Below, piece by piece: positions 1-64,000 of a stretch of 64,000 nucleotides of DNA (positions are counted from its first letter, which is position 1; the number at the start of each line of letters is the position of its first letter). This DNA comes from an archaeon (GTDB lineage Archaea > Nanobdellota > Nanobdellia > Pacearchaeales > GW2011-AR1), in the NCBI GenBank assembly GCA_018697035.1, contig JABHSE010000004.1:259300-323299 (forward strand), given 5' to 3'. The position numbers and the translations under genes are program-made. The notes under the pieces are model-generated. The model had not been told where the DNA came from. It made no database searches and saw only the letters and a list, made by a program, of their open reading frames with translations.

Positions 1-530
1 ACAACATCAACCGCATCAACAATAATCTCCCCAAACTTCTCCCTCAAATATTCAACACCCTTCCCAGTCATAGCCGTCTGTGCAACCTTCACCAACTCAT
101 CCCGACTACCAATATCAACAGCCAAACCACCCAAAATTTCCTGAGCCTTATCCCCAGCCCAACGATAACCCCTGCAAATCACAGTAGGATGAATCTTCAT
201 ATCAAGTAATTTCTCAGCATTCTCCAAAAACTTCCCAGCCAACATAACAGCCGTCGTAGTCCCATCCCCAACTTCCTTCTCCTGAGTCTTCGCAATTTCA
301 ACAACCATCTTAGCAGCAGGATGCTCAATCTCCATCTCATCCAAAATCGTCACACCATCATTCGTAACAACAACATTCCCGACTCTATCAACCAGCATCT
401 TGTCCATCCCCATCGGCCCCAAAGTAGTCTTCACAGTCTCCGACACAACACGAGCCGCCAAAATATTGTTCCGCTGAGCATCACGCCCAAGAATCCGATC
501 CCCTTCATTTCCAATAACATCCTCAACCAT
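1..530 (-). CDS. ths: thermosome subunit (group II chaperonin), N-terminal ~176 codons; the rest lies beyond the left edge
   Basis: My translation of the reverse strand from the ATG at 530: [78 protein letters not shown]. This is the canonical thermosome/CCT N-terminus. It is absent from the ORF track because it runs off the window. Confidence 0.9.
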
Positions 531-550
531 AGAACCAAAACCCCATTTCT

Positions 551-572
551 CTTTATAAGAATTATTGCACTC
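551..572 (-). promoter_or_regulatory. thermosome promoter: TATA box plus conserved upstream element (copy 1 of 3)
   Basis: The reverse strand reads GAGTGCAATAATTCTTATAAAG, 20 nt before the thermosome ATG. Near-identical strings occur at 4552-4575 and 34231-34253. Confidence 0.6.
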
Positions 573-629
573 AACTGTCACCCAAAGATACTAAACAAGA
601 TATATAAACAATTCACACATAATTAAACC

Positions 630-1187
630 ATGGACACAGGAATCAAAGTCGGCGACCTAATGACCCGAAGCTTCGTCCACGTCTCTCCAGACACCGACCT
701 AAAAACATGCGCCAAAACCATGGTCAAAAAAAGAGTCGGAAGTCTACTTATAACAGAAGACGACAAACTCAAAGGAATCCTCACAGAAAAGGATATCATT
801 TGGGCAGTAGTGAAAAAATCCTATGATGACCTAGAAAACATAAGAGCTAGTAATCTAATGAAAAGAAAAGTCACAACCATAAAACCAGGAGCAGACATAA
901 CTGACGCGATGAAAAAATTCAAAAAAAAGAAAATTCGTCGTCTTCCAGTTGTAGAAAAGAAAAAATTAATTGGACTCATAACGGCAAATGATATTTTAAG
1001 AATAGACCCAGGACTTTTCCAGGCAATTGCCGAAACAATAAAAATTAAAGAAGAAAAATCCAAATTCAAACGACACGGAATAGAGGCAAAAAGAAAATCT
1101 GGCATATGCGAAGAATGCGGAATATTCGAACTCCTTTACAAAGACGAAGCACAATGGCTATGCGAAGAGTGCTACACCAAAAGATAA
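630..1187 (+). CDS. CBS-domain pair protein with C-terminal CxxC..CxxC zinc ribbon
   Basis: VGDLMTRSFVHVSPDTDL..GILTEKDII and RRLPVVEKKKLIGLITANDIL are CBS repeats. The tail is CEECG..CEEC. A TATA box ATATATAAA lies ~21 nt upstream. Confidence 0.8.
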   Translation: MDTGIKVGDLMTRSFVHVSPDTDLKTCAKTMVKKRVGSLLITEDDKLKGILTEKDIIWAVVKKSYDDLENIRASNLMKRKVTTIKPGADITDAMKKFKKKKIRRLPVVEKKKLIGLITANDILRIDPGLFQAIAETIKIKEEKSKFKRHGIEAKRKSGICEECGIFELLYKDEAQWLCEECYTKR

Positions 1188-1218
1188 TCTTTATATAATC
1201 TATTTCTCTAACTTAATC

Positions 1219-1716
1219 ATGGCCCAGAAAAAACAGGTGTATAAAGAAAAATTAACCCAAGTCGGCTACTGGAATTATGAAGAAGTATACAATATGCTCT
1301 ACAATTGGTTAAAAGATCACGGATACAAACTATACGAAAATAAATACAGAGAGAAACTCTCAAGCGCAGGAAAGGAGGTAATAATACTCTGGGAATCGAA
1401 GAAAAAAATAACAGATTATTTCCTATACAAAATAGAACTAGAGTGGCACATCCTAACAATGAAAGATGCCGAAGTAGAAGTCGAAGGCAAAAAAACAAAA
1501 ACCAATAAGGGAGAATTAGAAATAGTATTCAAGGGTATAATTGTAAAGGACTACGAAAAAAGATGGGAAGACAAGCCCTTCTATAAATTCCTAAGAGGAC
1601 TCTATGAACAATATGTCATACGAACAAGCGTCGATGAATATGAAGACGACCTCGAAGACCAAATCAAAGAACTAATCACTGATCTCAAAGCCCTCCTTAG
1701 AATACCCGTAGGCTAG
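1219..1716 (+). CDS. hypothetical protein
   Basis: Clean ORF with CTTTATATAA ~20 nt upstream of the ATG. No family recognised. Confidence 0.6.
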   Translation: MAQKKQVYKEKLTQVGYWNYEEVYNMLYNWLKDHGYKLYENKYREKLSSAGKEVIILWESKKKITDYFLYKIELEWHILTMKDAEVEVEGKKTKTNKGELEIVFKGIIVKDYEKRWEDKPFYKFLRGLYEQYVIRTSVDEYEDDLEDQIKELITDLKALLRIPVG

Positions 1717-1757
1717 ACCATATAAATCTTTATAAAATAATTTCAACCTCTCAATAT

Positions 1758-3116
1758 ATGAAAAAAATCATATTATTATTTGCAACACTTTTACTCCTAG
1801 CCTCCGTATCAGCTTTAGAAATAGAGGCAAAATACGACACAAACATAATCATCCAAGATTTCGAAAACACAATCGAATTAGAACTAGAAATATCAAACGC
1901 GATACCAGGAACATACAACCTCTACACCTTAGCCGATCTATCAATCCAACCATCAGCAACATTCGAAATCAACGACAGCTTCTTCAAAAAAACATTCACA
2001 ATAAAACCAACATCAAACCTCGACGCCACAGGCAACTACGCGTTCACCTACACATTAAATCATAGAGGAATAGAAAAATACGAACAAAAAATGCTCCTAG
2101 AAATCAAGGATCTCAGCAACACAATCGAAATCGACTCAAACCTAATAGATCCATCATCAACAGAAGTTTCATTCTACATCCAAAATAAAGAAGCAACAAC
2201 ACTAGAAAACATCACCGCAACATTTTCCTCAGTCCTCTTCGAAGAAACAAGAACCTTTACATTAAAACCATACGAGAAATTAGAAATATCAATAAAGCCA
2301 CATGCTGACATTCTCAAAAAAACCTTCGCCGGAGTATACATCGTAACAGCAGCTTTCGAAACAAAAAACGGTAAAAAAATAATAGAAGGCAACCTTAACC
2401 TAGGGGAGAAAAAAGACATAACAACAACTGAAGACGTCTCGGGATTCTTCATAAAAAGAGAAATCATAACAAAGGTCAACACCGGAAACATCGACGAAGC
2501 AATAGAAATCAAAATCAAAAGAAACATATTCGCTCGCCTATTCACAAGCTTCAACAACGAACCGACATTAACCAGACGAAACGGCATGAGCATAGAATAC
2601 ATATGGACAAAAGAAAGACTATCCCCAACCGAAGCATATGTAGTCAAAGCAAAAACAAACTACGCCTTACCATTCTTCATAATCATCTTCGCAACACTAG
2701 CAGCACTAGGATACTATAGATATTCTCAAACCAAACTAGAAATAAAAAAATCCGTATCACCAGTAAAAACAAAAGGTGGAGAATTCGCACTAAAAATAAG
2801 CCTCACACTAAAGGCAAGACAGGAAGTGGAAAACGTAACTTTAATAGACAAAGTCCCAAGCATAGTAAAAATATACAAAAAATTCGGCACTCTCAAGCCA
2901 GACAAAATAGATACAGAGAACAGAAGAGTCCATTGGAACATTGGAAGCCTTGAAGCAGGAGAAGAAAGAGCATTTAGTTACATTGTATATTCAAAAGTCG
3001 GCATCGTCGGAAAATTCTCCCTACCACGTGCCTTAGCTGTATTCGAAAAGGAAGGAAGTATCCATGAAATCGACTCAAACAACGTCTTTTTTATGAACGA
3101 ACAATCCAACGATTAA
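1758..3116 (+). CDS. secreted/membrane-anchored hypothetical protein
   Basis: N-terminal signal-like segment MKKIILLFATLLLLASVSA and an internal TM segment YALPFFIIIFATLAALGYY. TATA box CTTTATAAAA upstream. Confidence 0.6.
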   Translation: MKKIILLFATLLLLASVSALEIEAKYDTNIIIQDFENTIELELEISNAIPGTYNLYTLADLSIQPSATFEINDSFFKKTFTIKPTSNLDATGNYAFTYTLNHRGIEKYEQKMLLEIKDLSNTIEIDSNLIDPSSTEVSFYIQNKEATTLENITATFSSVLFEETRTFTLKPYEKLEISIKPHADILKKTFAGVYIVTAAFETKNGKKIIEGNLNLGEKKDITTTEDVSGFFIKREIITKVNTGNIDEAIEIKIKRNIFARLFTSFNNEPTLTRRNGMSIEYIWTKERLSPTEAYVVKAKTNYALPFFIIIFATLAALGYYRYSQTKLEIKKSVSPVKTKGGEFALKISLTLKARQEVENVTLIDKVPSIVKIYKKFGTLKPDKIDTENRRVHWNIGSLEAGEERAFSYIVYSKVGIVGKFSLPRALAVFEKEGSIHEIDSNNVFFMNEQSND

Positions 3117-3145
3117 CTTTTATAGCAACAATCCTATTTTCTCAG

Positions 3146-4189
3146 ATGGAAAAAATACCAGCAAAATTAAAATACAAAACCGAAGATTTCATAGTAGAAG
3201 AAATTCAGGATAAATGGGTTTGCAAAGCATCAAAAGAATTTATACAACCTCTAATGAAAATAGAGAATTCAGAAAAACCTTTCTTATGGTGTGAGCTAGA
3301 AAAAAAAGATATAGATCATTTCACAACAATCAAAACAATCGCAAATCACCTAAACAAAAACACCCAAGCAATAGGCTACGCCGGAACAAAAGACAAACAA
3401 GCTCACACATCACAAAGAATATCAATTGAATCCCCCGACATAGAAAACCTTCAAACCTTTCAACATCCAAACATAATCCTGAAAAACTTCAAATGGAACA
3501 AACGCAAAATTAAAATGGGATACCTCGACGCCAATCACTTCAAAATCACACTCCGAGACATCGATAAAAAAGACGCAATCAAAATATCATCCCAAATCAG
3601 AAAGAAGACCTTTTTCCCAAACTACTTCGGTCCACAAAGATTCGGAATAAATGAAGGTAATATAAAAATAGGAAAGGCGATCCTAAAAAGAAATTTCAAA
3701 AAAGCAATTCAATCCATTCGAGAAGATCAAAATTGGCAACAAAATGAAACAGACAGGCTTCCTCTATCAGTCTTAAAATGTCTTCCTAGAAAAATTTTAC
3801 TTATGTACGTCCACTCCGTCCAATCCAAAATATTCAATGACATAGTCGAACAAGCACTAGAAGAAAGATTAAACCTAAACCAAAAAGGCCAACAAAGCGG
3901 GATGTTAGTAGGATACAAAACAAGGCTCTCACAAGGACGACTAGGAGAAATAGAACAAGAAGTTTTAGATAAACACAATCTAGAATTAGAAGATTTCGAC
4001 ATCCAGGAAATCCCATTCCTCAGAATCAAAGGCTCATTCCGAAAAGCCATCACATCAATAGAAGACCTAAAGGTAGAAACCCTAGAAGACGAAGAATTCG
4101 AAGGCACCAAAAAAATCATCTTAGAATTCACACTACCATCTGGAACTTACGCAACAACATTCTTAGAAAACTTTTTTATATTCAATTAA
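3146..4189 (+). CDS. truD: tRNA pseudouridine synthase D (TruD/Pus7 family)
   Basis: DFIVEEI, the GYAGTKDKQAHTSQ motif containing the catalytic Asp, and NYFGPQRFG. Confidence 0.85.
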   Translation: MEKIPAKLKYKTEDFIVEEIQDKWVCKASKEFIQPLMKIENSEKPFLWCELEKKDIDHFTTIKTIANHLNKNTQAIGYAGTKDKQAHTSQRISIESPDIENLQTFQHPNIILKNFKWNKRKIKMGYLDANHFKITLRDIDKKDAIKISSQIRKKTFFPNYFGPQRFGINEGNIKIGKAILKRNFKKAIQSIREDQNWQQNETDRLPLSVLKCLPRKILLMYVHSVQSKIFNDIVEQALEERLNLNQKGQQSGMLVGYKTRLSQGRLGEIEQEVLDKHNLELEDFDIQEIPFLRIKGSFRKAITSIEDLKVETLEDEEFEGTKKIILEFTLPSGTYATTFLENFFIFN

Positions 4190-4532
4190 AAATATCTTTT
4201 TCCAAGTTCCTAAGTCCTTCAGTCAACAATCGCCTAGCCCCACGAGCCATCTTACTTCCTTCAATCCAAGAAATATCTTCTCCCCTTTCTAACATTCCCT
4301 TCATAAAATCAGAAGCGACATAGTATATTTTATCCTTAGTTCTAGATACATAAAACATAGGTTCATCCTCAGAATTAACCGAACACAAATTTACAGCTCT
4401 GTAATCAGCAATAGAATGCTTATCATAACCAAGCACAAAAAGAGGCACACCACATGCAGACAATTCATAATAACTCTCGACTTGCTTCCCCATAATTCTC
4501 CTACCCATTACTGGCTCAGACAATAAATCCAT
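4182..4532 (-). CDS. hypothetical protein; start moved to the internal ATG (MDLLSEPV...)
   Basis: The ATG at 4532 lies 19 nt downstream of the conserved promoter element at 4552-4575. The longer track ORF would translate through that promoter. Confidence 0.5.
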   Translation of the reverse strand: MDLLSEPVMGRRIMGKQVESYYELSACGVPLFVLGYDKHSIADYRAVNLCSVNSEDEPMFYVSRTKDKIYYVASDFMKGMLERGEDISWIEGSKMARGARRLLTEGLRNLEKDIFN

Positions 4533-4551
4533 AAAACCGCAAAACAAATAT

Positions 4552-4575
4552 CCTTTATAAAAATTATTACACTCC
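4552..4575 (-). promoter_or_regulatory. TATA box plus conserved upstream element (copy 2 of 3)
   Basis: The reverse strand reads GGAGTGTAATAATTTTTATAAAGG. Confidence 0.55.
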
Positions 4576-4616
4576 ATTTCAAAACATTATTAAACAGAAG
4601 CCTCTTATGAAATCCA

Positions 4617-5090
4617 ATGAACTCCTCCCATAAAACCGGTATAGCATTCGGTCTAACTTCCGGCGTCATAACAACACTCGGCGTCATGATCGGACTAAAC
4701 GCCGCAACTTCTCTCAAGCTCGCAGTCATCGGAGGAATACTAACAATCGCAATCGCCGACGCATTCTCCGACGCATTTGGCATCCACATCTCACAAGAAA
4801 CTTCAAAAAATATAAAACACAAACAAGTCTGGGAAGCAACCTTCGCAACCTTCGCAACAAAACTAATCGTCGCACTAACATTCCTAATCCCAATCCTGAC
4901 CCTTCCGCTCCAAACCGCAATAAAAATCAACCTAGTATGGGGCCTCCTATTGATCACATCCTTCAACTACTACCTAGCAAAATCCCGAAACGAATCCCCA
5001 ACAAAAATAATCACACAACACCTCACAATCGCAATCACAGTCATCGCAATAACGCACTACGTCGGAAAACTCATCTCAATGTACTTCTAA
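4617..5090 (+). CDS. small polytopic membrane protein, weakly VIT1/CCC1-like
   Basis: FGLTSGVITTLGVMIGL...IADAFSDAFGIHISQE resembles VIT-family TM1/TM2 motifs. About 4-5 TM segments. Weak call. Confidence 0.4.
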   Translation: MNSSHKTGIAFGLTSGVITTLGVMIGLNAATSLKLAVIGGILTIAIADAFSDAFGIHISQETSKNIKHKQVWEATFATFATKLIVALTFLIPILTLPLQTAIKINLVWGLLLITSFNYYLAKSRNESPTKIITQHLTIAITVIAITHYVGKLISMYF

Positions 5091-5129
5091 CACAACAATC
5101 TTTAAATAAACAAATCAAATAGACATATT

Positions 5130-5312
5130 ATGATACTAGAAAAAATAGCACTTACATTATTACTAGCAACGGGAACCCCAGAAATACGAAACATAGAAAC
5201 TCCAACAATTCCATATTCAGAACCCGCAAAGCAAGAATTACAACATAGGATACCAGAAGCCATCTACTCAGAAGAAAGACATGATTTTTATCTAAAACAA
5301 ACAAAACTCTAA
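5130..5312 (+). CDS. small hypothetical protein with N-terminal hydrophobic segment
   Basis: 60-aa ORF with CTTTAAATAA ~24 nt upstream of the ATG. Confidence 0.35.
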   Translation: MILEKIALTLLLATGTPEIRNIETPTIPYSEPAKQELQHRIPEAIYSEERHDFYLKQTKL

Positions 5313-5355
5313 GGTCAGCGCCAACATTTAAATACCCAAATCAGATATCCAATCG

Positions 5356-5928
5356 ATGACATTCGATTACGTAAGCTATCTGATACTCCCCCTCCTAATC
5401 TTCCTAGCGAGAGTCGCAGACGTAAGTATCGGAACAGTCCGCCTAATCTTCGTAGCAAAAGGATTCAAATTCTTGTCTCCAATCCTAGGTTTCTTCGAAG
5501 TCTTAATCTACATAATAACGATGAGCAAAATCTTAGCCGACATGACAAACGTCTGGCTATATATCGCATACGCAGCCGGCTTCGCAACAGGAAACTACGT
5601 AGGAATATGCATCGAAGAAAAACTCTCCATCGGAAAAGTGCTAATAAGAATAATCACACAAAAAGATTCAAAGCAATTAATTGAAAATCTAAAAAACCAA
5701 AACTACAATCTAACAACAACAAACGCCAGAGGAAAAAGAGGAAAAGTTAAATTAATTTTCTCAGTAGTAAAGAAAAAAGAACTAGGTAAAATAATCAAAA
5801 TAATAAACGAGACAAACCCAAAATCATTTTATTCAATAGAAGACATACGCTATGCACAAGACAACAGCTTTATGCCTCAAGACATAACATCACTACAAAA
5901 ATCCAAATTCAACTTCAAAAGAAAATAA
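5356..5928 (+). CDS. UPF0316/DUF2179 family membrane protein
   Basis: The N-terminal LLIFLARVADVSIGTVRLIFVAKG pattern, three TM segments and a soluble C-terminal domain are typical of UPF0316. Confidence 0.65.
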   Translation: MTFDYVSYLILPLLIFLARVADVSIGTVRLIFVAKGFKFLSPILGFFEVLIYIITMSKILADMTNVWLYIAYAAGFATGNYVGICIEEKLSIGKVLIRIITQKDSKQLIENLKNQNYNLTTTNARGKRGKVKLIFSVVKKKELGKIIKIINETNPKSFYSIEDIRYAQDNSFMPQDITSLQKSKFNFKRK

Positions 5929-5931
5929 CAT

Positions 5932-6603
5932 CTAAATAATCTCAACAATATCCCCAACGTTCTTCTTCAAAGAATAAAGCATAGGTGGCCTATGCGAAAC
6001 ATTTTTCCTCAAACCTTCCTCTTTCAAAATACCAAGCGAAATAATCTTCTTAGAAAAATTCCTCTTATCAAAGCTCTTATTGAAAACCATTTCATAAATC
6101 TTCTGCACTTCACTTATCGCAAACTTTTTCGGAAGCAATGAAAAAGCAACAGTCGTATACTCAAACTTCCACTTCAGCCTCTTCAAAGAATATTCCAATA
6201 TTTCCTTATGATCAAAGGCAAGTGAAGGAACATCCTTGATAGAAAACCACTTAGCATCAGAAACATCAGTAGCAGCTTTCAATTCTATACCCTCAGAGTT
6301 AACAAGAGCCATATATGCAACAGTAACGACCCTTCCCCTAGGATCCCTTTTGGGTTCCCCGAAACTAAACAATTGTTCAAGATAAACATCTCGCACCCCA
6401 GCCTCTTCCTCTAATTCCCTTTTAGCCGCATCCTCCAAAGACTCATCAATTCTAACAAAACCACCAGGAAACGCCCAGCCACCCTTAAATGGACTGATAT
6501 TCCGCTTCACCAAAAGAACCTTCAACTCACCACCTTCAATAGTAAAAATAACTATATCTGCAGTCAACGACGGCTTCTCAAAATCATGTATACTTTCTTC
6601 CAT
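5932..6603 (-). CDS. nrtR: Nudix-related transcriptional regulator NrtR (Nudix domain plus C-terminal winged helix)
   Basis: Nudix box GGWAFPGGFVRIDESLEDAAKRELEEEAGV, followed by a ~90-aa C-terminal wHTH-like domain. The gene sits at the end of the NAD cluster. Confidence 0.75.
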   Translation of the reverse strand: MEESIHDFEKPSLTADIVIFTIEGGELKVLLVKRNISPFKGGWAFPGGFVRIDESLEDAAKRELEEEAGVRDVYLEQLFSFGEPKRDPRGRVVTVAYMALVNSEGIELKAATDVSDAKWFSIKDVPSLAFDHKEILEYSLKRLKWKFEYTTVAFSLLPKKFAISEVQKIYEMVFNKSFDKRNFSKKIISLGILKEEGLRKNVSHRPPMLYSLKKNVGDIVEII

Positions 6604-6638
6604 AGTGTCAACAAAACAATAACATATTTAAATTTACC

Positions 6639-7418
6639 CTAAATACCCTCGATAGACTGCAACGGCTTATCAGACAATTTAACTTCGACAACATCTCCTC
6701 TGTTGAAATCATACGTCTTAAACCCTATTCCGATAATTCCACCATAATCTCGAGTAGATTCAAAAGAAATATTTTCATCAGATAAAATTTCACCCCTTAA
6801 AACTGTTGGAACGTAAATTCTTTTTCCAAGATATGTTTCTGTAATTACGAACCTAAGCTTTTTTTCATTTGCACCAAATTCGTCTCCGCCTATGGCATTA
6901 AACCAACCTGTAGAACCAGTACCCGTAGAAATAACAGCACCCGAACTTCTATGCTCTTCCCTTTTACCTCTATAATCAATGATATACCTAGAAGTATTCA
7001 ATCTCTTTTCGGCCCCAACATAAACTTCATTAGTAACAAGTTCATCCAAAACCTTATCATTCAATTTAACTTCCCCCCTCTGCCTCTCAATAACATTAAA
7101 TTTTCCACCCAGTATCTCTTCCAACTTTCCCCTCTCATTCATAGACAAACTCGCCAATGCCCCTTCACTAGAAGTCATGTCAGAATTTATTCCCAAAAGA
7201 TAAGAATCCCTTATTCGATTAGCAGCCTCTATATACGTACCATCACCACCAAGAGTTATTACCAAATCCGCACCGGAAAGCTTTTCCTTACTCAAATCAT
7301 CATACATAGTCCAACAAAAATCACGTCCACTCAAAACTTCTCTCAATCTCCGAGAACTTTCCAAGTGTTCGGAACTATCCTTATTACTTTCAACAACAAC
7401 AATCTTCTCAAACTCCAT
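6639..7418 (-). CDS. nadK: NAD kinase
   Basis: DLVITLGGDGT motif, the later TGSTGW motif, and typical length. Confidence 0.85.
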   Translation of the reverse strand: MEFEKIVVVESNKDSSEHLESSRRLREVLSGRDFCWTMYDDLSKEKLSGADLVITLGGDGTYIEAANRIRDSYLLGINSDMTSSEGALASLSMNERGKLEEILGGKFNVIERQRGEVKLNDKVLDELVTNEVYVGAEKRLNTSRYIIDYRGKREEHRSSGAVISTGTGSTGWFNAIGGDEFGANEKKLRFVITETYLGKRIYVPTVLRGEILSDENISFESTRDYGGIIGIGFKTYDFNRGDVVEVKLSDKPLQSIEGI

Positions 7419-8439
7419 TCTTCAACACTCCATCAACAAGATCTTTAACCTTCATAAATCTCTCGTTATAATTTCCAGCAACACTAACAAAATCAACACC
7501 GATACCTTCATACATATCCTTCAGCAACTTATTATTCTTCAATCTCTGCTCATCCGCACCAGCAAAACGCAACCCATCAGAAACCCACTTCACATCTGGC
7601 TCAAGAAATACTACCAAATCATAATTCTGCAATGCAGCAACCTCTTCAATCAACCTCGACTTATTCCCCGAAAAATACATGTCAAGATAATACTGAGTTA
7701 TAACAGCATCGCTGTCAACAAACAAAACCTTATCACTACTCCTAGCCTTCTTATCCTGCAAAATAAAATGCTCCATAGCAATTTTATCAAACATATCCAC
7801 AGTCAAAAGATTAGAATGCCTCTCACAATAATCCCTACCAATCTCATGAACATATTCAGTATTATAAAATTTAGCAAGCTTCTTACATAACGTCGTCTTC
7901 CCACAACTCTCAGTCCCAACAATTGCAACACTCTTAGTGAAATAAGGCTTAACACAATTAGGCAACTTATCCCAATTCCCGTAAAGATCTTTCCTTAATT
8001 CAGTCGCAGAAATCGTAACAGTTTTCCGCTTATCGTCCACAACGACATGTTTTGAATCAGGATAATATTTCTTAAACAATTCATCATATTCTGTTTCAGA
8101 ACTAAAAACATAATCAATCGGCTTGCCTATTTTTTCCTTAATCATATTAGCTCCTTCTTCCCAATCATAATCGTTATCCCAATGATCATCTTCAATATGA
8201 ATTATCTTTATATTATCTAAATCATTCAAAGACTCACCAATCCAGGAAAGCCTAACCTCAGCGGGAATATATTTCATTCCATCTTTTTCGCACAGCTCTC
8301 GATCCCGATTCTTAGAAGACGAAACAACAACATACAACTCATCAACATAATTAGAAGCAGCCATAATAACATACACATGACCCTGATGGAAGGGGAGAAA
8401 CTTCCCTCCTATAAATCCAACAGTTTTCCTACTTACCAC
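7408..8439 (-). CDS. nadR: NadR-type bifunctional NMN adenylyltransferase / ribosylnicotinamide kinase (no HTH domain)
   Basis: GGKFLPFHQGH nucleotidyltransferase motif plus a second P-loop GTESCGKTT. The start is probably the GTG at 8439, overlapping the pnuC stop by 11 nt. The track ORF extends to 8487. Confidence 0.8.
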   Translation of the reverse strand: MVSRKTVGFIGGKFLPFHQGHVYVIMAASNYVDELYVVVSSSKNRDRELCEKDGMKYIPAEVRLSWIGESLNDLDNIKIIHIEDDHWDNDYDWEEGANMIKEKIGKPIDYVFSSETEYDELFKKYYPDSKHVVVDDKRKTVTISATELRKDLYGNWDKLPNCVKPYFTKSVAIVGTESCGKTTLCKKLAKFYNTEYVHEIGRDYCERHSNLLTVDMFDKIAMEHFILQDKKARSSDKVLFVDSDAVITQYYLDMYFSGNKSRLIEEVAALQNYDLVVFLEPDVKWVSDGLRFAGADEQRLKNNKLLKDMYEGIGVDFVSVAGNYNERFMKVKDLVDGVLKNGV

Positions 8440-9127
8440 TATGCTTGCCCTCCAACTTTTTCCAGTTATAATAACCATACACCGCATTAACCAAAAACGC
8501 CGACCACATCACAAGTATACTAACATCTCCACCACTCGTAACGAAAATATAGGCCCACATCACGATAGAAAGCACGTTCACCATTATCCAGAAAAGCCAC
8601 TGCTCCGTCAATCTCTTATTCAGCATAATAGTAGCCACAATCGAAAAAACAGTCGTAGCCGAATCAATAAACGGCAAAGTCCCATTAATCACTTTCAACA
8701 CTAGCCCGTAAACAAGCAAAGCAATAATAGAACCTCCAAACCAAACAAGCCTATCTTTCCAACTCAAACTCTTCACAGCTATCTCGCTACCATTCCGCAT
8801 ATTCTTTTTCCAAAAATAGATACCAACAAAAGCCATCGGCAAGAAGTAAAGCATGTTCAACATAACATCTCCATAGTACCGACTCTGATACGCAACATAC
8901 GAATAGGCCAAAATATTAGCCAAGCCAAAATAAAAACTACTTATCCTCGCCTTCGCAGTCAAAACCACACACAACATCCCAGTCAAAGAAGCAGTCAATC
9001 CAATCCAACTATCTTGCCACGCAAAAAACAAATAAATATTAATCAACGTAAAAGACAAAAGCCAAACCTTTTCAAAAGTATTCCATTCTCCAATAAGACG
9101 AGCAATCTTATCTCTCAAGTCCCTCAT
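8429..9127 (-). CDS. pnuC: nicotinamide riboside transporter PnuC
   Basis: Seven-TM protein with a WQDSWIGL..LTAKARISSFYFGLANILAYSYVAY pattern typical of PnuC. Confidence 0.8.
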   Translation of the reverse strand: MRDLRDKIARLIGEWNTFEKVWLLSFTLINIYLFFAWQDSWIGLTASLTGMLCVVLTAKARISSFYFGLANILAYSYVAYQSRYYGDVMLNMLYFLPMAFVGIYFWKKNMRNGSEIAVKSLSWKDRLVWFGGSIIALLVYGLVLKVINGTLPFIDSATTVFSIVATIMLNKRLTEQWLFWIMVNVLSIVMWAYIFVTSGGDVSILVMWSAFLVNAVYGYYNWKKLEGKHSGK

Positions 9128-9549
9128 TTTACACCTCCCTTAAATTTAGTTATATAGTCCATCAATATCTTCTCATGATCAAAAGCCAACTCAGGCAAAT
9201 TGTCCATTGGAAAAAACCTCACATCCCTAGCATCATCCTTAGCCATAATCTCACCTCTAAAATTCCTAGCAACATAAGCACAAGTAACATAATGCCCCCT
9301 CGGATCTCTACCTGGTTCCGAATAAACTCCAATCAACTCCAAGTCAGAAACTTTCGCTCTCAGTCCCGTCTCTTCAAATAATTCCCTAACACCAGTCTCC
9401 TCAACTGTCTCATCACCATAATTAAGATGCCCGCCAGGAAAAGCCCACATATCCCTAAACGGCTCAATAGCTCTCTTTATCAAAAGCAACTCTTCCCTTC
9501 TTTCAATAATAATATCCGCAGTCACACAGGGGTTCAGATATTCACTCAT
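9124..9549 (-). CDS. Nudix hydrolase (ADP-ribose pyrophosphatase-like)
   Basis: Nudix box PGGHLNYGDETVEETGVRELFEETGL. The start is set at the internal ATG (MSEYLNP), which overlaps the nadD stop by 8 nt. Confidence 0.8.
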   Translation of the reverse strand: MSEYLNPCVTADIIIERREELLLIKRAIEPFRDMWAFPGGHLNYGDETVEETGVRELFEETGLRAKVSDLELIGVYSEPGRDPRGHYVTCAYVARNFRGEIMAKDDARDVRFFPMDNLPELAFDHEKILMDYITKFKGGVK

Positions 9550-10102
9550 GATAAAGTCCCTCCCTAAGTATATATTTCTCAACATCCTCATGAACCAATT
9601 CATAAATAGGCTTATCCGCAGCGACCCTTTCCCTTATCTCAGTAGAAGACGTCCCCAAAAGAGGCTTCTCATAAAATGTCATATCCCGAGAATCTTCCCT
9701 CACAGAATATCCCTTCCTCTCAAAAACCAAGAAATCAATCAACTCTCTTAATTTCGCACCATCTTTCCAACTAGGCAAATCAGACACAGCATCAGAACCC
9801 GCCATAAAATAAAAATCATGATCATATTTACTTTTCAACTTCCGAACAGTATCGATAGTATAATTAACACCCTCAGAATCCAATTCAGTACTATCAACCC
9901 TAACATGATCCATCCCCTTAATCGCATATTCAATCATCTTAACTCTATGCTTCGAATCCGAAAGATTTTTACCAAAAGCATGTCTCTTACACGGAATCAC
10001 CCAAACCTCATCTACAACCTTAGACTCCAGAGCATCACCAATAATCTTAGTATGAAAATTATGTATAGGATCAAAACTACCTCCAAAAATTCCCACCTTC
10101 AT
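9542..10102 (-). CDS. nadD: nicotinate/nicotinamide mononucleotide adenylyltransferase, NadD type
   Basis: GIFGGSFDPIHNFH (GxFxPxHxxH) motif, ~186 aa. Confidence 0.85.
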   Translation of the reverse strand: MKVGIFGGSFDPIHNFHTKIIGDALESKVVDEVWVIPCKRHAFGKNLSDSKHRVKMIEYAIKGMDHVRVDSTELDSEGVNYTIDTVRKLKSKYDHDFYFMAGSDAVSDLPSWKDGAKLRELIDFLVFERKGYSVREDSRDMTFYEKPLLGTSSTEIRERVAADKPIYELVHEDVEKYILREGLYHE

Positions 10103-10923
10103 TCTCGCACCCCATACAATAAACTAACTTTTCCGACCGAAGGAACCTTCCGCTTATGCTCTGTATTAGCATGCCTCATCACAACATCAGAAATGATTCT
10201 ATTATCAAATCCCGTAATCTCTTCGATTTGCGAAGCACTATATCCCTGATCAAAACCATTCTGAATCAACTCCGCCGCATCATAAGTATACCCAAGTTCA
10301 CCTTCATCAGTCTGACCTTCCCACAAGCCAGCAGTCGGAACCCTATTAACAAGATCTTCAGAAACACCCAAGTGCGCCGCAAGTTCCCGAACCAACCTCT
10401 TCGGAAGATTACCCAAAATATTATTATCCACCGCCGCATCCCCCCGCTTAGTACAATACCCCAAAACATAATCCTCGTCCCAGTTCCCAGTTCCCATAAC
10501 CCTATAATTCTTAGAAGCAGCAACCCTGCTCAAAACTACCGCTCTCAACTCAGAATATAAATTACCCCTATGAAACTCACTATCAATACCAGGAACTTGA
10601 CGAGCGAATATATCAGCAATAGGTTCAATCGGAACAACCACAGATTCAATTCCAAGATTCTTAGCAACTCTCAAACCATCCTCCTTATCTTCGTCACGAT
10701 TCGCATCCGATGGCATCACAATACCATAAAGTCCAAGTCCACTGCCCTCACGACCAAAAGCATAATCACACAAATAAGCAGTCGCAGTAGAATCAATACC
10801 ACCACTCAAACCAATAACACCACCATAAGCACCAGTCCCCTTAGTAAGCCGAATCACTTCATCCGCCAACTCATCAACAGCCCGCTCAACTCCATTTGCA
10901 AAATATGCCCGCTCTATTTTCAT
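10099..10923 (-). CDS. nadE: NH3-dependent NAD+ synthetase
   Basis: PP-loop GLSGGIDST. The ATG at 10923 overlaps the upstream stop as ATGA. Confidence 0.85.
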   Translation of the reverse strand: MKIERAYFANGVERAVDELADEVIRLTKGTGAYGGVIGLSGGIDSTATAYLCDYAFGREGSGLGLYGIVMPSDANRDEDKEDGLRVAKNLGIESVVVPIEPIADIFARQVPGIDSEFHRGNLYSELRAVVLSRVAASKNYRVMGTGNWDEDYVLGYCTKRGDAAVDNNILGNLPKRLVRELAAHLGVSEDLVNRVPTAGLWEGQTDEGELGYTYDAAELIQNGFDQGYSASQIEEITGFDNRIISDVVMRHANTEHKRKVPSVGKVSLLYGVRE

Positions 10924-11834
10924 TTTTCCTCCTCCAATAAATAGGGCGTTAAACAAAGCCTACAAAATTTATCTCCCCGCATAAACCCTTCAATCTTATC
11001 ACTAGTATTCGCAAGCAAAAAAACATCACTCACCTTCAAATTCAAACCATGATCCTCATTTATCTCACTAATTATTTTCTCCTGCATCAATTTATACTTA
11101 TCGTACAACTGCCTAGGCCTAATCCTATCAAGAACCCTATCAGTCACAACCAATGAAAAAATATTCTTAAACCACTTATTAGCAACTAACGTCTCAAGCG
11201 GCTTCCGAGTAAAAGTAAAACCCGATCTCAAATAATACATCCCAAAGGGTTTACTCATAGATGCAACAACCGCTACAATATTATCATTACTAACATCAAT
11301 CTCATACAATTCAGTCATCCCCAAATACGCCAAATCATAAACAACCTTATGACTCTCACAAATATCAGTAACAACCTCATTCCTTATCACATTACCATCA
11401 CGCCCAGAAGGATTCGATATAAAAAAATACCCTGGCTTCAACTTCGAAAAATCCTCATCTTCAGAAACCTCAACAATAGTAATACCAAGCCGACTAGCAT
11501 ATTCCTGATATCCCTCATACTCGCCCTCAAAAACATAAATCACCTCATCCGCATTCTTAGCCTTAATCTCAGCAAGCAAATGAAAAATCCCTTGCCGCGA
11601 CCCATCCGTAGAATATCTATATCCAAAATCTTTCAAAGCAGGGACATCCTCAGAATAATACTTCACAAACTTCTCAATAATCGGCTTATCAAAATCATCA
11701 AGACCCGGACTAATCGAACTCAAAAAAACATCATGTGGAAAATTCTCACAAACCTCGTCGATAACTTCCCGAACTTCAGGAAAATAATAACAATATACTC
11801 CCCGAATAGCTTTCATCTCATCCATATTCTTCAT
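10920..11834 (-). CDS. PLP-dependent aminotransferase-fold protein (class I/II-like), function unknown
   Basis: NPSGRDG (NPxNPTG-like) and the SMSKPFG lysine motif. Short for the family at 304 aa. Confidence 0.45.
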   Translation of the reverse strand: MKNMDEMKAIRGVYCYYFPEVREVIDEVCENFPHDVFLSSISPGLDDFDKPIIEKFVKYYSEDVPALKDFGYRYSTDGSRQGIFHLLAEIKAKNADEVIYVFEGEYEGYQEYASRLGITIVEVSEDEDFSKLKPGYFFISNPSGRDGNVIRNEVVTDICESHKVVYDLAYLGMTELYEIDVSNDNIVAVVASMSKPFGMYYLRSGFTFTRKPLETLVANKWFKNIFSLVVTDRVLDRIRPRQLYDKYKLMQEKIISEINEDHGLNLKVSDVFLLANTSDKIEGFMRGDKFCRLCLTPYLLEEEK

Positions 11835-12697
11835 ATCAAAATCGCTCCCTTATACTGCCAATCATATCTCAAATGTCCATCCGGAAAGAAAATAACCTGC
11901 CTCATATTATCCCTCTCCGGCTCAATGGTCAAAGCACTTGTCAAGCAAACATTCTGACCCTCCAAATCATAAACGGTCGCACCATGAGCAAGCGCCAACA
12001 GCTGATTACCATTTTCCTTAACAAACAGTTCAATCTCAGAATAATTTTCATCACCAATCATATTCTCCATAGTCCAATCGTAAACACTCTTACACTCAGA
12101 ACCCTGCGGAGCTGCCAACTTCCTAAGACTCAACTGCTCAACCCCCCACCCCTTAACTTTCTTAATCAAAGCCAAAGCCTCATCCTTACTGTCAACAAAA
12201 CCCTTAACCAAAGTGCAACTAATCCTAACGGTATACCCGATATCATGCAACTTAGCAATCAACTTTTCCAAATCAAAATACTCACCCTCTGGAGTAAAAA
12301 TCAACTTATTCTTATCTCTCTCATAATGGACAATAGAAATAGCAATCGTAGTCAATCCAAGATCATACCACTTCTTCAAATACTCATCACAATCATCCCC
12401 CGCGAGAACAATACCATTCGTCTGAATCTCAATAAAAGGAAACTCAAATCTTTCCAACTTATTCAAAAACTCACTAATTTGTTCAGGAAAAAGGGTGGGC
12501 TCACCCTTACCAGTTATAAGAACAGTACTAACATCATTCATTTTAGAAAAATTACAAGCCTTCTCAAAGTTCCTCCAATTAACAACCGGCTCTTCCAAAC
12601 CAATACCCTGCTTCGGAGTCATCCGCGAAACACAATAGGGACATCTAGCGTTACAAGCCGAACTCCCAGCAACAATCGTCAATGTTTGAATCTTCAT
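11831..12697 (-). CDS. radical SAM enzyme, function unknown
   Basis: CNARCPYC (CxxxCxxC) cluster near the N-terminus, then GKGEPTL and IQTNG motifs. Confidence 0.75.
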   Translation of the reverse strand: MKIQTLTIVAGSSACNARCPYCVSRMTPKQGIGLEEPVVNWRNFEKACNFSKMNDVSTVLITGKGEPTLFPEQISEFLNKLERFEFPFIEIQTNGIVLAGDDCDEYLKKWYDLGLTTIAISIVHYERDKNKLIFTPEGEYFDLEKLIAKLHDIGYTVRISCTLVKGFVDSKDEALALIKKVKGWGVEQLSLRKLAAPQGSECKSVYDWTMENMIGDENYSEIELFVKENGNQLLALAHGATVYDLEGQNVCLTSALTIEPERDNMRQVIFFPDGHLRYDWQYKGAILI

Positions 12698-13350
12698 ACC
12701 CTCCCCTCCAAAACATCTTTAGTCGTCACAAAGTTAACCCCAGCCTCTTCCCAATTTTTCAAAACCACTTTAGTCTCCAAAGGCGTACCAACCAAATGCG
12801 GCAAGTCCCTCATAGCATCCATAACCGCATAAACATTTCGCCCTTTCTTGACATTACCCATCACCGCAAAATTATCACAAACATTCAAGGCAACACCATA
12901 GAGCACAACATTCTCAGGATTCAAAATATCAATAGCCTCCGAAGTCAAAGAATTCCCGCTAAAAACATCAAACTCATATTTCTCAATAACAAGATTCCGA
13001 GCCTTCACTATCTTCTCAGCATCGACATTTTGAGCATCCCGAGTCAACCTATAAATATTATCCATAGGACGAGTCGCAGGAATATACTCAGCACCTTTAG
13101 TCCCAGCCATACAATGAGGAAAATATGTATCCACAAGATCCGGGTTCTCAGCATCAATCTCCTTATCCTCCAACCTATGCCAGTCCGCACTATTAACAAC
13201 ATAAATCCCATTCTGCTTGGCATACCCAGTCAACTTAGCTAAATTACCCTCTATCTCTCGAGCATCAGGCACAGGCAAAGTACCCCTAAAACTTTCGTCA
13301 TCTCGCATAAAATCATACTGAGTATCAACATTCCAAAAAATAGTTCTCAT
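12694..13350 (-). CDS. pncA: nicotinamidase (isochorismatase family)
   Basis: N-terminal VDTQYDF, the FPHCMAGTKGAE metal site, and the GVALNVC catalytic Cys. Confidence 0.8.
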   Translation of the reverse strand: MRTIFWNVDTQYDFMRDDESFRGTLPVPDAREIEGNLAKLTGYAKQNGIYVVNSADWHRLEDKEIDAENPDLVDTYFPHCMAGTKGAEYIPATRPMDNIYRLTRDAQNVDAEKIVKARNLVIEKYEFDVFSGNSLTSEAIDILNPENVVLYGVALNVCDNFAVMGNVKKGRNVYAVMDAMRDLPHLVGTPLETKVVLKNWEEAGVNFVTTKDVLEGRV

Positions 13351-14598
13351 CTAATACACGCACTCCTCCATAGCATATTTAGCATCATCATAATCGAATA
13401 TATCCTTAAATCTAGCAACATCTTCAAGACTACCCATAGTCTTAGCCGGATTGTCACTCAACTTAACAGTCCCATACCCATTAGATTCAACAGCCTTCAT
13501 AACAAGCGAAAGAGGCCTCAGTCCCAAGTCATTAGTAAGATTAGTCCCCCAACCAGCGACAACATTTATCCTATTCCCAAACTCATTCTGCAAGTCAGCA
13601 ATCTTCTCCACATTAAGCCCGTCACTCGGAACAAACAACTTAGTCTTCGGATCAATCCTATTTTTTTCATAAAACCCAATCTGCCTTCTAGCAAAAGCCG
13701 CAGGGTCCCCCGAATCTTGCCGAAGCCCCTTCCAATTACGAGCCTGCTCATAGCTCATATCGTCAAGAAAAAAATCAGATCCATAAGTATCAGTCAAAGC
13801 AATAGACAACCCAACCCCATACTCATCAAACCATTCCTCCAAAAACCTATTATGAGAAGCCTTTATGTCAAGATCACTATCATGATAAATCCCAGACATA
13901 ACCATATCCATCTCATGAGCATTCGTACCCATTGGCTCAAGCCCAAGCTTCATCGCCAAATAAACATTCGACGTACCGACAATTTGATTCGGAACTCTCG
14001 CCTTCAACTTTGAAACAACACCCTCTTGCCACTCCTGATCAAACCTCCGCCTAGTCCCAAATTCCATGAACCTCACATTAGGATTCTCCTCCAAAGTCTC
14101 AATCTTCCTTTCAAGATTATTAGCACCTTTTTCCATAATAACCCGAAGCTGATCAGAATCCATGTTCTGCATAAGACCACGATAATAAAGAGTATTAAAA
14201 GTCGCAAGAGCAGGCGTCTCCCAATATATCCCAGCTCCCCAAGGCCCATCAACTTCAAAATCAAATTCGCCATTCTTCACGGTCAAATTATAATCAGGAA
14301 GCACAATATTCTCTAAGAATCCAAGATAGTCATCCTTAAACAATTGTTCGCCATTATTTTTTAATCCCGCCAAATATGTTAACTCGTTACTAGTAGGCCT
14401 CGTATACTGAATCCTATCCAACTCCTGCCTCAACTTCCCTTCATCAACAACCGCCGGAAGACTAACATCCTTCGTCCTATTTTTGAACGCATACTTAACC
14501 GAAACATCATTATACCTATGAAAAGCAAATTGCCCCATGGTCAACTTATACATATCGGTATCAAGAAACGACTCTGTTGTTCGTGTTGTGTTTACCAT
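13351..14598 (-). CDS. pncB: nicotinate phosphoribosyltransferase
   Basis: LDTDMYKLTMGQ motif. The start is set at the ATG at 14598, 21 nt downstream of CTTTATATA. The track ORF adds 7 codons. Confidence 0.85.
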   Translation of the reverse strand: MVNTTRTTESFLDTDMYKLTMGQFAFHRYNDVSVKYAFKNRTKDVSLPAVVDEGKLRQELDRIQYTRPTSNELTYLAGLKNNGEQLFKDDYLGFLENIVLPDYNLTVKNGEFDFEVDGPWGAGIYWETPALATFNTLYYRGLMQNMDSDQLRVIMEKGANNLERKIETLEENPNVRFMEFGTRRRFDQEWQEGVVSKLKARVPNQIVGTSNVYLAMKLGLEPMGTNAHEMDMVMSGIYHDSDLDIKASHNRFLEEWFDEYGVGLSIALTDTYGSDFFLDDMSYEQARNWKGLRQDSGDPAAFARRQIGFYEKNRIDPKTKLFVPSDGLNVEKIADLQNEFGNRINVVAGWGTNLTNDLGLRPLSLVMKAVESNGYGTVKLSDNPAKTMGSLEDVARFKDIFDYDDAKYAMEECVY

Positions 14599-14602
14599 AA
14601 CA

Positions 14603-14621
14603 TAGTGTATAATATACACTA
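14603..14621. promoter_or_regulatory. perfect 9-1-9 palindrome TAGTGTATA-A-TATACACTA between the TATA box and the pncB ATG; candidate NrtR operator
   Basis: Read directly from the sequence. It lies between the TATA box (14621-14629) and the ATG (14598). Confidence 0.5.
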
Positions 14622-14723
14622 TATAAAGATTATGGCGATTGAGTATATGTATTATTTACACTAAGTATCATAAAAATCCAACAAATACAAACCCATAAAT
14701 ACCAATAAATTCAAAGAACAACA

Positions 14724-15449
14724 ATGGAATACAAAGCATACTCCTTCGATCTAGACGACAATCTCTTAAAACTCCCGACCCTAATTTACCTGGAAAATAA
14801 AGATAAAGAACAAGTAAAACTATCCACTCTGGAATTTGAAAAAATAAGACCAAATTTGAAAAAACTAAATCTGAAAATCACAACAGAATCTTTCAAAGAT
14901 TTCTGCGAAGACTCCCAATTCCTAATCGACATCAACAAAGCCACAAAAGCAGGAAGCTGGGGAAACTTAGTAAACTGTATAGTTCATCACGCAAGTATCT
15001 TCGCAATAATAACAGCAAGGGGACACAGCCCTGAAGCAATAAAAAAGGGGATAAAGTTGACAATAGAAAAATATATACCGAAATCACAATTAAAAAAATT
15101 CAGCGAAACATTCTCAATGAAGTACAACTTACAATTAGAAGACAAATCTCGAGAAGAAATACTAGACATCTACCTAGATCTATGCAAGTTTTATCCAGTA
15201 AATAACAAAAATATTAAAGAAAAACTAAAAGCCGAAGATGTAGGAGAACTAAAATCTTTAGCATTCGAAGACTTCCAAAACTATATAACAAAATACGTAA
15301 AAGAAAAGTTTGGAGAAGAAACAAAAGTAAAAATTGGATTCTCAGACGATTCTATCTTCCATCTCAACAAAATGGTTAATAATATTCTAAAAAAACATGG
15401 GCTATTCTTCTATCAAACAAACGACGAAGGAAAAAACAACTTTATCTAA
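14724..15449 (+). CDS. hypothetical protein, possibly a HAD-like phosphatase
   Basis: N-terminal FDLDDNLL (DxD) and IITARGHS resemble HAD motifs I/II. Weak call. Divergent from pncB. Confidence 0.35.
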   Translation: MEYKAYSFDLDDNLLKLPTLIYLENKDKEQVKLSTLEFEKIRPNLKKLNLKITTESFKDFCEDSQFLIDINKATKAGSWGNLVNCIVHHASIFAIITARGHSPEAIKKGIKLTIEKYIPKSQLKKFSETFSMKYNLQLEDKSREEILDIYLDLCKFYPVNNKNIKEKLKAEDVGELKSLAFEDFQNYITKYVKEKFGEETKVKIGFSDDSIFHLNKMVNNILKKHGLFFYQTNDEGKNNFI

Positions 15450-15488
15450 ATAATACTAATCCCCATCCTAGTATCGAGGCCGAGAGAA

Positions 15489-15529
15489 ACGAAGTCATCC
15501 TTTTAGGAAACAGGGCCTGTTATTCAGGG
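15489..15529. repeat. ~40-nt imperfect direct repeat, left copy (partner at 16954-16995)
   Basis: CGAAGTCATCCTTTTAGGAAACAGGGCCTGTTATTCAGGG versus CGAAGGTTATCCCTATGGGAAACAGGGCTGTTCAAGAGGGG. Confidence 0.5.
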
Positions 15530-15612
15530 AAATTTTGAAGAAATTTATATCCCACCCAAGATAGACCTAATCGGTAACCCCTTTGATGGGATTGTTTTTT
15601 AATTTGCCACTA

Positions 15613-16182
15613 TTATAAGGAAGATATATCCCACCCAGAATTAACAAGGTGCTTAAACCAGTGTTTTTGGTGGAATTCTGGAAGTCCAACCAAATCAATC
15701 AACACAACAGAAATATTATTAGAGATGTAATCAAAACTTCCAGAAAACTTTAAATTAATCTTCCCATTATTATCTCTAATAACGTTCATTGTACCTCTTT
15801 CAAGAATAAATTCTCCAGAATTTTCTCGAGAAAGGTAATAATCGAGAACCTCTTTTTTAAAATGGAACCTTTGGAGATTATTACAAACATCATCTCCATT
15901 TTTTGACCACAAATCTGTAAATGGACCTTTTGGTCTTCCAGTTTTATCGGATTCTTTTCTTTCCAGTTTTTTTCTTATGGCCCTTTTTTTATTTTCTGTA
16001 TGGGTCTTTACCGCATGACAAATTGCACATAAGGCTTGTATATTATCTGGATCATTAGTTCCTCCATCCCATTTAGGCAAAATATGGTCAAAATGAGTTA
16101 TTTTGGGAGTCAATTCTCTTGGACAATCTGCACATTTATTATTTTGTCTTTCTAATATCTTATTTTTTGGTATTCCTGCCAT
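15613..16182 (-). CDS. HNH endonuclease
   Basis: CADCPRE..HFDHILPKWDGGTNDPDNIQALCAICH is an HNH motif. The ATG at 16182 lies 19 nt after TTTTTAAGG. Confidence 0.75.
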   Translation of the reverse strand: MAGIPKNKILERQNNKCADCPRELTPKITHFDHILPKWDGGTNDPDNIQALCAICHAVKTHTENKKRAIRKKLERKESDKTGRPKGPFTDLWSKNGDDVCNNLQRFHFKKEVLDYYLSRENSGEFILERGTMNVIRDNNGKINLKFSGSFDYISNNISVVLIDLVGLPEFHQKHWFKHLVNSGWDISSL

Positions 16183-16211
16183 AAAAAACCAGCGAATCAA
16201 ACCTTAAAAAT

Positions 16212-16853
16212 TTATCCCCAGGACTTTCCCCATTTCATCGGAGTTCCCATAGGTGTTTTGGGTTCAGAGAGATTCCTAACCATTTCATCAATATCTCCCT
16301 CTATCTCTGCCTGTTTCTTTTCTTCTTCAACATCAAAATCATCTCTTTCATCTTCTATATCATCATTACATTTCCAGCAAACACCTTCGAAATTATATTT
16401 ACTCGGACGAAACCATTTTTTCTTGCATCTAGGACATAAATTTCTACGATATTTTGATTTCACAAAATGGCATCTAAAGCATAAGGTCTGAACAAAATCA
16501 AAAGCATAATAATCTTTTAGTGCTAATTCTTTCGTCTTCTCTTTGAGTTCAGGATGATCTCGCATATAAGCCCCAAGTTTCCCAACCTTAATATAACCTT
16601 TAGAGGTAGAAAAACCTCCGCTCTTAGTTAATGCGCAAGGAGGGAATGTGAAATTCATTTCCTCGGACATAGAAATAATTGAAACTTTTCTAAAATTACG
16701 AAGCATATAGGCTTTAAAGGATATTTTATGGTGAGGCGTTAACTTATTTGTAGAACCGCACCATTCACACCTATCTTTTATCTTTCCATCTTCTAGCGCT
16801 AACTTTTTTGCCTCTTGGAATTCTTTTGTTTCCCACGGCTTTCTCTCCGTCAT
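16212..16853 (-). CDS. HNH-like zinc-finger nuclease domain protein
   Basis: CEWCGS..LTPHHK and CFRCH, plus extra CxxC pairs and an acidic tail. Its promoter is paralogous to that of 15613-16182. Confidence 0.6.
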   Translation of the reverse strand: MTERKPWETKEFQEAKKLALEDGKIKDRCEWCGSTNKLTPHHKISFKAYMLRNFRKVSIISMSEEMNFTFPPCALTKSGGFSTSKGYIKVGKLGAYMRDHPELKEKTKELALKDYYAFDFVQTLCFRCHFVKSKYRRNLCPRCKKKWFRPSKYNFEGVCWKCNDDIEDERDDFDVEEEKKQAEIEGDIDEMVRNLSEPKTPMGTPMKWGKSWG

Positions 16854-16953
16854 AAAAAATCCACTCAATCAATCCTTAAATATCTGCTGAATCCCGCTAA
16901 AAAATTATTAAAGAGTTTTATTTCTCTCCCACCCTATGTCGTGGGCAAGCGAA

Positions 16954-16995
16954 GCGAAGGTTATCCCTATGGGAAACAGGGCTGTTCAAGAGGGG
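16954..16995. repeat. right copy of the ~40-nt direct repeat, abutting the tRNA-Tyr 3' end
   Basis: See 15489-15529. It ends 5 nt from the tRNA-Tyr discriminator base. Confidence 0.5.
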
Positions 16996-16999
16996 TTAA

Positions 17000-17070
17000 T
17001 CCCCCCACCCTGAATCGAACAGGGCCACAGCGGGCTACAACCGCCTGCTCTACCGATGAGCTATAGGGGG
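17000..17070 (-). tRNA. tRNA-Tyr: tRNA-Tyr (anticodon GTA)
   Basis: Hand fold: acceptor CCCCCTA/TGGGGGG with C1-G72, D arm GCTC-ATCGGTA-GAGC, anticodon arm GGCGG-TTGTAGC-CCGCT, T arm CCCTG-TTCGATT-CAGGG. No encoded CCA. TATA box ~25 nt upstream. Confidence 0.85.
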
Positions 17071-17116
17071 ACAAAAACAAAACTCTGAATAGCTTTATAA
17101 ATTTTTAGATAAGATG

Positions 17117-17250
17117 TCGGGGAACCCTGAATCGAACAGGACCACAGAAAGGGTTACCGAACACCTTGCTCGAATTTTTCCCAACGAAGTGATTAGAAAA
17201 ATTTTAGAGTAAAGTGTGAGTACGTTTGCTCTGCCATAAATTATAGGGGG
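17117..17250 (-). pseudogene. tRNA-Tyr-derived chimeric or degenerate element with a duplicated promoter
   Basis: It has the same promoter, the 5' acceptor CCCCCTATA and a near-identical T arm. The anticodon region is replaced by ~80 unrelated nt, and the 3' acceptor TTCCCCG cannot pair with the 5' end. Confidence 0.45.
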
Positions 17251-17291
17251 ACAAATACAAAACCTCTAGAAGCTTTATAAATTTTTAGATA

Positions 17292-17795
17292 TCATTTCCC
17301 AGCCCGCAAAACAATCCGCTTAATCGCCTTCATCCCCTCAGCACTAAACTCCGAAACAACAACCCCGAATAAAACCTCGTCCTCATCCTCCGCATGTTTC
17401 CTCAAAACATCAACAAACACCCTCATATCCTTAACCAAAGCCTCACGAACCCTCGCATCACTACCCGAATTAATAGCATCACCAATCTTCTTGACATGCC
17501 CCCTCAAATCCCTATGCTCAAGAAAAATCGTCTCAATCGGAATCGCAAAACCCTCAGCCTTCATCACCTCAAAAAGCTCCTCCTCCATCTTCTCATGCGC
17601 GGTCCAAAGCTCACCAACCTTCCAAAAAGTGTGCACTAAGTTAGAATAATTAATATTGCCGACCTCGTCCACTTCAGTGGATGCCATCTGGGCAGAAGGC
17701 ACACCCTTGGGTACCTCCTTCATAATAAAATCTAACTCTGACAATTCCATCTCGATAGCCTTATGTTCATCTCTCAATATCTTAACCGGATTCAT
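17292..17795 (-). CDS. hemerythrin-like (HHE cation-binding) domain protein carrying an in-frame repeat insertion
   Basis: RDEHKAIE, HEKMEEELF, LEHRDLRGH and HAEDEDEVLF are hemerythrin-like His/Glu motifs. Confidence 0.65.
   Translation of the reverse strand: MNPVKILRDEHKAIEMELSELDFIMKEVPKGVPSAQMASTEVDEVGNINYSNLVHTFWKVGELWTAHEKMEEELFEVMKAEGFAIPIETIFLEHRDLRGHVKKIGDAINSGSDARVREALVKDMRVFVDVLRKHAEDEDEVLFGVVVSEFSAEGMKAIKRIVLRAGK
17658..17716 (-). repeat. in-frame ~57-nt repeat element, copy H (encodes PKGVPSAQMASTEVDEVG)
   Basis: About 49 of 57 nt match 33093-33149 by hand alignment. Confidence 0.7.
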
Positions 17796-17882
17796 AACAA
17801 ACTAAACAAAACCAAATACTTATACCTTACGAAACACCGTTAACAACCCAAATCTTATAAACAAAAGACCCCTTATACAAAA

Positions 17883-18824
17883 ATGAAATTCTTCAACAAG
17901 CTAATAAAAAAACAAAAACCTCTAACAACATCGTCCGTAGGATTCTCATACCCAAATCAAGAAGTCCTCCGCGACATATCCCTCTCAATAAAATCCGGCG
18001 AACTAATCTCAATCATCGGAGAATCTGGATGCGGAAAATCAACCCTTCTAAAAATCATCGCAGGAATAATCTCAACATCATATCAGGGCAAAATCAAAAT
18101 CTTCGGCAAACCAAAACTCTTCAATAAAAACAAAATCGGCTTCACTCCACAAGAAGTATCCCTAATCCCAGACCTATCAATCCTAGACAACATCAAAATC
18201 TTCGGACTAAATTCCGGCATCACAGAAAACCAGGCAATAAAAAAAGCCAATGAACTTATGCAAATATTAAAACTAGAAGAAGACTTAAATAAACTTCCAT
18301 CCCAAATATCAGGCGGACAAAGAGTTAGACTAAACATAATCCTATCCCTCCTTCACGACCCAAAAATTCTGATTCTAGATGAACCCTTCGCTGGACTCGA
18401 CTTTCTAAACCGAAGACTCCTCTGGCATTTCCTAGAATCCCTCCGAAAAAAAGGCAAATCAATCATCCTAACATCCCACCTCCTAACCGAAACACAAGAA
18501 CACGTCGACAGATTAATCATCCTAAAAAAAGGCAAAGTCTTCTTCTCGGGCAACCTAGAAAAACTAAAAGCCAAACTCAAAATAAACTACATATACGAAA
18601 TAAGATTCACTCACCTCTCAAAATCAAACTTAAAAGAAATCAGAAAATACTGCACATACAAGGATGTCAAAATACTAGATTCCTATGAAAAATACCTCAT
18701 GTTCGGAATCAACACTGAAAGGCAAAAATCCTACCTACTAAAACTTTTACAAAAACTAAATCTAAAATGGAGCGAAATAAGTTTCCGTGAACCAAACCTC
18801 GACGAAACATTCCTAAAAGCATGA
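17883..18824 (+). CDS. ABC transporter ATP-binding protein
   Basis: Walker A GESGCGKST, signature SGGQRVR, Walker B ILILDEP. Confidence 0.85.
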   Translation: MKFFNKLIKKQKPLTTSSVGFSYPNQEVLRDISLSIKSGELISIIGESGCGKSTLLKIIAGIISTSYQGKIKIFGKPKLFNKNKIGFTPQEVSLIPDLSILDNIKIFGLNSGITENQAIKKANELMQILKLEEDLNKLPSQISGGQRVRLNIILSLLHDPKILILDEPFAGLDFLNRRLLWHFLESLRKKGKSIILTSHLLTETQEHVDRLIILKKGKVFFSGNLEKLKAKLKINYIYEIRFTHLSKSNLKEIRKYCTYKDVKILDSYEKYLMFGINTERQKSYLLKLLQKLNLKWSEISFREPNLDETFLKA

Positions 18825-20044
18825 TATCTCCAATCCTAAAAACCTACGCCTACCTGAAAAAAGATTCTCTCTTACTTTACAAGCGAAAAAAATACCTCTA
18901 CCTCTTCATCCTCCTTCCCTTAATTATAGCAACCCTTTTCCTCTTCGCACTCAACCCAAAAGACTACGACATCAAGGTAGGCATCTGCGACTTCGACCAA
19001 ACTGACATCTCAACCCAAGCCTTTCAAAATCTAAACGGCTTCAGTCCAATCATCCTAGAAAACAAAAACTGCTTAGAGAAAATGCAAGAACAAATCAAAC
19101 AAAGTAAAATAGATATAGGCTTAGAAATAGGAGAAGGCTTCACTCAAAACCTCGAAGAACTAAAACAATCAAAGTTAGTGGTATACTACGACAACACCGA
19201 CATAGCATTCGCCAATCTCATCTCGTGGAAAATCGATCAATCACTCCAACCATTCAAACGACAAATCATCGACAACCTAAACCAAGAACTAGACACCAAA
19301 ATCAACTCAGTCCGAAGCGGTGTTGACCTAGCACTAGAATTTTCCGACTTCAGCAAAACTCTCCAAAACAAAATCCAAGAAACTGACGACGACCTCAAAT
19401 CACTCGAAGAGATGAACACCGAATTCCTAACAAACCCAATATGGACAGATAAGCAACCAATCTACGACGAAGACCTCAAAAAAGATGCAGGCATAATCTA
19501 CATATTCCCAATCTTAGCAATCTTCATAATCCTAATGCTCAGCAGTACCTCAATCATCTACGACAAAAACTGCGGTTTCATTACAAGAGTTAAAGCATCA
19601 TCTTCCCCGATTTTTTACATCCTAGCCAAACTAATCTTCTTCACAGCTCTTACGGCAATCCAATTCGCGATCATCCTAATCCTATTCATGTTCTACGGTA
19701 CAAAATATGCAATCGACCCAGCAGCCATCCTTCACTTAATTCTCTTCATCGGAATCATCAACACAGCACTAGGCCTAATCATCGGACTAATCGCAAACAA
19801 CGAAGGAATTGCAGTCCTCTTTTCCCTAATGATATCATTCCCACTCATGCTAATATCCGGAATTTTCTTCCCAACCCAAGCTCTCCCAAAAACAATCCAA
19901 TGGATATCAACAATACTCCCTCTTCATTATCAAATAGCCGCGACAAAACAAACCCTCCTTTTCTCCCAAACATTCCAAACAACATGGGTATACCTCGCAA
20001 TAATACTCTTCGCAACAACCTACTACCTAATCAGAAAAAATTAA
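18821..20044 (+). CDS. ABC-2 type transporter permease
   Basis: One N-terminal TM segment, a large loop, then ~5 C-terminal TM segments. The start overlaps the ATPase stop by 4 nt. Confidence 0.7.
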   Translation: MISPILKTYAYLKKDSLLLYKRKKYLYLFILLPLIIATLFLFALNPKDYDIKVGICDFDQTDISTQAFQNLNGFSPIILENKNCLEKMQEQIKQSKIDIGLEIGEGFTQNLEELKQSKLVVYYDNTDIAFANLISWKIDQSLQPFKRQIIDNLNQELDTKINSVRSGVDLALEFSDFSKTLQNKIQETDDDLKSLEEMNTEFLTNPIWTDKQPIYDEDLKKDAGIIYIFPILAIFIILMLSSTSIIYDKNCGFITRVKASSSPIFYILAKLIFFTALTAIQFAIILILFMFYGTKYAIDPAAILHLILFIGIINTALGLIIGLIANNEGIAVLFSLMISFPLMLISGIFFPTQALPKTIQWISTILPLHYQIAATKQTLLFSQTFQTTWVYLAIILFATTYYLIRKN

Positions 20045-20085
20045 CCCATCAGTATCCTTAAATATCAGAGTCCCTTAACACTACG

Positions 20086-21255
20086 ATGCTGCGAAATTTT
20101 TTTAGAAAAAAACAGAAACCTAAAATAGAATTAGAGAAAGTAAACTTTAATGAAATCGAAGATTGGCTTGAAAATAAAAAAAACAAGCTTATCAAAAAAG
20201 AAGAGGAAATTTTCATTATAATAAAAAAACGGGCAAATATCTCAACTTCAAACATAAGCGGAAAAATAAAAAATCTCGAAGCAATAGATATCGAATCAAA
20301 AAAAGTCGAAGAAAGAGCAAAAATAATAGTCAGACAAAGCCTCGACAAATATTTAAGTTTCGTAGAAGTATTCACAAAAGAACTAACCGAAACAAAAAGA
20401 GAAAGACTTAGCAACTTCATCGAAGACACAAACCAAATATTCTCAGATTTTGACAAACGTTCCTACATATTCTACCAAAGAGCAAATTACCTAATCGGTG
20501 ACGAACTTGTAGCAATGAAAGAAGAAATTAACGACCTCTCAAAATATTTCGCTGACCTATTTAACAAAAATGAGAAAATCATGCATTCTCTCAACTTAAT
20601 ATCCTCCATTCAATTAAAATTAGCACAACTAAACGAAATCACCACAACCCTAAATGAAATTAATTCAGAAATAAAATACTTAGACGAAAAAACGACAAAA
20701 GAAAAAGAGAGAACAAACAATATTTTAAATGAAATTAAAAAAGTCAAAATTAGTGAAGATTATATGGAGAATCTAAAAAAGAGAAATGAAATTGAACTAG
20801 TTAAAAAACAACTAACAGATGACATCTCAAAACTAAAATCACTAATCGACTTCAAAAAAATCACCAACGCTTTCCATTCAGATGAAAATAAAATGAAAAT
20901 AATCAAAGACTACAAAGAAAACTTCCAAAGAAAATTTGAAGAGAATAAATGCGAAAATCTCCTAACCTTAATCAATGAAGCCGAACTAAATAATAGTTCC
21001 ATATCCAACAAAATAAAACAAATCAACAAAGAAAAAAATAAGATATCTGAAAATAAAAAACAAATAAAAAAGGATGAGGCCAAGAAGTTATTGGAAGAAA
21101 TAGAAAGAATAGGATCAAAACTTGAATATATGGCTATCGAAAAAATCAAAAACAGCAAAAGGAGTGATAAAATAAAAGAAAACAGGGAGGAAATCCGAGA
21201 ATCTGTATCACTCTATATAACTGAACTAGGCGGAATCTTGTCCCACCAAAATTAA
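20086..21255 (+). CDS. coiled-coil hypothetical protein
   Basis: K/E/N/I-rich heptad-like sequence throughout. TATA box CCTTAAATATC ~26 nt upstream. Confidence 0.55.
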   Translation: MLRNFFRKKQKPKIELEKVNFNEIEDWLENKKNKLIKKEEEIFIIIKKRANISTSNISGKIKNLEAIDIESKKVEERAKIIVRQSLDKYLSFVEVFTKELTETKRERLSNFIEDTNQIFSDFDKRSYIFYQRANYLIGDELVAMKEEINDLSKYFADLFNKNEKIMHSLNLISSIQLKLAQLNEITTTLNEINSEIKYLDEKTTKEKERTNNILNEIKKVKISEDYMENLKKRNEIELVKKQLTDDISKLKSLIDFKKITNAFHSDENKMKIIKDYKENFQRKFEENKCENLLTLINEAELNNSSISNKIKQINKEKNKISENKKQIKKDEAKKLLEEIERIGSKLEYMAIEKIKNSKRSDKIKENREEIRESVSLYITELGGILSHQN

Positions 21256-21287
21256 AAATAAAAAAACTAAAATCTAATCAAACAATC

Positions 21288-21497
21288 CTAATTTCTAGGG
21301 TTATTCTTCTTAAAACAATCCTGACAAAAAACATCTCTGCCTTCAGTAGGTTTGAAAGGCACTTCACATTCTTTCTTACATGCTGTACAGATTGCCTTGT
21401 GCTTCTCTTGAGGACCATTATTGAAATTGTTCCGTCCACCAAAATTGCCTCGTCCACCAGAATTATTGTTCCGGTTATCGAATCTTCTATTTTCCAT
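21288..21497 (-). CDS. CxxC-x17-CxxC zinc-ribbon protein with an RGG/N-rich N-terminus
   Basis: CTACKKECEVPFKPTEGRDVFCQDC matches the CxxC-x17-CxxC domain pattern. Preferred over the overlapping frame 21278-21556. Confidence 0.65.
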   Translation of the reverse strand: MENRRFDNRNNNSGGRGNFGGRNNFNNGPQEKHKAICTACKKECEVPFKPTEGRDVFCQDCFKKNNPRN

Positions 21498-21610
21498 ATT
21501 ACTTTTTCTCCTTTCAACTTATCAACATCAGAAAAAAAGCACACTGACTTTCGCAAAATTCCATAACATCTAAAAATAACACCTTCTATGGGTTTAAAAG
21601 TTTATGTAAT

Positions 21611-22366
21611 CTACTTCAAACCTACCCTTCCCCGCTGCCAATCATCAATAATCCTAATCGCGCACCTATCCTCATCCACAAAACCACCCTTCAAAAGCCA
21701 ACCCTTTTTCTTACCAATTGCCAAAAACACATCGTAAACACTATCTCCATCTTCAACCTCACAACCATAAAATTTCTCAAGTATACCCCTATCTTTCTTC
21801 ATAATAAACTCCACAATCTTCAAAGCAACCTTTTCCGGATTCCGAATCTTATGAGGATCCTTAGAAGCAGTCAAACCAATACTAATCTTATCATCCCCAG
21901 CAGGAATAACACCAGGCGAATCCATAATCCTCAACTTCCCACTCCGAATCCACTCCGTCTTCCGCGTCGTCCCACTAACACTCTTCACCTTAACTCCAGC
22001 ACCTGGCACCAAAGCATTAATCAAACTAGACTTCCCAGCATTAGGATAACCAACAACTCCAACCCGCAAACTCTCCCTCTTCCAGCTATCAGACATATTC
22101 TCAAGTCCCTTCTTCAACTCCTTAATACCTCTCCTCTTCAAAGCCGAAACAAAAAAACCATCAGCATAATCCTTCTTCAAGCTCTTCAAATCTTCAACAC
22201 CAATCAAATCACACTTATTAAAAACATAAACCAATCGCGTCCCCATCTTCTCAACCTTCGAAACAATCTCCGAATTAGCAGCAATCCCAGGCATCCTAGC
22301 ATCAAGCACAAGCAACACAACATCCGAGTTCCGAAGAACATTCAACACAACAGGCCAAAATCCCAT
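21611..22366 (-). CDS. circularly permuted GTPase (YlqF/RbgA/Nog2-like ribosome biogenesis GTPase)
   Basis: G4 NKCDL precedes G1 GYPNAGKSSLIN, and DSPG follows. Start at the ATG at 22366 (MGFWPV). Confidence 0.75.
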   Translation of the reverse strand: MGFWPVVLNVLRNSDVVLLVLDARMPGIAANSEIVSKVEKMGTRLVYVFNKCDLIGVEDLKSLKKDYADGFFVSALKRRGIKELKKGLENMSDSWKRESLRVGVVGYPNAGKSSLINALVPGAGVKVKSVSGTTRKTEWIRSGKLRIMDSPGVIPAGDDKISIGLTASKDPHKIRNPEKVALKIVEFIMKKDRGILEKFYGCEVEDGDSVYDVFLAIGKKKGWLLKGGFVDEDRCAIRIIDDWQRGRVGLK

Positions 22367-22414
22367 AATAAACAAAATAACCAGGAAATTATAAACCTAT
22401 CCCAAACAGTAAAC

Positions 22415-22441
22415 CTTAAAAACAATGTTACCACTACAAAA
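22415..22441. repeat. 27-nt motif CTTAAAAACAATGTTACCACTACAAAA (partner at 34265-34291)
   Basis: 24 of 27 nt are identical to 34265-34291. Both lie at the left edge of an SD-led island and upstream of a minus-strand promoter. Confidence 0.55.
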
Positions 22442-22661
22442 TGCAACATTAATACAACGACATACCAAAAACAGAACCACAGATAACAATTCAAAGAAAT
22501 TTGAATTAAGTAATCCTCAAAGAAATATGTCAAAAAGAAAGGAAATACCTATTGTACCAAGGAGAAATATCTCAAAATAGGCCATTTCAAAAGAAGATAA
22601 AATAGATTCATCTATGTCTATGATAAATATATAATAATAAAATTTAACAATAGGAGGAAAT

Positions 22662-22937
22662 ATGTCCATAATGAACGTAGCAATAGTCCTCATAGAGGCC
22701 GCCATCTTGGCATTCCTAACAGAAAGAGGAATAACGTTATTCCAAAATAACATTACTCCTGAAACAAAAAAACTCAGGATAGTCCAACAGCTCTATACTT
22801 TGGACCCATCAGAACCTCGAAAGATGGAGTTAAGGAAATACACCCGCAAACTAAAAGATTACAAATACACCCTTGCCCTATTACTCACAATAGTAATAAT
22901 AACAATAGGGATAACAGTTTACGCTATAACCAGTTAA
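22662..22937 (+). CDS. island 1: small two-TM membrane protein
   Basis: SD TAGGAGG 6 nt before the ATG. Hydrophobic N- and C-terminal segments. Confidence 0.55.
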   Translation: MSIMNVAIVLIEAAILAFLTERGITLFQNNITPETKKLRIVQQLYTLDPSEPRKMELRKYTRKLKDYKYTLALLLTIVIITIGITVYAITS

Positions 22938-23022
22938 AGGAGGTGCCTGACAAAAACACTGTACAACCGTACAAAACCGTACAACAAAACATTAATTTAT
23001 CTTAAAAGAAAAGGAGTACAAC

Positions 23023-23424
23023 ATGAACTTTATCATCGAATTTTTCATCAGCATAGGTTTCATCGCAAGAACAAAACCGATCATGATCGATTCAAAATTG
23101 GCCGGATTAGCAAAACTCCAAAGGGAACTGAGTGAAGCGAATAGAATCAACGCCAGACTTGCTGCAGACAAAATGAGAGAGGAAGAACGAGCTGAGAAAG
23201 CAGCGAAAAAGGCAGCGGAAAAAGAAGCAGCCGAACTCAAAGCCAAAATTGAAGCTCTTGAAAAAGAAAGCAAGGCAAAACAGGATAGTCTTGAGGCAGG
23301 TCGTAACACAGAAAGACGTAATGCCGCCAAGTTCATTACAACTGCAAAAGAAGAAGCGGAAAAGGCAAGTATTATATCTGGGAACCTTGTTGCCATCACT
23401 ACCAAACGCATCGCAACAAAATAA
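23023..23424 (+). CDS. island 1: membrane-anchored coiled-coil protein
   Basis: SD AAGGAG, an N-terminal hydrophobic segment, then an A/E/K-rich helix. Confidence 0.55.
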   Translation: MNFIIEFFISIGFIARTKPIMIDSKLAGLAKLQRELSEANRINARLAADKMREEERAEKAAKKAAEKEAAELKAKIEALEKESKAKQDSLEAGRNTERRNAAKFITTAKEEAEKASIISGNLVAITTKRIATK

Positions 23425-23498
23425 CCCCTGCCGGAGCAGCCATATCTTAGACAAACAAGATCCCTGGCTGCCTTAATCTTAACCGGGAGGTAATTATT

Positions 23499-23654
23499 AT
23501 GTCAACATGCAAAAAAAACTGCCGACGCACACAAAACTGCCCGAAAAAATGCCGGCCAGTTTGCGTAAAGAAATTCAGAACAGAGAAAATCTCTCAGAAA
23601 AAGAAAAGACAAAGCATGAGAGCATTTTTGAAAAAAATTACAACAAACCCATAA
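23499..23654 (+). CDS. island 1: 51-aa Cys-rich basic peptide (not in the ORF track)
   Basis: SD GGGAGG 9 nt upstream. My translation: MSTCKKNCRRTQNCPKKCRPVCVKKF... Confidence 0.35.
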   Translation: MSTCKKNCRRTQNCPKKCRPVCVKKFRTEKISQKKKRQSMRAFLKKITTNP

Positions 23655-23667
23655 GAAAGGAAACATT

Positions 23668-24303
23668 ATGAATTTCGAAAGAAAAATCGAAAGCATATTT
23701 GATCAGGTAGAAGCCATTTGGCCCATGATTAAGGCAATGATCGAATCTGGACAACTCACCGAAGAAGCGGTCACAGAACTTCTTGACGGACCCTATGAAG
23801 AATTGGTTGCCACATACCGGCCCCTGCTTCCCATCCTTCCCATGATCATCTCCAAACTCGTCATGGAATTCCAACCCATGGTCCTTCCCGTAAGAAAACT
23901 CAAATTCCAACTCCAGTCGAATCCGGCATGGAAGAAAATGCAGAGTGACAACTACACTCTTAAAGCTGAAACCCGCAAGGAAATCTTTGCCGCTTATATG
24001 AGTAAGGATTTCACAAGGGAAGAAGCCTGGGCAATGATGATGGAAGATACCACACCCGTCAAACCGGCTCAAGCCTCCAATGGAAATGCATTCCTTAAAG
24101 GATACAAAGCCGCTGCCGAATCTTCCAAAGAAATCTTGGGCGATAAAAAGAAAATGGCTGCCCTCACAGAACTCCTGGATAGCGTTAAAGAAATGATAAA
24201 AGAAGTCAAAAAAACCCAGGAAAAACCGGAAACTCAACCCGTCACTTTCCCAGAACGGGAAGATGATGAGCTTGAAAAAACTGATCCTGATCAGGAAGAA
24301 TAG
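23668..24303 (+). CDS. island 1: hypothetical protein
   Basis: 211-aa ORF with the RBS context GAAAGGAAACATTATG, which is shared with 24392. Confidence 0.55.
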   Translation: MNFERKIESIFDQVEAIWPMIKAMIESGQLTEEAVTELLDGPYEELVATYRPLLPILPMIISKLVMEFQPMVLPVRKLKFQLQSNPAWKKMQSDNYTLKAETRKEIFAAYMSKDFTREEAWAMMMEDTTPVKPAQASNGNAFLKGYKAAAESSKEILGDKKKMAALTELLDSVKEMIKEVKKTQEKPETQPVTFPEREDDELEKTDPDQEE

Positions 24304-24391
24304 GTAAAACTACCAAACTTGGAGCATGGCTAACAATAGCATCGCTCCAAGCCAAAACCATAAACAACAAACAACCAGGAAAGGAAACATT

Positions 24392-24661
24392 ATGAAAATC
24401 ATGATTGTAGGACCAACCGGAACAGTCATCCCAGTATACCTCGAAGAAGGCTGTGAAAATTGCCCAAAACGGGAACTCTGTCTTTTTCAATCTCTTGCAG
24501 AAGAAGCCATGGAACTTATGGAAATCCTGGAACTTATGGTAAAAGAAATCAGGGGAAATTCCTTGAGTAGTAGCACCTCAAAGTGTAACACCTGCTGGAT
24601 AAAAGGCAAATGTCTTATGGAATCTCAGGTAAGAGAGGCCGACAGAAGCACCATCCATTAG
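24392..24661 (+). CDS. island 1: small Cys-containing hypothetical protein
   Basis: The internal ATG with GAAAGGAAACATTATG is preferred over the track start at 24326. CENC..C and CNTC..C motifs. Confidence 0.45.
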   Translation: MKIMIVGPTGTVIPVYLEEGCENCPKRELCLFQSLAEEAMELMEILELMVKEIRGNSLSSSTSKCNTCWIKGKCLMESQVREADRSTIH

Positions 24662-24675
24662 CCCCTGATTCCATC

Positions 24676-24714
24676 CCGCGCGCAGCAACTTCCCAACATT
24701 CCCGCTGCGCGCGG
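24676..24714. terminator. GC-only 11-bp inverted repeat CCGCGCGCAGC-N17-GCTGCGCGCGG
   Basis: Read directly. It begins 15 nt after the stop of 24392-24661. No T-run follows, so a terminator role is uncertain. Confidence 0.4.
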
Positions 24715-24788
24715 ACCAACTAAAAAAATAAAGGAATTTAAATTCCTAGACATAAAAAAATTTCTTAAAACAAAAAGGAGAAAATTTC

Positions 24789-25409
24789 ATGGAATTCAAA
24801 ATCAAGAGCACGAGAAAAGATATCATCTGGGGAGACAAAGTCTTCGAAAGCGATATCACAAGACAAGCCCAGGAACTAATTAACACCAATGGATTCGCAG
24901 GAACATACATCAGGCATCTCAGCACAGGCAGATCAGAAACAGAAAGCATTAACCTTGCCCTCCTCTGTCTAGCAGAAGAAAACCAAAAAATTGTGGGAAC
25001 AAGCCTCAATCTTCTCATGAAGGATGAATTTTGCAAAAGAGTCCTTCCCCGTTTACCTATGGGAAGAATTCTCTACGAAATGCTCAAGGCACCACACATA
25101 TTCAACATATCAAGCGAAATCATCGAGACAGTGGAATTCCCAAAAAAATATATCGGTGTAGATACATGGAGCAACGGGTTATTCGGTTGGAGATACAGAG
25201 AAGAGAAACACGTGGTGAAAACAAATGAGAAGATTACAAAGATCGGCAGCGAAATTTTGATAGAACTCCAACCAGATTTCGTAGCCAACTTAGGATCTAT
25301 AAACATTAGATACGGACCCTTCAATATCGAGAACATAAGAAGAATGGTAGATAATGGACGAACACCTACGCCTTTCTGGAAAGAACTTTTCAAACACATC
25401 TTCTATTAA
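24789..25409 (+). CDS. island 1: hypothetical protein
   Basis: 206-aa ORF with SD AAAGGAG ~9 nt upstream. No family recognised. Confidence 0.55.
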   Translation: MEFKIKSTRKDIIWGDKVFESDITRQAQELINTNGFAGTYIRHLSTGRSETESINLALLCLAEENQKIVGTSLNLLMKDEFCKRVLPRLPMGRILYEMLKAPHIFNISSEIIETVEFPKKYIGVDTWSNGLFGWRYREEKHVVKTNEKITKIGSEILIELQPDFVANLGSINIRYGPFNIENIRRMVDNGRTPTPFWKELFKHIFY

Positions 25410-25602
25410 TAAATAACAAAACAAAAGGAGAAACAAAAAAAGACAAACATCGTGGAATCTGCAATCAACTAAACCAAAGACTGCAGAAAAACAATCCAAC
25501 CCTCACCCATCCACTAGGTGAAATAAAATAAAAAACAAAAGGAAAATATAGTATCATGCGAATACATAGATAAAAAAACATAAATATTCCTGCCGGTCCC
25601 GA

Positions 25603-25638
25603 GATGGCGCACAATGTATCCAATACATATGCGCCATC
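25603..25638 (+). terminator. hairpin GATGGCGCA...TGCGCCATC preceding the T9 run
   Basis: A 9-bp GC-rich stem plus inner pairing, followed by the T-run at 25656-25664. Confidence 0.5.
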
Positions 25639-25655
25639 CAAAACTCTCCAATATC

Positions 25656-25710
25656 TTTTTTTTTGGCCAAACATAGGTATTCCAATATACTATATTACAC
25701 TATATACATC
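25656..25710 (+). repeat. conserved T-run/AT-rich module, copy 1 of 4
   Basis: TTTTTTTTTGGCCAAACATAGGTATTCCAATATACTATATTACACTATATACATC aligns with 35582-35636, 46823-46876 and 47244-47300. Confidence 0.7.
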
Positions 25711-25882
25711 AAACAAAACAATCACTCACTAAAACCTCATTTTCGCCCGCTACCACTCGCCAATCAACCAGCACCCCTCGTCAGTCAAACGCCTTATAAA
25801 ACAAATCATACTCCAAAATATACTTATCATCTCACACTTCTATATAAATAAAAAACAACTCCAAAGACCAAGGAGGTGAAAA

Positions 25883-26026
25883 ATGATAGTTAAACTACAA
25901 GTTTTATACGACGACCTTAACCCAAACGGCGGAAGAGGACGAGACAAGATAATTCGTGAGATTGATAGAGCAATGGACGGCGCAACATGGGAAGCAAGCG
26001 GCGAAGGTTGGATAGCTAGAAGATAG
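25883..26026 (+). CDS. 47-aa hypothetical peptide (not in the ORF track)
   Basis: Strong SD AAGGAGGTG 5 nt upstream. My translation: MIVKLQVLYDDLNPNGGRGRDKIIREIDRAMDGATWEASGEGWIARR. Confidence 0.35.
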   Translation: MIVKLQVLYDDLNPNGGRGRDKIIREIDRAMDGATWEASGEGWIARR

Positions 26027-26115
26027 TTATGGCAAAAAACTCTACTCGATCTATGACTGCCGACAAGGCCATTAGACACGAATACAAACCCAATTTATTT
26101 TTTATTTAATTTATC

Positions 26116-26742
26116 CTAATCCAATGTCTCCAAACTCTTCACAAAAATTTCCTTCTCCAAATCCTCTCTCAACAACTGATAATCACTCCCAATAATCTCA
26201 CCCTTTCTTCCAACAATATCAACATACTCTAATTCAGAAGTAGTCCGAGCCTTAACCAATATCAACAAAAACGAATGCAACTTCCGACTCCCGACCCCTA
26301 ACTTCTGACTCCCAACCTTAGTAACATGCTCCAACGTCACAGAACAAACCTTCTCAAACTCACACCTAACTCCAAACTTCTTCCCAATTCTCTTCACAGC
26401 ATCCTCAAACCCCTCTCCCTGAATCATCCTCCCAGCCGGGAGCGACAACTTACTAAAGAACGGCCTCTTCTTCCTATCAATCAAAAAAACCCTTCCATCC
26501 CTCTCAATCGCAACCAAAACAACCGGCATCACAAAACGCTTATCCGAAACATAGGGAATCTCCTTCTCTCCCTCTTCCGTCAAAATATACTCATCACTAT
26601 CCTTCATTAAAATTCCCTCGCTCACCAGCTTCCCCAAATGATAACTAAGCTTATTCGACCGAACTCCAACCCCCCGCTCTATCTCACTAAACCGCAGCCT
26701 ACTCTCACACAGAAAACATTCCAAAATCTTATCCTTCATCAA
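26116..26742 (-). CDS. ArsR-like wHTH fused to a degenerate Nudix domain (putative ligand-sensing regulator)
   Basis: N-terminal LRFSEIERGVGVRSNKLSYHLGKLVSEGIL is a wHTH. The Nudix-like box PAGRMIQGEGFEDAVKRIGKKFGV lacks the RExxEE glutamates. Confidence 0.55.
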   Translation of the reverse strand: MMKDKILECFLCESRLRFSEIERGVGVRSNKLSYHLGKLVSEGILMKDSDEYILTEEGEKEIPYVSDKRFVMPVVLVAIERDGRVFLIDRKKRPFFSKLSLPAGRMIQGEGFEDAVKRIGKKFGVRCEFEKVCSVTLEHVTKVGSQKLGVGSRKLHSFLLILVKARTTSELEYVDIVGRKGEIIGSDYQLLREDLEKEIFVKSLETLD

Positions 26743-26788
26743 ATTTTTTGAGCAACTCTTTATATATAAGAACTCATATACTCTACTT

Positions 26789-27358
26789 ATGGATATACCA
26801 ATAAGCCAAAAGATTTCTCAAATAAAAGAAACCCACAAAATGATAAAAGAAATAAAAGAATTCCCAAATCTAGAAAAGTCAAAACCTACATCAGACAAAA
26901 CCCACCAAATCGCCGTAACAGGCATAATAAGAAACAAGGAAGGCAAATATCTAATCTGCAAACGCTCCCCAAATGAAAAAGCCTTCCCAAATAAGTGGTG
27001 CGTCCCAGGTGGCAAAATAGAAACAAAAGATTTCATAAATACCCCGAAAGACACACAAGACCACTGGTTTGATATCTTCGAAAAAACTCTAATGAGAGAA
27101 GTCTTAGAAGAAACAAGCCTAACAATAAAAAACATAGGCTACATATCAAACCTAGCATTCATCCACCCAAACGGCTCCTCATCAATGATAGTCTCCCTCC
27201 ACGCCGACCACGATTCCGGAATTGTAAAACTCCAAGAAGAAGAACTAACGGATCACGCCTGGGTAACAATAGAAGAAGCAAAAGAGTTTAATTTGATTGA
27301 AAACATACTAGAACAAATCATTGCAACAAACGACAAGCTCACTCCCCGAAATTCCTAA
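26789..27358 (+). CDS. Nudix hydrolase
   Basis: WCVPGGKIE...MREVLEETSL, a Nudix box with an insertion. Confidence 0.7.
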   Translation: MDIPISQKISQIKETHKMIKEIKEFPNLEKSKPTSDKTHQIAVTGIIRNKEGKYLICKRSPNEKAFPNKWCVPGGKIETKDFINTPKDTQDHWFDIFEKTLMREVLEETSLTIKNIGYISNLAFIHPNGSSSMIVSLHADHDSGIVKLQEEELTDHAWVTIEEAKEFNLIENILEQIIATNDKLTPRNS

Positions 27359-27941
27359 TCATGCTCTCAAGCTTCTTGATATTCAAAGCCTTCCCATCAT
27401 CTCTCTTTGTACGAGCAATGTCAGTAAAATACTCGTGCCCACAAATAAAGTCCAATTGAAACTTCAAAAAACCCAAACCATATGGAAGCCCAAGCTCTTT
27501 CCGAAGCAACTCTCCTTTATCAAAAAAACATTCTCGCCCCAAGTTATCCAAATCGCAATCACACATCAGCTCTCCCAAATAATTACCAGGATTCTGAGGC
27601 ATAACAGTCGCCATAATAATATCACAACACATCTCAACCCTCTCACTAGAATATCCCAATCCAGGCAAATACCCTCTCATAAATTCCGCAGTCCGAATCT
27701 CGTTATTAGTCCTACCAGGAATCACAATATGATCATGAATCAAAGCCCCACTCTCCAAACAAAATCGCTCCTCATAAGACAACCCCAGCTCAACCGCGTA
27801 ACCACGAGCAGCCGAAAAAGCCTCAAACTCATGCTCAAAGTTATGGTAACAAAGTTTCGGAGCACTCCCCATCCCAAGCTCAACAAGATTCCCAAGTCTA
27901 ACCATATCATCCCTCGCAATCAAATTCTGTTTCGCTTTCAT
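27339..27941 (-). CDS. HD-domain phosphohydrolase
   Basis: HNFEHEFEAF .. GALIHDH (H..HD) motifs. Confidence 0.65.
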   Translation of the reverse strand: MKAKQNLIARDDMVRLGNLVELGMGSAPKLCYHNFEHEFEAFSAARGYAVELGLSYEERFCLESGALIHDHIVIPGRTNNEIRTAEFMRGYLPGLGYSSERVEMCCDIIMATVMPQNPGNYLGELMCDCDLDNLGRECFFDKGELLRKELGLPYGLGFLKFQLDFICGHEYFTDIARTKRDDGKALNIKKLESMIRNFGE

Positions 27942-28033
27942 ACTATATCAATAATATCTATATACAAGAAACATCTCATAGAAAATTACAGATTAAACGC
28001 AAGATTTATAAAATAAATAAGATTTATCCTAGC

Positions 28034-29026
28034 ATGAAATGTCTAGAGAATAAAAATACCAAAGAAATAATTTTAGACATCAAAGATAAAAAAATCCTCT
28101 CAGTCATTTCACAAAATGCAAGAATGCCACTAACTAGGGTCGCAAAAAAAGTAGCCCTCTCAAGAGATTCCATAAACTACAGAATCAAGAACTACGAAAA
28201 ACAAAGACTCATTAAAGGATACCGAACCATAATCAACATCGCCCACTTCGGCTACGACAACTACCATCTCTTTATAAAACTAAACAATCCCTCACCAGAA
28301 CTAGAAAAAAAAATCATCGACAAACTAATCCAAAAACCATTTATAAGAGCCGTCCTAAAATTTAGCGGAAAGTTCGATCTGGAAATAGCAATAGTAGCAA
28401 ACAGTATCTTAAACCTTGACAAGATACTAGATGAGATAAACAACAGCAGCGAGCAAAACATCCTCGATTACGAATTATTAGCAATATCAAAAACATTCAC
28501 AACAAAATCCTTACCAATGAATCAATCCAAACACGAAAAATCCAACAAGACGAAAATAAAAAAGATAGACAAAAAGGATATCCAAATATTAAACTTACTA
28601 AGTAAAAACGCGAAACTTCCCATCTTTGAATTAGCCGAGAAACTAAAACTCTCAACGGACGCAATCATCTACAGGATAAAAAAATTAAAAGAATCAGGCA
28701 CAATAATAAAATTCATCCCAGTGATAAACTTCGATGCTCTCGGATACAACCTCCACGTCGTCCTTCTAAACACAAATATCTCCAAAGAAAAAGATGAGAA
28801 AAATCTATCCAACTTTTTATCAAAAAATGAAAACACTCTATGGGCAGTAAAGGCAATCGGGAAATTCAACGTCATAATTTATCTACTAACAAAAAACGCA
28901 GGAGAACTTCAAAAAACCTTACTAGACTTAAGGAAATTCCTCCCAGGACGACTAAATAAACAAGAACTCCTAATCGCCCATGAACAATTTAAATATGATT
29001 ATTTCCCAGAAGAATTAATAAAATAA
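28034..29026 (+). CDS. tandem Lrp/AsnC-family transcriptional regulator (two HTH-plus-RAM-like modules)
   Basis: DIKDKKILSVISQNARMPLTRVAKKVALSRDSINYRIKN recurs as DKKDIQILNLLSKNAKLPIFELAEKLKLSTDAIIYRIKK. Confidence 0.75.
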   Translation: MKCLENKNTKEIILDIKDKKILSVISQNARMPLTRVAKKVALSRDSINYRIKNYEKQRLIKGYRTIINIAHFGYDNYHLFIKLNNPSPELEKKIIDKLIQKPFIRAVLKFSGKFDLEIAIVANSILNLDKILDEINNSSEQNILDYELLAISKTFTTKSLPMNQSKHEKSNKTKIKKIDKKDIQILNLLSKNAKLPIFELAEKLKLSTDAIIYRIKKLKESGTIIKFIPVINFDALGYNLHVVLLNTNISKEKDEKNLSNFLSKNENTLWAVKAIGKFNVIIYLLTKNAGELQKTLLDLRKFLPGRLNKQELLIAHEQFKYDYFPEELIK

Positions 29027-29095
29027 TTTACCTTAAACTACAAACCCTCCTAAGACTCGTAATTCTAAAATTCACAATGATGATAATTCTTCATA

Positions 29096-30193
29096 CTATC
29101 TAACTCGAATCCGCCCTTCCTGCCAATCCCTCAAAATAATCCGAGCCGTCCGATCCTCATCTACAACCCCACCCTTGATCAAAAACCCTCTCTTCCGACC
29201 AAGCTCCTCAATCAAAATCTCAACATCCCCTCTAGCATCAATCCCATAAAACTCATCAATAGCATGTGCACTCTTCTCTGCATCCACAACAGCCTTCTCT
29301 TCCTTCTCAGTCAAATTCTCCGGATCCACTGCAGGAGCAGCCCGAACCAAAAACATAACCGCCCTCTCAGGATCATGAACATCACTATAACTCCGCGCCC
29401 CAATCCTAACATCCTCCGCGAACCCCTTCCTCTCCGTGGTATACCGGTCCTCAGGAATAACCCCAGGCGTATCAAGTACAAGTATACCCTCACTCATCCG
29501 AATCTTCTGCATCCCCTTTGTAAACCCAGCCTTAGCCCCAGTCTTCGCGCAAGGCCTCCTAGTCATAAAATTAATCACAGAACTCTTCCCCGCATTTGGA
29601 ACACCAATAACACCAACATGAACCCGACCCCAATTCTCATCCCTCTTAACAATCGCCGTCTTCTCTTCAGCTCGAGTCTTCTTCTTTCCCTTTCCTTTCT
29701 TAGTAGGACTATCATCCCCTCTAATAACCGAACTATCCTCTGCAATCCCCTTCGCCTTCCTCTCCGCCAAAATCCTCTTAGCCTCCATCTTAACCCGAGC
29801 CTTCAAATCATTCAACCCAATCCCCTGCGTCGCCGAAACAAAAACATAAGGCCGCATCCATTCAGGAATCCGCTTCTCAAGTTCCTTCCGGTCAACCAAA
29901 TCACACTTATTAAAAATATAAATCAATTTCTTGCCCGATGAAGACGGAACTTCTTTAGAAGTTCCCTTTTTAGAGGGTACATTATTACGTGTCACCAAAG
30001 CACTATTCAAGATCTGCTCCTCAATCTCAACATTCCGCGTCTCTTCAATATACCTCGCATCCAAAATCTCCAAAACAATATCCGAAATCGCAATCACATC
30101 CTTCATAATCTTCGGATACTTCTGCCGCTGCTTCTTAATATTCTCAATCCTACCAGTATGCCGACTCCCAAACGAATATCTTACTCTTACCAT
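29096..30193 (-). CDS. circularly permuted GTPase, paralog of 21611-22366, with a K/E-rich insert
   Basis: NKCDLV precedes GVPNAGKSSVIN and DTPG. The C-terminus GFLIKGGVVDEDRTARIILRDWQEGR matches the paralog. Confidence 0.75.
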   Translation of the reverse strand: MVRVRYSFGSRHTGRIENIKKQRQKYPKIMKDVIAISDIVLEILDARYIEETRNVEIEEQILNSALVTRNNVPSKKGTSKEVPSSSGKKLIYIFNKCDLVDRKELEKRIPEWMRPYVFVSATQGIGLNDLKARVKMEAKRILAERKAKGIAEDSSVIRGDDSPTKKGKGKKKTRAEEKTAIVKRDENWGRVHVGVIGVPNAGKSSVINFMTRRPCAKTGAKAGFTKGMQKIRMSEGILVLDTPGVIPEDRYTTERKGFAEDVRIGARSYSDVHDPERAVMFLVRAAPAVDPENLTEKEEKAVVDAEKSAHAIDEFYGIDARGDVEILIEELGRKRGFLIKGGVVDEDRTARIILRDWQEGRIRVR

Positions 30194-30239
30194 GTATAAA
30201 TAAAATAAAACCGCTATAAAAAACTACTTACAAACAGAA

Positions 30240-30980
30240 TTAACTTTTATTAATAGAAACAGAAACGGGGTTCTCAAAAACACGATCAAAAAATCCATCA
30301 ATATCTGAATTATAACTACACCAATTATTTTTATTTTTCTTAAGGGAATCTAAGTTAATATAATTATCAGGATATAAATCATGTCCACTAGCCCAATTTG
30401 TTTTATATTCCCAATCTCCATGTTTAGCAACAAATATATGATTTCTAGGACGAACACTTCCATGCCACAATTGATCCGATGTAGGATCAGCGACAATGAA
30501 ACCCTTTTCTTCTCCAAGTAAAAACGGGAAGGCTGTATAACAATGATCATGATCACTATCCAAAACACTAGCATTGGGATAACCCATACCCAAACCAGCC
30601 ACCATTAAATTCTGAGCAGAGGGGCAACATTCATAACTAGGAAACGTAGAATCGTTTTTTTTACCAAGAATATAATGCTTATACATTAAATCATAAATAA
30701 TTTTTACATGTTCAAAAAGCTCCTCCCTATCTCCTAATTGCATAGCAGAAAAACCTGGAGAATCTCTATATTTCTCCAAAATTTCTTCTATATTAGATTT
30801 ATTACTGCTTTCTCCATAATTAATTACTCCATTATTAGAAACATCTATATGTCTAGGGATATCTTGATCATTACTAAAGCTCTTTAATTCAAAATTATTC
30901 TTTATATCGAACCTCTCCTCATACGCCCGCGTCCAAATAGAAAACGGATTTATTTCATCATGCACTTTATCTTCAATCAT
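30240..30980 (-). CDS. hypothetical protein with a transglutaminase-like Cys-His-Asp pattern; compositional outlier
   Basis: ECCPSAQNL..(~35 aa)..HDHCYTAF..(~17 aa)..VADPTS resembles a transglutaminase-like cysteine peptidase core. It lacks the local C>>G skew. Confidence 0.4.
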   Translation of the reverse strand: MIEDKVHDEINPFSIWTRAYEERFDIKNNFELKSFSNDQDIPRHIDVSNNGVINYGESSNKSNIEEILEKYRDSPGFSAMQLGDREELFEHVKIIYDLMYKHYILGKKNDSTFPSYECCPSAQNLMVAGLGMGYPNASVLDSDHDHCYTAFPFLLGEEKGFIVADPTSDQLWHGSVRPRNHIFVAKHGDWEYKTNWASGHDLYPDNYINLDSLKKNKNNWCSYNSDIDGFFDRVFENPVSVSINKS

Positions 30981-31045
30981 AAAAGATAGGTTCAGATTAC
31001 CTTTTTAAAACTTTACTATTGTAGCTACTTCAAAATGACATGTAT

Positions 31046-32359
31046 TTACCTTCTAGACCGCGTCCGCCCCATAGCAACCCGCCTAGATCCCGAAACCTTC
31101 CCACCCCTCCGACTCCTAGATTCATTCCGCCTTCCACGAGCCCCACTCTTCCGCCTATCCCGACCTCGCCCCCGACCAATACCTTGCCTCCTAGGCCTAG
31201 GCTTAGCCTCGACACCCTCAGCAGTCTTAGCCGCAACCGAATGCCACTTATGCCCAGCATGCTCAACCTTCCGCTTAATCACCCGCTCAATCTGATTCAA
31301 ATAGTTCCTTTCCTCAGCCGAACAAAAAGAATAAGCAGTGCCACTCTCTCCAGCCCTCGCCGTCCGACCAATCCGATGCACATAATTCTCAGGCTCATTC
31401 GGCAAATCATAATTAACAACATGACTAATATTTGAAACATCAATCCCTCGAGCCGCAATATCAGTCGCAACCAAAACCCGAACAGCTCCACACTTAAATT
31501 CTCTCAATGCCTTCTCCCGCTGAAACTGAGATTTATTCCCATGAATCGCAGCAGCCTCGACACCATTCTTATTCAAAATCATCGCAACCTTATTCGCCTT
31601 ATGCTTCATCCCAACAAAAACCAAAACCCTATCCATATTCTGCTGCTTAATCAAATCCAACAACAGCTCCTCCTTATTCTTCCGATCCACAAAAAAAACA
31701 CACTGCTCAATCTTATCAACCGGAGTAGACTGCGGCGTAACCTCAACTCTAACCGGACTCTTCAAAAAATCATCAGCCAGCTCACTAATCTCCTTAGACA
31801 TTGTCGCCGAAAAAAACAAAACCTGCCTCTCCTCGCGGCATGTCTTAACAATCTTCTTAACATCCCGCAAAAACCCCATATCCAACATCCGATCCGCCTC
31901 ATCCAAAACCAAAAACTCCACATTCTTCAAACTAACTTTCCCTTGATTCATCAAATCAATCAATCTACCAGGAGTCGCAATCAAAACATCAACCCCGGCT
32001 CTCAAAGCTCTAATTTGCGGAACAATTCCTACACCACCATAAACAGCCAAATAATTAAAATTCAAAAACTTCCCATAACTCTTAAACTCTTCCACAATCT
32101 GAGCAGCAAGCTCTCGAGTCGGAGCCAAAACCAAAGCCCGAGGACCCTTCCCATTATATTTCTTCTCATTCAACTTCTGCAAAATAGGTACCCCAAACGC
32201 CGCAGTCTTCCCAGTCCCAGTCTGAGCAATGCCAATAACATCTTTCCCACTCAACAACAAAGGTATAGTCTTCTCCTGAATCGGAGTTGGCTCTATATAT
32301 CCCGCTTCTTTCAATGCCTTCAATATAGGCTCAGCAATTCTGAGTGTTTCAAATTCCAT
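31046..32359 (-). CDS. DEAD-box ATP-dependent RNA helicase with an Arg-rich C-terminal tail
   Basis: AQTGTGKT, PTRELA, DEAD, SAT and HRIGRTARAG motifs. The tail is RPRRQGIGRGRGRDRRK... Confidence 0.9.
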   Translation of the reverse strand: MEFETLRIAEPILKALKEAGYIEPTPIQEKTIPLLLSGKDVIGIAQTGTGKTAAFGVPILQKLNEKKYNGKGPRALVLAPTRELAAQIVEEFKSYGKFLNFNYLAVYGGVGIVPQIRALRAGVDVLIATPGRLIDLMNQGKVSLKNVEFLVLDEADRMLDMGFLRDVKKIVKTCREERQVLFFSATMSKEISELADDFLKSPVRVEVTPQSTPVDKIEQCVFFVDRKNKEELLLDLIKQQNMDRVLVFVGMKHKANKVAMILNKNGVEAAAIHGNKSQFQREKALREFKCGAVRVLVATDIAARGIDVSNISHVVNYDLPNEPENYVHRIGRTARAGESGTAYSFCSAEERNYLNQIERVIKRKVEHAGHKWHSVAAKTAEGVEAKPRPRRQGIGRGRGRDRRKSGARGRRNESRSRRGGKVSGSRRVAMGRTRSRR

Positions 32360-32422
32360 ACCTATTAATCAAAAAATGCCTATATAAACTAACCAGTATA
32401 CTAGTAAATATTGAGGTATACC

Positions 32423-34210
32423 TTACTTCTTAACCTTCTCAAACAAAAACTCAAAATATTCCCCACCAATCGAGCTCGCCATCCTTTCAACAATCAACTC
32501 CGGAGTAGAACTAGCCAATCTTCCTAAAACAGGATTATGATTCACAATCAAATTAAAATCTTCATCAAGCCCACTAGCCTCAATCCCATCCACACGAGCA
32601 CCCTTAGGCAAGTTTTTCGCAATCTCTGCTCCCAAATGCGTAGCCAAAATAATAAAACAACCTTTCCGAACAAAATATTCAGCAGTCGCACCAATAATCT
32701 TCCCAGCAACACCAGGCTCCGTCACAGCCTCAATCTCATCAGCCAGAATCAGCGTGTTATTCCCAGATTTAATCCCAGACATCTGCGTAAGCAATGTCTC
32801 AAACGCCCCCTTAGAAGTACTGCCTTTAGTCTTAGCAAAATAATAAACCTCATCAAAAACCGGACACTCAAAAATACTCCCAACAACTGGCAATCCCATA
32901 CGAAACAACGAAACATTCTGCAACATATGCTCCAGCAAAGTAGTTTTCCCCCCTGAATTAGCCCCAGTCAAAATCGAACACCGAGCCTCATCGTCCAAAA
33001 CAAAACTAACCGGTTGAGCATCACGCAAAAACAGATTCAACCCATCTTCCAACAATAAGCTAGTACCATCTTTAGGCATAGTCATATCTTTACCGACCTT
33101 GTCCGTATCAGCGGATGCCATCTGGGCAGGAGGTACACCCTTGGGTGCCAAACCATCAACATACTTCGCAACCCCATTACAAAAGTCCTCGACAACTATC
33201 TCCGCCTCCAACCTCTGCAAAATCTTCGGTATACCTCTCAATTTCGAAGCATTCCGCTTAATCCTCTCCGCCACATCACTAAACTCATTAGCACTAGCAA
33301 TCCGAATCTGCGCCTCCAATTCCTTATAATCAACAGAAACAGGAACACCTAAATTAAAAATATGCTCCGGTACACCACTCCTCTCAATAGCCTCCCGAAC
33401 TAAAACCAAAATCTCGTCACTCATCTTCCCCTCACCAAGCATCTTCAGCATAACCTCACCTGAAATCATCATACCCTTAATTCCCTCACCAACCTCCTCA
33501 TTAATATCCTCAAGCGCAGCCTCGACCTCGCCCTCCGTTATAATCTTCCCCTCCTTATTCTCAAGCAATGCAAACGGCTCAATCAACAAATCCAAAACCT
33601 CTCGAAGCTCACAAGAAACATCCGCTCCATTAAGCAAAGCAAAATTCTCCCGCCAACCACTTAAGCTCTCCAAAAATCTCTCAAGATAAACATCCTCGAC
33701 GCTATTCAAAAAAACACTCTGCGGCAACCTTTCAAGCATTCCCCGAAAATCATCGCAATCGACAACCTGCACAACATCATATCGTTCCAACTCTGCAACA
33801 TCATTCTGACTAGTCAATAAAACGACTCCACAACTCAATTTATTTAATCTAACAAACGTAGACTCATCCTCAGTTACAACCACAACATCATATCGCGGCT
33901 TCCAACTAGCCCTCGGCTTACTCAATCTTCCCAACACGTCTCCCAATTCCCAATTCCCGACTCCCAACTTCTTAAAAAATTCTTGCCTCGCATAAACTTC
34001 TTTAAGAGAACTATCAATCCCAAAACAATTCCAGACATTTGAACTCTCCGAAAAAACAAACCCACCAGACAACTTTGCCAAAACCTTCCGATGGACAGCC
34101 TTAGCGTCTTTAGTTCGATAAATACTCCCAACCTTCCCGACACTACTCTTCCCAAGACTAAACGGACTCAAACTGTTCTCCGAAACAAACTTAACAAGCT
34201 CTCTTCTCAT
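32423..34210 (-). CDS. MutS-family ATPase (MutS domain V, MutS2-like, no Smr domain seen) carrying an in-frame repeat insertion
   Basis: TGANSGGKTTLLE Walker A and LILADEIEAVTEP Walker B. The start is moved to the ATG at 34210, 20 nt after the promoter element. The track ORF reads through that promoter. Confidence 0.7.
   Translation of the reverse strand: MRRELVKFVSENSLSPFSLGKSSVGKVGSIYRTKDAKAVHRKVLAKLSGGFVFSESSNVWNCFGIDSSLKEVYARQEFFKKLGVGNWELGDVLGRLSKPRASWKPRYDVVVVTEDESTFVRLNKLSCGVVLLTSQNDVAELERYDVVQVVDCDDFRGMLERLPQSVFLNSVEDVYLERFLESLSGWRENFALLNGADVSCELREVLDLLIEPFALLENKEGKIITEGEVEAALEDINEEVGEGIKGMMISGEVMLKMLGEGKMSDEILVLVREAIERSGVPEHIFNLGVPVSVDYKELEAQIRIASANEFSDVAERIKRNASKLRGIPKILQRLEAEIVVEDFCNGVAKYVDGLAPKGVPPAQMASADTDKVGKDMTMPKDGTSLLLEDGLNLFLRDAQPVSFVLDDEARCSILTGANSGGKTTLLEHMLQNVSLFRMGLPVVGSIFECPVFDEVYYFAKTKGSTSKGAFETLLTQMSGIKSGNNTLILADEIEAVTEPGVAGKIIGATAEYFVRKGCFIILATHLGAEIAKNLPKGARVDGIEASGLDEDFNLIVNHNPVLGRLASSTPELIVERMASSIGGEYFEFLFEKVKK
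33093..33149 (-). repeat. in-frame ~57-nt repeat element, copy M (encodes PKGVPPAQMASADTDKVG)
   Basis: See 17658-17716. Same orientation and reading frame. Confidence 0.7.
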
Positions 34211-34230
34211 CTCCGAAAAAATCCAAACCG

Positions 34231-34253
34231 CCTTATAAGAATTATTGCACTCC
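34231..34253 (-). promoter_or_regulatory. TATA box plus conserved upstream element (copy 3 of 3)
   Basis: The reverse strand reads GGAGTGCAATAATTCTTATAAGG. Confidence 0.55.
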
Positions 34254-34264
34254 AAACCAACAAT

Positions 34265-34291
34265 CTTAAAAACAATTTTACCACTGTAAAA
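34265..34291. repeat. 27-nt motif CTTAAAAACAATTTTACCACTGTAAAA (partner at 22415-22441)
   Basis: 24 of 27 nt identical. Weaker similarity (CAAC.ACATAC..AAAACA) continues for ~40 nt. Confidence 0.55.
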
Positions 34292-34449
34292 CCATACAAA
34301 CAACTCCACAACACATACAGAAAACACAATATACATACAGAAATACCTAGAAATCCGTGGAAAACCAGAAATATCCAGAAAAAGAAATAGACTCGTCTCT
34401 GGTAATCCTCAAAATATTTTACAAAACCATTAATCTAAAAGGGGAAATC

Positions 34450-34914
34450 ATGAACTGGCTAAAAAACCAAGCAAAGAAGCTCTTTGGAAAAACAAAACCT
34501 GAAGAAAAAACACCTGAAGAAAAAAACCAACCAGAAAAAGAATTCGAGGAAATTCTAAACACCTTGTTAAAACTAAACATCCTCATCCGAAAAGACCCTC
34601 AACTTGAAGATGAAGTAATGAAAGAAATTGAAGAAACAATCGACAACCTCCAAATTGTAATTCCGAGTATGATGGAAAGGTATCCAGGAGAAACACTGAC
34701 TTACGAACTCAAAAAAATAGGTCAAAACCACCTCTACAAAATCGTCAAAGAATACCTCGACCTCTCCTCAACAAGTCGCAAACAACAAGCCGAGATGTTC
34801 AAAAACAAGATAGCCTCTCTCTACAACGTCGCAAAAAGATCCAAAGATATCATAGAAAACAACGAGGTAGCAGAATTCAAAACCATGGCAAATTTCTTAT
34901 CAACCAAATTTTAA
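34450..34914 (+). CDS. island 2: hypothetical helical protein
   Basis: The internal ATG preceded by AAAGGGG (SD) is preferred over the track start at 34357. Confidence 0.5.
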   Translation: MNWLKNQAKKLFGKTKPEEKTPEEKNQPEKEFEEILNTLLKLNILIRKDPQLEDEVMKEIEETIDNLQIVIPSMMERYPGETLTYELKKIGQNHLYKIVKEYLDLSSTSRKQQAEMFKNKIASLYNVAKRSKDIIENNEVAEFKTMANFLSTKF

Positions 34915-34938
34915 TTCAATCAATCAGGGAGAACAATT

Positions 34939-35100
34939 ATGGAAAACACAGGTGACAAAGACGAGCAACAAAACACACAAGACACAGATAAAAGTGATCA
35001 AGAAAGATGGCGGAGGATAAAACGACCATCAGATTCAGATGAATTTTACTGGTGGAAAGGAGAGCAATATCCAGTTGATCATAAAGGAAGAGTCTGGTAA
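34939..35100 (+). CDS. island 2: 53-aa acidic/Trp-rich peptide (not in the ORF track)
   Basis: SD AGGGAG upstream. My translation: MENTGDKDEQQNTQDTDKSDQERWRRIKRPSDSDEFYWWKGEQYPVDHKGRVW. Confidence 0.35.
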   Translation: MENTGDKDEQQNTQDTDKSDQERWRRIKRPSDSDEFYWWKGEQYPVDHKGRVW

Positions 35101-35162
35101 CAATCCAAAAAACAAACCAACAATCAAAAACAGACTCTCTAAAAATTCAAGGAGGAAGCAAA

Positions 35163-35504
35163 ATGTTTATACCAGATATCATGATAGACATTCTGAATTT
35201 CTATTCAGAATGGACAATAAAAAGCGCAGTATTAAGTCCAATAATTTCCATATTATTATTAATGATAATCATATGGAAATTAAAAATGACAACGGAGAGT
35301 ACTCAAATAATAGGAGCACTCCTACTCTTTACCATATCGCTCCCAATAGGGTTCATGGTAGGATTAATAATAGAAGTATTCTTTTTCCCATATGATCCAC
35401 CAAACGCAGGAGGAATCTTGGGATTGAATATAGCACCCCTATTTTGCCTCCTTGAGATAATGGACGAAAGCACTAGAGAACAACCACTAAAAACCTACTC
35501 ATAA
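35163..35504 (+). CDS. island 2: small three-TM membrane protein
   Basis: SD AAGGAGG 7 nt upstream. Preferred over the overlapping frame 35039-35395. Confidence 0.55.
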   Translation: MFIPDIMIDILNFYSEWTIKSAVLSPIISILLLMIIIWKLKMTTESTQIIGALLLFTISLPIGFMVGLIIEVFFFPYDPPNAGGILGLNIAPLFCLLEIMDESTREQPLKTYS

Positions 35505-35539
35505 ACCATCAAACTTCTTAAAAGATTTAATGCTTAAAA

Positions 35540-35581
35540 GATTGACAAAGCCTCTAGTTCATTAGAACCACTTTGTCAATC
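35540..35581 (+). terminator. hairpin GATTGACAAAG-N20-CTTTGTCAATC followed by T10
   Basis: An 11-bp stem, extendable by AAAA/TTTT, immediately followed by the T-run at 35582-35591. Confidence 0.6.
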
Positions 35582-35636
35582 TTTTTTTTTTCGCCAAAAC
35601 CTATATACTCCAATATGCTACATTAAACAACACACA
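35582..35636 (+). repeat. conserved T-run/AT-rich module, copy 2 of 4
   Basis: TTTTTTTTTTCGCCAAAACCTATATACTCCAATATGCTACATTAAACAACACACA. Confidence 0.7.
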
Positions 35637-35675
35637 TTAAAATCAAAAAAATTTCATAAAATCATATATTCCAAT

Positions 35676-37091
35676 CTATCTCCGAGCAACCCTATTCCGA
35701 GTATTCCTACCACCACCCCGAAACCCATCCTTAGACCCCCGAGCCGGCCTTCTACCATCACTACTCCCTCTATCTCGCCTAACACTTCTCTGCCCACCAG
35801 AACTAGCCCTTCCCCTACTTCCAACATTAGGACTCCGATCATTCCTAGGTCCTCTACTTCTCATTGGTCCCCGACCACCACTACTAGGTCTACCACGTCC
35901 CGAACTCCGACCTCCGAATCTAGAACCTCTTGTATCCTCAAGCATCTCAATCCTAACCCTCTCAAACCGCGGCGTCTCTGTCCTCTTAACCTCAAGTCCC
36001 TCATTCCGCCTCAACACATTCGAAAAATTATCATAATCCCTAGAAGCGACAATATTAACAGCCAACCCACTCTCTCCAGCCCTAGCAGTTCGCCCAATCC
36101 GATGAACATAATCCTTAGCGTCCTTCGGTAAATCATAATTATAAACATGGCTAACTCCCTTAATATCAAGCCCTCGAGCAGCAACATCAGTACAACAAAC
36201 AACACCAGCCATCCCTTCGCTAAACTCCTTCAAAACTCTAATCCGCTTCTTTTGATCCATTCCTCCATGAATCGCTCGAGCACTAACCTTATTCAACCTC
36301 AAATTCTTCTCAACAAAATCCGCATTCCTCCGAGTATTACAAAACACCATCGCAAGGCCATCGTGCTTCTGTTTCAACAAATGCACAAGCAAAGAAAACT
36401 TCTCCCCATCACGAACATCATAATAAATTTGCTTCAACTTAGAAGTATCAACATAATTCTCAACCGCAATCTCAATCGGAGCCTTCATATGCCTATCCGC
36501 AAAATCCGCCAAGTCCCCGCTAATCGTAGCCGAAAAAAGCAAAGTCTGCCTATTTTTAGGACATGCATCAACAATCTTAGAAACATCAAACTTAAATCCC
36601 ATATCCCACATCCGATCTGCCTCATCCAAAACCAAATAATCAACCTTACTCAAATCAACCATACGCTGTTTCAAATGATCTAACAATCTACCAGGCGTAG
36701 CAACAACAATATCCGCGTATACCAACTTCTTCTGCTGATGACTAATCGATACACCACCGTATACCGGCACAACTTCCAAATCTTTATAGTAAGCAAATTC
36801 CCTCAAAGCCTCAGCAACCTGCTCAGCCAACTCACGAGTCGGAGTTAAAATCAAACCCTGAATTCCCTTCCCCTTCTCGACATTCTTAATCATCCCAGAG
36901 CCAAAAGCCAACGTTTTCCCCGAACCAGTGGCAGAACCAGCGACGACATCCTTTCCTTCAAGAATCAACGGTATCGTTTTTTCCTGAATTTCTGAAGGCT
37001 TCGTAAACTTCTTATTCGAAATCACTTTCAAAACATGTTCACAAAGACCCAATTTTTCAAATTGTTCCATTCTAATCTTATAAATTTCCAA
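35676..37091 (-). CDS. DEAD-box ATP-dependent RNA helicase with an RG/S-rich C-terminal tail
   Basis: GSATGSGKT, PTRELA, DEAD, SAT and HRIGRTARAG motifs. The start could instead be the ATG at 37070 (MEQFEKLG). Confidence 0.9.
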   Translation of the reverse strand: MEIYKIRMEQFEKLGLCEHVLKVISNKKFTKPSEIQEKTIPLILEGKDVVAGSATGSGKTLAFGSGMIKNVEKGKGIQGLILTPTRELAEQVAEALREFAYYKDLEVVPVYGGVSISHQQKKLVYADIVVATPGRLLDHLKQRMVDLSKVDYLVLDEADRMWDMGFKFDVSKIVDACPKNRQTLLFSATISGDLADFADRHMKAPIEIAVENYVDTSKLKQIYYDVRDGEKFSLLVHLLKQKHDGLAMVFCNTRRNADFVEKNLRLNKVSARAIHGGMDQKKRIRVLKEFSEGMAGVVCCTDVAARGLDIKGVSHVYNYDLPKDAKDYVHRIGRTARAGESGLAVNIVASRDYDNFSNVLRRNEGLEVKRTETPRFERVRIEMLEDTRGSRFGGRSSGRGRPSSGGRGPMRSRGPRNDRSPNVGSRGRASSGGQRSVRRDRGSSDGRRPARGSKDGFRGGGRNTRNRVARR

Positions 37092-37195
37092 GAATTTTTC
37101 TCAGACCTGAATCCCCATGACCAAGGCCTAAGGACTCTAACTTATAATAAAAAACCAAAAGATAGCTATATAAGTCTTTGCATCCACAAATCTTC

Positions 37196-37333
37196 ATGCC
37201 GAAAAAATGTCCCGCTTGTAACTCAACTCGCTATCAGAAAATCGAAGGTGACTTCAAATGTGCCAGATGTGGATTCATAAACAAACCAAACGAAAACATA
37301 AAACTCGACTCACAAATAACTACTCTTTCTTAA
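37196..37333 (+). CDS. 45-aa zinc-ribbon protein (not in the ORF track)
   Basis: MPKKCPACNSTRYQKIEGDFKCARCGF.. with CxxC-x14-CxxC. TATA box CTATATAAG ~22 nt upstream. Confidence 0.45.
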   Translation: MPKKCPACNSTRYQKIEGDFKCARCGFINKPNENIKLDSQITTLS

Positions 37334-38066
37334 CTTCGTCAACTTCCCCCTTACTCCCTTCCAATTCTTGAAGCTCGCTTTCTTCTTTCTTCAACTTCAT
37401 CTTAACTGCTTCAATCCGAGCCAACTTATCCCTCTCAGCTTTTATCTTCCCAATCTTAACCTCTGTCTCATTCACTCGCTTTTCCATATACTCAAGCTCC
37501 CTATCGTCATCACTTACAACACCCTTACTTTTATATCCGCGTTTCATCATCATAAAAACACCAACCATAACCAAAGCACCAACCAAAAAATACCACCAGT
37601 AAGAAAAACTATCTTTAACATCAGTAACCTTTCCAGTTAAATACGAAGATGCACTCTCAACTTCAGGTTCTTCCCCTTCAATAAGTATACTTTCATTCTT
37701 AACAACATCCGAAACATTTTCAACTTTCCAAACATCAACAACACATTCCGAAGACAAACAGTTAATAAAAACAGGTTTATCTGTTTTCATATTCAAAAAA
37801 TCCGAATCCCTAACTTTCGTCCCAGAATCAAGCACCATAATCTGCAACCTATAATTCTCAACATTCAAAGAAAAAAACGTAGTCTCAAAAAAACCATCAT
37901 CATCAACCAGCCCCTTGTCCAGATTCAAAACCTGACCACCTTCACCAGGCCAAACATAAATCTTAACCTCATTCCCATCATCAGCCTGAACCCGAATCGG
38001 CTCGTCCATAGCGAACACGCCACTCATCATCATCAGAACAAACACACCAAAAACAACACATCTCAT
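37320..38066 (-). CDS. secreted/membrane-anchored protein with a C-terminal cytoplasmic coiled coil
   Basis: Signal peptide MRCVVFGVFVLMMMSGVFA and the TM segment WWYFLVGALVMVGVFMMM. The ATG at 38066 lies 20 nt after the TATA box. Confidence 0.6.
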   Translation of the reverse strand: MRCVVFGVFVLMMMSGVFAMDEPIRVQADDGNEVKIYVWPGEGGQVLNLDKGLVDDDGFFETTFFSLNVENYRLQIMVLDSGTKVRDSDFLNMKTDKPVFINCLSSECVVDVWKVENVSDVVKNESILIEGEEPEVESASSYLTGKVTDVKDSFSYWWYFLVGALVMVGVFMMMKRGYKSKGVVSDDDRELEYMEKRVNETEVKIGKIKAERDKLARIEAVKMKLKKEESELQELEGSKGEVDEVKKE

Positions 38067-38156
38067 CAAAATAACCAAACAACATTCTTTAAAAATATTT
38101 CGCTAACAACACCCAATCACTAACTTTAAAAACAAATCTTATTTCCCTAGATTATA

Positions 38157-38227
38157 GATCCCGTAGTCTAGTGGTAAAACAACTCGTTTACACCGAGTAG
38201 CTCGAAGTTCGATTCTTCGCGGGATCA
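38157..38227 (+). tRNA. tRNA-Val: tRNA-Val (anticodon TAC)
   Basis: Hand fold: acceptor GATCCCG/CGGGATC, anticodon arm ACTCG-TTTACAC-CGAGT, T arm CGAAG-TTCGATT-CTTCG, discriminator A. The D stem is weak. Confidence 0.8.
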
Positions 38228-38340
38228 TTAAGGGATTGTAAATCCCTTCCATCTCGCCAAGCATGGGACAACTGTTCGATTGGAGGAGATGCTATTCTAA
38301 TCAAACTAAATTAAAAATTCATTGATTAGAATTGCTTCGA

Positions 38341-38384
38341 CGATTTATTTCGCGGGATCATAAATCACTTTTCATCTCACTAAG
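38341..38384 (+). repeat. duplicate of the tRNA-Val 3' end plus downstream flank
   Basis: CGATTTATTTCGCGGGATCA-TAAATCACTTTTCATCTCACTAAG versus 38210-38261 CGATTCTTCGCGGGATCA..TAAATCCCTTCCATCTCGCCAAG. Confidence 0.6.
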
Positions 38385-38423
38385 AGTAATAACATTTAAA
38401 AACAAAATCAGCCATATCAAATC

Positions 38424-40286
38424 ATGTCAACCCATAATCCTTCATCTCAGGAAAAATCAGTCGAACAAAACTTAGCAAAAGATTACGTCCCAAAATCCAA
38501 ACCAGGAAACCTCCCAATATCAAATCAGGTAGACCAGGCCATGAAAAAGAAAATGGAAAAAACCCAAAAGGAAATAGAAAAATTCAAAATAGAATTCCTA
38601 AAGAAATACAAAAATACTCAAAGCGTCGGAATCATTCCACAACAAGCCGCTAAAAAAATAGAAGAAGAATACGAAATCTCCGAAGACGACTCCAAGCGAG
38701 AACTAATCCACATCTTAACAATAGTCCCAGAATCCCAATATAAAAAAATCGGGCAAATAAAACTCGACGCGATAGAAATAGCAAAAAAAATCAACGACAA
38801 ACTCTGGGTGCACATAATGACCCCAATAGATTTTTGGAACCTAGGTCTTGACTCAAAATTCGAAGTAATGGAAGCCCTAGCAATGTCATATCCGCTTCAC
38901 GATAAAGGATTCTTGGGAAGCGTCCGAGTAGCTCAAATCCATAAATCTCTAGTCTTGAAAAAATTCGAAAAATACGTCACATCCTACGTAATCGGTGGCT
39001 CCCTAACAAGAGGTGAAACAATCAAAACTTCCGACATAGACGTCTTCATAGTAATCGACGACACCGACGTAAAACGAATGCCGAGAATGGAACTTAAAGA
39101 AAAACTCCGAGGCATAATCTATTCATATATAGGAGAAGCCGAAGCAATATCAGGAGTTAAGAACAAACTATCTCCACAAATCTACTTAATGACAGAATTC
39201 TGGGAAGCCGTAAAAGACGCACACCCAGTAATGTTCTCCTTCATCCGAGACGGCATCCCACTTTACGACCGAGGCGCATTCCTACCTTGGAAGTCACTTC
39301 TAAGAATGGGAAAAATCAAACCATCCCCCGAGGCAATCGATATGTTCATGAGCTCCGGCGACAAAATCAAAGAAATCATAGACAAAAAACTCTTCGACAT
39401 AGCAACACTAGATCTCTTCTGGGGAATCTCAACACCGACACAAGGACTTCTAATGCTTTACGGCCAAGCACCAGGAAACGTCTACGATACAGTCAAAGCC
39501 TTCAGAGAAACATTCGTAACAAAAGAAAAACTAATTGAGAAAAAATACGCCGACATCCTAGATAATATCGCAATCAAACACTTCAAAGCAATGGAACACG
39601 GCAAAATAAAACCAGGCGACATTAAAGGAGAACAAGTTGACAAACTAAGAAAGGATGCGCTAGATTACATCGCAAGACTAAAAGAACTACGAGAACAAAT
39701 AGAAAAACGAATCCAGGAAAAATCAATCGAACAAATATACAAAGACACATTCGGCATGGTAGGCAGTCTCCTAAAGAAAAAATCCGAAGCAACAATAATA
39801 AGCGAATTCGATAAAAAGATAATCCAAAAAGGAAAATTCCCTCCAAGATTCCTAACAAATCTAAAATTCATAGCAAAAACCAGACGAGACATAGCAAAAA
39901 CTCAATTAGAAAAGAAAAAGACAACAAAGAAAAAAGACAATCTAACATTCAAACAATCTCAAAACGTAGACCAAGCAAGGAAACACGCAGCCGAAATAAC
40001 AACAGCCCTAATCGAACACACACAACGTTGCGAACTAGCATCCCTAGAAAAATCCCGCTTCCAAATCAAATCCCACGACACACAAGCCGAAGTCTTCTTC
40101 CTAAAAAACACATTCCTAGTTCAACCAAATCAAATTCAGAAAATATCAAAAGACAAACTAATCAAATCAACACCAAAAGAATTACAAGAACAAATAACAA
40201 CGCAAGGAAATAAAGAAACAAAAATAGACCACAAATCTCTATCAACCCTACATAAAATCTTCGGCGAATTCGATTTAGTTTATTAA
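38424..40286 (+). CDS. nucleotidyltransferase (pol-beta fold) domain protein with long helical extensions
   Basis: GGSLTRGETIKTSDIDVFIVIDD is a GS..DxD NTase motif. Confidence 0.6.
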   Translation: MSTHNPSSQEKSVEQNLAKDYVPKSKPGNLPISNQVDQAMKKKMEKTQKEIEKFKIEFLKKYKNTQSVGIIPQQAAKKIEEEYEISEDDSKRELIHILTIVPESQYKKIGQIKLDAIEIAKKINDKLWVHIMTPIDFWNLGLDSKFEVMEALAMSYPLHDKGFLGSVRVAQIHKSLVLKKFEKYVTSYVIGGSLTRGETIKTSDIDVFIVIDDTDVKRMPRMELKEKLRGIIYSYIGEAEAISGVKNKLSPQIYLMTEFWEAVKDAHPVMFSFIRDGIPLYDRGAFLPWKSLLRMGKIKPSPEAIDMFMSSGDKIKEIIDKKLFDIATLDLFWGISTPTQGLLMLYGQAPGNVYDTVKAFRETFVTKEKLIEKKYADILDNIAIKHFKAMEHGKIKPGDIKGEQVDKLRKDALDYIARLKELREQIEKRIQEKSIEQIYKDTFGMVGSLLKKKSEATIISEFDKKIIQKGKFPPRFLTNLKFIAKTRRDIAKTQLEKKKTTKKKDNLTFKQSQNVDQARKHAAEITTALIEHTQRCELASLEKSRFQIKSHDTQAEVFFLKNTFLVQPNQIQKISKDKLIKSTPKELQEQITTQGNKETKIDHKSLSTLHKIFGEFDLVY

Positions 40287-40339
40287 TATATATTTTAAAA
40301 CACACATCTTCTTTTAAAACATATAAGCATAAACACATT

Positions 40340-40756
40340 ATGACACAGGAATTCCAATACGACATCTACATGATATGCCCAGTAAGAAACGCAACATTAG
40401 AGGAAATAGGACTTCTCAAAGAATACAGAGACAAATTCACAAAAAAAGGAAAAACAGTTTGTTATCCAGCGGAAAGCACTAATCAGAACGACACAACTGG
40501 AGGATATCAGATATGCGAAGACCACTGCAATGAGATTCATTGCTCAGATGAAGTTCATGTTTACTGGAACCCAGACTCAAGCGGAAGCTATGTAGATCTA
40601 GGAACAGCATTCCCAAACCATTTCGTCCACGGCAGAAATATCCAGTTAATAAATAGAAACACAGTAGAAGAGATGGTAGATCAACATAAAAATAACGGAG
40701 TCACAAAAAGCTACGAACACGTCCTCCTAAAACTCGACAACCTAGCAAAACTCTAA
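40340..40756 (+). CDS. hypothetical protein, possibly nucleoside 2-deoxyribosyltransferase-like
   Basis: The pattern IYMICPVR .. VHVYWNPDSSGSYVDLGTAF resembles the Rossmann-like deoxyribosyltransferase-like layout. Weak call. Confidence 0.3.
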   Translation: MTQEFQYDIYMICPVRNATLEEIGLLKEYRDKFTKKGKTVCYPAESTNQNDTTGGYQICEDHCNEIHCSDEVHVYWNPDSSGSYVDLGTAFPNHFVHGRNIQLINRNTVEEMVDQHKNNGVTKSYEHVLLKLDNLAKL

Positions 40757-40798
40757 CCAAACCAAATCTTTAAAAACAAAACTTTCACTTAACTTACC

Positions 40799-41065
40799 AT
40801 GACAATCGCAAAAGTAATTCAATTCAGAAGAGGACGAAAAACATTCAAACCCAGACACTTCCTCCTAGAAATTCCAGGAACAACAACAAGAGAGGCAGCC
40901 TCGGAACTAGTCGGAAAAACAGCCACATGGACATCTCCAGGGAAACAAGCAAAAAAAATCACAGGTAAAATTTCTTCAGCACACGGCGGCAACGGCGTAG
41001 TCCGAGCAATCTTCGAAATAGGTTTGCCAGGTCAGGCAATCGGAACAGAAGTAGAAATCAATTAA
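40799..41065 (+). CDS. rpl35ae: 50S ribosomal protein L35Ae
   Basis: GKISSAHGGNGVVRAIF and overall similarity to eL33/L35Ae. 88 aa. Confidence 0.85.
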   Translation: MTIAKVIQFRRGRKTFKPRHFLLEIPGTTTREAASELVGKTATWTSPGKQAKKITGKISSAHGGNGVVRAIFEIGLPGQAIGTEVEIN

Positions 41066-41066
41066 T

Positions 41067-41612
41067 ATGGCACTAAGAAAAGGATCAGCATACAGCAAAC
41101 GATACGCAAGGCCCTACACTCGTGTCTCCAAAAAACGAGCAAAAACATACATTAAAACAGTTCCAAATGCTAAAATTGTAAAATACAAAATGGGTGACCA
41201 AAGAGCATTTGACGCCGGAGAGTTTCCAGTAGTACTTCACATGATATCAAAAGAGAAATGCCAAATCCGAGACAACTCAATCGAAGCAATCCGTCAGTAC
41301 CTAAACCGTTTCTTACAAGTAAAAGTCGGAAAGGAATTCTATCTCGAAGTAAAAATAGTTCCTCATCACATTCTACGAGAAAACAAAATGCTTACAGGTG
41401 CAGGAGCTGATCGTATGCAGACAGGTATGAGCCGAGCCTTTGGTAAAACCATGGGAAGAGCAGCATTAGTAAAACCAAATCAAGTCCTTTACATTGTAGG
41501 AGTAAAAACATTAAAAGCCGAAGCACAAGCAAGAAAACTAATCCAATCTATCAAAGCACGAATCGCTTGCAAAACCTCAATAACAAATGTCATGCCTCCG
41601 ATTAAGGCGTAA
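41067..41612 (+). CDS. rpl10e: 50S ribosomal protein L10e (uL16)
   Basis: MALRKGSAYSKRYARPYTRVSKK..LTGAGADRMQTGM is canonical L10e. Confidence 0.9.
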   Translation: MALRKGSAYSKRYARPYTRVSKKRAKTYIKTVPNAKIVKYKMGDQRAFDAGEFPVVLHMISKEKCQIRDNSIEAIRQYLNRFLQVKVGKEFYLEVKIVPHHILRENKMLTGAGADRMQTGMSRAFGKTMGRAALVKPNQVLYIVGVKTLKAEAQARKLIQSIKARIACKTSITNVMPPIKA

Positions 41613-41643
41613 ATCTTATTAACTCAATACAATATCAATCTCT

Positions 41644-42723
41644 ATGAAAACTTTTTTTATCCTCGGCAGAAACCCAGAACTTTCTCGTAACGAAATCCTA
41701 GAATTCCTAAAGGCAAGAAACCGAGCCCATAATGAAATTCTCTTTGAAGAAAACCTTTTAGTTATAGAGTTCAACGAAGGTGAAAGACTCGATATACAAG
41801 AATTCGGCGGCACAATGCACCTCGGAGAAATCACATTCGAAGGCACGAACGAAAAACTAAAAATCCATCTAAATAAAAACGAAATAGTTCCCTCAGATAA
41901 ATTCACATACGCCACATTCGGGAACCAAGACCCACAAATTCTAAAAGACAAATTCAAAAAAGAAAAGAAAATAGCATCAATCAAACACGGTAGGAAACTA
42001 ATAAAATTCCAAGACGGAAACAAACAAGAAAACCCAAAGGCCGACTTCTACATCTTCCACCACTCTCACAATGACACAATATACCTAGCAACAGCGACCC
42101 AAACCTACGACCCAACCGAAGTCAAAAATCGAGACATGAATAAACCCGTCAGAAGAGAAGAACTCGCAATATCCCCAAGACTCTCTAAAATACTAATCAA
42201 CCTTTCAGGAGCAAAACCTCACGACAAACTATTAGATCCATTCTGCGGAATCGGAGGAATCCTAGCCGAAGCTCTAATTAAAAAAATAAACGTACACGGA
42301 ATCGACAAAGAAAGAGAAGCAACAATCGGAGCCGAACAAAATCTAAAATGGCTAACTCAGGAATATGCAATACAAACCAAATATCAGATAGAAAACAACG
42401 ACTCCAGACGAGCCCCAGACCTACAATTCAACGCAATAGCAACCGAAACACCACTAGGAAAACTCCTAACCAAAAAACCCTCTGAAAACCAAGCAAGACA
42501 AATCATCACAAATTTCGAAGCTTACATGGTCCCAATCCTAAAACGCCTCAAGAAAGTCAAAAAACCTTCCGCAAAAATCGCAATAACATTCCCAGTAATA
42601 CGAAACCTCCACACAGACGCACAGAAAATAGCCGAAAGATCCGGACTCAGAATATACATCCAACCAATCCAAGAATCAAGATCCGACCAATTCGTCTCCA
42701 GAGACATTCTAGTTCTCCAATAA
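41644..42723 (+). CDS. SAM-dependent RNA methyltransferase, Trm11/TrmG10-like
   Basis: LLDPFCGIGGILAEA is SAM motif I, and the N-terminal domain resembles Trm11. The catalytic motif is divergent (TETPLG). Confidence 0.55.
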   Translation: MKTFFILGRNPELSRNEILEFLKARNRAHNEILFEENLLVIEFNEGERLDIQEFGGTMHLGEITFEGTNEKLKIHLNKNEIVPSDKFTYATFGNQDPQILKDKFKKEKKIASIKHGRKLIKFQDGNKQENPKADFYIFHHSHNDTIYLATATQTYDPTEVKNRDMNKPVRREELAISPRLSKILINLSGAKPHDKLLDPFCGIGGILAEALIKKINVHGIDKEREATIGAEQNLKWLTQEYAIQTKYQIENNDSRRAPDLQFNAIATETPLGKLLTKKPSENQARQIITNFEAYMVPILKRLKKVKKPSAKIAITFPVIRNLHTDAQKIAERSGLRIYIQPIQESRSDQFVSRDILVLQ

Positions 42724-42785
42724 TAATAACTCCTAAATAGAGACAACAATAGAAACATTTAAATAAAATAAAATTCTAAAATAGT

Positions 42786-42986
42786 ATGGAAAATAATTAT
42801 AGAAATCCAGAAAACGAAAGAGAAATCCCTGACAATTTAGGAACCAGGGTATTAATGAAGCACATGAGAAGTAACTCACCTTCCTTCGGTAGGAAAAAGG
42901 ATGGAAAATACACTTTAACAAAAGAAGAGATTAGTAGAGTAACAGATTATTGCGAAACATATAATATATATTTAGAACCTGATTAA
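42786..42986 (+). CDS. small hypothetical protein
   Basis: 66-aa ORF with TATA box CATTTAAATAA ~26 nt upstream. Confidence 0.4.
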   Translation: MENNYRNPENEREIPDNLGTRVLMKHMRSNSPSFGRKKDGKYTLTKEEISRVTDYCETYNIYLEPD

Positions 42987-43062
42987 CCTTTTCTAAAATC
43001 GTCACCACCACGAAATGATAACAAACCCAAAACTTTAAATACTAATAATAACGTATTCCATC

Positions 43063-43464
43063 ATGGAAAATGACACAAACAACTGGAATACCTCAGAAGA
43101 TATTAATTCAGTTGGAAAAGGGAAACTTGATTCTCTAGAAAATAACATTAAAGAATTGGAAAGTATGATCAAAGAAAGGAATACCTTAAGTAATAATTTT
43201 ATAAAAGAAGGTGAAGGCATGAAATCCAACATCAAAACATTTTTAATTGAAAACTCACCCGAAGGAGAAGGTGACTCTGAATTCGCAAGAGAAAGATCCG
43301 AACTCCGAAAGAAACAAATCGAAATCTCAGAACTCCAACTTAATGAAAAAGTAAACTGCTGGCGAGACATCGCACTTCTAAAAAAAGAATTCCGTGAAAA
43401 TATAAAAGAATTAAATGAAAAGAAAAGCCGATCAGATATGCTCGGAAGAATTCTAAGTGAATAA
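43063..43464 (+). CDS. coiled-coil hypothetical protein
   Basis: E/K/L-rich. Its stop overlaps the start of the next gene (TAATG). Confidence 0.55.
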   Translation: MENDTNNWNTSEDINSVGKGKLDSLENNIKELESMIKERNTLSNNFIKEGEGMKSNIKTFLIENSPEGEGDSEFARERSELRKKQIEISELQLNEKVNCWRDIALLKKEFRENIKELNEKKSRSDMLGRILSE

Positions 43465-45389
43465 TGTACCAAAAACCCCTAAGCCCAGAAGAAATATGTA
43501 ACAAACTCAGACCAGTCTTCGGAAAAAAGATAGATGAAATATACTTCCAGTATACCATGGCAAATGGCAGAGAAGAGCAAGAAGAAATAGCCCACGTCCT
43601 AAGCACACTATACCAAAAACACCTCATGCAACTCCTAGACAAATCCGTCTTACTAGAGCCTCCCAAAAAAGAACTAATCGACGGAACTTACAACCTTGCA
43701 AACATAATCTACGCAGGAAAAGAAATCACTCCATTCACACTAAGAGAACAAGACTGGCCACGTCATATCTGCATCACAGGAATGTCCGGATCAGGAAAAA
43801 CAACATTCGCATTCAAAATAATCGAAGCATTAAATGCCCACAAAAAACCATACCTAATCTTCGACTGGAAAAAATCATTCCGACCACTCTTAAAACAAAA
43901 CCCATCAATCCTAGTCTTCACAGTAGGAGACGAAAAAGTAAGCAACCTATTCAAAACAAATATCAACCAACCTCCAAAAAACGTCTCACCAAAAGAATGG
44001 GTAAACGTACTAGCAGACTTCCTAACAGAAGCATTCTCAGCATCATTCGGTGTCCATAAAGTAATCCTAGAAACACTTGACGAAGCCTTCAAAGAATGGG
44101 GAATCTACCACGGCTCCCAAAACTACCCAACATGGAACCACATCAAATGGAGACTCGAAGAGAAACTTGAAAAAGCAAAAAATAGGGAAGGCGGATGGAT
44201 AGAATCAGCCTTAAGAATAGCAACCGTACTAACATTCGGAGAATTCGGAAAAACCCTAAATTACAAAGGAGATAAAGCAATCTCAGTCGAAGAACTCCTT
44301 GACAAAAAAGTAATCATGGAACTAAACTCACTTGGCGGAATCGAAAAAACCGTCTTCTGTGAATTCCTCCTAACGTACATCTACAAACTCAAAAAAGCCA
44401 GACAAAATCACGCCTCACATGGATTCGACCACGCAATCTTAGTAGACGAAGCCCATAATATCTTCCTAAAAAAACCAACAAACTTTGCAAACGAAACAAC
44501 AACAGACATGATCTACCGAGAAATGCGAGAATACGGAACTAGCCTAATATGCCTCGACCAACATATATCCAAAATCTCCGATACAGTAAAGGGAAACTCT
44601 GCATGCCATATCGCATTCCAGCAGCAACTACCACAAGACATATTCGACATCTCCGAACTAACACAACTCCGAGACCAACGACACTACTTCTCAAGCCTAC
44701 CAGTAGGTTCAGCAATAGTTAAGCTCTCCGAACGATACAATCAACCATTCCAAATCAAGGTACCATATACTGAAAATCGAGAAGAAAATATAACTAGCGA
44801 AGATATAAAGTCTAGAATGCAATCTTTCATAATGGGAAAAGGGTACAGCGAAAAATCAGACCTAAAATTCAATAAAGCAATAGAAAAACCAAAAGCAATA
44901 GAAAAGAAAAATCCACTCCCAAAGAAAATTATCGAAACAAAATCAGAAATTAATTTAAATGAAACTCAGCAAATTATCTATGATTATATAACCGAGCACA
45001 TCAAAGCAGGTATACCCCTAGAACAAATTGAAAGCATTTTGGAAAAATCCAAGACACAAGGGAATTACACTTCATCTGATATAGCTCAAGCAATAAACAA
45101 AATTAGAGAAAGAAAACCAATAGACACAGATAAACCATTGGAAACCAAAACAATAATCAACGAGGAAAAACCAACGACTAATCCCTTAACTAAAGACGAA
45201 GAAGTCTTCTTGGAATACCTCCAAAAAAATCCAAAACACAATCTAGCAGCAACCGCAATCTATAAAGAAATTGGACTCTCCGCAAGAAAAGGAACTCAAA
45301 CAAAGAAATCCTTAGAAGAGAAAGGTTTAATTAGGGTTAAGGAAGTTAAATACGACAAGGGCTGGAAAAAAATAATTAGATTACTATAA
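43464..45389 (+). CDS. HerA/FtsK/VirB4-like P-loop ATPase (DUF87-type) with a C-terminal wHTH
   Basis: Walker A GMSGSGKTT and Walker B AILVDEAHN. The C-terminus LAATAIYKEIGLSARKGTQTKKSLEEKGLIRV is wHTH-like. Confidence 0.65.
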   Translation: MYQKPLSPEEICNKLRPVFGKKIDEIYFQYTMANGREEQEEIAHVLSTLYQKHLMQLLDKSVLLEPPKKELIDGTYNLANIIYAGKEITPFTLREQDWPRHICITGMSGSGKTTFAFKIIEALNAHKKPYLIFDWKKSFRPLLKQNPSILVFTVGDEKVSNLFKTNINQPPKNVSPKEWVNVLADFLTEAFSASFGVHKVILETLDEAFKEWGIYHGSQNYPTWNHIKWRLEEKLEKAKNREGGWIESALRIATVLTFGEFGKTLNYKGDKAISVEELLDKKVIMELNSLGGIEKTVFCEFLLTYIYKLKKARQNHASHGFDHAILVDEAHNIFLKKPTNFANETTTDMIYREMREYGTSLICLDQHISKISDTVKGNSACHIAFQQQLPQDIFDISELTQLRDQRHYFSSLPVGSAIVKLSERYNQPFQIKVPYTENREENITSEDIKSRMQSFIMGKGYSEKSDLKFNKAIEKPKAIEKKNPLPKKIIETKSEINLNETQQIIYDYITEHIKAGIPLEQIESILEKSKTQGNYTSSDIAQAINKIRERKPIDTDKPLETKTIINEEKPTTNPLTKDEEVFLEYLQKNPKHNLAATAIYKEIGLSARKGTQTKKSLEEKGLIRVKEVKYDKGWKKIIRLL

Positions 45390-45614
45390 TATTCACAAAA
45401 AAACCGTACCAAAAGAAAACAAGAAATAACTAAAATTCATAACCTGAATTTTAAGAAACATAAAGAAACACGGAAAGGAAAGAAATATGTAAAGGAATAC
45501 GTGTTTAAAAATAAAAAAACCATAGAGGAAACTCTATTAACATATAGAAATACCATGTCGGTGTTTCAAATTATTCTAACAGCATCAAAAGATGCAAAAA
45601 AAGGACATTAATTT

Positions 45615-45767
45615 ATGCCAATTAGAGGAAATACCAGAATCTGTAAGTGTGGAAGGAAAAAATCTCTACAGTTCAAATATTGTAGTTTCTGCAAAAAAAA
45701 GAAGGAATCTTCTATTGAAAGAAAAACATACAGAAAAAGGAAAAGAATCAAAGAAAAATTTATGTAA
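45615..45767 (+). CDS. island 3: 50-aa basic CxC..CxxC peptide (not in the ORF track)
   Basis: My translation: MPIRGNTRICKCGRKKSLQFKYCSFCKKKKE... The RBS is weak. Confidence 0.25.
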   Translation: MPIRGNTRICKCGRKKSLQFKYCSFCKKKKESSIERKTYRKRKRIKEKFM

Positions 45768-45800
45768 TAATAATTAAAACCAATAGCAAGGGAGAACCAA

Positions 45801-46196
45801 ATGCAAAAAGAAAATGAAACACCCAAAATCGCCCTACTTGCAATGGGACTAGTATTCGCAATCTTCTCACCCCTCTGCGCCGGAAATTCTGAAATCACAA
45901 GAATTTTCGGAGTCCCAATAGTAGCATTCGGCATAGCGGGATACTCTTTTATGATCCTGAGCACCTTAGCAAGCACCATTGGACCAAAACCCACAACCTC
46001 AAAAACAATCTATTCAACCTTAGTCACAGGAGGATTCTTTTTCACTATCTTCCTGATCTACAGAAGCATCGAAAATGCTTTCCTATGTCCCCTATGTATG
46101 GGAGTATTAATGATCAACATAGTACTATTCGTCATGTTAATTTGGCCACTACCAACAACACAAAAACAAGCAAACAAATCAGCAACTCCTTCCTAA
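45801..46196 (+). CDS. island 3: VKOR-like (vitamin K epoxide reductase family) four-TM protein
   Basis: The loop Cys plus FGVPIVAFGIAGY and the TM CxxC (CPLCMGV) match VKOR hallmarks. SD AGGGAG upstream. Confidence 0.5.
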   Translation: MQKENETPKIALLAMGLVFAIFSPLCAGNSEITRIFGVPIVAFGIAGYSFMILSTLASTIGPKPTTSKTIYSTLVTGGFFFTIFLIYRSIENAFLCPLCMGVLMINIVLFVMLIWPLPTTQKQANKSATPS

Positions 46197-46288
46197 AAGA
46201 AGGTCTATATATCAACAAGTCCCAAAAAGGAGGCAGGGACAAACTCGCACTTAAACTTAAACTTAATTTTTAAAAAAAGGAAATTGTT

Positions 46289-46750
46289 ATGAAAAAAATT
46301 CTATCAATGATCGCCCTTATGATCCTCTTGGGAACAACCACAGTTCAAGCCCAAGAAAGAGGTAATTATCTCCAAAACGCCGGAGATTCCATCATTACTT
46401 CAGTCAAGGCAATACCTATTCAGGCACTCAACACTGACTATATTGCGGATGAGACAAAGGAACACGGATTTCCGGGAACAACAACAAGTGTTGCAAATAA
46501 CGCAACTCGACCAGTCATTAAACTGGCAAACGGAATATGGGATGCCCTGTCCAACCAAAACACCAGCGGCAACACGGAAGACATTGGAGCATTCAATGAA
46601 TTTGCAGAAAGCAGATTTATTGGATACCTAAAAAATGCAGTCGTATATGGAGGAATCGTATTGGTAACAGGCGGCACCGGAGTAGTAGCGATTATAGCAG
46701 CAACCGGTGGCTTCATGCACAGTATGGGAGTTAACCAAGAGAGACCATAA
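46289..46750 (+). CDS. island 3: secreted/membrane protein
   Basis: Signal peptide MKKILSMIALMILLGTTTVQA and a C-terminal Gly-rich hydrophobic segment. SD AAGGAAA upstream. Confidence 0.55.
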   Translation: MKKILSMIALMILLGTTTVQAQERGNYLQNAGDSIITSVKAIPIQALNTDYIADETKEHGFPGTTTSVANNATRPVIKLANGIWDALSNQNTSGNTEDIGAFNEFAESRFIGYLKNAVVYGGIVLVTGGTGVVAIIAATGGFMHSMGVNQERP

Positions 46751-46776
46751 CATGCTGCCATAAATAATTTTTAAAC

Positions 46777-46815
46777 TTGCTCGAGGCGCTGCGAATAAAA
46801 CGCCGCCTCGAGCAA
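46777..46815 (+). terminator. hairpin TTGCTCGAGGCG-N15-CGCCTCGAGCAA preceding T9
   Basis: A 12-bp GC-rich stem, with the T-run at 46823-46831. Confidence 0.6.
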
Positions 46816-46822
46816 TCCCCTC

Positions 46823-46876
46823 TTTTTTTTTCGCAAAACCTATATATTCCAATATACTATATTACAATATATATAT
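46823..46876 (+). repeat. conserved T-run/AT-rich module, copy 3 of 4
   Basis: TTTTTTTTTCGCAAAACCTATATATTCCAATATACTATATTACAATATATATAT. Confidence 0.7.
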
Positions 46877-46900
46877 TGCCTTTCTAGTTTGTATTAATAA

Positions 46901-46934
46901 ATGCCTCCTAGGCAAAAGGTATACCCTTGGGTGT
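46901..46934. repeat. decayed intergenic copy of the in-frame repeat element
   Basis: ATGCCTCCTAGGCAAAAGGTATACCCTTGGGTGT versus ATGCCATCTGGGCAGGAGGTACACCCTTGGGTGC (33115-33148). Confidence 0.5.
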
Positions 46935-46946
46935 AAACAACAACAA

Positions 46947-47228
46947 TCACGCAGCAGCATAAACCGCATGCGCCCGATTACTAATCCGCCATCTCATCCT
47001 AGCCAAATAATCCTCACCCTTAGAATTCTTAGAAACCCGCACAACCAACCCCTTTCCTTCCAACCCCAACAACAACCTCTTAACAAACTCCTCATCCCTA
47101 GCCAACTCCCTCGCAACATCAACCGTAAAAACCAACCTCGGAAAAACCGAAAACAAATAACTCAAAATCTGTTCCGATATCCTCTCTATCTTAACATCAC
47201 TAATCTTTGGCATCCATTCCCAAAACAA
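46947..47228 (-). CDS. small winged-helix DNA-binding protein
   Basis: FTVDVARELARDEEFVKRLLLGLEGKGLVVRV is wHTH-like. Module copies 3 and 4 bracket the gene. Confidence 0.55.
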   Translation of the reverse strand: MFWEWMPKISDVKIERISEQILSYLFSVFPRLVFTVDVARELARDEEFVKRLLLGLEGKGLVVRVSKNSKGEDYLARMRWRISNRAHAVYAAA

Positions 47229-47243
47229 ACTCCCTTTATATTC

Positions 47244-47300
47244 TTTTTTTTTCTATCTCAACCTATATACTACAATATACCATATTAAACAATATACATA
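47244..47300 (+). repeat. conserved T-run/AT-rich module, copy 4 of 4 (no preceding hairpin or island)
   Basis: TTTTTTTTTCTATCTCAACCTATATACTACAATATACCATATTAAACAATATACATA. Confidence 0.65.
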
Positions 47301-47396
47301 GCCAAGTCATGCGCCACACTCCTAACCCCGAACTCCAAACCAGAAAAAGCTCAGCTTTTTCTAAACATTTATATATAATAAACATCTGGCTACATC

Positions 47397-49799
47397 ATGG
47401 GTGAAAAATTCGTAGCATGGTTATCCGACCTTTCCAAGGCCGACCTAAACCTCGCAGGAGGAAAAGGCGCGAACCTAGGCGAAATGTTCAATTCAGGATT
47501 CCCAGTCCCACAGGCCTTTGCGGTAACAACAGATGCATTCTTCTTCTTCCTAAAACAAGCGAAACTCGAACAACAGATAAAAGATCTCCTTCATAAAATC
47601 GACGTCGACAAAACAGAAGATCTCCAAACAAAATCCAAAGAAATACGAGACTTAATATCAACTGCCGAAATGCCGAAAAACCTAGAAACCGAAATATTGG
47701 AAGCATACGATCATTTCAATGTAGATCTAAACGAAATCCAAAACTCGCCAGGCGCACTAGCAATCCTAAAATCAGCACGAGAACCAGTCTTCGTCTCAGT
47801 CCGAAGCTCAGCAACAGCAGAAGACCTGGGGGACGCATCATTCGCAGGACAACAATCTTCTTTCATAAACATCAAGGGAAACCCAGAGCTAATTCAAAAA
47901 GTAAAAGAATGCTTCGCCTCAATATTCACCGCACGTTCAATTTACTACCGAAAGAAAAAAGGCTTCGATGAATTAGTAGGCATCGCAGCAATCGTACAAA
48001 AGATGATAAATTCTGACAAGTCTGGTGTTATGTTTTCCAAGAACCCAGTTAAAAACAACGACGAAGTTTTAATAGAAGCAGTCTTTGGACAAGGCGAAGG
48101 AATAGTATCAGGAACAATTAAACCAGACCAATACACCCTCAATAGAAGCTTCGAAATCTTAGAAGAACACATTGCCGACAAAAAACTAGCAATCGTAAGA
48201 ACCGCAGGCGGCCAAACAAAAACCGTAACACTAACACCCGAAAAGTCTAACGAACGAGTCCTCAAAACCCACGAACTAAAACAACTAACCGAATTCGCAT
48301 TAAAACTAGAAAAACATTACGACAAACCACAAGACATCGAATTCGCAATAGAAAGCGACACAATATACATCTTACAGACAAGACCGATAACAACATTAAA
48401 AGAAAAATCAGATTCAGATGAACCGCAGGCCGAATTAGACGGACAAGTCATAACACAAGGAATGGCAGCATCCCCAGGAATCGCATCAGGCGTAGTAAAA
48501 ATAATCCATGAAATGTCCGACCTGGAAAAAATCAAACAAGGTGACATCTTAGTAACAACAATGACAAACCCAGATATGGTAGTCTCAATGCAAAAAGCCT
48601 CAGCAATCCTAACTTCAGAAGGAGGAGTAACGGCACATGCAGCGATAGTATCAAGAGAAATGGGAATACCAGCAATCGTCGGAGCACAAAACGCACTAGA
48701 AGTCCTAAAGGATGGAGACGAAATAACAATAGACGGATATACAGGTAAAGTATTCCAGGGAAGAGCCGAAAACAAATCAGTCGAAATCTTACCAATCGTC
48801 TCAACAAAAACAAAGATTAAAGTCCTAGTCGACCTTCCACAATTCGCCGCACGAGCCGCAAAAACAGAAGCATACGGAGTCGGACTAGTAAGACTAGAAG
48901 GACTAATCGCAACCTCAGGAAAACACCCACTAGCATACGAAGCCGAAGGCAAACTAGACGATTATAAAAACATGTTAAAAAAGGGACTCGGAGAAATAGC
49001 AGACACTTTCATTGGAAAACCAATATGGGTAAGATCCTCCGATATCAGAAGCGACGAATACTCAAACCTAGAAGGAGCTCCAAAAGAAATAGAAAAAAAC
49101 CCAATGCTTGGAGATCATGGAATCAGATTCTCATTAAAACATCCAGAGATATTCAAAGCAGAACTACTAGCAATGAAAGAGCTCGCAGACAAAGGCCACA
49201 AATTTGGAGTCATGTTCCCACAAATTATATCAGTAGATGAGGTGAAAAAAGCAAAAGCAATATTCAACGAACTAAAAATAAACAACGTCGCATTCGGAGT
49301 CATGATCGAAACACCAGCAGCAGCAATCCTAATAAAAGACATCTGTGAATGTGGAATCGACTTCGCCTCATTCGGAACAAACGACCTAACACAATATACC
49401 CTAGCAATCGACCGAGGTAATGAAGATGTTCAAGATATATACGACGAAATGAATTGGGCAGTTCTAAAACAAATCAGCCGAGTAATAAGAGAATGTAAAA
49501 AACAAGGAGTAGAATCTTCAATATGTGGACAAGCGGGATCAAAACCAGAGATGGTAAAATTCCTAATCAAGCAGGGAATAGACTCAATCTCTGTAAATGC
49601 CGACGCTGCAAAAGAAATCTCAGAGCTCATCCAAAAACTAGAAACAGATTCCCAAATAGAACCAATAAATAACAAAGAAGATATTAAGGAAGAATTAGAA
49701 GAAGTGAAAAAATCAGATGAAGAAGTGAAAAAGGAAAACATGAATCCAGAACCAGTAGAAGTTATTGAAGAATCCAAAAAGGAAGATATTTTTAATTAA
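47397..49799 (+). CDS. ppsA: phosphoenolpyruvate synthase (pyruvate, water dikinase)
   Basis: GGKGANLGEM, the phosphohistidine loop TSEGGVTAHAAIVSREMGIPA, and a C-terminal PEP-utilising TIM domain. An acidic tail follows. Confidence 0.9.
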   Translation: MGEKFVAWLSDLSKADLNLAGGKGANLGEMFNSGFPVPQAFAVTTDAFFFFLKQAKLEQQIKDLLHKIDVDKTEDLQTKSKEIRDLISTAEMPKNLETEILEAYDHFNVDLNEIQNSPGALAILKSAREPVFVSVRSSATAEDLGDASFAGQQSSFINIKGNPELIQKVKECFASIFTARSIYYRKKKGFDELVGIAAIVQKMINSDKSGVMFSKNPVKNNDEVLIEAVFGQGEGIVSGTIKPDQYTLNRSFEILEEHIADKKLAIVRTAGGQTKTVTLTPEKSNERVLKTHELKQLTEFALKLEKHYDKPQDIEFAIESDTIYILQTRPITTLKEKSDSDEPQAELDGQVITQGMAASPGIASGVVKIIHEMSDLEKIKQGDILVTTMTNPDMVVSMQKASAILTSEGGVTAHAAIVSREMGIPAIVGAQNALEVLKDGDEITIDGYTGKVFQGRAENKSVEILPIVSTKTKIKVLVDLPQFAARAAKTEAYGVGLVRLEGLIATSGKHPLAYEAEGKLDDYKNMLKKGLGEIADTFIGKPIWVRSSDIRSDEYSNLEGAPKEIEKNPMLGDHGIRFSLKHPEIFKAELLAMKELADKGHKFGVMFPQIISVDEVKKAKAIFNELKINNVAFGVMIETPAAAILIKDICECGIDFASFGTNDLTQYTLAIDRGNEDVQDIYDEMNWAVLKQISRVIRECKKQGVESSICGQAGSKPEMVKFLIKQGIDSISVNADAAKEISELIQKLETDSQIEPINNKEDIKEELEEVKKSDEEVKKENMNPEPVEVIEESKKEDIFN

Positions 49800-49863
49800 T
49801 TGTTGTCACTACTAAGATACAACAAATAGAAAACTTTATAAAGTCTAATACCCTACATTAATC

Positions 49864-50619
49864 ATGGCAAAAAAAGCAAAAGATACAAGAACTCCAGGTG
49901 AAAAAGAAGGTCACCAAAATCTATTATCAGCCGGATTAGGTTACTACAACATTTCACAAATAGGAGATACTTCAAACATAGTTGAACAAGCAAAGGGCTT
50001 AGAAAACTATGCAGCAATGCAAGGATTAGATCCAGAAGCAGATCTAAACGGTCTCCCAAGACAAGCAGGATTATTCGGACAACTTATCCCAGAAGAACAA
50101 AAAAGCGCAAGGGAAAAATTAATAAAAGCTACAGAGGCAAATTTCGCTTATGCTCTTAATGGATTGAACGGAGAAAAAGCTGTAGGATTAGCTGCAAAAT
50201 TAGGAATAACTAAAGAAGAATTAGAATTAGAAGGAAAATTATCTAACCCAGAAGCAACAATAGAAGACACAAAAAAAGCTTTCTCTGGAATATATGAACC
50301 AAGCTCTCTAGTTTCTCACTACATAGCTCTAAATCAAAATCCTGAAGAAATAAAACAGGCAGCATATGGAGCACTAAATAGAGCAGAAATGAGAAGGCGA
50401 GGAGAATTCGTATATGCAGTAAAAGATAAAGCAACAGGAAAACCAATAATGAGATACGAAGGCGCAAAAGCAAAAGCATACATAACAGAAAACATAGAAA
50501 AAGCTCCAGAGCAAATAGCAACCGATGTAAAAATGGGAATAGGCTCACACCTAGCCTCAATAGTAGTTGCAAGAGAAATGCAAAAAGCCCAGAAAGCCGC
50601 TGAAGCTCAAAGCGAATAA
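49864..50619 (+). CDS. hypothetical protein (A/E/K-rich)
   Basis: 251-aa ORF with TATA box ACTTTATAAAG ~23 nt upstream. Confidence 0.55.
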   Translation: MAKKAKDTRTPGEKEGHQNLLSAGLGYYNISQIGDTSNIVEQAKGLENYAAMQGLDPEADLNGLPRQAGLFGQLIPEEQKSAREKLIKATEANFAYALNGLNGEKAVGLAAKLGITKEELELEGKLSNPEATIEDTKKAFSGIYEPSSLVSHYIALNQNPEEIKQAAYGALNRAEMRRRGEFVYAVKDKATGKPIMRYEGAKAKAYITENIEKAPEQIATDVKMGIGSHLASIVVAREMQKAQKAAEAQSE

Positions 50620-50653
50620 TTCCAAATATAACTTTTTATTTTTTTATTAAAAA

Positions 50654-51511
50654 CTAATTACCTTTCTCAATCGATAAATCAACAAGCCGAGCCATCTCTC
50701 CCAAAAAATCATCCGCCATCACAAACCACTCATCCAAATCCCTACCTTTAACTCTCGCTTTCTCTCCATGGGCAATCTCTTTTGCCACATCACGAATCTC
50801 ATTATAATATTTCACATACTTCTTATGTAACATTTTCTTCTCAACAAAATGTTTCTTCAAAACGAATCCAATCTCCTCAGGACTGGCAGGTTGAACACCG
50901 GTAGAAATCAAAGCTGCATGAGCTGAATCAACCATTGTCCAATATAAGCCATCAACAACTCCAAGCATTAACTGCCGAGCTCGTGTCAAATGTCCAGGCG
51001 ATCTTTGCAAAAGCGTATAAATTGATTCCGGTGTAGAACGAATCTTTCCCTCTTTTAACAAAACTCTCAATGGATTGAAGAACCCACCAAAGTCAATCAA
51101 AGCATCACCATATCTCAAAACATTAATCACAACCGGATCACCCTTCATCATATCATCCCACCAAGTCGAAAGCTTCACTGTATTAACATGCAACGACTTC
51201 CGATAAGGATTACCAACAATAATCTTCCCTAACTCCTCACGATACCAAGCAATTAACTCCTCATCCCAACGAACCGAAACATCATCAATAATTACAATCA
51301 CATCAATATCCGAACCAGGGGTAGAAACCTTCTTGGCACTAGATCCAAACAGAACAACCGACTTAATCATCTGGTCAAATTTTTCATAAACCTTCATGGC
51401 AAAATCCATCGCAATCTCACGCTCACCAACGATTTTCATAGTAGGAAAATCACTCTTCTTCGGCTTAACTTTCTTCACCTTAGACTTTTGTCCAACAACT
51501 TTCTTCACCAT
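50654..51511 (-). CDS. nucleotidyltransferase domain protein with a helical (HEPN-like) C-terminal half
   Basis: LFGSSAKKVSTPGSDIDVIVIIDD is a GS..DxD motif. Confidence 0.6.
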   Translation of the reverse strand: MVKKVVGQKSKVKKVKPKKSDFPTMKIVGEREIAMDFAMKVYEKFDQMIKSVVLFGSSAKKVSTPGSDIDVIVIIDDVSVRWDEELIAWYREELGKIIVGNPYRKSLHVNTVKLSTWWDDMMKGDPVVINVLRYGDALIDFGGFFNPLRVLLKEGKIRSTPESIYTLLQRSPGHLTRARQLMLGVVDGLYWTMVDSAHAALISTGVQPASPEEIGFVLKKHFVEKKMLHKKYVKYYNEIRDVAKEIAHGEKARVKGRDLDEWFVMADDFLGEMARLVDLSIEKGN

Positions 51512-51618
51512 CTTTTTTTGTTTTACCAGTAAAATAAAAACATGAAAGTTTCTAACTTACCTTTACTTATATCTAGTAATTATATTTTATAAACATAACT
51601 ACCTCAAACTAAACCAAA

Positions 51619-52254
51619 TCAACCATCCTCAAAAATCCGACTCCCAACACGAACCATATTACTCCCCTCCTCAATCGCCATCTCAAAATCCCCACTCATC
51701 CCCATTGACAAAATTTTCATAGAAAAACCCTTCTCTCTCAACTCATCAAACAAAACCTTCATTTTCCCAAATTCATCTCGACGACCTCTAGACCCAATAC
51801 ACATCAAACCAATAACCCGAACATTCTTTAAAACAGAAATCTCACTAATAAAATCCTCGACTTCTCCAGGCAAAACCCCACTCTTACTTTCCTCAAGAGA
51901 AATATTAACTTGAACCAAAACCGGCATCACCTTACCAACCTCACCAGCGAACCTGTCAATCAATCGCGCCACCTTCAGCCTATCGACACTCTGAATCAAA
52001 TCAAAATTCTCAACAATACTCCGAACTTTATTGGATTGAATAGTCCCAATAAAATGCTTCTTAACTTTTCCATCAAACTCACCAAACTTCCCCAACGCCT
52101 CACCAACTTGATTCTCTCCAATATCCCCAACCCCAAAACCAATCAACTCATTAATCTCCGCCACACTCCGCCTCTTCGTAACAGCAACTAATATCACTTC
52201 ACTCCCAATACTCTGTTTAATTCTAGTCAAATTATCTAAAATTTTACTCACCAT
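51619..52254 (-). CDS. yggS: YggS/PROSC-family PLP homeostasis protein
   Basis: LVAVTKRRS contains the PLP Lys. GENQVGEA and FIGTIQSNKV are family motifs. Confidence 0.85.
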   Translation of the reverse strand: MVSKILDNLTRIKQSIGSEVILVAVTKRRSVAEINELIGFGVGDIGENQVGEALGKFGEFDGKVKKHFIGTIQSNKVRSIVENFDLIQSVDRLKVARLIDRFAGEVGKVMPVLVQVNISLEESKSGVLPGEVEDFISEISVLKNVRVIGLMCIGSRGRRDEFGKMKVLFDELREKGFSMKILSMGMSGDFEMAIEEGSNMVRVGSRIFEDG

Positions 52255-52316
52255 AAAAAATCAAACTCTCCAAAACTTATAAAACTTCTGTCAAATAAAA
52301 CCAGTCAATAGTTTTA

Positions 52317-52407
52317 ATTATTAACAGGAAAGTTCGCAGTGTAAAAAAATACGAAGCGTACAAGCGTACGTGAGTATTTATTTTACCAAGAAATTTTCGT
52401 TAATAAT
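52317..52407. ncRNA. 91-nt structured hairpin element X (homolog of 59654-59744)
   Basis: Hand fold: 9-bp helix, bulged A, 5-bp helix, internal loop, 12-bp helix, GAAG junction, then a 5-bp stem with an AAGC loop. See the findings. Confidence 0.45.
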
Positions 52408-52412
52408 AAAAA

Positions 52413-54356
52413 TTAAGCCATCGGAGCCCCGCCAAACCGCGACTGTCCTCCGGCCATTTGTCCTCCAAGCTCAACAGGCATCGTTGTAAACCCAGCACCG
52501 AAATAAGTATGATGCGTCTGCGGATTCAAATTCCCATACCCACCAAAATAGTTACCCTGAAGATTAAAGGCCTGATCCCAGGTAGGACCATTCTTCATGC
52601 CATAAATACCAGAACCAAACGCAGCCAATGTCATAGAATGAGGAGCGACCTTAAAATGCTGAATCATCGAAGGCGCTTCAACAATCTTCCTCATCTCATC
52701 AAATCTCCCAGTTTTCTCCAACTCTTCTAGAATAGCCTTAATCGGAACGTTCCCCATACCAGGTGCCAAGTGTGTATCAGCATAACCAAAATTATCCGTC
52801 AAATGAATATGTTTAACCATCGACTTATCCTTCGAAATAATCTTCGTCTGCTCCACAACATCTTTCTCGGTAAATCCCTTCTTCCTCATAACATTCAAAT
52901 GCCCAACATCCCAAGTTACACCTAACTTATCCTCAGCCAACTTCTTCGCCTTACTCTTACTAACACCCTTATCAATCAAATGCTCCACAAAATTTTCTCT
53001 AGACTTCTCAACCAAATCCTTCATATCCTCAGCCCGCGAAAAGGCCATACCCTGAAACATATTCTCAACAGCCAAAACCGGCGCTTTATCCCCAAACTTA
53101 TCATAACTCCGCGCAGCCAAATTCCCAAAAGTCTTCGCAGCTTTCTCTTTCGCAAAATCCTCTCCCATCTTCCAAACCCCAGGTGTATCACGCCTAGTAA
53201 TCTTCTGCAACTCCTGAATAGACTTATCAATAAGCAACTGCTTCTGCACCGGAGCAAAAATGCCCATAACATTCTGATCTCTAGAAATAGGGACAACGTC
53301 ATGTATCCCCTCCGAAGCCTCAGAATAATTCTCAGATAACTTCTTCAATTTCTTCTTCTGCTCAGGAGTCCCATACTTATACGCTTGCCCAAAAGCCGAA
53401 ATAAACGACAACTCTGCATTCTCCATAAAAAGACTAGCCTTCCTCATCTTCTCATAAGCCCCAACTTGCCCACTATCAGAATCCAACTCCCCAACCTTCT
53501 CCCACGATCTACCTCCATCAATAGGCTTAACAATATGGTTAGTCCCCTCTTTGATAAACATATTCTCATACTCCCCCAAATTTATAGGCGCACTCCCAAT
53601 AATCTCATTAACATGCTTACTCATCTGTGCAACCTCAGTCAATTTATTCGACCACTCTCCATTATTCATAGCTTCAATACTTCCCTCCGCACTAAACAAC
53701 TTCCCAGCCTCACGTCCTTTAATGTGCCGAACCACAGGACGACCATCCGGACCTCTCTCAATAACCCCACCCTTCTCCAACAACTCCGGCATCTCCGGCC
53801 GAAACTTAAACTCCCTCTTAATCGGCTGAGCTTGCCCTGTATCTTGATTAATAGCCGTAGTTCTTTCTATCACATACTTCTTCTCCCCTAATTTCTCATC
53901 ACCAGGCCTCCATTCAGTCCCAGGCGCACCATTAGATGCATGCAAAACAATAGGCAAATTACCACTAGGATCCAAACCTTGCGCTTTCTCAATCGCACCA
54001 AACAGCCTCCTCTCGTTATCCGCTCTACCATCAGCAGTCCAACCCTGCTCCCCAAACCCAGCCGCATCAATAATAGGCGCATGCACAGAAGGCTTAATCC
54101 CAGTCAGTTTCATTAAGGCCCTCATCTCATCAAAATGCTGCCTAGGAATAGTCTCCGAAGCATTAGCATCCACCATAGTCACCTCGAAAGTCTTAGCTCC
54201 GTGCTTAACTGCATTAACAGTTTCTCCTAACTGATTAGCAGTTTGCGCCGATCCAGGAAAACCTAACTGCGAACCGCTCATTTTAAATCCAATACTATAT
54301 TCAGAATCAAAAGAAGAACCCCCTCCACTATAAAACCCTTCATAACTTTCAGCCAT
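52413..54356 (-). CDS. large xylose-isomerase-like TIM-barrel (AP endonuclease 2 superfamily) protein with a long insertion and Gly-rich termini
   Basis: SVHAP, IVLHAS, LAVENM, WDVGHLN and VKHIHLTDN..D.H are spaced like TIM-barrel metal ligands. SD GAGGTGAT 3 nt before the ATG. Confidence 0.5.
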   Translation of the reverse strand: MAESYEGFYSGGGSSFDSEYSIGFKMSGSQLGFPGSAQTANQLGETVNAVKHGAKTFEVTMVDANASETIPRQHFDEMRALMKLTGIKPSVHAPIIDAAGFGEQGWTADGRADNERRLFGAIEKAQGLDPSGNLPIVLHASNGAPGTEWRPGDEKLGEKKYVIERTTAINQDTGQAQPIKREFKFRPEMPELLEKGGVIERGPDGRPVVRHIKGREAGKLFSAEGSIEAMNNGEWSNKLTEVAQMSKHVNEIIGSAPINLGEYENMFIKEGTNHIVKPIDGGRSWEKVGELDSDSGQVGAYEKMRKASLFMENAELSFISAFGQAYKYGTPEQKKKLKKLSENYSEASEGIHDVVPISRDQNVMGIFAPVQKQLLIDKSIQELQKITRRDTPGVWKMGEDFAKEKAAKTFGNLAARSYDKFGDKAPVLAVENMFQGMAFSRAEDMKDLVEKSRENFVEHLIDKGVSKSKAKKLAEDKLGVTWDVGHLNVMRKKGFTEKDVVEQTKIISKDKSMVKHIHLTDNFGYADTHLAPGMGNVPIKAILEELEKTGRFDEMRKIVEAPSMIQHFKVAPHSMTLAAFGSGIYGMKNGPTWDQAFNLQGNYFGGYGNLNPQTHHTYFGAGFTTMPVELGGQMAGGQSRFGGAPMA

Positions 54357-54403
54357 ATAATCACCTCAACATATTAAACAAAATCATTATATAAAATTAC
54401 CCA

Positions 54404-54982
54404 TCACCAAGTCGCCTTCCTCTTCTTATCACGCCGACTCTCAGCCTCGACATCGACAAAACCAGCAACCTCCAGCATAGACTTCCCACGCCGACTCTCA
54501 GCCTCAACATCTACAAAACCCTTACCAACATCTTGCTCCACCGAACTCTCATAATCCGACTTCACATCATCAACATCAACACCTTTGTCCTCATACATCT
54601 TAGAATCATATAACTCCCCAACACCGGCACTCGCCTTATAGAAATCATCACCATCCTTCTTCTGTTCATCAATACCACCAACAGTTTCCTCTAAACCCAA
54701 ACTCGGAGCAAGAAAAACCTCATCAACTTCCGACCCAGCATCATCATTAGAAACATCCCCAAGCCTCAGAGCCTCATCATCAACCTTCTCAACCTCATAA
54801 TCATTCTTGAACCCAACTTTAAACTCTTCAAATTCAGTCTCGCCAAAAACATCCTTATCATCAGAAACCGCATCACTCACCTTCTCAATCAAACCCTTCT
54901 CAAGGACAACAATAGAATCATCATCTACAACAATACGCGGCAAATCTTCAGCCTCAAGCGACCCATCTTCTTTCTCGCCCAT
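54404..54982 (-). CDS. acidic (D/E-rich) hypothetical protein with a basic C-terminal tail
   Basis: ORF with a TATA box ~20 nt upstream. It contains an internal 19-aa tandem duplication, GFVDVEAESRR. Confidence 0.5.
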   Translation of the reverse strand: MGEKEDGSLEAEDLPRIVVDDDSIVVLEKGLIEKVSDAVSDDKDVFGETEFEEFKVGFKNDYEVEKVDDEALRLGDVSNDDAGSEVDEVFLAPSLGLEETVGGIDEQKKDGDDFYKASAGVGELYDSKMYEDKGVDVDDVKSDYESSVEQDVGKGFVDVEAESRRGKSMLEVAGFVDVEAESRRDKKRKATW

Positions 54983-55020
54983 AACAAATCAAAGAAAACA
55001 AACTTTATCTATTTTGCCTT

Positions 55021-55617
55021 TTACAAAATACTAGCACCACGACGTCGGGTTTTCTTTTTCACAGAAATACCTTCCAATCCAGACCTCACTTCTCGCCGCT
55101 TACCTTTCTTTTTTTTCTGCCCCTCAATATTATAAACAGCCCCACCACTATTCTTTTTTTGACCGACAACAGCACCATTATACAAAGAACTATCAGGACC
55201 AGTATTATATACATCACCAGGACCTTTTCCTCCTTGTCCAGAAGCTCCGTATAAATCGAAACTACCTGAAACTGTACCATACAAATCACCACCAGAGCTC
55301 TCTTCCGTCACATCATAAGAAAACTCATCACCACCAAAATCATCATCATCCCCAAACTCTTCAACTTCCTCCCAATCCACCGACTCTTCCAAACTCTCGC
55401 TCCCCCAATTCTCAATAACATCACCCCTAGCCAACATTGTATCACCAATCGAAAACTCCTTCTCTTCCTTCTCCTCAACCTCCTCATCTTCAGAAACAAA
55501 ATCTTGCCTCTCCCAAATACCTTCACCTACCGATTCTTTATTCTCAATTTCCGAATCCCCAGCATCGCTAACCTCACGAACTCCATTATCTAGCTCACGA
55601 ATTTCTTTAACACTCAT
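55021..55617 (-). CDS. acidic hypothetical protein with a K/R-rich C-terminal tail
   Basis: ORF with a TATA box ~19 nt upstream. Its composition parallels 54404-54982. Confidence 0.5.
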   Translation of the reverse strand: MSVKEIRELDNGVREVSDAGDSEIENKESVGEGIWERQDFVSEDEEVEEKEEKEFSIGDTMLARGDVIENWGSESLEESVDWEEVEEFGDDDDFGGDEFSYDVTEESSGGDLYGTVSGSFDLYGASGQGGKGPGDVYNTGPDSSLYNGAVVGQKKNSGGAVYNIEGQKKKKGKRREVRSGLEGISVKKKTRRRGASIL

Positions 55618-55658
55618 AATAGAAAACCCAAAACAACATTTAACTATCTTACTAATCG

Positions 55659-57209
55659 TTAATCCCCTCGTCCCTTAAATGCATCCGTAAACCCAACATC
55701 TCCACCCTCAGATAAACTCTCAGCCGCTTCATCATCATGATTATCAAAACCAAGACCAGGAGATGAGGCCATCCTATGCGCCTTCTTGTAAATATCATAA
55801 ATAAGATAAAGAGTATCGGCCGCTCCAGAAACAGCAGCCCCCCTCATCGTACCCTCAACATAATTATCTTTCTTAATCTCCTCCGCCATCAAAAACTCGC
55901 CATCCTTCTTCTTCTTAATTTTACTTTTCCCAAACAAACCAAACAAAGCCGCAAAAGGATTAATATCCTGCGAAGCTGATTCCTGATTCTTGACTCCCAA
56001 CTCCTTCTCTCGTTCATCCTTACTTTTTAAAAAATAATCCAAATCCTCTTTCAACTCCCTTAACGCATCTCCAGCAACATCCAAAGAAAATTCCATGCTC
56101 TTCTCCAACTCATCCTTCTCTAACAACTTCTTCGCAGCAGTCAACTCCTCATCATTCAAAGCATAAGCATCAAAATACATATCAACATTACCCCCCATCC
56201 CAAAACCATAGTCCCCCTTCTGCGTCACCCTCTGCGAAACATGCCCACGATACTTAAACGTAATAATCACAACTTGATTATATTTCCTCTTAGGCTCATA
56301 CCCCTCAAATCTATCTTCATCTGGACTAACAGGCTTAACCCCCAACAACTGCAACTCAAACATAGTCGTCGAAAACGCATTAACAAGAGCCGCATTTTTC
56401 TCAAACCCCTGCTGCTTCAACTTCTCCGCCGCAACAATATAAGGCTTCATCCACTGAGAATATAACTTCACCGTCTCAACCTGCGACTTCAAATAATTCT
56501 TCTCAATACTAAACCGCTTCCGCAACTCAGCCTCCGAATACTCAACCCATTTCAAAAACTCACTAATCCTAGGCAACAAAATCCTCATAACAGAATCGTT
56601 AATCAAGCCAGACCCACCCTCTTTCTTATCCTCACTATTCATCCTCTTAACATCCTCATGCGAATTCGCAATCATAAAAGCCTCACGTAAAGTCGAAAAC
56701 CCCATTTCAGCCGAGGCCATCTGATGAATCGCTCCGCGCCCCTTCTTCATATCAACATTATCCAACCAAATTTGTTTCAACGCCAACATCCCTTCTTCTT
56801 TCTTCTGCTTATCTTTCTTATCATTCGCATCATCATAGTGCTCCAACCTCAATTCAAACTCCTTCAAATCATAAATCAAATTCAAAATAGATTTAATCAA
56901 CTGATTCATATCCCCAGACATCTTAACAGCCTTATCCTGCATAATCGAAGACTTCTGATTCATCTCACTAAACTGCCCCGACCCCGGGCTCGCCATAAAA
57001 TTATCAACAATCTTCTCCATGTTCGTCCAACCAATCTGCGATGCAAAATCCAAAATCCAATAATAAATCGGCTCCAACTGATTCTGCTGGGAATCAAAGC
57101 TCAAAATATGCGACGAAACCTTAGCCCCATCATTCAACCCCATAGCTCTCAGGTTATTCTTAGATTTCGACATAACCTCACCTATCGCCCACTTTAAATC
57201 ATTCTCCAT
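55659..57209 (-). CDS. hypothetical protein (516 aa)
   Basis: The ATG at 57209 lies 20 nt after GATTTATATAT. No family recognised. Confidence 0.6.
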   Translation of the reverse strand: MENDLKWAIGEVMSKSKNNLRAMGLNDGAKVSSHILSFDSQQNQLEPIYYWILDFASQIGWTNMEKIVDNFMASPGSGQFSEMNQKSSIMQDKAVKMSGDMNQLIKSILNLIYDLKEFELRLEHYDDANDKKDKQKKEEGMLALKQIWLDNVDMKKGRGAIHQMASAEMGFSTLREAFMIANSHEDVKRMNSEDKKEGGSGLINDSVMRILLPRISEFLKWVEYSEAELRKRFSIEKNYLKSQVETVKLYSQWMKPYIVAAEKLKQQGFEKNAALVNAFSTTMFELQLLGVKPVSPDEDRFEGYEPKRKYNQVVIITFKYRGHVSQRVTQKGDYGFGMGGNVDMYFDAYALNDEELTAAKKLLEKDELEKSMEFSLDVAGDALRELKEDLDYFLKSKDEREKELGVKNQESASQDINPFAALFGLFGKSKIKKKKDGEFLMAEEIKKDNYVEGTMRGAAVSGAADTLYLIYDIYKKAHRMASSPGLGFDNHDDEAAESLSEGGDVGFTDAFKGRGD

Positions 57210-57312
57210 ACTAAGAACTAGAATCAAGAATATATAAATCTTAGGCACACCAGGTCATATCACCCAAAACCCAACCCAAAATACTTTAATACTAACAACC
57301 CCTAAATATAAC

Positions 57313-57726
57313 ATGTTATTTGGTAAAAAGAAAAAGGGTATGGTAGACCTCCGAGAGCTCCAAAAACGAGGCGTAGTCCGAATCCCGACAAAAAAAATAT
57401 CAATCCCGGCAGATAACGAAGGCTTCGTAGAATTAGGCAATACTCCCAATTCCCAACTCGGGCCTAATAGGGTCATGTCCACAGAGGAACCAACTCCCAA
57501 CTCTTCAAAAAGCAACACCGACTTCTTCGGATTCATAGACACTCCCGCAACAGACCAAACAGACAATTTCTCAACCGAATCAGACGGCTACAACAAACGA
57601 GAAGTCGACGCAAAAATCACAAATCTCGACAACAAAATTTACAAACTAGAACAAAGAATCGAACTCTTAGAAAAAAAACTAGATGTTAATCAATCAACAA
57701 GTAACGTAGGAGCAATGGGATGGTAA
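57313..57726 (+). CDS. hypothetical protein with a C-terminal coiled coil
   Basis: 137-aa ORF with a TATA box ~24 nt upstream. It overlaps the gltX start by 7 nt. Confidence 0.5.
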   Translation: MLFGKKKKGMVDLRELQKRGVVRIPTKKISIPADNEGFVELGNTPNSQLGPNRVMSTEEPTPNSSKSNTDFFGFIDTPATDQTDNFSTESDGYNKREVDAKITNLDNKIYKLEQRIELLEKKLDVNQSTSNVGAMGW

Positions 57727-59402
57727 AAATTTCCAAAGAAACAATCAAAGCCTACGCTCTAGAGAACGCAATCAAACACAAAGGCAAAGCATCACAAGGA
57801 GCAGTCCTAGCAGGTCTCTTCGCAGAAGGTTTAGAAAAATCCGAAATCAAAAATATGATACCCAAAATCCAACAGGTCCTAAAAAAAATAAACACCATGT
57901 CCGTAGAGCAACAACAGAAAGAATTCGAAAAAATAGATTCTAAAACATCCAAAAGAGAAATTAGAGAAGGGCTAAAGGAATTACCAAACGTAAAAGAAGG
58001 GAAAGTCATAATGAGATTAGCTCCCTTCCCGTCAGGACCTCTCCATATCGGAAACGCCAGAAATATGATTCTAAATGATGAATACGCAAAAATGTACAAC
58101 GGAAAATTATTATTATTTTTCGACGACACAATAGGTTCAGCGAATAAAAGAATAGAGCCAGAATCGTACGAATTAATCAAAGAAGGATTAGATTGGCTTG
58201 AAATAAACTACCATAAAAAAATAATATACAAATCAGATAGAACCAAGAAATACTACGAATATGCAGAAGAACTCCTAAAAAAAGGATACCTCTATGTCTG
58301 CCACTGCGACCAAGAAAAAATGCAAGACCTAAAAGCAAAAGGTATCGAATGCTCCTGTAGAAAATTCCCCCCAATGAAACAACTAACAAGGTGGAAAGAA
58401 ATGTTCACAGCCAAAATGGGTTCAATGACAGTCCGACTAAAAACTTCAATGCAAGATTCAGATCCAGCATTCCGAGATAGAGTCATGTTCAAAATATCAG
58501 ACTTCCCTCACCCAAAAACAAAAAACAAATTCAGAGTCTATCCTTCAATGGAATTCTCATGGGGAATCGACGACCACATCTTCGGCTCAACCCACATCCT
58601 AAGAGGAACCGACCATCAAATGTCAACCCGAGTCCAAGACTTCATAAGAGAAATATTCAAATGGCAAAACCCTGAATCATTTTACAACGGCCAATGCGAA
58701 ATCAAAGGTGTCAAAATATCAAAATCAAAAGGCACCCAAAAAATAAAATCCGGCGAGTACACAGGATGGAACGACCCCCGAACATGGTCACTACAAAGCC
58801 TTCGAGACAGAGGATTCAAACCCGAAGCAATCCGACAATTCATCCTAGCACTAAGCATCAAAAAAGCAAACATCACAACACCAGTAGAAGCTCTCTATAT
58901 CCTAAACAAAAAACTAATCGGAGACGCCCCAAGATACTTCTTCATAGAAAACCCACAAAAAATCACAATCAAGGGATGCCCTCATCTAACGGCGAAAATC
59001 CCTCGACACCCAAATAACAAATTAGGAAACAGAAAGCTAAAAACAACTCAGGAATTCTTAATATCTGAAAACGACTTCAATATAATGAACAATCAAGACT
59101 ATCGCCTAATGCATCTACTAACATTAAAATCAAGTAAAACAGGACTAAACCCCAGGGACTTTTCCTTTATATCAGAAGAACCACCAACCACAAAAACCAA
59201 ATTCCTACACTGGCTTCCAACATCCCCAAGCAATATTCATATACAGGTTGTAATGCCAGATGGAGAAATAAAAAAAGGATTAGGCGAATATGAATTAGAA
59301 AAATTAAAAGTAGGCAACATTATTCAATTCGAAAGGTTTGGATTTTGCAAATTACATAAAAAAGAAAAAGAAAAATTAGAATTCTGGTTTGCACATAATT
59401 AA
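57720..59402 (+). CDS. gltX: glutamyl-tRNA synthetase (archaeal/eukaryotic type) with an N-terminal GatB/YqeY-like appended domain
   Basis: PSGPLHIGNARN (HIGH) and VKISKSKG (KMSKS-like). The N-terminus KAYALENAIKHKGKASQGAVLAGLF is YqeY-like. Confidence 0.85.
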   Translation: MVKISKETIKAYALENAIKHKGKASQGAVLAGLFAEGLEKSEIKNMIPKIQQVLKKINTMSVEQQQKEFEKIDSKTSKREIREGLKELPNVKEGKVIMRLAPFPSGPLHIGNARNMILNDEYAKMYNGKLLLFFDDTIGSANKRIEPESYELIKEGLDWLEINYHKKIIYKSDRTKKYYEYAEELLKKGYLYVCHCDQEKMQDLKAKGIECSCRKFPPMKQLTRWKEMFTAKMGSMTVRLKTSMQDSDPAFRDRVMFKISDFPHPKTKNKFRVYPSMEFSWGIDDHIFGSTHILRGTDHQMSTRVQDFIREIFKWQNPESFYNGQCEIKGVKISKSKGTQKIKSGEYTGWNDPRTWSLQSLRDRGFKPEAIRQFILALSIKKANITTPVEALYILNKKLIGDAPRYFFIENPQKITIKGCPHLTAKIPRHPNNKLGNRKLKTTQEFLISENDFNIMNNQDYRLMHLLTLKSSKTGLNPRDFSFISEEPPTTKTKFLHWLPTSPSNIHIQVVMPDGEIKKGLGEYELEKLKVGNIIQFERFGFCKLHKKEKEKLEFWFAHN

Positions 59403-59602
59403 ATATTTTTATTCCGCAACCAAAACAAAATTCCCACAACACCAACAAACAAAACTCCAGTCAAAACATACCATCCAAAATTACTCTCTGGCTCAGGAAA
59501 CAAAAACAAAACAACAATCCCCACAATCACCACAACCGGAATCAACCTATCAACACTCTCGCCAACATTATTCAGAAACCCACCTCTACTAATCCATTTC
59601 AT
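59399..59602 (-). CDS. small two-TM membrane protein
   Basis: Start moved to the ATG at 59602 (MKWISRGG). The track N-terminus overlaps structured element Y. Confidence 0.4.
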   Translation of the reverse strand: MKWISRGGFLNNVGESVDRLIPVVVIVGIVVLFLFPEPESNFGWYVLTGVLFVGVVGILFWLRNKNI

Positions 59603-59653
59603 AAATATAAAAATTATCCAATCCTTAAAAATATTACTTTTCCAAACATTTTC

Positions 59654-59744
59654 AATTCTTAGCAGGTTTAGACGAGGCGAATAGTTCCGAAGTGTGCAAG
59701 CGCACATAAGGGTTTATTCAACGAAGTATAAACCGCTAAGAATT
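59654..59744. ncRNA. 91-nt structured hairpin element Y (homolog of 52317-52407)
   Basis: Same architecture as X, with compensatory helix changes. Confidence 0.45.
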
Positions 59745-59752
59745 AAAAATAA

Positions 59753-60151
59753 TCAACAACAATATAACTTATCCCTATCAATCTTCCCTTTCCCAAACGG
59801 ACTCCCCGTCTTCCTAATATTTGCAACCATCTCCTCATTCCCCTTCAAACCCTTCCCCATCAAAACCATAGCCTGCCTACATTTAAGCACCCCATCACAA
59901 ACCCAAATATTCAACGGACACGAAACACTGCAAGCCCGACACATATTACATTCAAATATAATCTTGTCCTGTACCTTAGCCGACAACAAATCCCCATGCC
60001 CTCTAGGCGAATACTGCTCCTCCCTCAAAACCCGAAACACTCCACACCGAGCCTTACACATCCCACACTGAACACAACTATCAAAAACCTCCGCAGCTTC
60101 CTCCATAAGATTACCCGCTTCAATCCTCGCAGCCTTACTAATTTTTGCCAT
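59753..60151 (-). CDS. 2x[4Fe-4S] ferredoxin-type iron-sulfur protein (GlcF/HdrC-like)
   Basis: CVQCGMCKARC and CNMCRACSVSCP cluster motifs. Start at the ATG at 60151. Confidence 0.7.
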   Translation of the reverse strand: MAKISKAARIEAGNLMEEAAEVFDSCVQCGMCKARCGVFRVLREEQYSPRGHGDLLSAKVQDKIIFECNMCRACSVSCPLNIWVCDGVLKCRQAMVLMGKGLKGNEEMVANIRKTGSPFGKGKIDRDKLYCC

Positions 60152-60224
60152 TATTTCATTAATATATATTGGTACTCTTTGAGAGCAGCCATATAAATAA
60201 AACAACTTAACACTACTTAAAAAT

Positions 60225-61043
60225 TTATATCCTCAACCCTTCACTTTTCCGCCCCCGAAAAACCAAAACCTCACTACACCCAATCTCTCGCAACATCTCA
60301 AAAGCCTGATCAATACCCATATCCAAACTACCATGTTTTAACTTATGAAAATCATTCCCAACTGTTACGCCAATTCCCATATCAACTGCCTTCTCAATAA
60401 TCCACCTCTGAGGAAACTGCTCACCCAAAATACCCCACCCTGCACAATTAAACTCTAAAGCAATGCCTTTACTTTCCATCAACTTCAACAAATCCAAAAC
60501 CTCCTCACGATACCAATCATTATCCAAGACCTCATTCCCTTCCAACCTCTCCCGAAAAACATCCAAATGTGCAACACAATCAATTAACCCGAACTCGATC
60601 ATTTTACGAATCTCCTTGAGATATAATTCAATAAAAGCCCTCTCTCCTCCGAAAACCTCCAATCCGCCTTTAGGAAAATGTGGCCTATTCATTCGACCAG
60701 TAGCATCTCGCAACCAATGAACCGACCCCAAAACAAAATCATAGTTACGATCTCCAAGTTCTTCGACAAACCATTTCTCATATCCCTCCAACCAATCCAA
60801 CTCAACTCCAATCAAAACCTTAACCTTACCAAAAAACTCCCGCCTTAATAAATTCAATTCCTCATAATATGAATCCAAATGCTTCCTCTCATCCCTATAA
60901 TCATTAACATCTTTTGGCATCCTAAAGTGATCCGTAAAACAAATATGCGTCAACCCCTCATCAACAGCCATCTCAACAATCTCCCTCGGCTCAAGCTCCC
61001 CATCGCTCTCCGTACTATGAACATGACAATTAACTCTTACCAT
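60225..61043 (-). CDS. PHP-domain (histidinol-phosphatase family) metal-dependent phosphoesterase
   Basis: N-terminal NCHVHSTESDG plus later H/D/E ligands. Start at the ATG at 61043. Confidence 0.75.
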   Translation of the reverse strand: MVRVNCHVHSTESDGELEPREIVEMAVDEGLTHICFTDHFRMPKDVNDYRDERKHLDSYYEELNLLRREFFGKVKVLIGVELDWLEGYEKWFVEELGDRNYDFVLGSVHWLRDATGRMNRPHFPKGGLEVFGGERAFIELYLKEIRKMIEFGLIDCVAHLDVFRERLEGNEVLDNDWYREEVLDLLKLMESKGIALEFNCAGWGILGEQFPQRWIIEKAVDMGIGVTVGNDFHKLKHGSLDMGIDQAFEMLREIGCSEVLVFRGRKSEGLRI

Positions 61044-61093
61044 ACTAACAAAAACAAACAACCCTACTTAAAATTTTATATATTCAAGCCCAA

Positions 61094-61297
61094 CTAATCA
61101 TCCAAAACAGGTTCTTCCAAAGTATAGCAAATCTTATCCTTAGAAGCATAAATCTCTGCAATCTTCAACTTGTCATCCTCGGGCAAATCATCAATAATAT
61201 CTCCCAAAAGCCGCCTAAGTCCACCAATAGTTTGGATATCACCAATAGAATAATCGGCACCACCAAGAAGCTTCTGATAGTATTTTTTTACTTCCAT
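61094..61297 (-). CDS. small hypothetical protein
   Basis: 67-aa ORF with GGGAG ~9 nt upstream. Confidence 0.4.
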   Translation of the reverse strand: MEVKKYYQKLLGGADYSIGDIQTIGGLRRLLGDIIDDLPEDDKLKIAEIYASKDKICYTLEEPVLDD

Positions 61298-61406
61298 ACA
61301 CTAAGCTCCCAAGAGGAACAAACACAAAGTTCAATCATAAAAACAACTTCTCCATTATAAAAGATAAAACAAAGATTCTTATTTAAAATTTTAGGTGATT
61401 AATAAA

Positions 61407-61440
61407 ATCCGTGAGAATCCATGCAATCCGTGAATTAATT
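61407..61440. repeat. 34-nt block of three 9-nt ATCCGTG-containing units, copy A
   Basis: ATCCGTGAGAATCCATGCAATCCGTGAATTAATT. 32 of 34 nt match 61866-61899. Confidence 0.65.
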
Positions 61441-61833
61441 TCCCTTCTTCTCTAAATATTTCTTTAGCCCATTATCATAAATCTTCCTCTTAACCTGAGC
61501 TTTTTCTCCAAAATTTAAAAGCAAACCAACTTCCTTATCGGTCGCAGTCAAATAATTCAACAACTGATTCTCTTCCTTCCCAGAAAACTCAATAATAGCT
61601 TTAATCTCCACAATGATTTTTCCTTCAACAACAAAATCTGCAATATAATCTCCAACAACATCACCCTCGTAAAGAACCTTGATTGGAACCTGATTCTCGT
61701 ACAACAATCCCACCTTCCTAAATTCAATCATCAAAGCATTTTCATAAACTCTTTCCATAAACCCGTAACCCAGAGTATTATAAACAGAATAAAAGGCCTT
61801 AATTATCTTCTCACTAATCTCCTCATATTTCAT
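61435..61833 (-). CDS. GxxExxY family protein (PD-(D/E)XK nuclease-like fold)
   Basis: LGYGFMERVYENAL (GxxExxY) followed by ADFVVEGKIIVEIKA (D..E.K). Confidence 0.8.
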   Translation of the reverse strand: MKYEEISEKIIKAFYSVYNTLGYGFMERVYENALMIEFRKVGLLYENQVPIKVLYEGDVVGDYIADFVVEGKIIVEIKAIIEFSGKEENQLLNYLTATDKEVGLLLNFGEKAQVKRKIYDNGLKKYLEKKGN

Positions 61834-61865
61834 ACATCAAAACAATATAGGTAATATTTATACCT

Positions 61866-61899
61866 ATCCGTGAGAATCCGTGCAATCCGTGAACTAATT
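61866..61899. repeat. 34-nt block of three 9-nt units, copy B
   Basis: ATCCGTGAGAATCCGTGCAATCCGTGAACTAATT. Confidence 0.65.
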
Positions 61900-61902
61900 T
61901 TT

Positions 61903-62457
61903 CTACCCCCCAAAACACAAATCCAAATCCTCCTTCTTCAAAACCACATACCGAAAATCCCCCGACCGTAAATCCCGAGAGTACCCTCTCCCAACACTCG
62001 CCGTAATAACCTCGCTCCCCTGTCTCTTAATAACATCCATCGCCGGCAAAAAATCAGCATCCCCAGACAACAATATACAAACATCACACTTAGAATCAAC
62101 CAAACAAAAATCAATCATATCAGCCGCAATCATAACGTCAACTCCTTTCTCAATCCTAAGTTTCTTCCCCATACTATTAACAACCTTCAACTTCCGCGTA
62201 TTCACAACAACCCCTTTCTTCTTCAGCCCCGCCAAAAAAACCATATGCTTATAATAATTCTCCTCGCCCAGGTCTATATCCGGTACCGAATTATAATACC
62301 TCACCTCGACAAAATCCAAACCAAACCTATCACAAACCAACTTCCCAATTTTCTCAAAATCTAAACCCCTCGGCTTCCGTACAATCGATTTCACATTATG
62401 ATACCAATTATTCCCATCAACAAAAACTATTGCACTTCTCTTATTCTCCAAAGCCAT
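61903..62457 (-). CDS. NYN/LabA-like (DUF88) ribonuclease-fold protein
   Basis: AIVFVDGNNWYH .. VDVMIAADM .. ILLSGDADFLP. The start is ambiguous (62457, 62481 or the track's 62487). Confidence 0.7.
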   Translation of the reverse strand: MALENKRSAIVFVDGNNWYHNVKSIVRKPRGLDFEKIGKLVCDRFGLDFVEVRYYNSVPDIDLGEENYYKHMVFLAGLKKKGVVVNTRKLKVVNSMGKKLRIEKGVDVMIAADMIDFCLVDSKCDVCILLSGDADFLPAMDVIKRQGSEVITASVGRGYSRDLRSGDFRYVVLKKEDLDLCFGG

Positions 62458-62539
62458 TATAAAAAAGGTAAAGCCCGGCATTCCCAAAGGTCATACCGGG
62501 GACGTAATACATATCATAAACATCAAATATATTTAAACC

Positions 62540-63088
62540 TTACTGTCCCAAGAATTTCATAAATTGGAAAGTCACTTGCTTAAATTCAGAAACTTTATCT
62601 GCTAGCCCAAAATTATGTTCTTTTGACTTAGGAGATGATGTATATACATAATCCAATAAATTCTTATAATTGAATTTCACAGCGTCTCTCTTTAGGCCAA
62701 AACCAAGCATATCATCTCCAACATAATTTTGCTCACTTAAAAATCCCAAAGCATGACTCACTATCATAAAATTCATTGGTCTAATCGAATTATTATCCAT
62801 AGCATATCTAATAACATCTGCTCCATATAAAAACTGAGAATCACTTAACCATCGAGCTCGCTGAGAATGCTCAGCAAAATCATCTATTATATATGGAAGT
62901 CCCAAAAACCTCTCTATCTTTTGAGAATATCTTCTATTAAACATCTTCCGCCTTTCATCTCCACTTTCTTTAAAAATTGAAAAATTTATTTCCGGGAAAT
63001 TCCATTCTTCATCATACTTTATTTCCAGGATATGAGAAGTTCCAAGTAATATCTTTTCAATTTCCTTTGAACTTTTTTCTTTTCCCAT
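62540..63088 (-). CDS. hypothetical protein; compositional outlier
   Basis: The ATG at 63088 lies 21 nt after a TATA-like GATTTATTATG. The track start at 63139 is a TTG. No family recognised. Confidence 0.5.
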   Translation of the reverse strand: MGKEKSSKEIEKILLGTSHILEIKYDEEWNFPEINFSIFKESGDERRKMFNRRYSQKIERFLGLPYIIDDFAEHSQRARWLSDSQFLYGADVIRYAMDNNSIRPMNFMIVSHALGFLSEQNYVGDDMLGFGLKRDAVKFNYKNLLDYVYTSSPKSKEHNFGLADKVSEFKQVTFQFMKFLGQ

Positions 63089-63122
63089 AACTCTTCTCAA
63101 AAAAATGACATAATAAATCTTT

Positions 63123-63374
63123 TCATTCAATATCTTCAATTAAACACTTAGCAACCCTATTTCTATAGATGTAACTCTTCTCAAAAAAATCACCTAAAGT
63201 TTTATTTTTATTAAAAACAACAAAATAAAGATATTTCATAGTATCTCCCCACATACCACAAAGATCCCTAACATCACCAGGGTGAGCCATTTTATCTAAC
63301 TCCGACCAACATAAACATCCAAGCTCTCTTTCAACTTTACAATAAACATCATGGAAATCTTCATCTATTCTCAT
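63123..63374 (-). CDS. small hypothetical protein; compositional outlier
   Basis: The ATG at 63374 lies 20 nt after AAATATTATAAAC. No family recognised. Confidence 0.45.
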   Translation of the reverse strand: MRIDEDFHDVYCKVERELGCLCWSELDKMAHPGDVRDLCGMWGDTMKYLYFVVFNKNKTLGDFFEKSYIYRNRVAKCLIEDIE

Positions 63375-63427
63375 ACTCAAGTCAATTCAAAACAGTTTAT
63401 AATATTTTATACATCCCAACATACATA

Positions 63428-64000
63428 TCACATCCGCCCTTCAACTTCCCCAACATATCTCTCCGCAAAATCCTTAACAAAAGCATACCTACCTACAGCC
63501 AATTCCCGAGCCTTAGGAGTATGAAACGAGTCAGGCGTAATCTTCAAAATCTTCTCATAAATATGATTAATCATAGTAGACTTACTCCCATCATAAACAT
63601 CCTTAATCGGAATACTTGGATCATAAAACGGCCTCCCCCACGCAACAGTCGCTTCAACCATCCTCACAAGAATAATCGCACCCAACGCATCAAGCCTATC
63701 CGCATCCTGCAAAACCTGAGCTTCCCGAGTCTTAGCCTCCAACCCCTTACTATAACGATGAACCGCAACCGAATGAACAACTGAGTCAATCTTCCCATAA
63801 GGAAAAGCCGTCTTCCTCAAAATACCAGGAACCATTTTAGCACCCTCCTCCGCATGACAAAGACTTCCCTTAAATCCAGTAGGCGTATCTCGCATCTTCT
63901 CCTTACTCCGCGCCACATCATGCAACAAAACAGAAGCCCGAACAATATCCATATCAACACTCTCACCTTGGCTAATATTCAAAGCCAACCCATAAACCCT
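63428..64000 (-). CDS. HD-domain phosphohydrolase; the N-terminus probably lies beyond the right edge
   Basis: LLHDVAR and DADRLDALGA motifs. The frame stays open to the window end (..RVYGLALNISQ), and the track start is a TTG. Confidence 0.7.
   Translation of the reverse strand, partial: RVYGLALNISQGESVDMDIVRASVLLHDVARSKEKMRDTPTGFKGSLCHAEEGAKMVPGILRKTAFPYGKIDSVVHSVAVHRYSKGLEAKTREAQVLQDADRLDALGAIILVRMVEATVAWGRPFYDPSIPIKDVYDGSKSTMINHIYEKILKITPDSFHTPKARELAVGRYAFVKDFAERYVGEVEGRM

What the first reader, a model, noticed from the sequence alone, without database searches (positions are those of the whole stretch)
22415..26026. Island 1: 3.3-kb block of SD-led ORFans with foreign composition, resembling a virus or plasmid remnant
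The island carries seven or eight top-strand ORFs (22662, 23023, 23499, 23668, 24392, 24789, possibly 25883). All have GGAGG-type Shine-Dalgarno sequences 5-9 nt upstream, whereas surrounding genes have a TATA box ~20-27 nt from the ATG and appear leaderless. In the one 60-nt line I counted (23101-23160) the top strand has G 16 versus C 13. A native top-strand gene line (38461-38520) has G 6 versus C 17. The products are small membrane, coiled-coil and Cys-rich proteins with no family I recognise. The block contains a GC-only hairpin and ends with a hairpin plus the conserved module. I saw no integrase, capsid or replication gene.
Basis: partly seen in the sequence, partly recalled or inferred. 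Interest (0 to 1): 0.62.

Follow-up and report, generated by a model that had tools for sequence, protein, structure and literature searches.

The report
Highly expressed ORFan gene cassette
A 3.3-kb block of six unknown genes in a tiny marine archaeon is a later-arriving, self-contained gene cassette, the most heavily transcribed stretch of its 64-kb neighbourhood, with no sign of viral or plasmid origin.

Summary
The island is real, but its limits are 22,409-25,740, not 22,415-26,026. The 47-aa gene at 25,883 and its upstream region are native and conserved in relatives.

Four of six related Pacearchaeota/Woesearchaeota genomes carry other or no DNA at this site. One (L004) has an orthologous cassette sharing the ends, isl2 and a degenerate isl3-like stretch.

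All six ORFs have Shine-Dalgarno-like motifs, against 11 of 55 native genes. Their fourfold-degenerate sites do not match the host's extreme strand bias.

No virus, plasmid, integrase or defence family matched any ORF. No att repeats, circular form or excess DNA copy number was seen.

New here: in three metatranscriptomes, RNA contigs over the 64-kb window fall almost only on this island and two sister cassettes. They stop just before the T-run.

The island shares a promoter-plus-leader left end and a hairpin, T-run and promoter-like module right end with at least four other cassettes carrying unrelated cargo.

Best reading: a laterally acquired, strongly expressed accessory operon for small membrane, coiled-coil and Cys-rich proteins. 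It belongs to a narrow family of self-expressing cassettes. The virus or plasmid remnant reading has no positive support.

The parts
22409..22661 (+). Left end of the cassette. It holds an archaeal BRE/TATA-like element (TTAAAAA at 22416-22422) inside the conserved motif CTTAAAAACAATGTTACCACT (22415-22435). An A-rich leader of about 215 nt follows, ending in AGGAGG and the ATG.
   Evidence: Homology to relatives stops at 22407/22408. The motif occurs twice in the window, against 0.08 expected by chance. The leader aligns with those of island 2, L004a and L004b. An RNA contig starts at 22493. No conserved fold was found.
22662..22937 (+). isl1: 91-aa protein with two hydrophobic segments (residues 1-22 and 68-91). 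SD is AGGAGG.
   Evidence: Covered by an RNA contig at 22628-23016. No family hit.
22959..22990 (+). Three phased CCGTACAA repeats ahead of isl2. RNA depth steps up here, so an internal promoter or regulator site is possible.
   Evidence: Sequence read directly. The X9 contig starts at 22974 with depth 10-14, against 3-6 elsewhere.
23023..23424 (+). isl2: 133-aa protein with a short hydrophobic N-terminus and a Lys/Glu/Ala-rich, coiled-coil-like body. It is the most abundant transcript and the only cargo clearly shared with the orthologous cassette in L004.
   Evidence: 58-59% aa identity to L004:1535-1945. dN/dS is 0.17. Only two members were found in the 5.8-billion-protein search. RNA contigs are present in X9 and X10.
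23436..23471 (+). Hairpin between isl2 and isl3. It is probably a partial terminator or a stabiliser of the isl2 transcript.
   Evidence: z = -3.3. It is conserved in L004a with one compensatory outer pair, G-C to A-T (sequences). The X9 isl2 contig ends at 23436 and RNA depth drops after it.
23499..23654 (+). isl3: 51-aa, very basic (pI 10.9) peptide with five Cys.
   Evidence: An STCK(K)NC...C..VC-like stretch is present in L004a, but without a canonical start codon.
23668..24303 (+). isl4: 211-aa all-helical protein with an acidic tail. It is a true ORFan and the most compositionally deviant gene (A4 0.19, C4 0.45).
   Evidence: Only the protein itself was found in the 5.8-billion-protein search. 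AF2 pLDDT is 46, all helices. Composition. RNA contig at 23735-24243.
24392..24661 (+). isl5: 89-aa protein with six Cys in two CxxC...C groups, resembling a zinc ribbon.
   Evidence: No significant family hit.
24676..24714 (+). Hairpin with an 11-bp stem made only of G-C pairs, lying inside the transcript between isl5 and isl6.
   Evidence: -24.2 kcal/mol, z = -6.6. RNA contig 24664-24922 runs through it. No GTTRRRY/RYYYAAC cores are visible in the sequence.
24789..25409 (+). isl6: 206-aa alpha/beta protein belonging to a rare archaeal family with no known fold match.
   Evidence: Eight clusters among 1.84 billion representatives. AF2 pLDDT 74.5, pTM 0.72. No Foldseek match in PDB or BFVD. 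Homologues lie in cellular gene contexts.
25603..25664 (+). Terminal hairpin (25603-25638) followed by a T9 run (25655-25664). This is the terminator of the cassette.
   Evidence: Fold z = -3.0. The last island RNA contig ends at 25649. Sister cassettes end in different strong hairpins followed by a T-run.
25654..25709 (+). Conserved right-end module: T-run, then a BRE/TATA-like box, then CCAATATACTATATTA. It is shared with the copies at 35582, 46821 and 47244 and with copies in L004 and L052.
   Evidence: It is absent from the empty sites of L001, L002, L003 and L005.
25740..26026 (+). NOT part of the island. This is the native upstream region, with tandem ~21-nt ACCACTCNCCAATCA repeats, plus the native 47-aa SD-led gene isl7.
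   Evidence: 72-82% nt identity in L001, L002, L003 and L005. isl7 is 66-79% aa identical in L002 and L005. The gene is transcribed.

Best explanation
Island 1 (22,409-25,740) is a laterally acquired, chromosomally fixed accessory operon in a marine Pacearchaeota-type DPANN archaeon (assembly GCA_018692495.1). It is one member of a small family of self-expressing gene cassettes.

Proposed mechanism:
- Transcription starts at the TATA-like box in the conserved left motif. The start is inferred at about 22,445, and RNA is shown from 22,493.
- Transcription runs through an A-rich leader and six genes. Each gene is translated from a Shine-Dalgarno site rather than by the leaderless route used by most native genes.
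- A hairpin after isl2 (and possibly an internal promoter before it) makes isl2 the dominant transcript.
- Transcription ends at a hairpin plus T9, just before a conserved promoter-like module.

The products are:
- a two-segment membrane protein;
- a protein with a short hydrophobic N-terminus and a coiled-coil-like body;
- a basic Cys-rich peptide;
- an acidic helical protein;
- a six-Cys zinc-ribbon-like protein;
- a rare alpha/beta protein.

I infer, without direct evidence, an envelope-associated accessory function.

Shown: the boundaries, absence from most relatives, compositional disequilibrium, SD usage, strong in-situ transcription, single-copy fixation and the shared ends. Inferred: the exact transcription start, the terminator function, the protein roles, and the route of acquisition. 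For the route I favour recombination into a hotspot, perhaps using the shared ends as homology.
For: - Boundaries and absence. At this site L005 has about 80 bp, L002 about 760 bp and L003 about 890 bp. L001 has IMPDH plus an HTH-membrane gene.
- Hotspot. L004 holds a different, skew-free foreign block of about 6-7 kb at the same site, plus an orthologous cassette.
- Composition. The island's fourfold sites lie far from native + genes, outside all native chunks of equal size. Cassette 3 and isl7 are transcribed yet native-like, so expression alone does not explain the deviation.
- SD use. 6/6 island ORFs against 11/55 native genes.
- Transcription. 14 of 24 RNA contigs over the 64 kb fall in the 3.3-kb island (binomial p about 1e-12; contigs are not independent). 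All are 100% identical and none lies on the flanking native genes at 20,000-22,400 or 26,320-29,000. Coverage ends at 25,649.
- Fixed and single-copy. A 10,320-nt unitig spans both junctions at flank depth in four DNA runs. All 23 contigs read have the same context.
- Shared ends with unrelated cargo. This holds for island 2, L004a and L004b, and for the leader end in L058. L058 and L004b share a site and leader but carry different cargo.
- Real genes. isl2 has dN/dS 0.17. The isl6 family is conserved and gives a confident model.
Against: - An orthologous cassette at the same site in L004 (isl2 plus a degenerate isl3-like stretch) allows ancient residence followed by loss in the other relatives. 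The GTPase tree is unresolved.
- isl2 is saturated at synonymous sites (dS 1.67) yet non-native in composition in both lineages. Codon selection on a very highly expressed gene could explain this as well as transfer could.
- No mobility machinery, target-site duplication or empty-site variant was found, so movement is inferred only from comparisons.
- The RNA evidence comes from unstranded assembled contigs, not read counts.
- The envelope-function claim rests only on hydrophobic segments and composition.
Confidence: 0.6

Rival explanations
1. Ancestral native operon. The cassette has sat between the GTPase gene and isl7 since before the window and L004 lineages split, evolves fast, and was lost or replaced in the other relatives. 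Its odd synonymous composition would reflect codon or transcription-linked bias in a very highly expressed unit, not foreign origin.
For: L004 has the same ends, isl2 (58% aa) and the conserved inter-gene hairpin at the same right-hand junction. The island is very strongly transcribed. Its skew has the same sign as native genes.
Against: It is absent from four relatives that are at least as close as L004 by GTPase path length. isl1 and isl4-isl6 have no counterpart in L004. Transcribed cassette 3 and isl7 keep native composition. isl6's relatives are scattered in unrelated archaea.
Confidence: 0.2
2. Degraded remnant of an integrated archaeal virus or plasmid. The small membrane, Cys-rich and coiled-coil ORFans would be surviving accessory or structural genes.
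For: The block consists of ORFans with deviant composition at an insertion hotspot. Small zinc-ribbon-like and membrane proteins are common in archaeal viruses (general knowledge). One isl6 homologue lies two genes from a KilA-N protein.
Against: No capsid, Rep, ATPase or integrase gene was found. No PHROGs, INPHARED, PLSDB, IMG/VR or BFVD match was found. No att repeats and no circular or empty-site forms or extra depth were seen. The ends are shared with cassettes carrying VKOR or SPFH-like cellular cargo. Expression is high and operon-like rather than showing decay. DPANN viruses are poorly sampled, so the database absence is weak evidence.
Confidence: 0.12
3. Integron-type gene cassettes (a CALIN), with the variable hairpins acting as attC sites.
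For: Each cassette ends in a different strong hairpin. Cargo is variable and ORFan-rich. Integrons and CALINs are reported in DPANN archaea (PMC9668308).
Against: No tandem attC array is present and the cassettes stand alone at separate sites. Each has its own promoter and leader. No R''/R' core motifs flank the hairpins. The ten genes flanking the island that I scanned have no recombinase domain. The conserved ends have no counterpart in integrons.
Confidence: 0.04

Closest known systems
Horizontally acquired genomic islets / flexible-genome hotspots in prokaryotes
   Same: A strain-variable block lies between conserved flanking genes. Relatives carry different DNA at the same site. Composition is deviant and the content is ORFan.
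   Different: It carries its own conserved promoter-leader and terminator-module ends, which recur at other sites with other cargo. It is also the most transcribed stretch of the region.
Putative mobile promoters (Nijveen, Matus-Garcia and van Passel 2012, PMC3575422)
   Same: Homologous upstream non-coding regions sit in front of non-homologous genes, within and between genomes.
   Different: Similarity here is lower than their cut-off of at least 80% over at least 50 nt. Island 1 versus island 2 gives 87% over only 30 nt, and island 1 versus L004a gives 76% over 113 nt. The units here also share a 3' end. The organism is an archaeon.
Integron gene cassettes and CALINs, including archaeal ones (Ghaly et al. 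2022, PMC9668308)
   Same: Short, same-orientation, mostly unknown-function genes form exchangeable units. Each unit ends in a hairpin whose sequence varies.
   Different: There is no attC array and no IntI or attI. The cassettes carry their own promoter and are dispersed singly. The conserved linear ends are not structure-only sites.
Integrated archaeal viruses and plasmids (integrase-bearing elements at tRNA genes)
   Same: A compact block of small ORFans of foreign composition sits in an archaeal chromosome.
   Different: There is no integrase, Rep or capsid gene, no tRNA target and no att duplication. At 3.3 kb it is too small for a known archaeal virus, and no episomal form was seen.

Membership tests
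Integrated virus / provirus remnant | At least one viral hallmark gene (capsid, packaging ATPase, Rep/primase, integrase) | tested here: not met
   No Pfam or PHROGs hit below E = 0.009 for any of the seven ORFs. No PADLOC or NCBIfam hit reached significance.
Integrated virus / provirus remnant | Homologues on viral genomes or viral contigs | tested here: not met
   tblastn against 50,697 phage records found nothing for isl1, isl4, isl5 and isl6. IMG/VR pattern scans found nothing for isl1, isl2, isl4, isl5 and isl6. BFVD fold search of isl6 gave no match. The end motifs are not on viral contigs.
Integrated virus / provirus remnant | att direct repeats at the ends, or excised/circular and empty-site forms | tested here: not met
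   Only a 7-8 nt TAAA(A)CCT similarity was found at the two junctions. There are no joints, and one unitig spans both junctions at flank depth. Contigs can miss rare forms.
Plasmid remnant | Replication, partition or transfer gene, or homologues on plasmids | tested here: not met
   No Pfam hits. tblastn of isl4 and isl6 against PLSDB gave no match.
Integron cassette / CALIN | Two or more attC sites in tandem array, with the R''/L''/L'/R' structure | tested here: not met
   Hairpins exist. They are not arrayed between single genes, and no RYYYAAC/GTTRRRY cores are seen in the sequence. No attC covariance model was available, so the check was by eye.
Integron cassette / CALIN | Integron integrase and attI in the genome | not testable with these tools
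   The ten genes flanking the island that I scanned have no recombinase domain.
Putative mobile promoter (PMP) | At least 80% identity over at least 50 nt upstream of non-paralogous genes (PMC3575422) | tested here: not met
   Island 1 versus island 2 gives 87% over 30 nt. Island 1 versus L004a gives 76% over 113 nt. The concept fits but the strict criterion does not.
Horizontally acquired genomic islet | Absent from the syntenic site of close relatives | tested here: met
   Absent in L001, L002, L003 and L005. Partly present in L004.
Horizontally acquired genomic islet | Composition out of equilibrium with the host genome | tested here: met
   Fourfold sites have GC4 0.42 against 0.29, AT4 skew 0.25 against 0.65, and GC4 skew -0.53 against -0.75 +/- 0.07.
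Shared-end cassette family (this genome and L004 lineage) | Left motif plus leader at the 5' end, and hairpin, T-run and module at the 3' end, in the same orientation | tested here: met
   Left motif at 22415 and module at 25654. The same pair of ends is found in island 2, L004a and L004b.

The most novel reading that the evidence does not exclude
Island 1 would be the largest and most highly expressed member of a previously undescribed cassette system in ultra-small DPANN archaea. Each unit carries its own strong promoter and leader at one end and a terminator plus promoter-like module at the other. That would allow ORFan envelope genes to be dropped into, or swapped at, a few chromosomal hotspots and be expressed at once. 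Functionally this resembles an integron, but it has no attC sites or integron integrase. The shared ends would serve as portable homology or recombination sites.
Probability: 0.28. Interest if true: 0.72.

Novelty: new variant of a known kind. Interest (0 to 1): 0.5.

Why it matters
DPANN archaea have tiny genomes and depend on hosts, and most of their genes are unassigned. This island is a strain-specific set of six unknown genes that dominates the transcript signal of a 64-kb neighbourhood in situ. That makes these proteins, isl2 above all, prime candidates for whatever these cells invest in most at their surface.

The shared promoter-leader and terminator-module ends suggest a simple way for reduced genomes to acquire new genes and express them immediately.

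The genome's extreme strand bias also gives a built-in clock. It ranks the cassettes by residence time: island 2 youngest, island 1 intermediate and cassette 3 fully ameliorated.

Tried and rejected
- Family and profile searches (Pfam, PHROGs, PADLOC, NCBIfam) gave nothing significant.
- A PDB sequence-profile search with the isl6 family gave nothing.
- The AF2 model of isl4 from a single sequence was too poor to search with (pLDDT 46).
- The isl6 model was usable, but Foldseek found nothing in PDB or BFVD.
- Phage and plasmid tblastn searches and IMG/VR scans were all empty.
- The isl6 family alignment was too divergent for a pattern scan.
- A genome-contig scan for isl2 found nothing.
- The leader as a structured RNA or riboswitch: rejected. 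There is no consensus structure, single-sequence z is -1.4 and there is no Rfam hit.
- The conserved short ORF in the leader (MLPLQN...): rejected, because island 2 has ATT in place of the ATG.
- Target-site duplication: not found.
- One IMG/VR hit to the left motif was a chance match.
- The GTPase tree was unresolved.
I therefore could not count copies of the ends or look for recombinases across the genome.


Full report
**Context**

The window comes from a marine DPANN archaeon. An identical sequence lies on contig JABHKL010000002.1 of assembly GCA_018692495.1 and on 22 other contigs, all in the same context. The closest genomes found through the flanking GTPase are labelled Pacearchaeota or Woesearchaeota (74-82% aa identity, L001-L006).

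The whole window shows an extreme strand bias. In native + strand genes, fourfold-degenerate sites are A .585, C .256, G .036, T .123. Native - strand genes show the mirror image, with coding-strand GC3 skew of +0.6 to +0.9. This bias is useful because DNA that has not resided long in the genome stands out.

**Checking the observation**

The seven + strand ORFs are present at the stated coordinates.

SD-like motifs precede all six island ORFs, against 11 of 55 native genes (p = 2e-4). Most native genes have a TATA box about 27-35 nt before the ATG and appear leaderless.

The GC-only hairpin is real (z = -6.6), as is the terminal hairpin (z = -3.0). The repeated module is also real, with four copies.

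Two corrections are needed.

- Boundaries. blastn against relatives places the island at 22,409-25,740. Homology to L001 and L002 stops at 22,407/22,408, just past the GTPase promoter. It resumes at 25,740/25,741.
- The last ORF. The 47-aa ORF at 25,883 and its upstream region are native. That region carries tandem ~21-nt ACCACTCNCCAATCA repeats. The ORF is conserved, with its SD, in L002 and L005.

**Is it foreign?**

At the syntenic site the relatives differ.

- L005 has about 80 bp.
- L002 has an unrelated 222-aa gene.
- L003 has an IMPDH remnant.
- L001 has an intact IMPDH plus an HTH-membrane gene, all with native skew.
- L004 has about 9.4 kb. This includes a skew-free foreign block (a UvrA-like gene, a zinc-ribbon repeat protein and others). 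It also includes a 1.56-kb cassette with the same left end, an isl2 homologue (58% aa), a degenerate isl3-like stretch, the same inter-gene hairpin and the same module.

The site is therefore a hotspot.

The island's fourfold sites (A .362, C .321, G .099, T .218) differ from native genes in A/T skew, G/C skew and GC4. No native chunk of equal size reaches its GC4 skew.

High expression does not explain the deviation. Cassette 3 (45,801-46,750) and isl7 are also transcribed, yet their composition is native.

**Gene content**

- isl4 has no relative other than itself among 5.8 billion proteins.
- isl2 has one relative, the L004 copy. dN/dS is 0.17, so it is a real protein under purifying selection.
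- isl6 belongs to a rare family, with eight 50%-identity clusters among 1.84 billion representatives. Its members lie in other archaea among ordinary genes: next to IspH, an amidohydrolase, a cytidylate-kinase-like gene and FKBP, or PMSR. One lies two genes from a KilA-N protein.
- The isl6 AF2 model is decent (pLDDT 74.5, pTM 0.72). It has no structural neighbour in PDB or BFVD.
- isl1 has two hydrophobic segments. isl3 is a basic five-Cys peptide. isl5 has six Cys in two CxxC...C groups. isl4 is helical and acidic.

**Virus or plasmid?**

Nothing positive was found.

- No hallmark domains.
- No hits in phage or plasmid records, IMG/VR or BFVD.
- The end motifs are not on viral contigs.
- No flanking repeats.
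- In four DNA runs of the source study, one 10,320-nt unitig crosses both junctions at the same depth as the flanks, with no alternative joints.
- Four lower-depth runs also show the island contiguous with its flanks.

**Transcription (new)**

Three metatranscriptome runs from the same study were laid over all 64 kb.

- On 20,000-29,000, all 16 contigs fall between 22,493 and about 26,320. Of these, 14 lie on the island and 2 on isl7. All are 100% identical and none lies on neighbouring native genes.
- Elsewhere, real contigs lie only on island 2 (2 contigs), cassette 3 (4 contigs), 59,434-59,676 and 62,346-62,487.
- Fourteen of 24 contigs in 5% of the window gives binomial p of about 1e-12. 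Contigs are not independent and depth is only approximate.
- Coverage ends at 25,649, five bases before the T-run.
- The isl2 segment is the deepest (10-14). Its contig ends at 23,436, the first base of the conserved hairpin.

The island is therefore an active operon, not a decaying remnant.

**Shared ends**

The 21-nt left motif occurs exactly twice in the window, at 22,415 and 34,265, against 0.08 expected by chance.

The ~250-nt left regions of island 1, island 2 and two L004 cassettes align. The alignment runs from a BRE/TATA-like box, which matches the native promoter pattern, through to the SD. No conserved RNA fold is present.

Each of those four cassettes ends in a different strong hairpin, a T-run and the module.

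L004b is a minimal unit with a single 65-aa membrane ORF. At the same site a related strain (L058) has the same leader but a 315-aa SPFH-like gene and other cargo.

L052 has two modules upstream of ppsA, like window copies 3 and 4.

The family is narrow. In GTDB representatives and JGI metagenomes the left motif is found only in the window organism, the L004 lineage and L058.

**Interpretation**

The best reading is a laterally acquired, fixed, strongly expressed accessory operon belonging to a small family of self-expressing cassettes (confidence about 0.6).

The main rival is an old native operon with differential loss, whose composition is shaped by expression (0.2). The L004 orthologue and the saturated dS of isl2 keep this alive.

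A virus or plasmid remnant (0.12) cannot be excluded, because DPANN viruses are poorly sampled, but it has no positive support.

Integron membership fails on attC arrays, on promoterless cassettes and on the integron features described in PMC9668308. The putative mobile promoter concept (PMC3575422) fits the left end in spirit but not by its numerical criterion.

**Limits**

RNA evidence is from unstranded assembled contigs. Protein functions are inferred from composition only.

Noticed in passing
window 1-64000: The strand asymmetry at neutral sites is extreme. Native + strand genes have fourfold sites of 58% A, 26% C, 3.6% G and 12% T, and - strand genes mirror this. The bias makes different gene callers disagree: the ENA calls place - strand ORFs across the island.
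   Followed up: partly
window 26115-26890: The wHTH-Nudix gene (26116-26742, - strand) lies on a 776-bp segment missing from L005 and L002, where the flanks are separated by well under 100 bp. This is a second presence/absence difference right next to the island, although the gene's skew is native.
   Followed up: partly
window 25883-26026: isl7 is a conserved 47-aa SD-led microprotein. It is transcribed in situ and preceded by two or three tandem ~21-nt ACCACTCNCCAATCA repeats that are conserved in relatives. The repeats may be a regulator binding array.
   Followed up: partly
window 15613-16868 and 30240-30980: These - strand genes have much weaker GC3 skew (0.16, 0.36 and 0.40) than native - genes (0.6-0.9). 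The first is an HNH-domain gene. They are probably other recent acquisitions.
   Followed up: no
L004 3760-9900: The relative L004 carries a block of about 6-7 kb beside the same GTPase gene. It holds a UvrA-like ABC protein, a 658-aa zinc-ribbon repeat protein and small membrane proteins, and shows no strand skew at all. It looks like a recent foreign insertion at the same hotspot.
   Followed up: partly
window 59434-59676: One metatranscriptome contig covers the gap just downstream of the GluRS gene. This may be a small RNA or a small gene.
   Followed up: no
window 45801-46876: Cassette 3 holds a VKOR-family membrane protein and a 153-aa secreted-looking protein, both SD-led, and ends in a hairpin, T-run and module. 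It is transcribed, but its composition is native and it has no recognisable left motif. It may be an old, ameliorated cassette.
   Followed up: partly
window 24789-25409 and P0002, P0004-P0010: The isl6 family (about 200-320 aa, motifs DLRWLD, YIRHLSTGHSETE, IVGVTLEGL, ELQPxFVAxLGS) gives a confident AF2 model with no PDB or BFVD neighbour. It may represent an undescribed fold.
   Followed up: partly
L003 4400-4560 (locus coordinates, approximate): A 55-aa remnant of IMPDH survives at the hotspot in L003. L001 has the intact gene there, which suggests IMPDH was the ancestral occupant of the site.
   Followed up: no

Follow-up and report, generated by a model that had tools for sequence, protein, structure and literature searches.

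Why does one short intergenic sequence recur four times, always in the same orientation, in 64,000 nt of DNA from an archaeon of the Pacearchaeales? In the stretch that we analysed (the window; contig JABHSE010000004.1, positions 259,300 to 323,299 of the forward strand), an earlier note had pointed out four copies of a module of about 55 nt and had offered three readings of it: an attachment site beside which cassettes of foreign genes insert, a terminator-promoter insulator, or the promoter and 5′ end of a small RNA. To our knowledge, the cis-regulatory DNA of DPANN archaea, which are uncultured or hard to grow, is almost wholly undescribed.

A repeat search of the window returned the module as a single four-member family of 56-nt direct repeats at 25654-25709, 35582-35637, 46821-46876, and 47244-47299 (copies 1 to 4), with identity to the reference copy ranging over 75-88% and standing at 75% between copies 3 and 4. 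A 26-nt core pattern, with up to three mismatches allowed, matched four times, all on the + strand and all at these copies, compared to 0.00 matches expected from 100 shuffles, confirming that the four copies and their shared orientation are real; an nhmmer profile built from 24 copies detected no fifth or weaker copy in the window at E ≤ 1. T runs of at least nine on the + strand were also restricted to the four modules in a window-wide scan. Each module consists of such a T tract followed by a GC-rich linker and a core, all on the + strand. In copy 1, a T9 tract that is a probable intrinsic terminator (25656-25664) precedes the linker and core GGCCAAACATAGGTATTCCAATATACTATATTACACTATATACAT (25665-25709), which have an orthologue in Pacearchaeota loci L009, L032, and L058. 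Copy 2 has a T10 tract (35582-35591) and a linker and core (35592-35637) with a related copy in the syntenic locus L034. In copy 3, the T9 tract (46823-46831; eight T in the strain contig L004) is followed by a linker and core (46832-46876) that lie beyond the stop codon of a winged-helix (wHTH) gene and have orthologues in L019, L044, L054, and L099. Copy 4 has a T9 tract (47244-47252) and a linker and core (47253-47299) about 70 nt upstream of the TATA box of a phosphoenolpyruvate (PEP) synthase gene.

Copies 1-3, as the earlier note had seen, each follow a strong hairpin on the + strand. The copy 1 hairpin (25603-25638; −19.4 kcal/mol, z −5.4) is copy-specific and lies at the end of the + strand operon 22662-25409; that of copy 2 (35540-35581, folding over approximately 35536-35585; −18.9 kcal/mol, z −5.9) follows the + strand genes 34357-35504; and that of copy 3 (46777-46815; −25.3 kcal/mol, z −5.8) closes the + strand gene run 38424-46750. 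Folding revealed no strong hairpin before copy 4 (−2.0 kcal/mol, z −1.5). Archaeal RNA polymerase terminates at oligo-T, and the T9-T10 tracts of copies 1-3 sit 70-250 nt past same-strand stop codons, behind these hairpins, and thus have the T run of at least five just past a same-strand gene that is taken to mark an intrinsic terminator; copy 4 has the T run with no same-strand gene upstream. Scans for bacterial-type terminators and promoters missed all three hairpins and are uninformative for this archaeon. A 60-nt sequence at 46876-46935, related to two 85%-identical stretches at 17656-17715 and 33090-33149, appears to be an insertion between the copy 3 core and an AAACAACAACAAT tail; in relatives, this tail directly follows the core.

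The gene surroundings of the copies differ. Copies 1-3 close + strand transcription units at places where a + strand operon meets − strand genes, and copies 2 and 3 lie between convergent genes and face their 3′ ends, with no same-strand gene downstream. The copy 2 core is about 40 nt past the stop codon of a convergent DEAD-box helicase gene (35676-37070, −); an A7 run between the two (35645-35651, T7 on the − strand) is possibly a terminator that shields the core from the other side. This helicase gene is the second of two paralogues, and stretches of it are 73-84% identical in nucleotide sequence to the first (31046-32359). Copy 4, by contrast, lies between divergent genes for an 88-residue wHTH protein (46947-47213, −) and PEP synthase (47397-49799, +). 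Modules occur at 2-3 of the approximately 12 convergent gene junctions in the window, and thus are not a general junction device. To the right of copy 1 lie NUDIX and wHTH-NUDIX genes (26116-27358), and elsewhere in the window an NAD salvage cluster (5932-14598) includes a NUDIX-wHTH regulator of the NrtR type; a homologue of NrtR lies to the right of the module in L038 (3986-4660), and the corresponding junction in the window has no module. Between copy 1 and the NUDIX genes, an 80-nt stretch (26034-26114) is 88% identical to 10615-10696 of Pacearchaeota locus L058, with the identity covering synonymous positions of a 26-residue ORF (MAKNSTRSMTADKAIRHEYKPNLFFI) and with no match in Rfam; we read this stretch as a conserved micro-protein or RNA.

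The genes to the left of copies 1-3 had been described as Shine-Dalgarno-led ORFan blocks of foreign composition. Comparison with housekeeping genes on the same strand removes the second half of this description: the three + strand blocks have GC contents of 0.36-0.41, GC skews of −0.06 to −0.10, and AT skews of +0.24 to +0.34, and the PEP synthase and L35Ae/L10e genes on that strand have values of 0.40-0.41, −0.07, and +0.36 to +0.39, respectively. The contrast is with − strand genes, whose GC skew is about −0.5. The + strand is C-rich and A-rich throughout the window, irrespective of gene orientation, and the skew profile gives an estimated strand-level GC skew of about −0.3. The ORFan "islands" are + strand operons that include ribosomal-protein genes, and the segments between copies hold ribosomal-protein, tRNA, and helicase genes. 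The Shine-Dalgarno leads themselves are present but do not mark foreign DNA. Host promoters are built very uniformly, with a TTTAWAWA box beginning precisely 29 nt upstream of the ATG for about 26 of the 40 genes, so first genes are expected to give leaderless mRNAs; Shine-Dalgarno-led genes are then simply internal, as is typical of operons here, or leadered. We also considered an element integrated at tRNA-Val (38157) and rejected it, as the DNA downstream contains ribosomal-protein genes and is syntenic in relatives. At another tRNA gene, tRNA-Tyr (−), a second copy of the promoter and initial bases occurs 180 nt upstream (17062-17118 and 17242-17298), and no second tRNA was detected at the duplicate.

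The search of relatives that the earlier note had proposed showed a lineage-wide family. Exact-pattern scans of genome and metagenome collections (one genome per species, plus JGI metagenomes), followed by nhmmer, yielded approximately 32 distinct copies of the same architecture on DPANN contigs of the Woesearchaeota and Pacearchaeota type from groundwater, an Antarctic lake, marine water, and sediment. Copies 1, 3, and 4 have counterparts at orthologous sites of other genera. Upstream of the PEP synthase gene, 11 genomes carry a module, and their PEP synthase proteins share 55-89% identity with that of the window. The window is from a marine DPANN archaeon, and its enzyme is also found on a 546-kb contig and in Saanich Inlet and other marine assemblies. 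A second module lies past the stop codon of the wHTH gene in L019, L044, L054, and L099. Across the 11 PEP synthase sites, the mean pairwise identity of the 38-nt core was 0.83, compared to 0.55-0.58 for the 60-nt flanks and 0.62 for a shuffled control; DNA identity among the orthologous PEP synthase genes is 65-84%. Conservation of the core at 83% between flanks at the random level indicates purifying selection on the core, and this excess, together with the orthologous positions in different genera, indicates that the copies are old fixtures rather than recent insertions. Strong hairpins precede many of the related copies, mostly where a same-strand gene ends just upstream, and all dispersed copies with a T tract lie on the C-rich, A-rich strand. 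Tandem modules occur in L014 and L016. Scans of viral contigs gave nothing but bare AT-rich matches, and a match in L070, a T4-like phage, was discarded as due to chance. Rfam contains no family for the module, a literature search with the core sequence string gave no match, and a literature search on DPANN promoter motifs returned nothing of relevance, in keeping with the earlier note, which did not recognise in it any described archaeal repeat family. The module is a real and conserved composite intergenic element and, on the evidence of these searches, an undescribed one. It is not a marker of foreign gene cassettes: the adjoining blocks share the composition of the host, and the copies are ancient and sit among housekeeping genes.

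Across the roughly 32 copies, the module reads T6-13, then SGCCCAAACC, then TATATACTCCAATATACTATATTAMAC, then AYATAYAT. The core after the G+C-rich linker SGCCCAAACC is about 38 nt long and can be written TATATACTCC AATATACTAT ATTAMAC AYATAC. It carries two direct repeats CWATATACTM in 10-bp phase (CTATATACTC and CAATATACTA), a 13-bp palindrome (AATATAcTATATT), and degenerate third and fourth ATAYAC units. The best-conserved stretch, TACTCCAATATACTATATTA, lies between the putative TATA box and the putative start site. A small ORF or peptide spanning the module was ruled out by stop codons in most frames.

Cores with no T tract are found as well. The mobile element L024 and a virus (L062, the same as L027 and L048) each have one 10 nt upstream of a canonical TATA box, and in L044 and L099 one lies 21-26 nt ahead of the PEP synthase TATA box; from sequence, this is the position of an upstream regulatory site. 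In L023, a further copy of the core is separated from a tyrosine integrase gene by about 480 nt. The virus, from Antarctic-lake metagenomes, is tailed and encodes a large terminase, a major capsid protein, and an array of about 10 tRNA genes; within its first 1450 nt (L062 1-1450) are T5-hairpin-TATA units in tandem, a tract rich in TA, and 29 nt that match the module core exactly. The exact match may link this virus to module-bearing DPANN hosts.

A protein that might read the core is encoded next to it. The 88-residue wHTH gene (46947-47213, −) is bracketed by copies 3 and 4 in the window and by two modules in each of L019, L044, L054, and L099, making five genomes with this arrangement. The copy 4 T tract abuts the TATA box of the gene (AATATAAA, 47235-47242, −), which is placed 29 nt before the ATG as read from the sequence and the host promoter geometry; the A run complementary to the T tract is directly upstream of this box. 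The protein gave weak matches to HTH_69 and TrmB, and its orthologue P0090 also to EarA. The protein carries the labels "archaeon" or "Pacearchaeota" in public databases. All of its 133 homologues are from archaea of the Pacearchaeia and Nanoarchaeia type, and they share an invariant ARDEEF helix and an RRxRWRISN wing. A PDB sequence search with the protein gave nothing significant, and its AlphaFold model (pLDDT 60.7) is too poor for use. The protein is equally conserved in sister lineages, where no dispersed module was found within 8-21 kb of its gene. Gene neighbourhood makes this protein a candidate reader of the core.

Is the core simply a promoter? The linker and the TATA-like stretch look like the BRE/TATA region of real window promoters, and the earlier note was right to see a BRE/TATA-like element; the matrix score is what falls short. 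On a matrix built from 28 leaderless promoters, the modules score 5.1-10.3 bits, and the real promoters have a leave-one-out median of 11.6 bits and a lower quartile of 10.5 bits; 0.1-1% of all window positions score as high as the modules. In the four window copies, neither an ATG nor a conserved RNA was found about 29 nt past the start of the TATA-like stretch. The PEP synthase gene and a 47-residue ORF have canonical TATA boxes of their own, that of the leaderless PEP synthase gene (TTTATATA) lying at 47368-47375 on the + strand. The weak promoter score, the conservation where a basal promoter needs none, and the occurrence of T-less cores upstream of canonical TATA boxes led us to take the core for the putative binding site of a sequence-specific factor and not for a plain promoter.

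Our preferred reading, to which we give a probability of about 0.4, is that the module is an oligo-T terminator fused to a putative recognition site for a sequence-specific DNA-binding factor, possibly the 88-residue wHTH protein, and has a boundary or regulatory role. The T tract (6-13 T), assisted by a hairpin where a same-strand gene precedes it, would stop RNA polymerase arriving from the + strand operon; on a + strand otherwise poor in T, such a terminator is conspicuous. The core would be a protein-binding site laid over a weak BRE/TATA-like scaffold, and once bound would serve as a boundary of transcription or as a site of its regulation, with the position upstream of PEP synthase the most consistent case. 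At copy 4, the bound core would sit between the divergent wHTH and PEP synthase promoters, an arrangement kept in many genomes, and at copies 1-3 it would lie where a + strand operon runs into − strand genes. With no same-strand gene downstream, copies 2 and 3 fit the term "regulatory site" less well than copy 4 does. A plain transcription-factor site also does not predict the bias of the T-tract copies toward the C-rich, A-rich strand.

The nearest competitor, which we judge unlikely, takes the module as an autonomous terminator-promoter in which the core supplies everything that a promoter needs (BRE, TATA, AT-rich proximal element, and start site) and fires rightwards. Its products would be a distal leader for PEP synthase (copy 4), a leader for the 47-residue ORF (copy 1), and antisense RNAs to the helicase (copy 2) and wHTH (copy 3) genes, with the copy 3 transcript ending at the copy 4 T tract. 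Copies 3 and 4 would then delimit an antisense unit that is exactly the wHTH gene in five genomes, and other details also agree: the linker CCCAAAAC is like the stretch that precedes TATA in window promoters (for example AACCCAAAAC then TTTAAATA at gene 43063), the TATA-like CCTATATA comes next, conservation stops about 30-36 nt past CCTATATA, where host transcripts would start, and the tandem modules of L014 and L016 and the hairpin-TATA array of L062 resemble tandem promoters. Apart from scores below the lower quartile of real promoters, this proposal has difficulty with the invariant 20 nt between the TATA box and start site, which a basal promoter would not need, and with L024, L062, L044, and L099, in which a canonical TATA box lies 10-26 nt past the core, roughly at the start site that the core itself would use. 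The sequence downstream of the modules is also unconserved between copies and matches nothing in Rfam, where tRNAs alone were matched in the window and 20 related loci and nothing was matched in 25400-26200 at the E-value threshold; the + strand there is too G-poor to fold. These results leave the small-RNA reading of the earlier note unsupported. Of its three proposals, the terminator-promoter insulator comes closest, with the T runs and hairpins that close three + strand operons upheld and the promoter score found to be low.

An attachment or recombination site was another of those proposals, and comparison of relatives does show variable occupancy. At the PEP synthase site, we observed four states: a single module (L007, L020, L026, L031, and L035); two tandem modules with no gene between them (L016); two modules around the wHTH gene (the window, L019, L044, L054, and L099), a gene that in sister lineages sits beside the replication origin; and, in L044, an added PD-(D/E)XK nuclease gene with a duplicated 5′ half of the module. 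The absence of any such occupied and empty states had been named as a finding that would speak against the earlier idea, and they are present. The L044 nuclease gene (7711-8073) is homologous to a window gene (61435-61833, −) and has similar triple repeats; the window gene lies between 50-nt direct repeats (61407-61456 and 61866-61915), each with three AATCCGTG units in 10-nt phase. The core might thus be a crossover or target site, with insertion of a gene or mobile element duplicating the module. In line with such a role, genera share the right flanks of copies 1-3 and have unrelated DNA on the left, and the core occurs in mobile elements (L023 near the integrase gene, the tailed virus L062, and L024). 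In addition, the strain contig L004 matches the window with 100% identity over the copy 3 T tract and everything to its right (window 46824 onward) and bears no relation to it on the left, so that homology breaks exactly at the tract.

Nonetheless, we consider this role quite unlikely. Among the approximately 65 window ORFs that were scanned or listed in precomputed gene tables (tables of gene context came from simple ORF calls and are noisy for small genes), none matched an integrase, resolvase, or transposase domain. The foreign composition also fails, the "islands" having the make-up of same-strand housekeeping genes. The copies are old, keep their positions across genera, and in the case of copies 3 and 4 are 75% alike; among the relatives compared, the PEP synthase site showed no sign of a recent event that had left identical repeats, and no element was seen between one T-tract copy and one T-less copy. 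The modules lack inverted arms around a 6-8 bp spacer, and other variable spots have no module (for example, a 7.7-kb insert in L058 opposite window position 22400). L004 does not prove recombination at copy 3, because it is a SPAdes contig of low coverage (3.8x), possibly a chimera, and the arrangement of the window recurs in 18 similar strain contigs. Its bases 1-800 form a three-part mosaic, in which 147-707 is 99.8% identical to a gene end (L034 1900-2501) beside the L034 module, which is related to copy 2; either recombination at the module or an assembly chimera would produce this mosaic.

A link to replication origins is suggested by sister lineages. We examined ten cdc6-linked origins from such lineages, which are free of modules (L008, L095, L097, and L100-L106). 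In L008, one of eleven matches from a genome scan, the core has the left ORB of the origin on one side and its TA-rich unwinding region on the other, as a match to a 22-nt pattern with 26 nt in common with the L031 module. In L097 and L102, the exact 13-mer ATATACTATATTA is confined to the origins, compared to 0.001-0.003 occurrences expected per origin; a 17-nt match in the L106 origin is the best in 21 kb; and two tandem related units occupy the same place in the L095 origin. Origin cores are always on the C-rich strand, as are all dispersed copies. By tblastn, a wHTH orthologue lies 1-3 kb from the origin in five of six loci (L095, L097, and L100-L102, and not L008), in an origin-side cluster of a PRC-barrel gene, a gene for ~140-160 residues, the wHTH gene, and a gene for ~210-290 residues. 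One could imagine the core as an origin-associated recognition element, placed at the edge of the unwinding region in cdc6 origins and in origin-like regions of viruses and plasmids, spread along the chromosome of this lineage in one orientation with respect to a chromosome-wide strand asymmetry, shielded by terminators, and read by the wHTH protein, a reading that we consider distinctly improbable.

That the dispersed cores actually serve replication or segregation, as sites for an origin-associated factor or as directional unwinding or loading elements, seems very unlikely to us. Four of the ten origins examined (L101 and L103-L105) have no core match, TA-rich unwinding regions attract AT-rich profile matches (most with E > 1), and four copies in 22 kb are too dense for origins. 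The ORB pattern derived from six sister origins (a C-string and a TTTCC...GGAAA dyad) was found neither in the window nor in module-bearing loci, so that no dispersed module has an ORB nearby, and the window contains no cdc6 gene. The sign of the GC skew does not change across any of the ten origins, which is not as expected for bidirectional replication from them. If the cores were dispersed origin elements, they would parallel, in archaea, the dispersed DnaA boxes, parS, or polar sites and would tie replication or segregation to transcription-unit boundaries; a true origin link would make them the first dispersed origin-type site family described in archaea. Finally, a selfish miniature mobile repeat like a MITE, devoid of host function, would be multi-copy, intergenic, and tandemly duplicated in places (L014 and L016), but is extremely improbable given sites that are fixed and orthologous across genera, flanks much less conserved than the core, copies that lack both terminal inverted repeats and target duplications, and no transposase found.

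The module offers a concrete handle on the cis-regulatory DNA of these archaea, as a 50-nt element that crosses genera, occurs also in DPANN viruses and apparently in some origins, and comes with one small candidate protein. It could also help to identify DPANN contigs and possibly to pair viruses with hosts, and could serve as a test case for how strongly strand-biased genomes end transcription on their T-poor strand.

Among known systems, integron attC sites and the att sites of phages and plasmids resemble the module in lying at the 3′ end of variable genes, in the occupied and empty states of one site, and in the core copy near the L023 integrase gene. However, attC conserves structure and not sequence, the module does the opposite, neither an integrase gene nor a cassette array was found in the window, and neighbours of the module include housekeeping genes. 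Bacterial REP and BIME elements are multi-copy and intergenic, often lie between convergent genes at operon ends, and are thought to bind proteins. The module is likewise conserved, multi-copy, intergenic, and often found at convergent operon ends, but REP sequences are conserved palindromes, whereas the hairpins of the module vary by copy and its conserved part is mostly non-palindromic; moreover, REP sequences differ from it and belong to another domain of life. With DnaA boxes, parS/ParB, and archaeal SegB sites, the module shares a core that occurs in origins, mobile elements, and dispersed chromosomal sites and a gene for a small DNA-binding protein that adjoins its presumed sites; its origin link is limited to about half of the origins examined and to sister lineages, no ATPase partner was identified for it, and it is asymmetric and polar. 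Closer at hand is the ordinary punctuation of archaeal transcription by an oligo-T terminator and a BRE/TATA promoter. The module has a T tract at the 3′ ends of + strand operons, an A-rich BRE-like stretch, and an adjacent TATA-like octamer, in the orientation and approximate geometry of host promoters; it departs from such punctuation in that the whole 50-nt block is conserved across genera, best downstream of the TATA-like box, in scoring below real promoters, and in that half of the copies have no gene to drive. EarA reportedly binds TACATA repeats upstream of BRE, and Ptr2 sites are said to be similarly phased short repeats upstream of a promoter. The module differs from these sites in its fusion to a T tract, its strand polarity, a distance to TATA that ranges from 10 to ~90 nt, the many copies at gene 3′ ends, and binding that is putative. 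In common with them, its repeats stand in 10-bp phase upstream of a core promoter (at the PEP synthase, L024, and L062 genes), and a gene for a small winged-helix protein with weak TrmB matches (EarA in orthologue P0090 only) lies next door.

Follow-up and report, generated by a model that had tools for sequence, protein, structure and literature searches.

A probable family of self-contained accessory transcription units with a common promoter-leader and a common terminator-module end in Pacearchaeota-like archaea

Introduction

Little is understood of the ways in which DPANN archaea, host-dependent organisms with tiny genomes, acquire accessory genes and express them. The locus described here poses a narrower question: what are two blocks of DNA that carry unrelated genes between similar ends? 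Both lie in one stretch of 64,000 nucleotides, hereafter the window, from a Pacearchaeota-like DPANN archaeon. It encodes the archaeal markers L35Ae, L10e, TruD, archaeal-type GluRS and HerA, and homologues of its MutS-like protein carry the name Pacearchaeota. An earlier note on this DNA took the two blocks, islands 1 and 2, for related inserted elements, and offered as an alternative that the 27-mer at their left edges serves the divergent genes next to them, which encode a cpGTPase and a MutS-like protein.

Results

Island 2 fills a junction that is empty in some relatives

Island 2 lies between a MutS-like gene and a DEAD-box helicase gene, and the junction is laid out as follows:

34232-34239, minus strand: TATA box of the host MutS-like gene, CTTATAAG, beginning 29 nt before its ATG (34210)
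34253-35675, plus strand: island 2, the DNA that relatives lack between the stop codon of the helicase gene and the promoter of the MutS-like gene
34265-34291, plus strand: 27-mer, made up of the TATA box CTTAAAAA (34265-34272) and a conserved spacer
34292-34449, plus strand: cassette 5' leader of about 158 nt, rich in A and C, in which (C/T)AGAAAT motifs recur
34305-34309, plus strand: 5' arm of stem P1, TCCAC, pairing with 34357-34361
34357-34361, plus strand: 3' arm of stem P1, GTGGA (the island 1 equivalents of the two arms are GACAT and ATGTC)
34389-34398, plus strand: conserved leader palindrome, AGACTCGTCT
34450-34914, plus strand: ORF1, 154 aa, predicted four-helix protein
34939-35100, plus strand: ORF2, 53 aa, SD-led, no known relatives
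35163-35504, plus strand: ORF3, 113 aa, SD-led, hydrophobic (membrane-like)
35536-35591, plus strand: predicted terminator (A4, 11-bp stem, 20-nt loop, return arm, T10)
35592-35637, plus strand: right-end module, copy 2, CGCCAAAACCTATATACTCCAATATGCTACATTAAACAACACACAT, with TATA-like CCTATATA at 35600-35607 (nhmmer E = 2.6e-9)
35676-37091, minus strand: DEAD-box helicase gene (Pfam DEAD and Helicase_C), the convergent host gene right of the cassette

The helicase is present in all relatives (orthologues 72-84% identical), and the gap between it and the MutS-like gene measures 48 nt in L049 and L050, 61 nt in L058, 103 nt in L053 and 1465 nt here. Comparison with these relatives, which lack the cassette, places an insertion of about 1.42 kb at this junction, with a left boundary between 34253 and 34259; the gap of L053 holds a 55-nt scar-like inverted duplication. 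The MutS-like promoter is kept at -22 to -44 in L049, L050, L051 and L053, empty sites included, and the TATA box at 34232-34239 is host sequence, outside the cassette. The same junction is filled in L051 (5.9 kb), L059 (9.3 kb) and L061 (1.9 kb), each time with a leader and a module, while L060 has an unrelated 1.3-kb insert there, so that four empty or near-empty sites stand against five occupied ones. A metagenome scan with the MutS-like protein returned five loci. Island-bearing and empty-site taxa are interleaved in the MutS tree, which rests on a single gene and cannot separate repeated gain from loss.

Altogether there are eight leader-to-module units in four genomes, six of them in L051, L059 and L061, and their cargo is unrelated except for one membrane-protein family common to L051 and L059B. 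Both islands of the window sit where relatives have two co-oriented core genes abutting directly; at the site of island 1, the neighbour of the cpGTPase gene in L050, L051 and L060 is a co-oriented gene for a protein of 217-240 aa. The description of islands 1 and 2 as related inserted units with unrelated cargo is thus borne out. What does not hold is the likeness of their shared ends to transposon or integration ends, because inverted repeats, target duplication, attC sites and a recombinase were all missing from our searches. A seed-7 repeat search of 34200-35700 gave no end-to-end inverted pair better than 11/14 and no flanking direct repeat, and comparison of the junctions with empty sites revealed no clear target duplication. 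The attC pattern RYYYAAC, 40-130 nt, GTTRRRY had no candidate on either strand of islands 1 and 2. Pfam assigned a tyrosine or serine recombinase or transposase domain to none of about 75 ORFs scanned in the window, and no recombinase appears in the Pfam lists of the relatives' loci. No tRNA adjoins island 2, and the scanned ORFs of the window include no integrase.

Composition was also considered as a sign of recent import. Island 1 deviates in 1-kb windows, but not gene by gene: in GC content and skews the island genes stay inside the span seen for other plus-strand genes, and recent import is not demonstrable in this way because the island genes are compositionally host-like.

The left end is most likely the core promoter of the cassette

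The 27-mer of island 2, CTTAAAAACAATTTTACCACTGTAAAA, is identical to 22415-22441 of island 1 at 24 of 27 positions, as had been noticed before. With up to three mismatches it occurs at these two places only in the 64-kb window, where shuffling predicts none (100 shuffles), and the best 27-nt window in mononucleotide shuffles of the two intergenic regions reached 19 identities on average and 22 at most (60 trials). The match exceeds chance, yet alone it is not overwhelming; relatedness is settled because six more copies exist in relatives. The similar block spans 40 nt (22402-22441 and 34252-34291, 80% identity). Two further similarities had been reported. The 12-mer (G)TAATCCTCAAA is indeed present in both leaders (about 22510 and 34403), but as evidence it is weak, a shared 12-mer arising in 29 of 1000 shuffles and the positions in the leaders being non-equivalent. 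The weaker similarity CAAC.ACATAC coincides with the 5' arm region of a conserved stem.

The genome has its own TATA consensus, YTTAWAWA. In 19 of 25 window genes it begins exactly 29 nt upstream of the ATG, which makes leaderless transcripts the rule. CTTAAAAA matches this consensus without mismatch at both 34265 and 22415, and the box YTTAAAAAC also heads a conserved leaderless nucleotidyltransferase gene in four species. From these matches, the 27-mer is most likely the cassette's own plus-strand core promoter, and TATA geometry would set the transcription start near 34292-34295. The spacer, whose core in relatives is TGTTACYACT, extends to this predicted start (~34292-34295) and probably doubles as an operator.

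Origin functions were considered for the 27-mer and rejected. On its minus strand it contains TTACAGTGGTAA, which we take to resemble ORB elements. ORB origins consist of inverted pairs around an AT-rich unwinding element near orc1/cdc6, with a switch in skew polarity. Copies of the 27-mer are single, dispersed and in direct orientation, with no inverted ORB pairs; cumulative GC skew is monotonic over the window, without a polarity switch, and no Orc1/Cdc6 domain was found among the scanned window ORFs. A viral or plasmid origin fared no better: exact-pattern scans of IMG/VR gave 31 matches to the 27-mer core and three to the module core, all chance-like, with flank identity of about 25%.

The leaders share a layout and an apparently covarying stem

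The layout of the island 2 leader is homologous to that of seven other leaders. Island 1 and L051 leaders are homologous over 215 nt (nhmmer E = 3e-6), and a leader HMM recovers the copies of L059 and L061 (E = 2e-15 to 2e-10). A covariance model built from five leaders recovers the three others (E = 0.008-0.014), island 2 among them with E = 0.008 although the model was built without it. Stem P1 is 97% paired over the eight leaders, with three of five pairs changed on both sides in an alignment that was fitted to the model. Its covariation score, from eight sequences in this model-fitted alignment, is 0.20, compared with 0.083 for shuffled data; none of 500 shuffles attained it, and all double changes stem from two of the eight sequences. 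Stem P2 is a perfect hairpin of 5-8 bp at a constant position in five of seven leaders examined, with four different stem sequences; island 2 and L061a are the two that miss it. The palindrome recurs at the equivalent place as AGATTCATCT in island 1, AGACGAGTCT in L059B, AGACTTGTCT in L059C and L061a, AGACGCGTCT in L059A and AGATACATCT in L061b. It is more likely a DNA operator, because its 2-nt centre is too short for the loop of an RNA hairpin.

Rfam 15 gave no match at E up to 1 for either leader or for the whole of island 2, and at gathering thresholds a tRNA was the only match in the whole window. With apparently covarying stems and no Rfam family, the leader is a new candidate regulatory RNA; to our knowledge, few regulatory RNAs are known in any DPANN group. 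Masking of the ribosome-binding site was tried as its function and discarded. A simple translational switch is unsupported because the leader sequesters the SD no more than shuffled leaders do, its unpaired probability being no lower in any of the eight units. As a side observation, the shared TAATCCTCAAA includes the anti-SD CCUC.

The right end combines a predicted terminator and a promoter-like module

The cargo and the right end of island 2 are built much as first described. SD motifs GGGG, GGGAG and AGGAGG stand 6-9 nt upstream of the starts at 34450, 34939 and 35163; the arms of the 11-bp hairpin, GATTGACAAAG (35540-35550) and CTTTGTCAATC (35571-35581), are followed by T10 (35582-35591). 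With the flanking A4 and T4 the hairpin reaches 15 bp (arms of 15 nt, 100% complementary), and as a G+C-containing hairpin followed by a T-run, 35536-35591 is predicted to be an intrinsic-type terminator. Every cassette closes with a hairpin of differing sequence and T7-T10, often with an A-run opposite.

The module that islands 1 and 2 were said to share at their right ends is real, though the window holds four copies and not two, all on the plus strand (25654-25709, 35582-35637, 46821-46876 and 47244-47299). Its TATA-like CCTATATA has one mismatch to YTTAWAWA, and the 20-nt spacer of copy 2 is identical at 16 of 20 positions to that of a true leaderless promoter (gene at 49864). A module closes all eight leader-bearing cassettes, and the two remaining copies of the window lie elsewhere:

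46821-46876, plus strand: copy 3, preceded by the hairpin and T-run that end the VKOR-p153 unit, and opposite the 3' end of an 85-aa gene
47244-47299, plus strand: copy 4, flanked by the minus-strand 85-aa gene (ATG 47213) and the PEP synthase/PPDK gene (ATG 47397)

Copy 3 has a syntenic counterpart in L050 (3370-3418). Copy 4 belongs to no cassette; it is kept upstream of PEP synthase/PPDK in L050, L058 and L052, where the flanks are not conserved, and in L052 it is a tandem pair. Ordinary operons can have a terminal module as well, after HerA in L049 and after a methyltransferase in L050. The module may thus be a general unit-boundary signal rather than part of the cassette, because it also occupies these conserved non-cassette places. 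An outward promoter on the helicase side would yield antisense RNA only, with no obvious use. A scan of a genome collection with a strict module pattern returned one locus. The 85-aa protein was considered as a winged-helix regulator binding the module; it has no Pfam or PDB sequence match and its single-sequence model is of low confidence (pLDDT 58), and we do not call it one.

Cargo of island 2 and other units of the window

ORF1 has 307 homologues, the best outside this species being 55-65% identical, and the named ones among the best all come from Desulfobacterales or related bacteria. These bacterial homologues adjoin genes for TelA, DUF350 and a spermine-synthase-like protein in a conserved neighbourhood, and no archaeal relative is closer than the bacterial ones. 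An identity of about 60% to Desulfobacterales proteins points to acquisition by cross-domain transfer, indicating a bacterial, Desulfobacterales origin for ORF1 as judged by homology. The ORF1 model (pLDDT 77) is a helical four-helix bundle that matches no PDB entry significantly. Upstream of ORF3, at 35113-35130, the left end recurs in part as CAAACCAACAATCAAAAA, which matches 34253-34270 at 89%. PHROGs and PADLOC gave nothing credible in the cargo.

Island 1 is built on the same plan:

22415-22661, plus strand: left end, with the 27-mer (22415-22441) and then the leader
22459-22464 and 22526-22531, plus strand: stem P1, GACATA with TATGTC
22488-22495 and 22500-22507, plus strand: stem P2, AATTCAAA with TTTGAATT
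22604-22613, plus strand: palindrome
22662-25709, plus strand: body, with cargo, then terminator and module copy 1 (25654-25709)
22662-25409, plus strand: cargo, six SD-led ORFs
about 25606-25636, plus strand: terminator hairpin, with T9 at 25656-25664

Island 1 was also traced through its 206-aa and 211-aa proteins. Only one homologue of the former was found (46% identity), and its gene lies in unrelated surroundings that contain no leader or module; the latter has only distant relatives of about 140 aa, the sole named one from a CPR bacterium.

A third unit is possible, and tentative, in the VKOR region:

45390-46820, plus strand: possible third unit, leader-like region, three ORFs, hairpin and T-run
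45399-45478, plus strand: its leader-like region, directly after the HerA stop
45615-45764, 45801-46196 and 46289-46750, plus strand: its ORFs (49-aa Cys-rich protein, VKOR and p153)

Its leader matches the covariance model only at the borderline (22 bits, E = 0.3), and its layout, CCGT..AAATTCA/TGAATTT..ACGG, was read from the sequence.

Discussion

Island 2 is probably one of a lineage-specific family of self-contained accessory transcription units of Pacearchaeota-like archaea. Units of this family would occupy a small number of recurrent intergenic positions, on the strand opposite to the core genes beside them, and each would have five parts: a plus-strand core promoter (the TATA box CTTAAAAA, the conserved spacer and the start region); a leader of 160-290 nt with the long-range stem P1, usually the inner hairpin P2, repeated AGAAAT motifs and the short palindrome AGACnnGTCT; one to about ten SD-led ORFs, mostly for small membrane or secreted proteins and specific to the unit; a hairpin and T7-T10 terminator, often bidirectional, that would part the unit from the convergent host gene; and a 45-nt module, apparently a copy of a leaderless-type core promoter without an ORF behind it. 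For the mode of insertion, the regulatory role of the leader and the function of the module, we infer the following. A dedicated regulator, the fold of the leader RNA, or both would set the expression of any cargo placed between the ends; the terminator would halt the cassette transcript; and the module would bind the initiation machinery and then either start an outward transcript or serve as a boundary. Cargo turns over at these sites, with one gene coming from Desulfobacterales. Exchange by homologous recombination, through flanking core genes or the conserved ends, is favoured over autonomous transposition because no recombinase or recombination site is visible.

Two other explanations concern the ends themselves. 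A site of the divergent genes, that is, an activator or operator of the cpGTPase and MutS-like genes, would fit a 27-mer placed 19-25 nt beyond the minus-strand TATA boxes, and divergent promoters can share regulators. Yet the TATA box and BRE are kept, without the 27-mer, in the MutS-like promoters of L049, L050, L053 and L058 and in the cpGTPase promoters of L049, L050 and L051, orthologues in which the stop codon of the preceding gene falls 6-15 nt past the promoter. Moreover, 18 to 34 nt separate the 27-mer from the minus-strand TATA, depending on the copy, and all eight known copies head a plus-strand cassette, L059B doing so without any adjoining divergent gene. Conservation of these promoters at empty sites without the 27-mer makes this proposal of the earlier note very improbable. 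Chance similarity in an A/C-rich, G-poor strand would be helped by the strong strand bias (GC skew of about 0 to -0.6), by shuffled intergenic pairs that attain 22 of 27 identities and by the modest significance of the shared 12-mer (p of about 0.03). Against it, shuffles of the window lead one to expect zero 27-mer matches, and eight leaders together with some 18 modules came up with E-values of 1e-8 to 1e-15 in constant order and orientation; the matches on viral contigs have random flank identity only. Its probability is negligible, and it is refuted because both elements recur in relatives.

Two further readings concern the history of the units. They could be true mobile cassettes, with the leader start and the module as recombination sites and a recombinase whose gene would lie in another part of the genome, or on a virus or plasmid. 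The same two ends enclose unrelated cargo at two or three sites, one junction has been reused with different leader subtypes, the units of L051 and L059B at the MutS site are nearer to island 1 at the cpGTPase site than to island 2, and L059 has tandem units with a module-to-leader junction; precise empty sites, the partial left-end copy before ORF3 and the cross-domain origin of ORF1 from Desulfobacterales point the same way. However, no recombinase or transposase domain turned up among the roughly 75 ORFs scanned, islands 1 and 2 have no RYYYAAC..GTTRRRY pair, and the ends show neither a common core nor inverted repeats nor a clear target duplication. As for the hairpins, they are terminators with perfect stems whose sequences are unrelated; promoter geometry accounts for both end elements, and modules occur in conserved synteny without cassettes. 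We consider mobile cassettes quite unlikely, and equally so their site-specific excision and insertion in an integron-like manner without attC. Conversely, the units could be old, non-mobile paralogous operons under leader regulation, inherited vertically and lost repeatedly while their cargo diverged or was replaced piecemeal. Island 2 and L061a share a junction and a P2-less leader, though they are the most distant genome pair sampled; island 1, L059C and L061b share a neighbourhood between the cpGTPase operon and a 47-aa gene; L051 and L059B have a common cargo family at the same site; island genes are host-like in composition; and modules end ordinary operons too. This history would nonetheless need at least three precise deletions, each sparing the MutS promoter, and has to accommodate unrelated cargo in the window and L061 at the same site, two leader subtypes at one site, and an ORF1 without an archaeal relative closer than bacterial ones. 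Old non-mobile operons are unlikely, as is the related view of the shared ends as a regulon promoter and leader plus the standard unit-end signal of the lineage.

Known systems resemble the proposed accessory units in part. Archaeal integrons, those of Nanoarchaeota among them, are reported to have attC sites in common with Desulfobacterota (Ghaly et al. 2022, PMC9668308). Like integron cassettes and CALINs, the units are small and carry unrelated cargo in ORFs of mostly one orientation; they also have a recognisable 3'-end element, a tandem arrangement in L059, accessory small membrane proteins and, here, one Desulfobacterales-derived gene. Unlike them, they lack the attC motif pair and have perfect-stem terminators with a T-run as hairpins. 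Among the scanned ORFs of the window there is no IntI, a consensus TATA box and a long leader come with every unit whereas integron cassettes are generally promoterless, and units stand singly at several chromosomal junctions and not in one array beside attI. It is distinctly unlikely, though conceivable, that an undescribed archaeal cassette-capture system, integron-like in function, recombines or docks at two sites, the leader start and the module. Each cassette would then arrive with a regulated promoter, a structured leader RNA and a terminator of its own, and a trans-acting enzyme or homology-guided exchange would shift cassettes among a few landing sites; such a system could take up bacterial genes, and the leader RNA might join in targeting or regulation.

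The units also resemble chromosomal hotspots, which in bacteria are accessory genes between conserved core genes. One junction is empty in some relatives and differently filled in others, some cargo was horizontally acquired, and flanking core genes could supply homology. The units differ in being very small (1.4-6 kb), in lacking an integrase, a tRNA target, flanking repeats and compositional deviation, and in the same promoter-leader and terminator-module borne by every one of them, which is unusual. IS200/IS605 elements and MITEs are likewise intergenic, in one orientation on the lagging-type (C-rich) strand, with subterminal hairpins and an outward promoter-like end, but here there is no transposase, inverted repeat or target duplication, unit length and content differ, and the hairpins, whose sequences vary from copy to copy, cannot be a common recognition site. 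As in riboswitch and leader regulons, a conserved 5' leader with a fixed order of motifs, and with stems that appear to covary, precedes diverse coding regions; unlike in these, there is no Rfam match, the cargo has no common function, and the palindrome and TATA-proximal spacer resemble DNA operators.

Genes for small membrane and secreted proteins, and at least one bacterial gene, housed in standard "expression cartridges" at recurrent sites would give a concrete, testable picture of accessory-gene turnover, and the rigid TATA geometry at -29, together with the detached module, lets promoters, starts and unit boundaries be called from sequence in uncultured organisms. The promoter itself invites one more comparison. 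Reused, or "mobile", promoters are homologous promoter regions found upstream of non-homologous genes. Here, too, one promoter and 5' region precede unrelated genes, within the genome and across relatives, and the module is a promoter copy detached from its ORF. What sets the units apart is a structured leader of 160-290 nt paired with a fixed 3' element, and the presence or absence of the unit as a whole. Other promoters of this genome likewise share long similarity.

Related units at recurrent insertion sites

We fetched the neighbourhoods of MutS-like orthologues (69-79% identity) from eight other genomes and compared them with island 1 (22415-25709) and island 2, the opposite-strand cassettes that lie in the window beside the cpGTPase and the MutS-like gene, respectively. 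From the helicase stop to the MutS-like start there are only 48-61 nt in loci L049, L050, and L058, a gap that holds nothing except the conserved MutS promoter. The same gap measures 1465 nt in the window, where the inserted DNA (island 2) runs from 34253/34259 to 35675. Opposite-strand ORFs are also found at this junction in L051 (5.9 kb), L059 (9.3 kb), and L061 (1.9 kb), and L060 has an unrelated 1.3-kb insert. Comparison of the junctions shows that the insert directly adjoins the helicase stop codon on one side and the upstream limit of the MutS promoter on the other. Occupied and empty taxa are interleaved on a neighbour-joining tree of MutS. In L053 the gap (9624-9726 of that locus) is 103 nt; the extra 55 nt are an inverted copy of part of the MutS promoter and form an inverted repeat with its BRE segment (GAATTATTGTGCTCC ... 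GGAGTACTCTACAATAATTC), which may be a scar left by excision or rearrangement at the hotspot. At the cpGTPase site, the gene is abutted by a co-oriented gene of 217-240 aa in L050, L051, and L060, by an HTH_20-SIMPL pair in L049, L058, L059, and L061, and in the window by island 1 instead.

Eight units in four genomes have the same architecture: a TATA box within the left-end 27-mer, a leader, ORFs led by a Shine-Dalgarno (SD) sequence, a hairpin followed by T7-T10, and the right-end module, in that order. Repeat comparison within the window places the modules as follows.

Copies of the right-end module in the window
from 25654, plus strand, module copy 1
from 35582, plus strand, module copy 2
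from 46821, plus strand, module copy 3
from 47244, plus strand, module copy 4

The window has other specific genes nearby, and these have neither leader nor module: a 208-aa HTH protein between a 47-aa gene and NUDIX (26116-26742), and a 231-aa ORF with a 330-aa double AsnC-type HTH protein between NUDIX and the GTPase (27359-29095). The genes flanking both inserts are nearly adjacent in L051, as are NUDIX and the GTPase in L061.

Promoter geometry of the host

Ribosomal proteins L35Ae and L10e are encoded in the window along with TruD, an archaeal-type GluRS, and HerA; the labels on homologues of its MutS-like protein are Pacearchaeota, Nanoarchaeota, or 'archaeon'. The source organism is thus a DPANN archaeon, to which bacterial promoter rules do not apply. 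We read the 60 nt upstream of 25 window genes: in 19 of them a YTTAWAWA box (at most one mismatch) begins at exactly -29 from the ATG (38395-38402, 40769-40776, and 47368-47375 are examples), and in two more at -30. This fixed position indicates that most core genes are leaderless with a rigid TATA-to-start distance, which is a direct means of calling start codons. SD-led starts are the exception in the window and a mark of island genes. Several unrelated promoters share long stretches of similarity (e.g. 1173-1230 and 49818-49875, 72% over 58 nt). The plus strand is G-poor across the whole window: GC skew is about -0.4 to -0.6 where genes lie on the minus strand and remains negative for the most part where they lie on the plus strand. 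The cumulative skew is monotonic, and hence there is no origin or terminus within the window.

The left-end 27-mer as a probable promoter

The 27-mer pair reported in the earlier note (34265-34291 and 22415-22441, 24/27 identities) was recovered. The similarity between the islands reaches 40 nt in all, and no other match within three mismatches exists in the window (0 expected from shuffles). Shuffled versions of the two A/C-rich intergenic regions still give 19-22/27 identities, so that the window pair by itself is only moderately significant; it is the additional copies in relatives that establish the motif as real. The 27-mer opens with CTTAAAAA, a perfect match to the TATA consensus of the genome, and the same box (YTTAAAAAC) precedes the leaderless nucleotidyltransferase gene by 29 nt in the window, L049, L050, and L051. 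From the consensus of eight copies (CTTAAAAAnAATGTTACyACTnnAAAATGyA), the motif reads as a putative TATA box followed by a TGTTACYACT spacer that hardly varies and then by the region of expected transcription start, with predicted starts near 34292-34295 in island 2 and 22443-22445 in island 1. The alternative that the 27-mer serves the divergent cpGTPase and MutS-like genes fails on its own terms, since relatives without islands conserve those promoters and lack the 27-mer.

In five of the eight leaders an ATG follows the TATA start by 25-26 nt, the position of a leaderless start (22440-22451; L051, and the units or leaders L059B, L059C, and L061b). The ORFs that these ATGs open are tiny (MQH*, M*, MYQ*, one of 8 codons, and one of 33 codons), and could be vestigial leaderless gene starts or minimal upstream ORFs.

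A likely structured leader

The leader, 160-290 nt from the predicted start to the first ATG with an SD, has a common order of motifs. The 5' arm of a first stem, P1, stands 40-46 nt from the TATA start (TCCAC; GACAT in island 1) and its 3' arm 50-70 nt further on (GTGGA; ATGTC in island 1). Between the arms, and at a constant distance from them, five of seven leaders have a hairpin, P2, in four different sequences (AATTCAAA/TTTGAATT, ATTTCGA/TCGAAAT, GTTTC/GAAAC, and ATTCC/GGAAT), the longer stems of which were matched by few or no shuffles. A repeated (C/T)AGAAAT, a GAAATACCT box, and a short palindrome with symmetric changes (AGACnnGTCT; AGATTCATCT in island 1) complete the set. RNAalifold predicted P1 on its own. 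In an alignment of the eight leaders fitted to the model, P1 is 97% paired, three of its pairs are changed on both sides, and its covariation score was reached by no shuffle. From these patterns, in a small sample, the leader is likely a structured RNA; the palindrome and the spacer beside the TATA box resemble DNA operators more. Rfam gave no match for the leader, and occlusion of the SD by it was not above shuffled controls.

A leader HMM recognised the MutS-proximal ends of the L051, L059, and L061 inserts and the extra units in L059 and L061 (E = 2e-15 to 1e-3), and a covariance model built from five leaders found three others, including those of island 2 (E = 0.008) and of the third L059 unit. 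The leader of island 1 is homologous to that of L051 over 215 nt (E = 3e-6) despite their different sites; the nearest to that of island 2 is L061a, at the same site.

The right end combines a putative terminator and a promoter-like module

The hairpin and T10 noted earlier in island 2 are borne out (11 bp, or 15 bp with the flanking A4 and T4; T10 at 35582-35591), as is the conserved module directly after them. The hairpins that precede modules are unrelated in sequence to one another. The module consensus is a T-run and then CGCAAAACCTATATACTCCAATATACTATATTAAACAATATACAT; within it is a TATA-like CCTATATA, and the 20 nt that follow match in 16/20 positions the TATA-to-ATG spacer of a real promoter, that of the gene at 49864, indicating that the module copies a core promoter of the leaderless type and is followed by no ORF. 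All eight units end with it, and the same junctions lack it when empty. Where the L051, L059, and L061 inserts face the helicase, a module HMM detected a copy in the orientation seen in the window (E = 9e-10 to 9e-8). The module is not exclusive to cassettes: it also precedes PEP synthase/PPDK in the window, L050, L058, and L052 (there as a tandem pair) with non-conserved flanks, as well as after HerA (L049) and after a methyltransferase (L050). At the helicase side it would drive antisense transcription into the helicase 3' end. We favour a role as a boundary bound by initiation factors, or as an outward promoter directly behind a bidirectional-type terminator.

Cargo

Most cargo proteins are small membrane or signal-peptide proteins, unrelated between units with the exception of one family found in both L051 and L059B. 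Those of island 1 are near-orphans. The starts described for the three SD-led ORFs of island 2 (34450, 34939, and 35163) are confirmed, and a purine-rich SD precedes each; the database call for the first of these ORFs (ORF1), from a GTG at 34357 inside the leader, is probably too long. ORF1 has 307 homologues, the best beyond its own species being 55-65% identical, and all named ones outside that species are bacterial, mostly from Desulfobacterales (Desulfobacula, Desulfotignum). These sit in a conserved TelA/DUF350/spermine-synthase-like cluster, and the Desulfobacterales proteins have an N-terminal hydrophobic segment (consensus MTMII..IFLIAVIGF) that the archaeal ORF1 (34450-34914) lacks. 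Taken together, the bacterial homologues, their conserved cluster, and the segment missing from the archaeal copy argue for transfer from a bacterium to the archaeon. The composition of ORF1 is now host-like, and its fold is modelled as a four-helix bundle. In the spacer between ORF2 and ORF3, CAAACCAACAATCAAAAA (35113-35130) matches the left edge of the island, CAAACCAACAATCTTAAA (34253-34270), in 16/18 positions; island 2 may have arisen by fusion of two former units, or the sequence may be a decayed internal promoter for ORF3.

Mode of insertion

No recombinase, transposase, attC signature, or terminal inverted repeats were found in the window ORFs and islands, nor did the comparison of the island 2 junction with empty sites reveal a convincing target duplication. 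The data fit homologous recombination as the means of exchange, acting through either the flanking core genes or the conserved ends. Movement of the units by a recombinase acting in trans is possible, and would find support in the tandem module-to-leader junction of L059 and in the partial left-end copy within island 2 (35113-35130). The finding of the earlier note is real, and its description of the islands as related inserted elements was right in substance; the shared ends, however, are expression signals and not demonstrated recombination ends, reading as a promoter with leader on the left and a terminator with orphan promoter on the right. Among the closest known systems, integron cassettes are set apart from these units by their defining tests. 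The units combine traits of hotspot islands, reused promoters, and leader-RNA regulons, the other three systems, in a way for which we found no description in the literature searched.

A possible third unit and other repeats

Straight after HerA, the stretch 45390-46876 contains a leader-like region, a 49-aa Cys-rich ORF, a VKOR-family protein, and a 153-aa secreted protein, and ends with a hairpin and T-run followed by module 3. Its leader-like region has a P1-like CCGT/ACGG around an AAATTCA/TGAATTT hairpin (borderline covariance-model match of 22 bits, E = 0.3), and the stretch is a possible third unit. In L049 a module stands directly after HerA.

A 60-nt segment, 85% identical between 17656-17715 and 33090-33149, lies in frame within two unrelated genes, hemerythrin-like and MutS-like, both encoding (V/A)PKGVP(S/P)AQMAS..D.VG. 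It had no nucleotide match in the fetched loci of the eight relatives (MutS-like gene included), and the two window proteins exceed their orthologues by ~18 aa; the segment resembles a self-copied mini-insertion, in frame and specific to this species. A degenerate third copy (46876-46935) is immediately 3' of module 3. A tRNA-Tyr (16999-17071, minus strand) was called by ARAGORN and went unreported by the Rfam tRNA model at the gathering threshold. Intergenic direct repeats, 82% identical in each pair, lie upstream of this tRNA and of the hemerythrin-like gene (17062-17118/17242-17298), and adjoining PD-(D/E)XK and NYN nuclease genes (61407-61456/61866-61915, ATCCGTGAGAATCC(A/G)TGCAATCCGTGAA).
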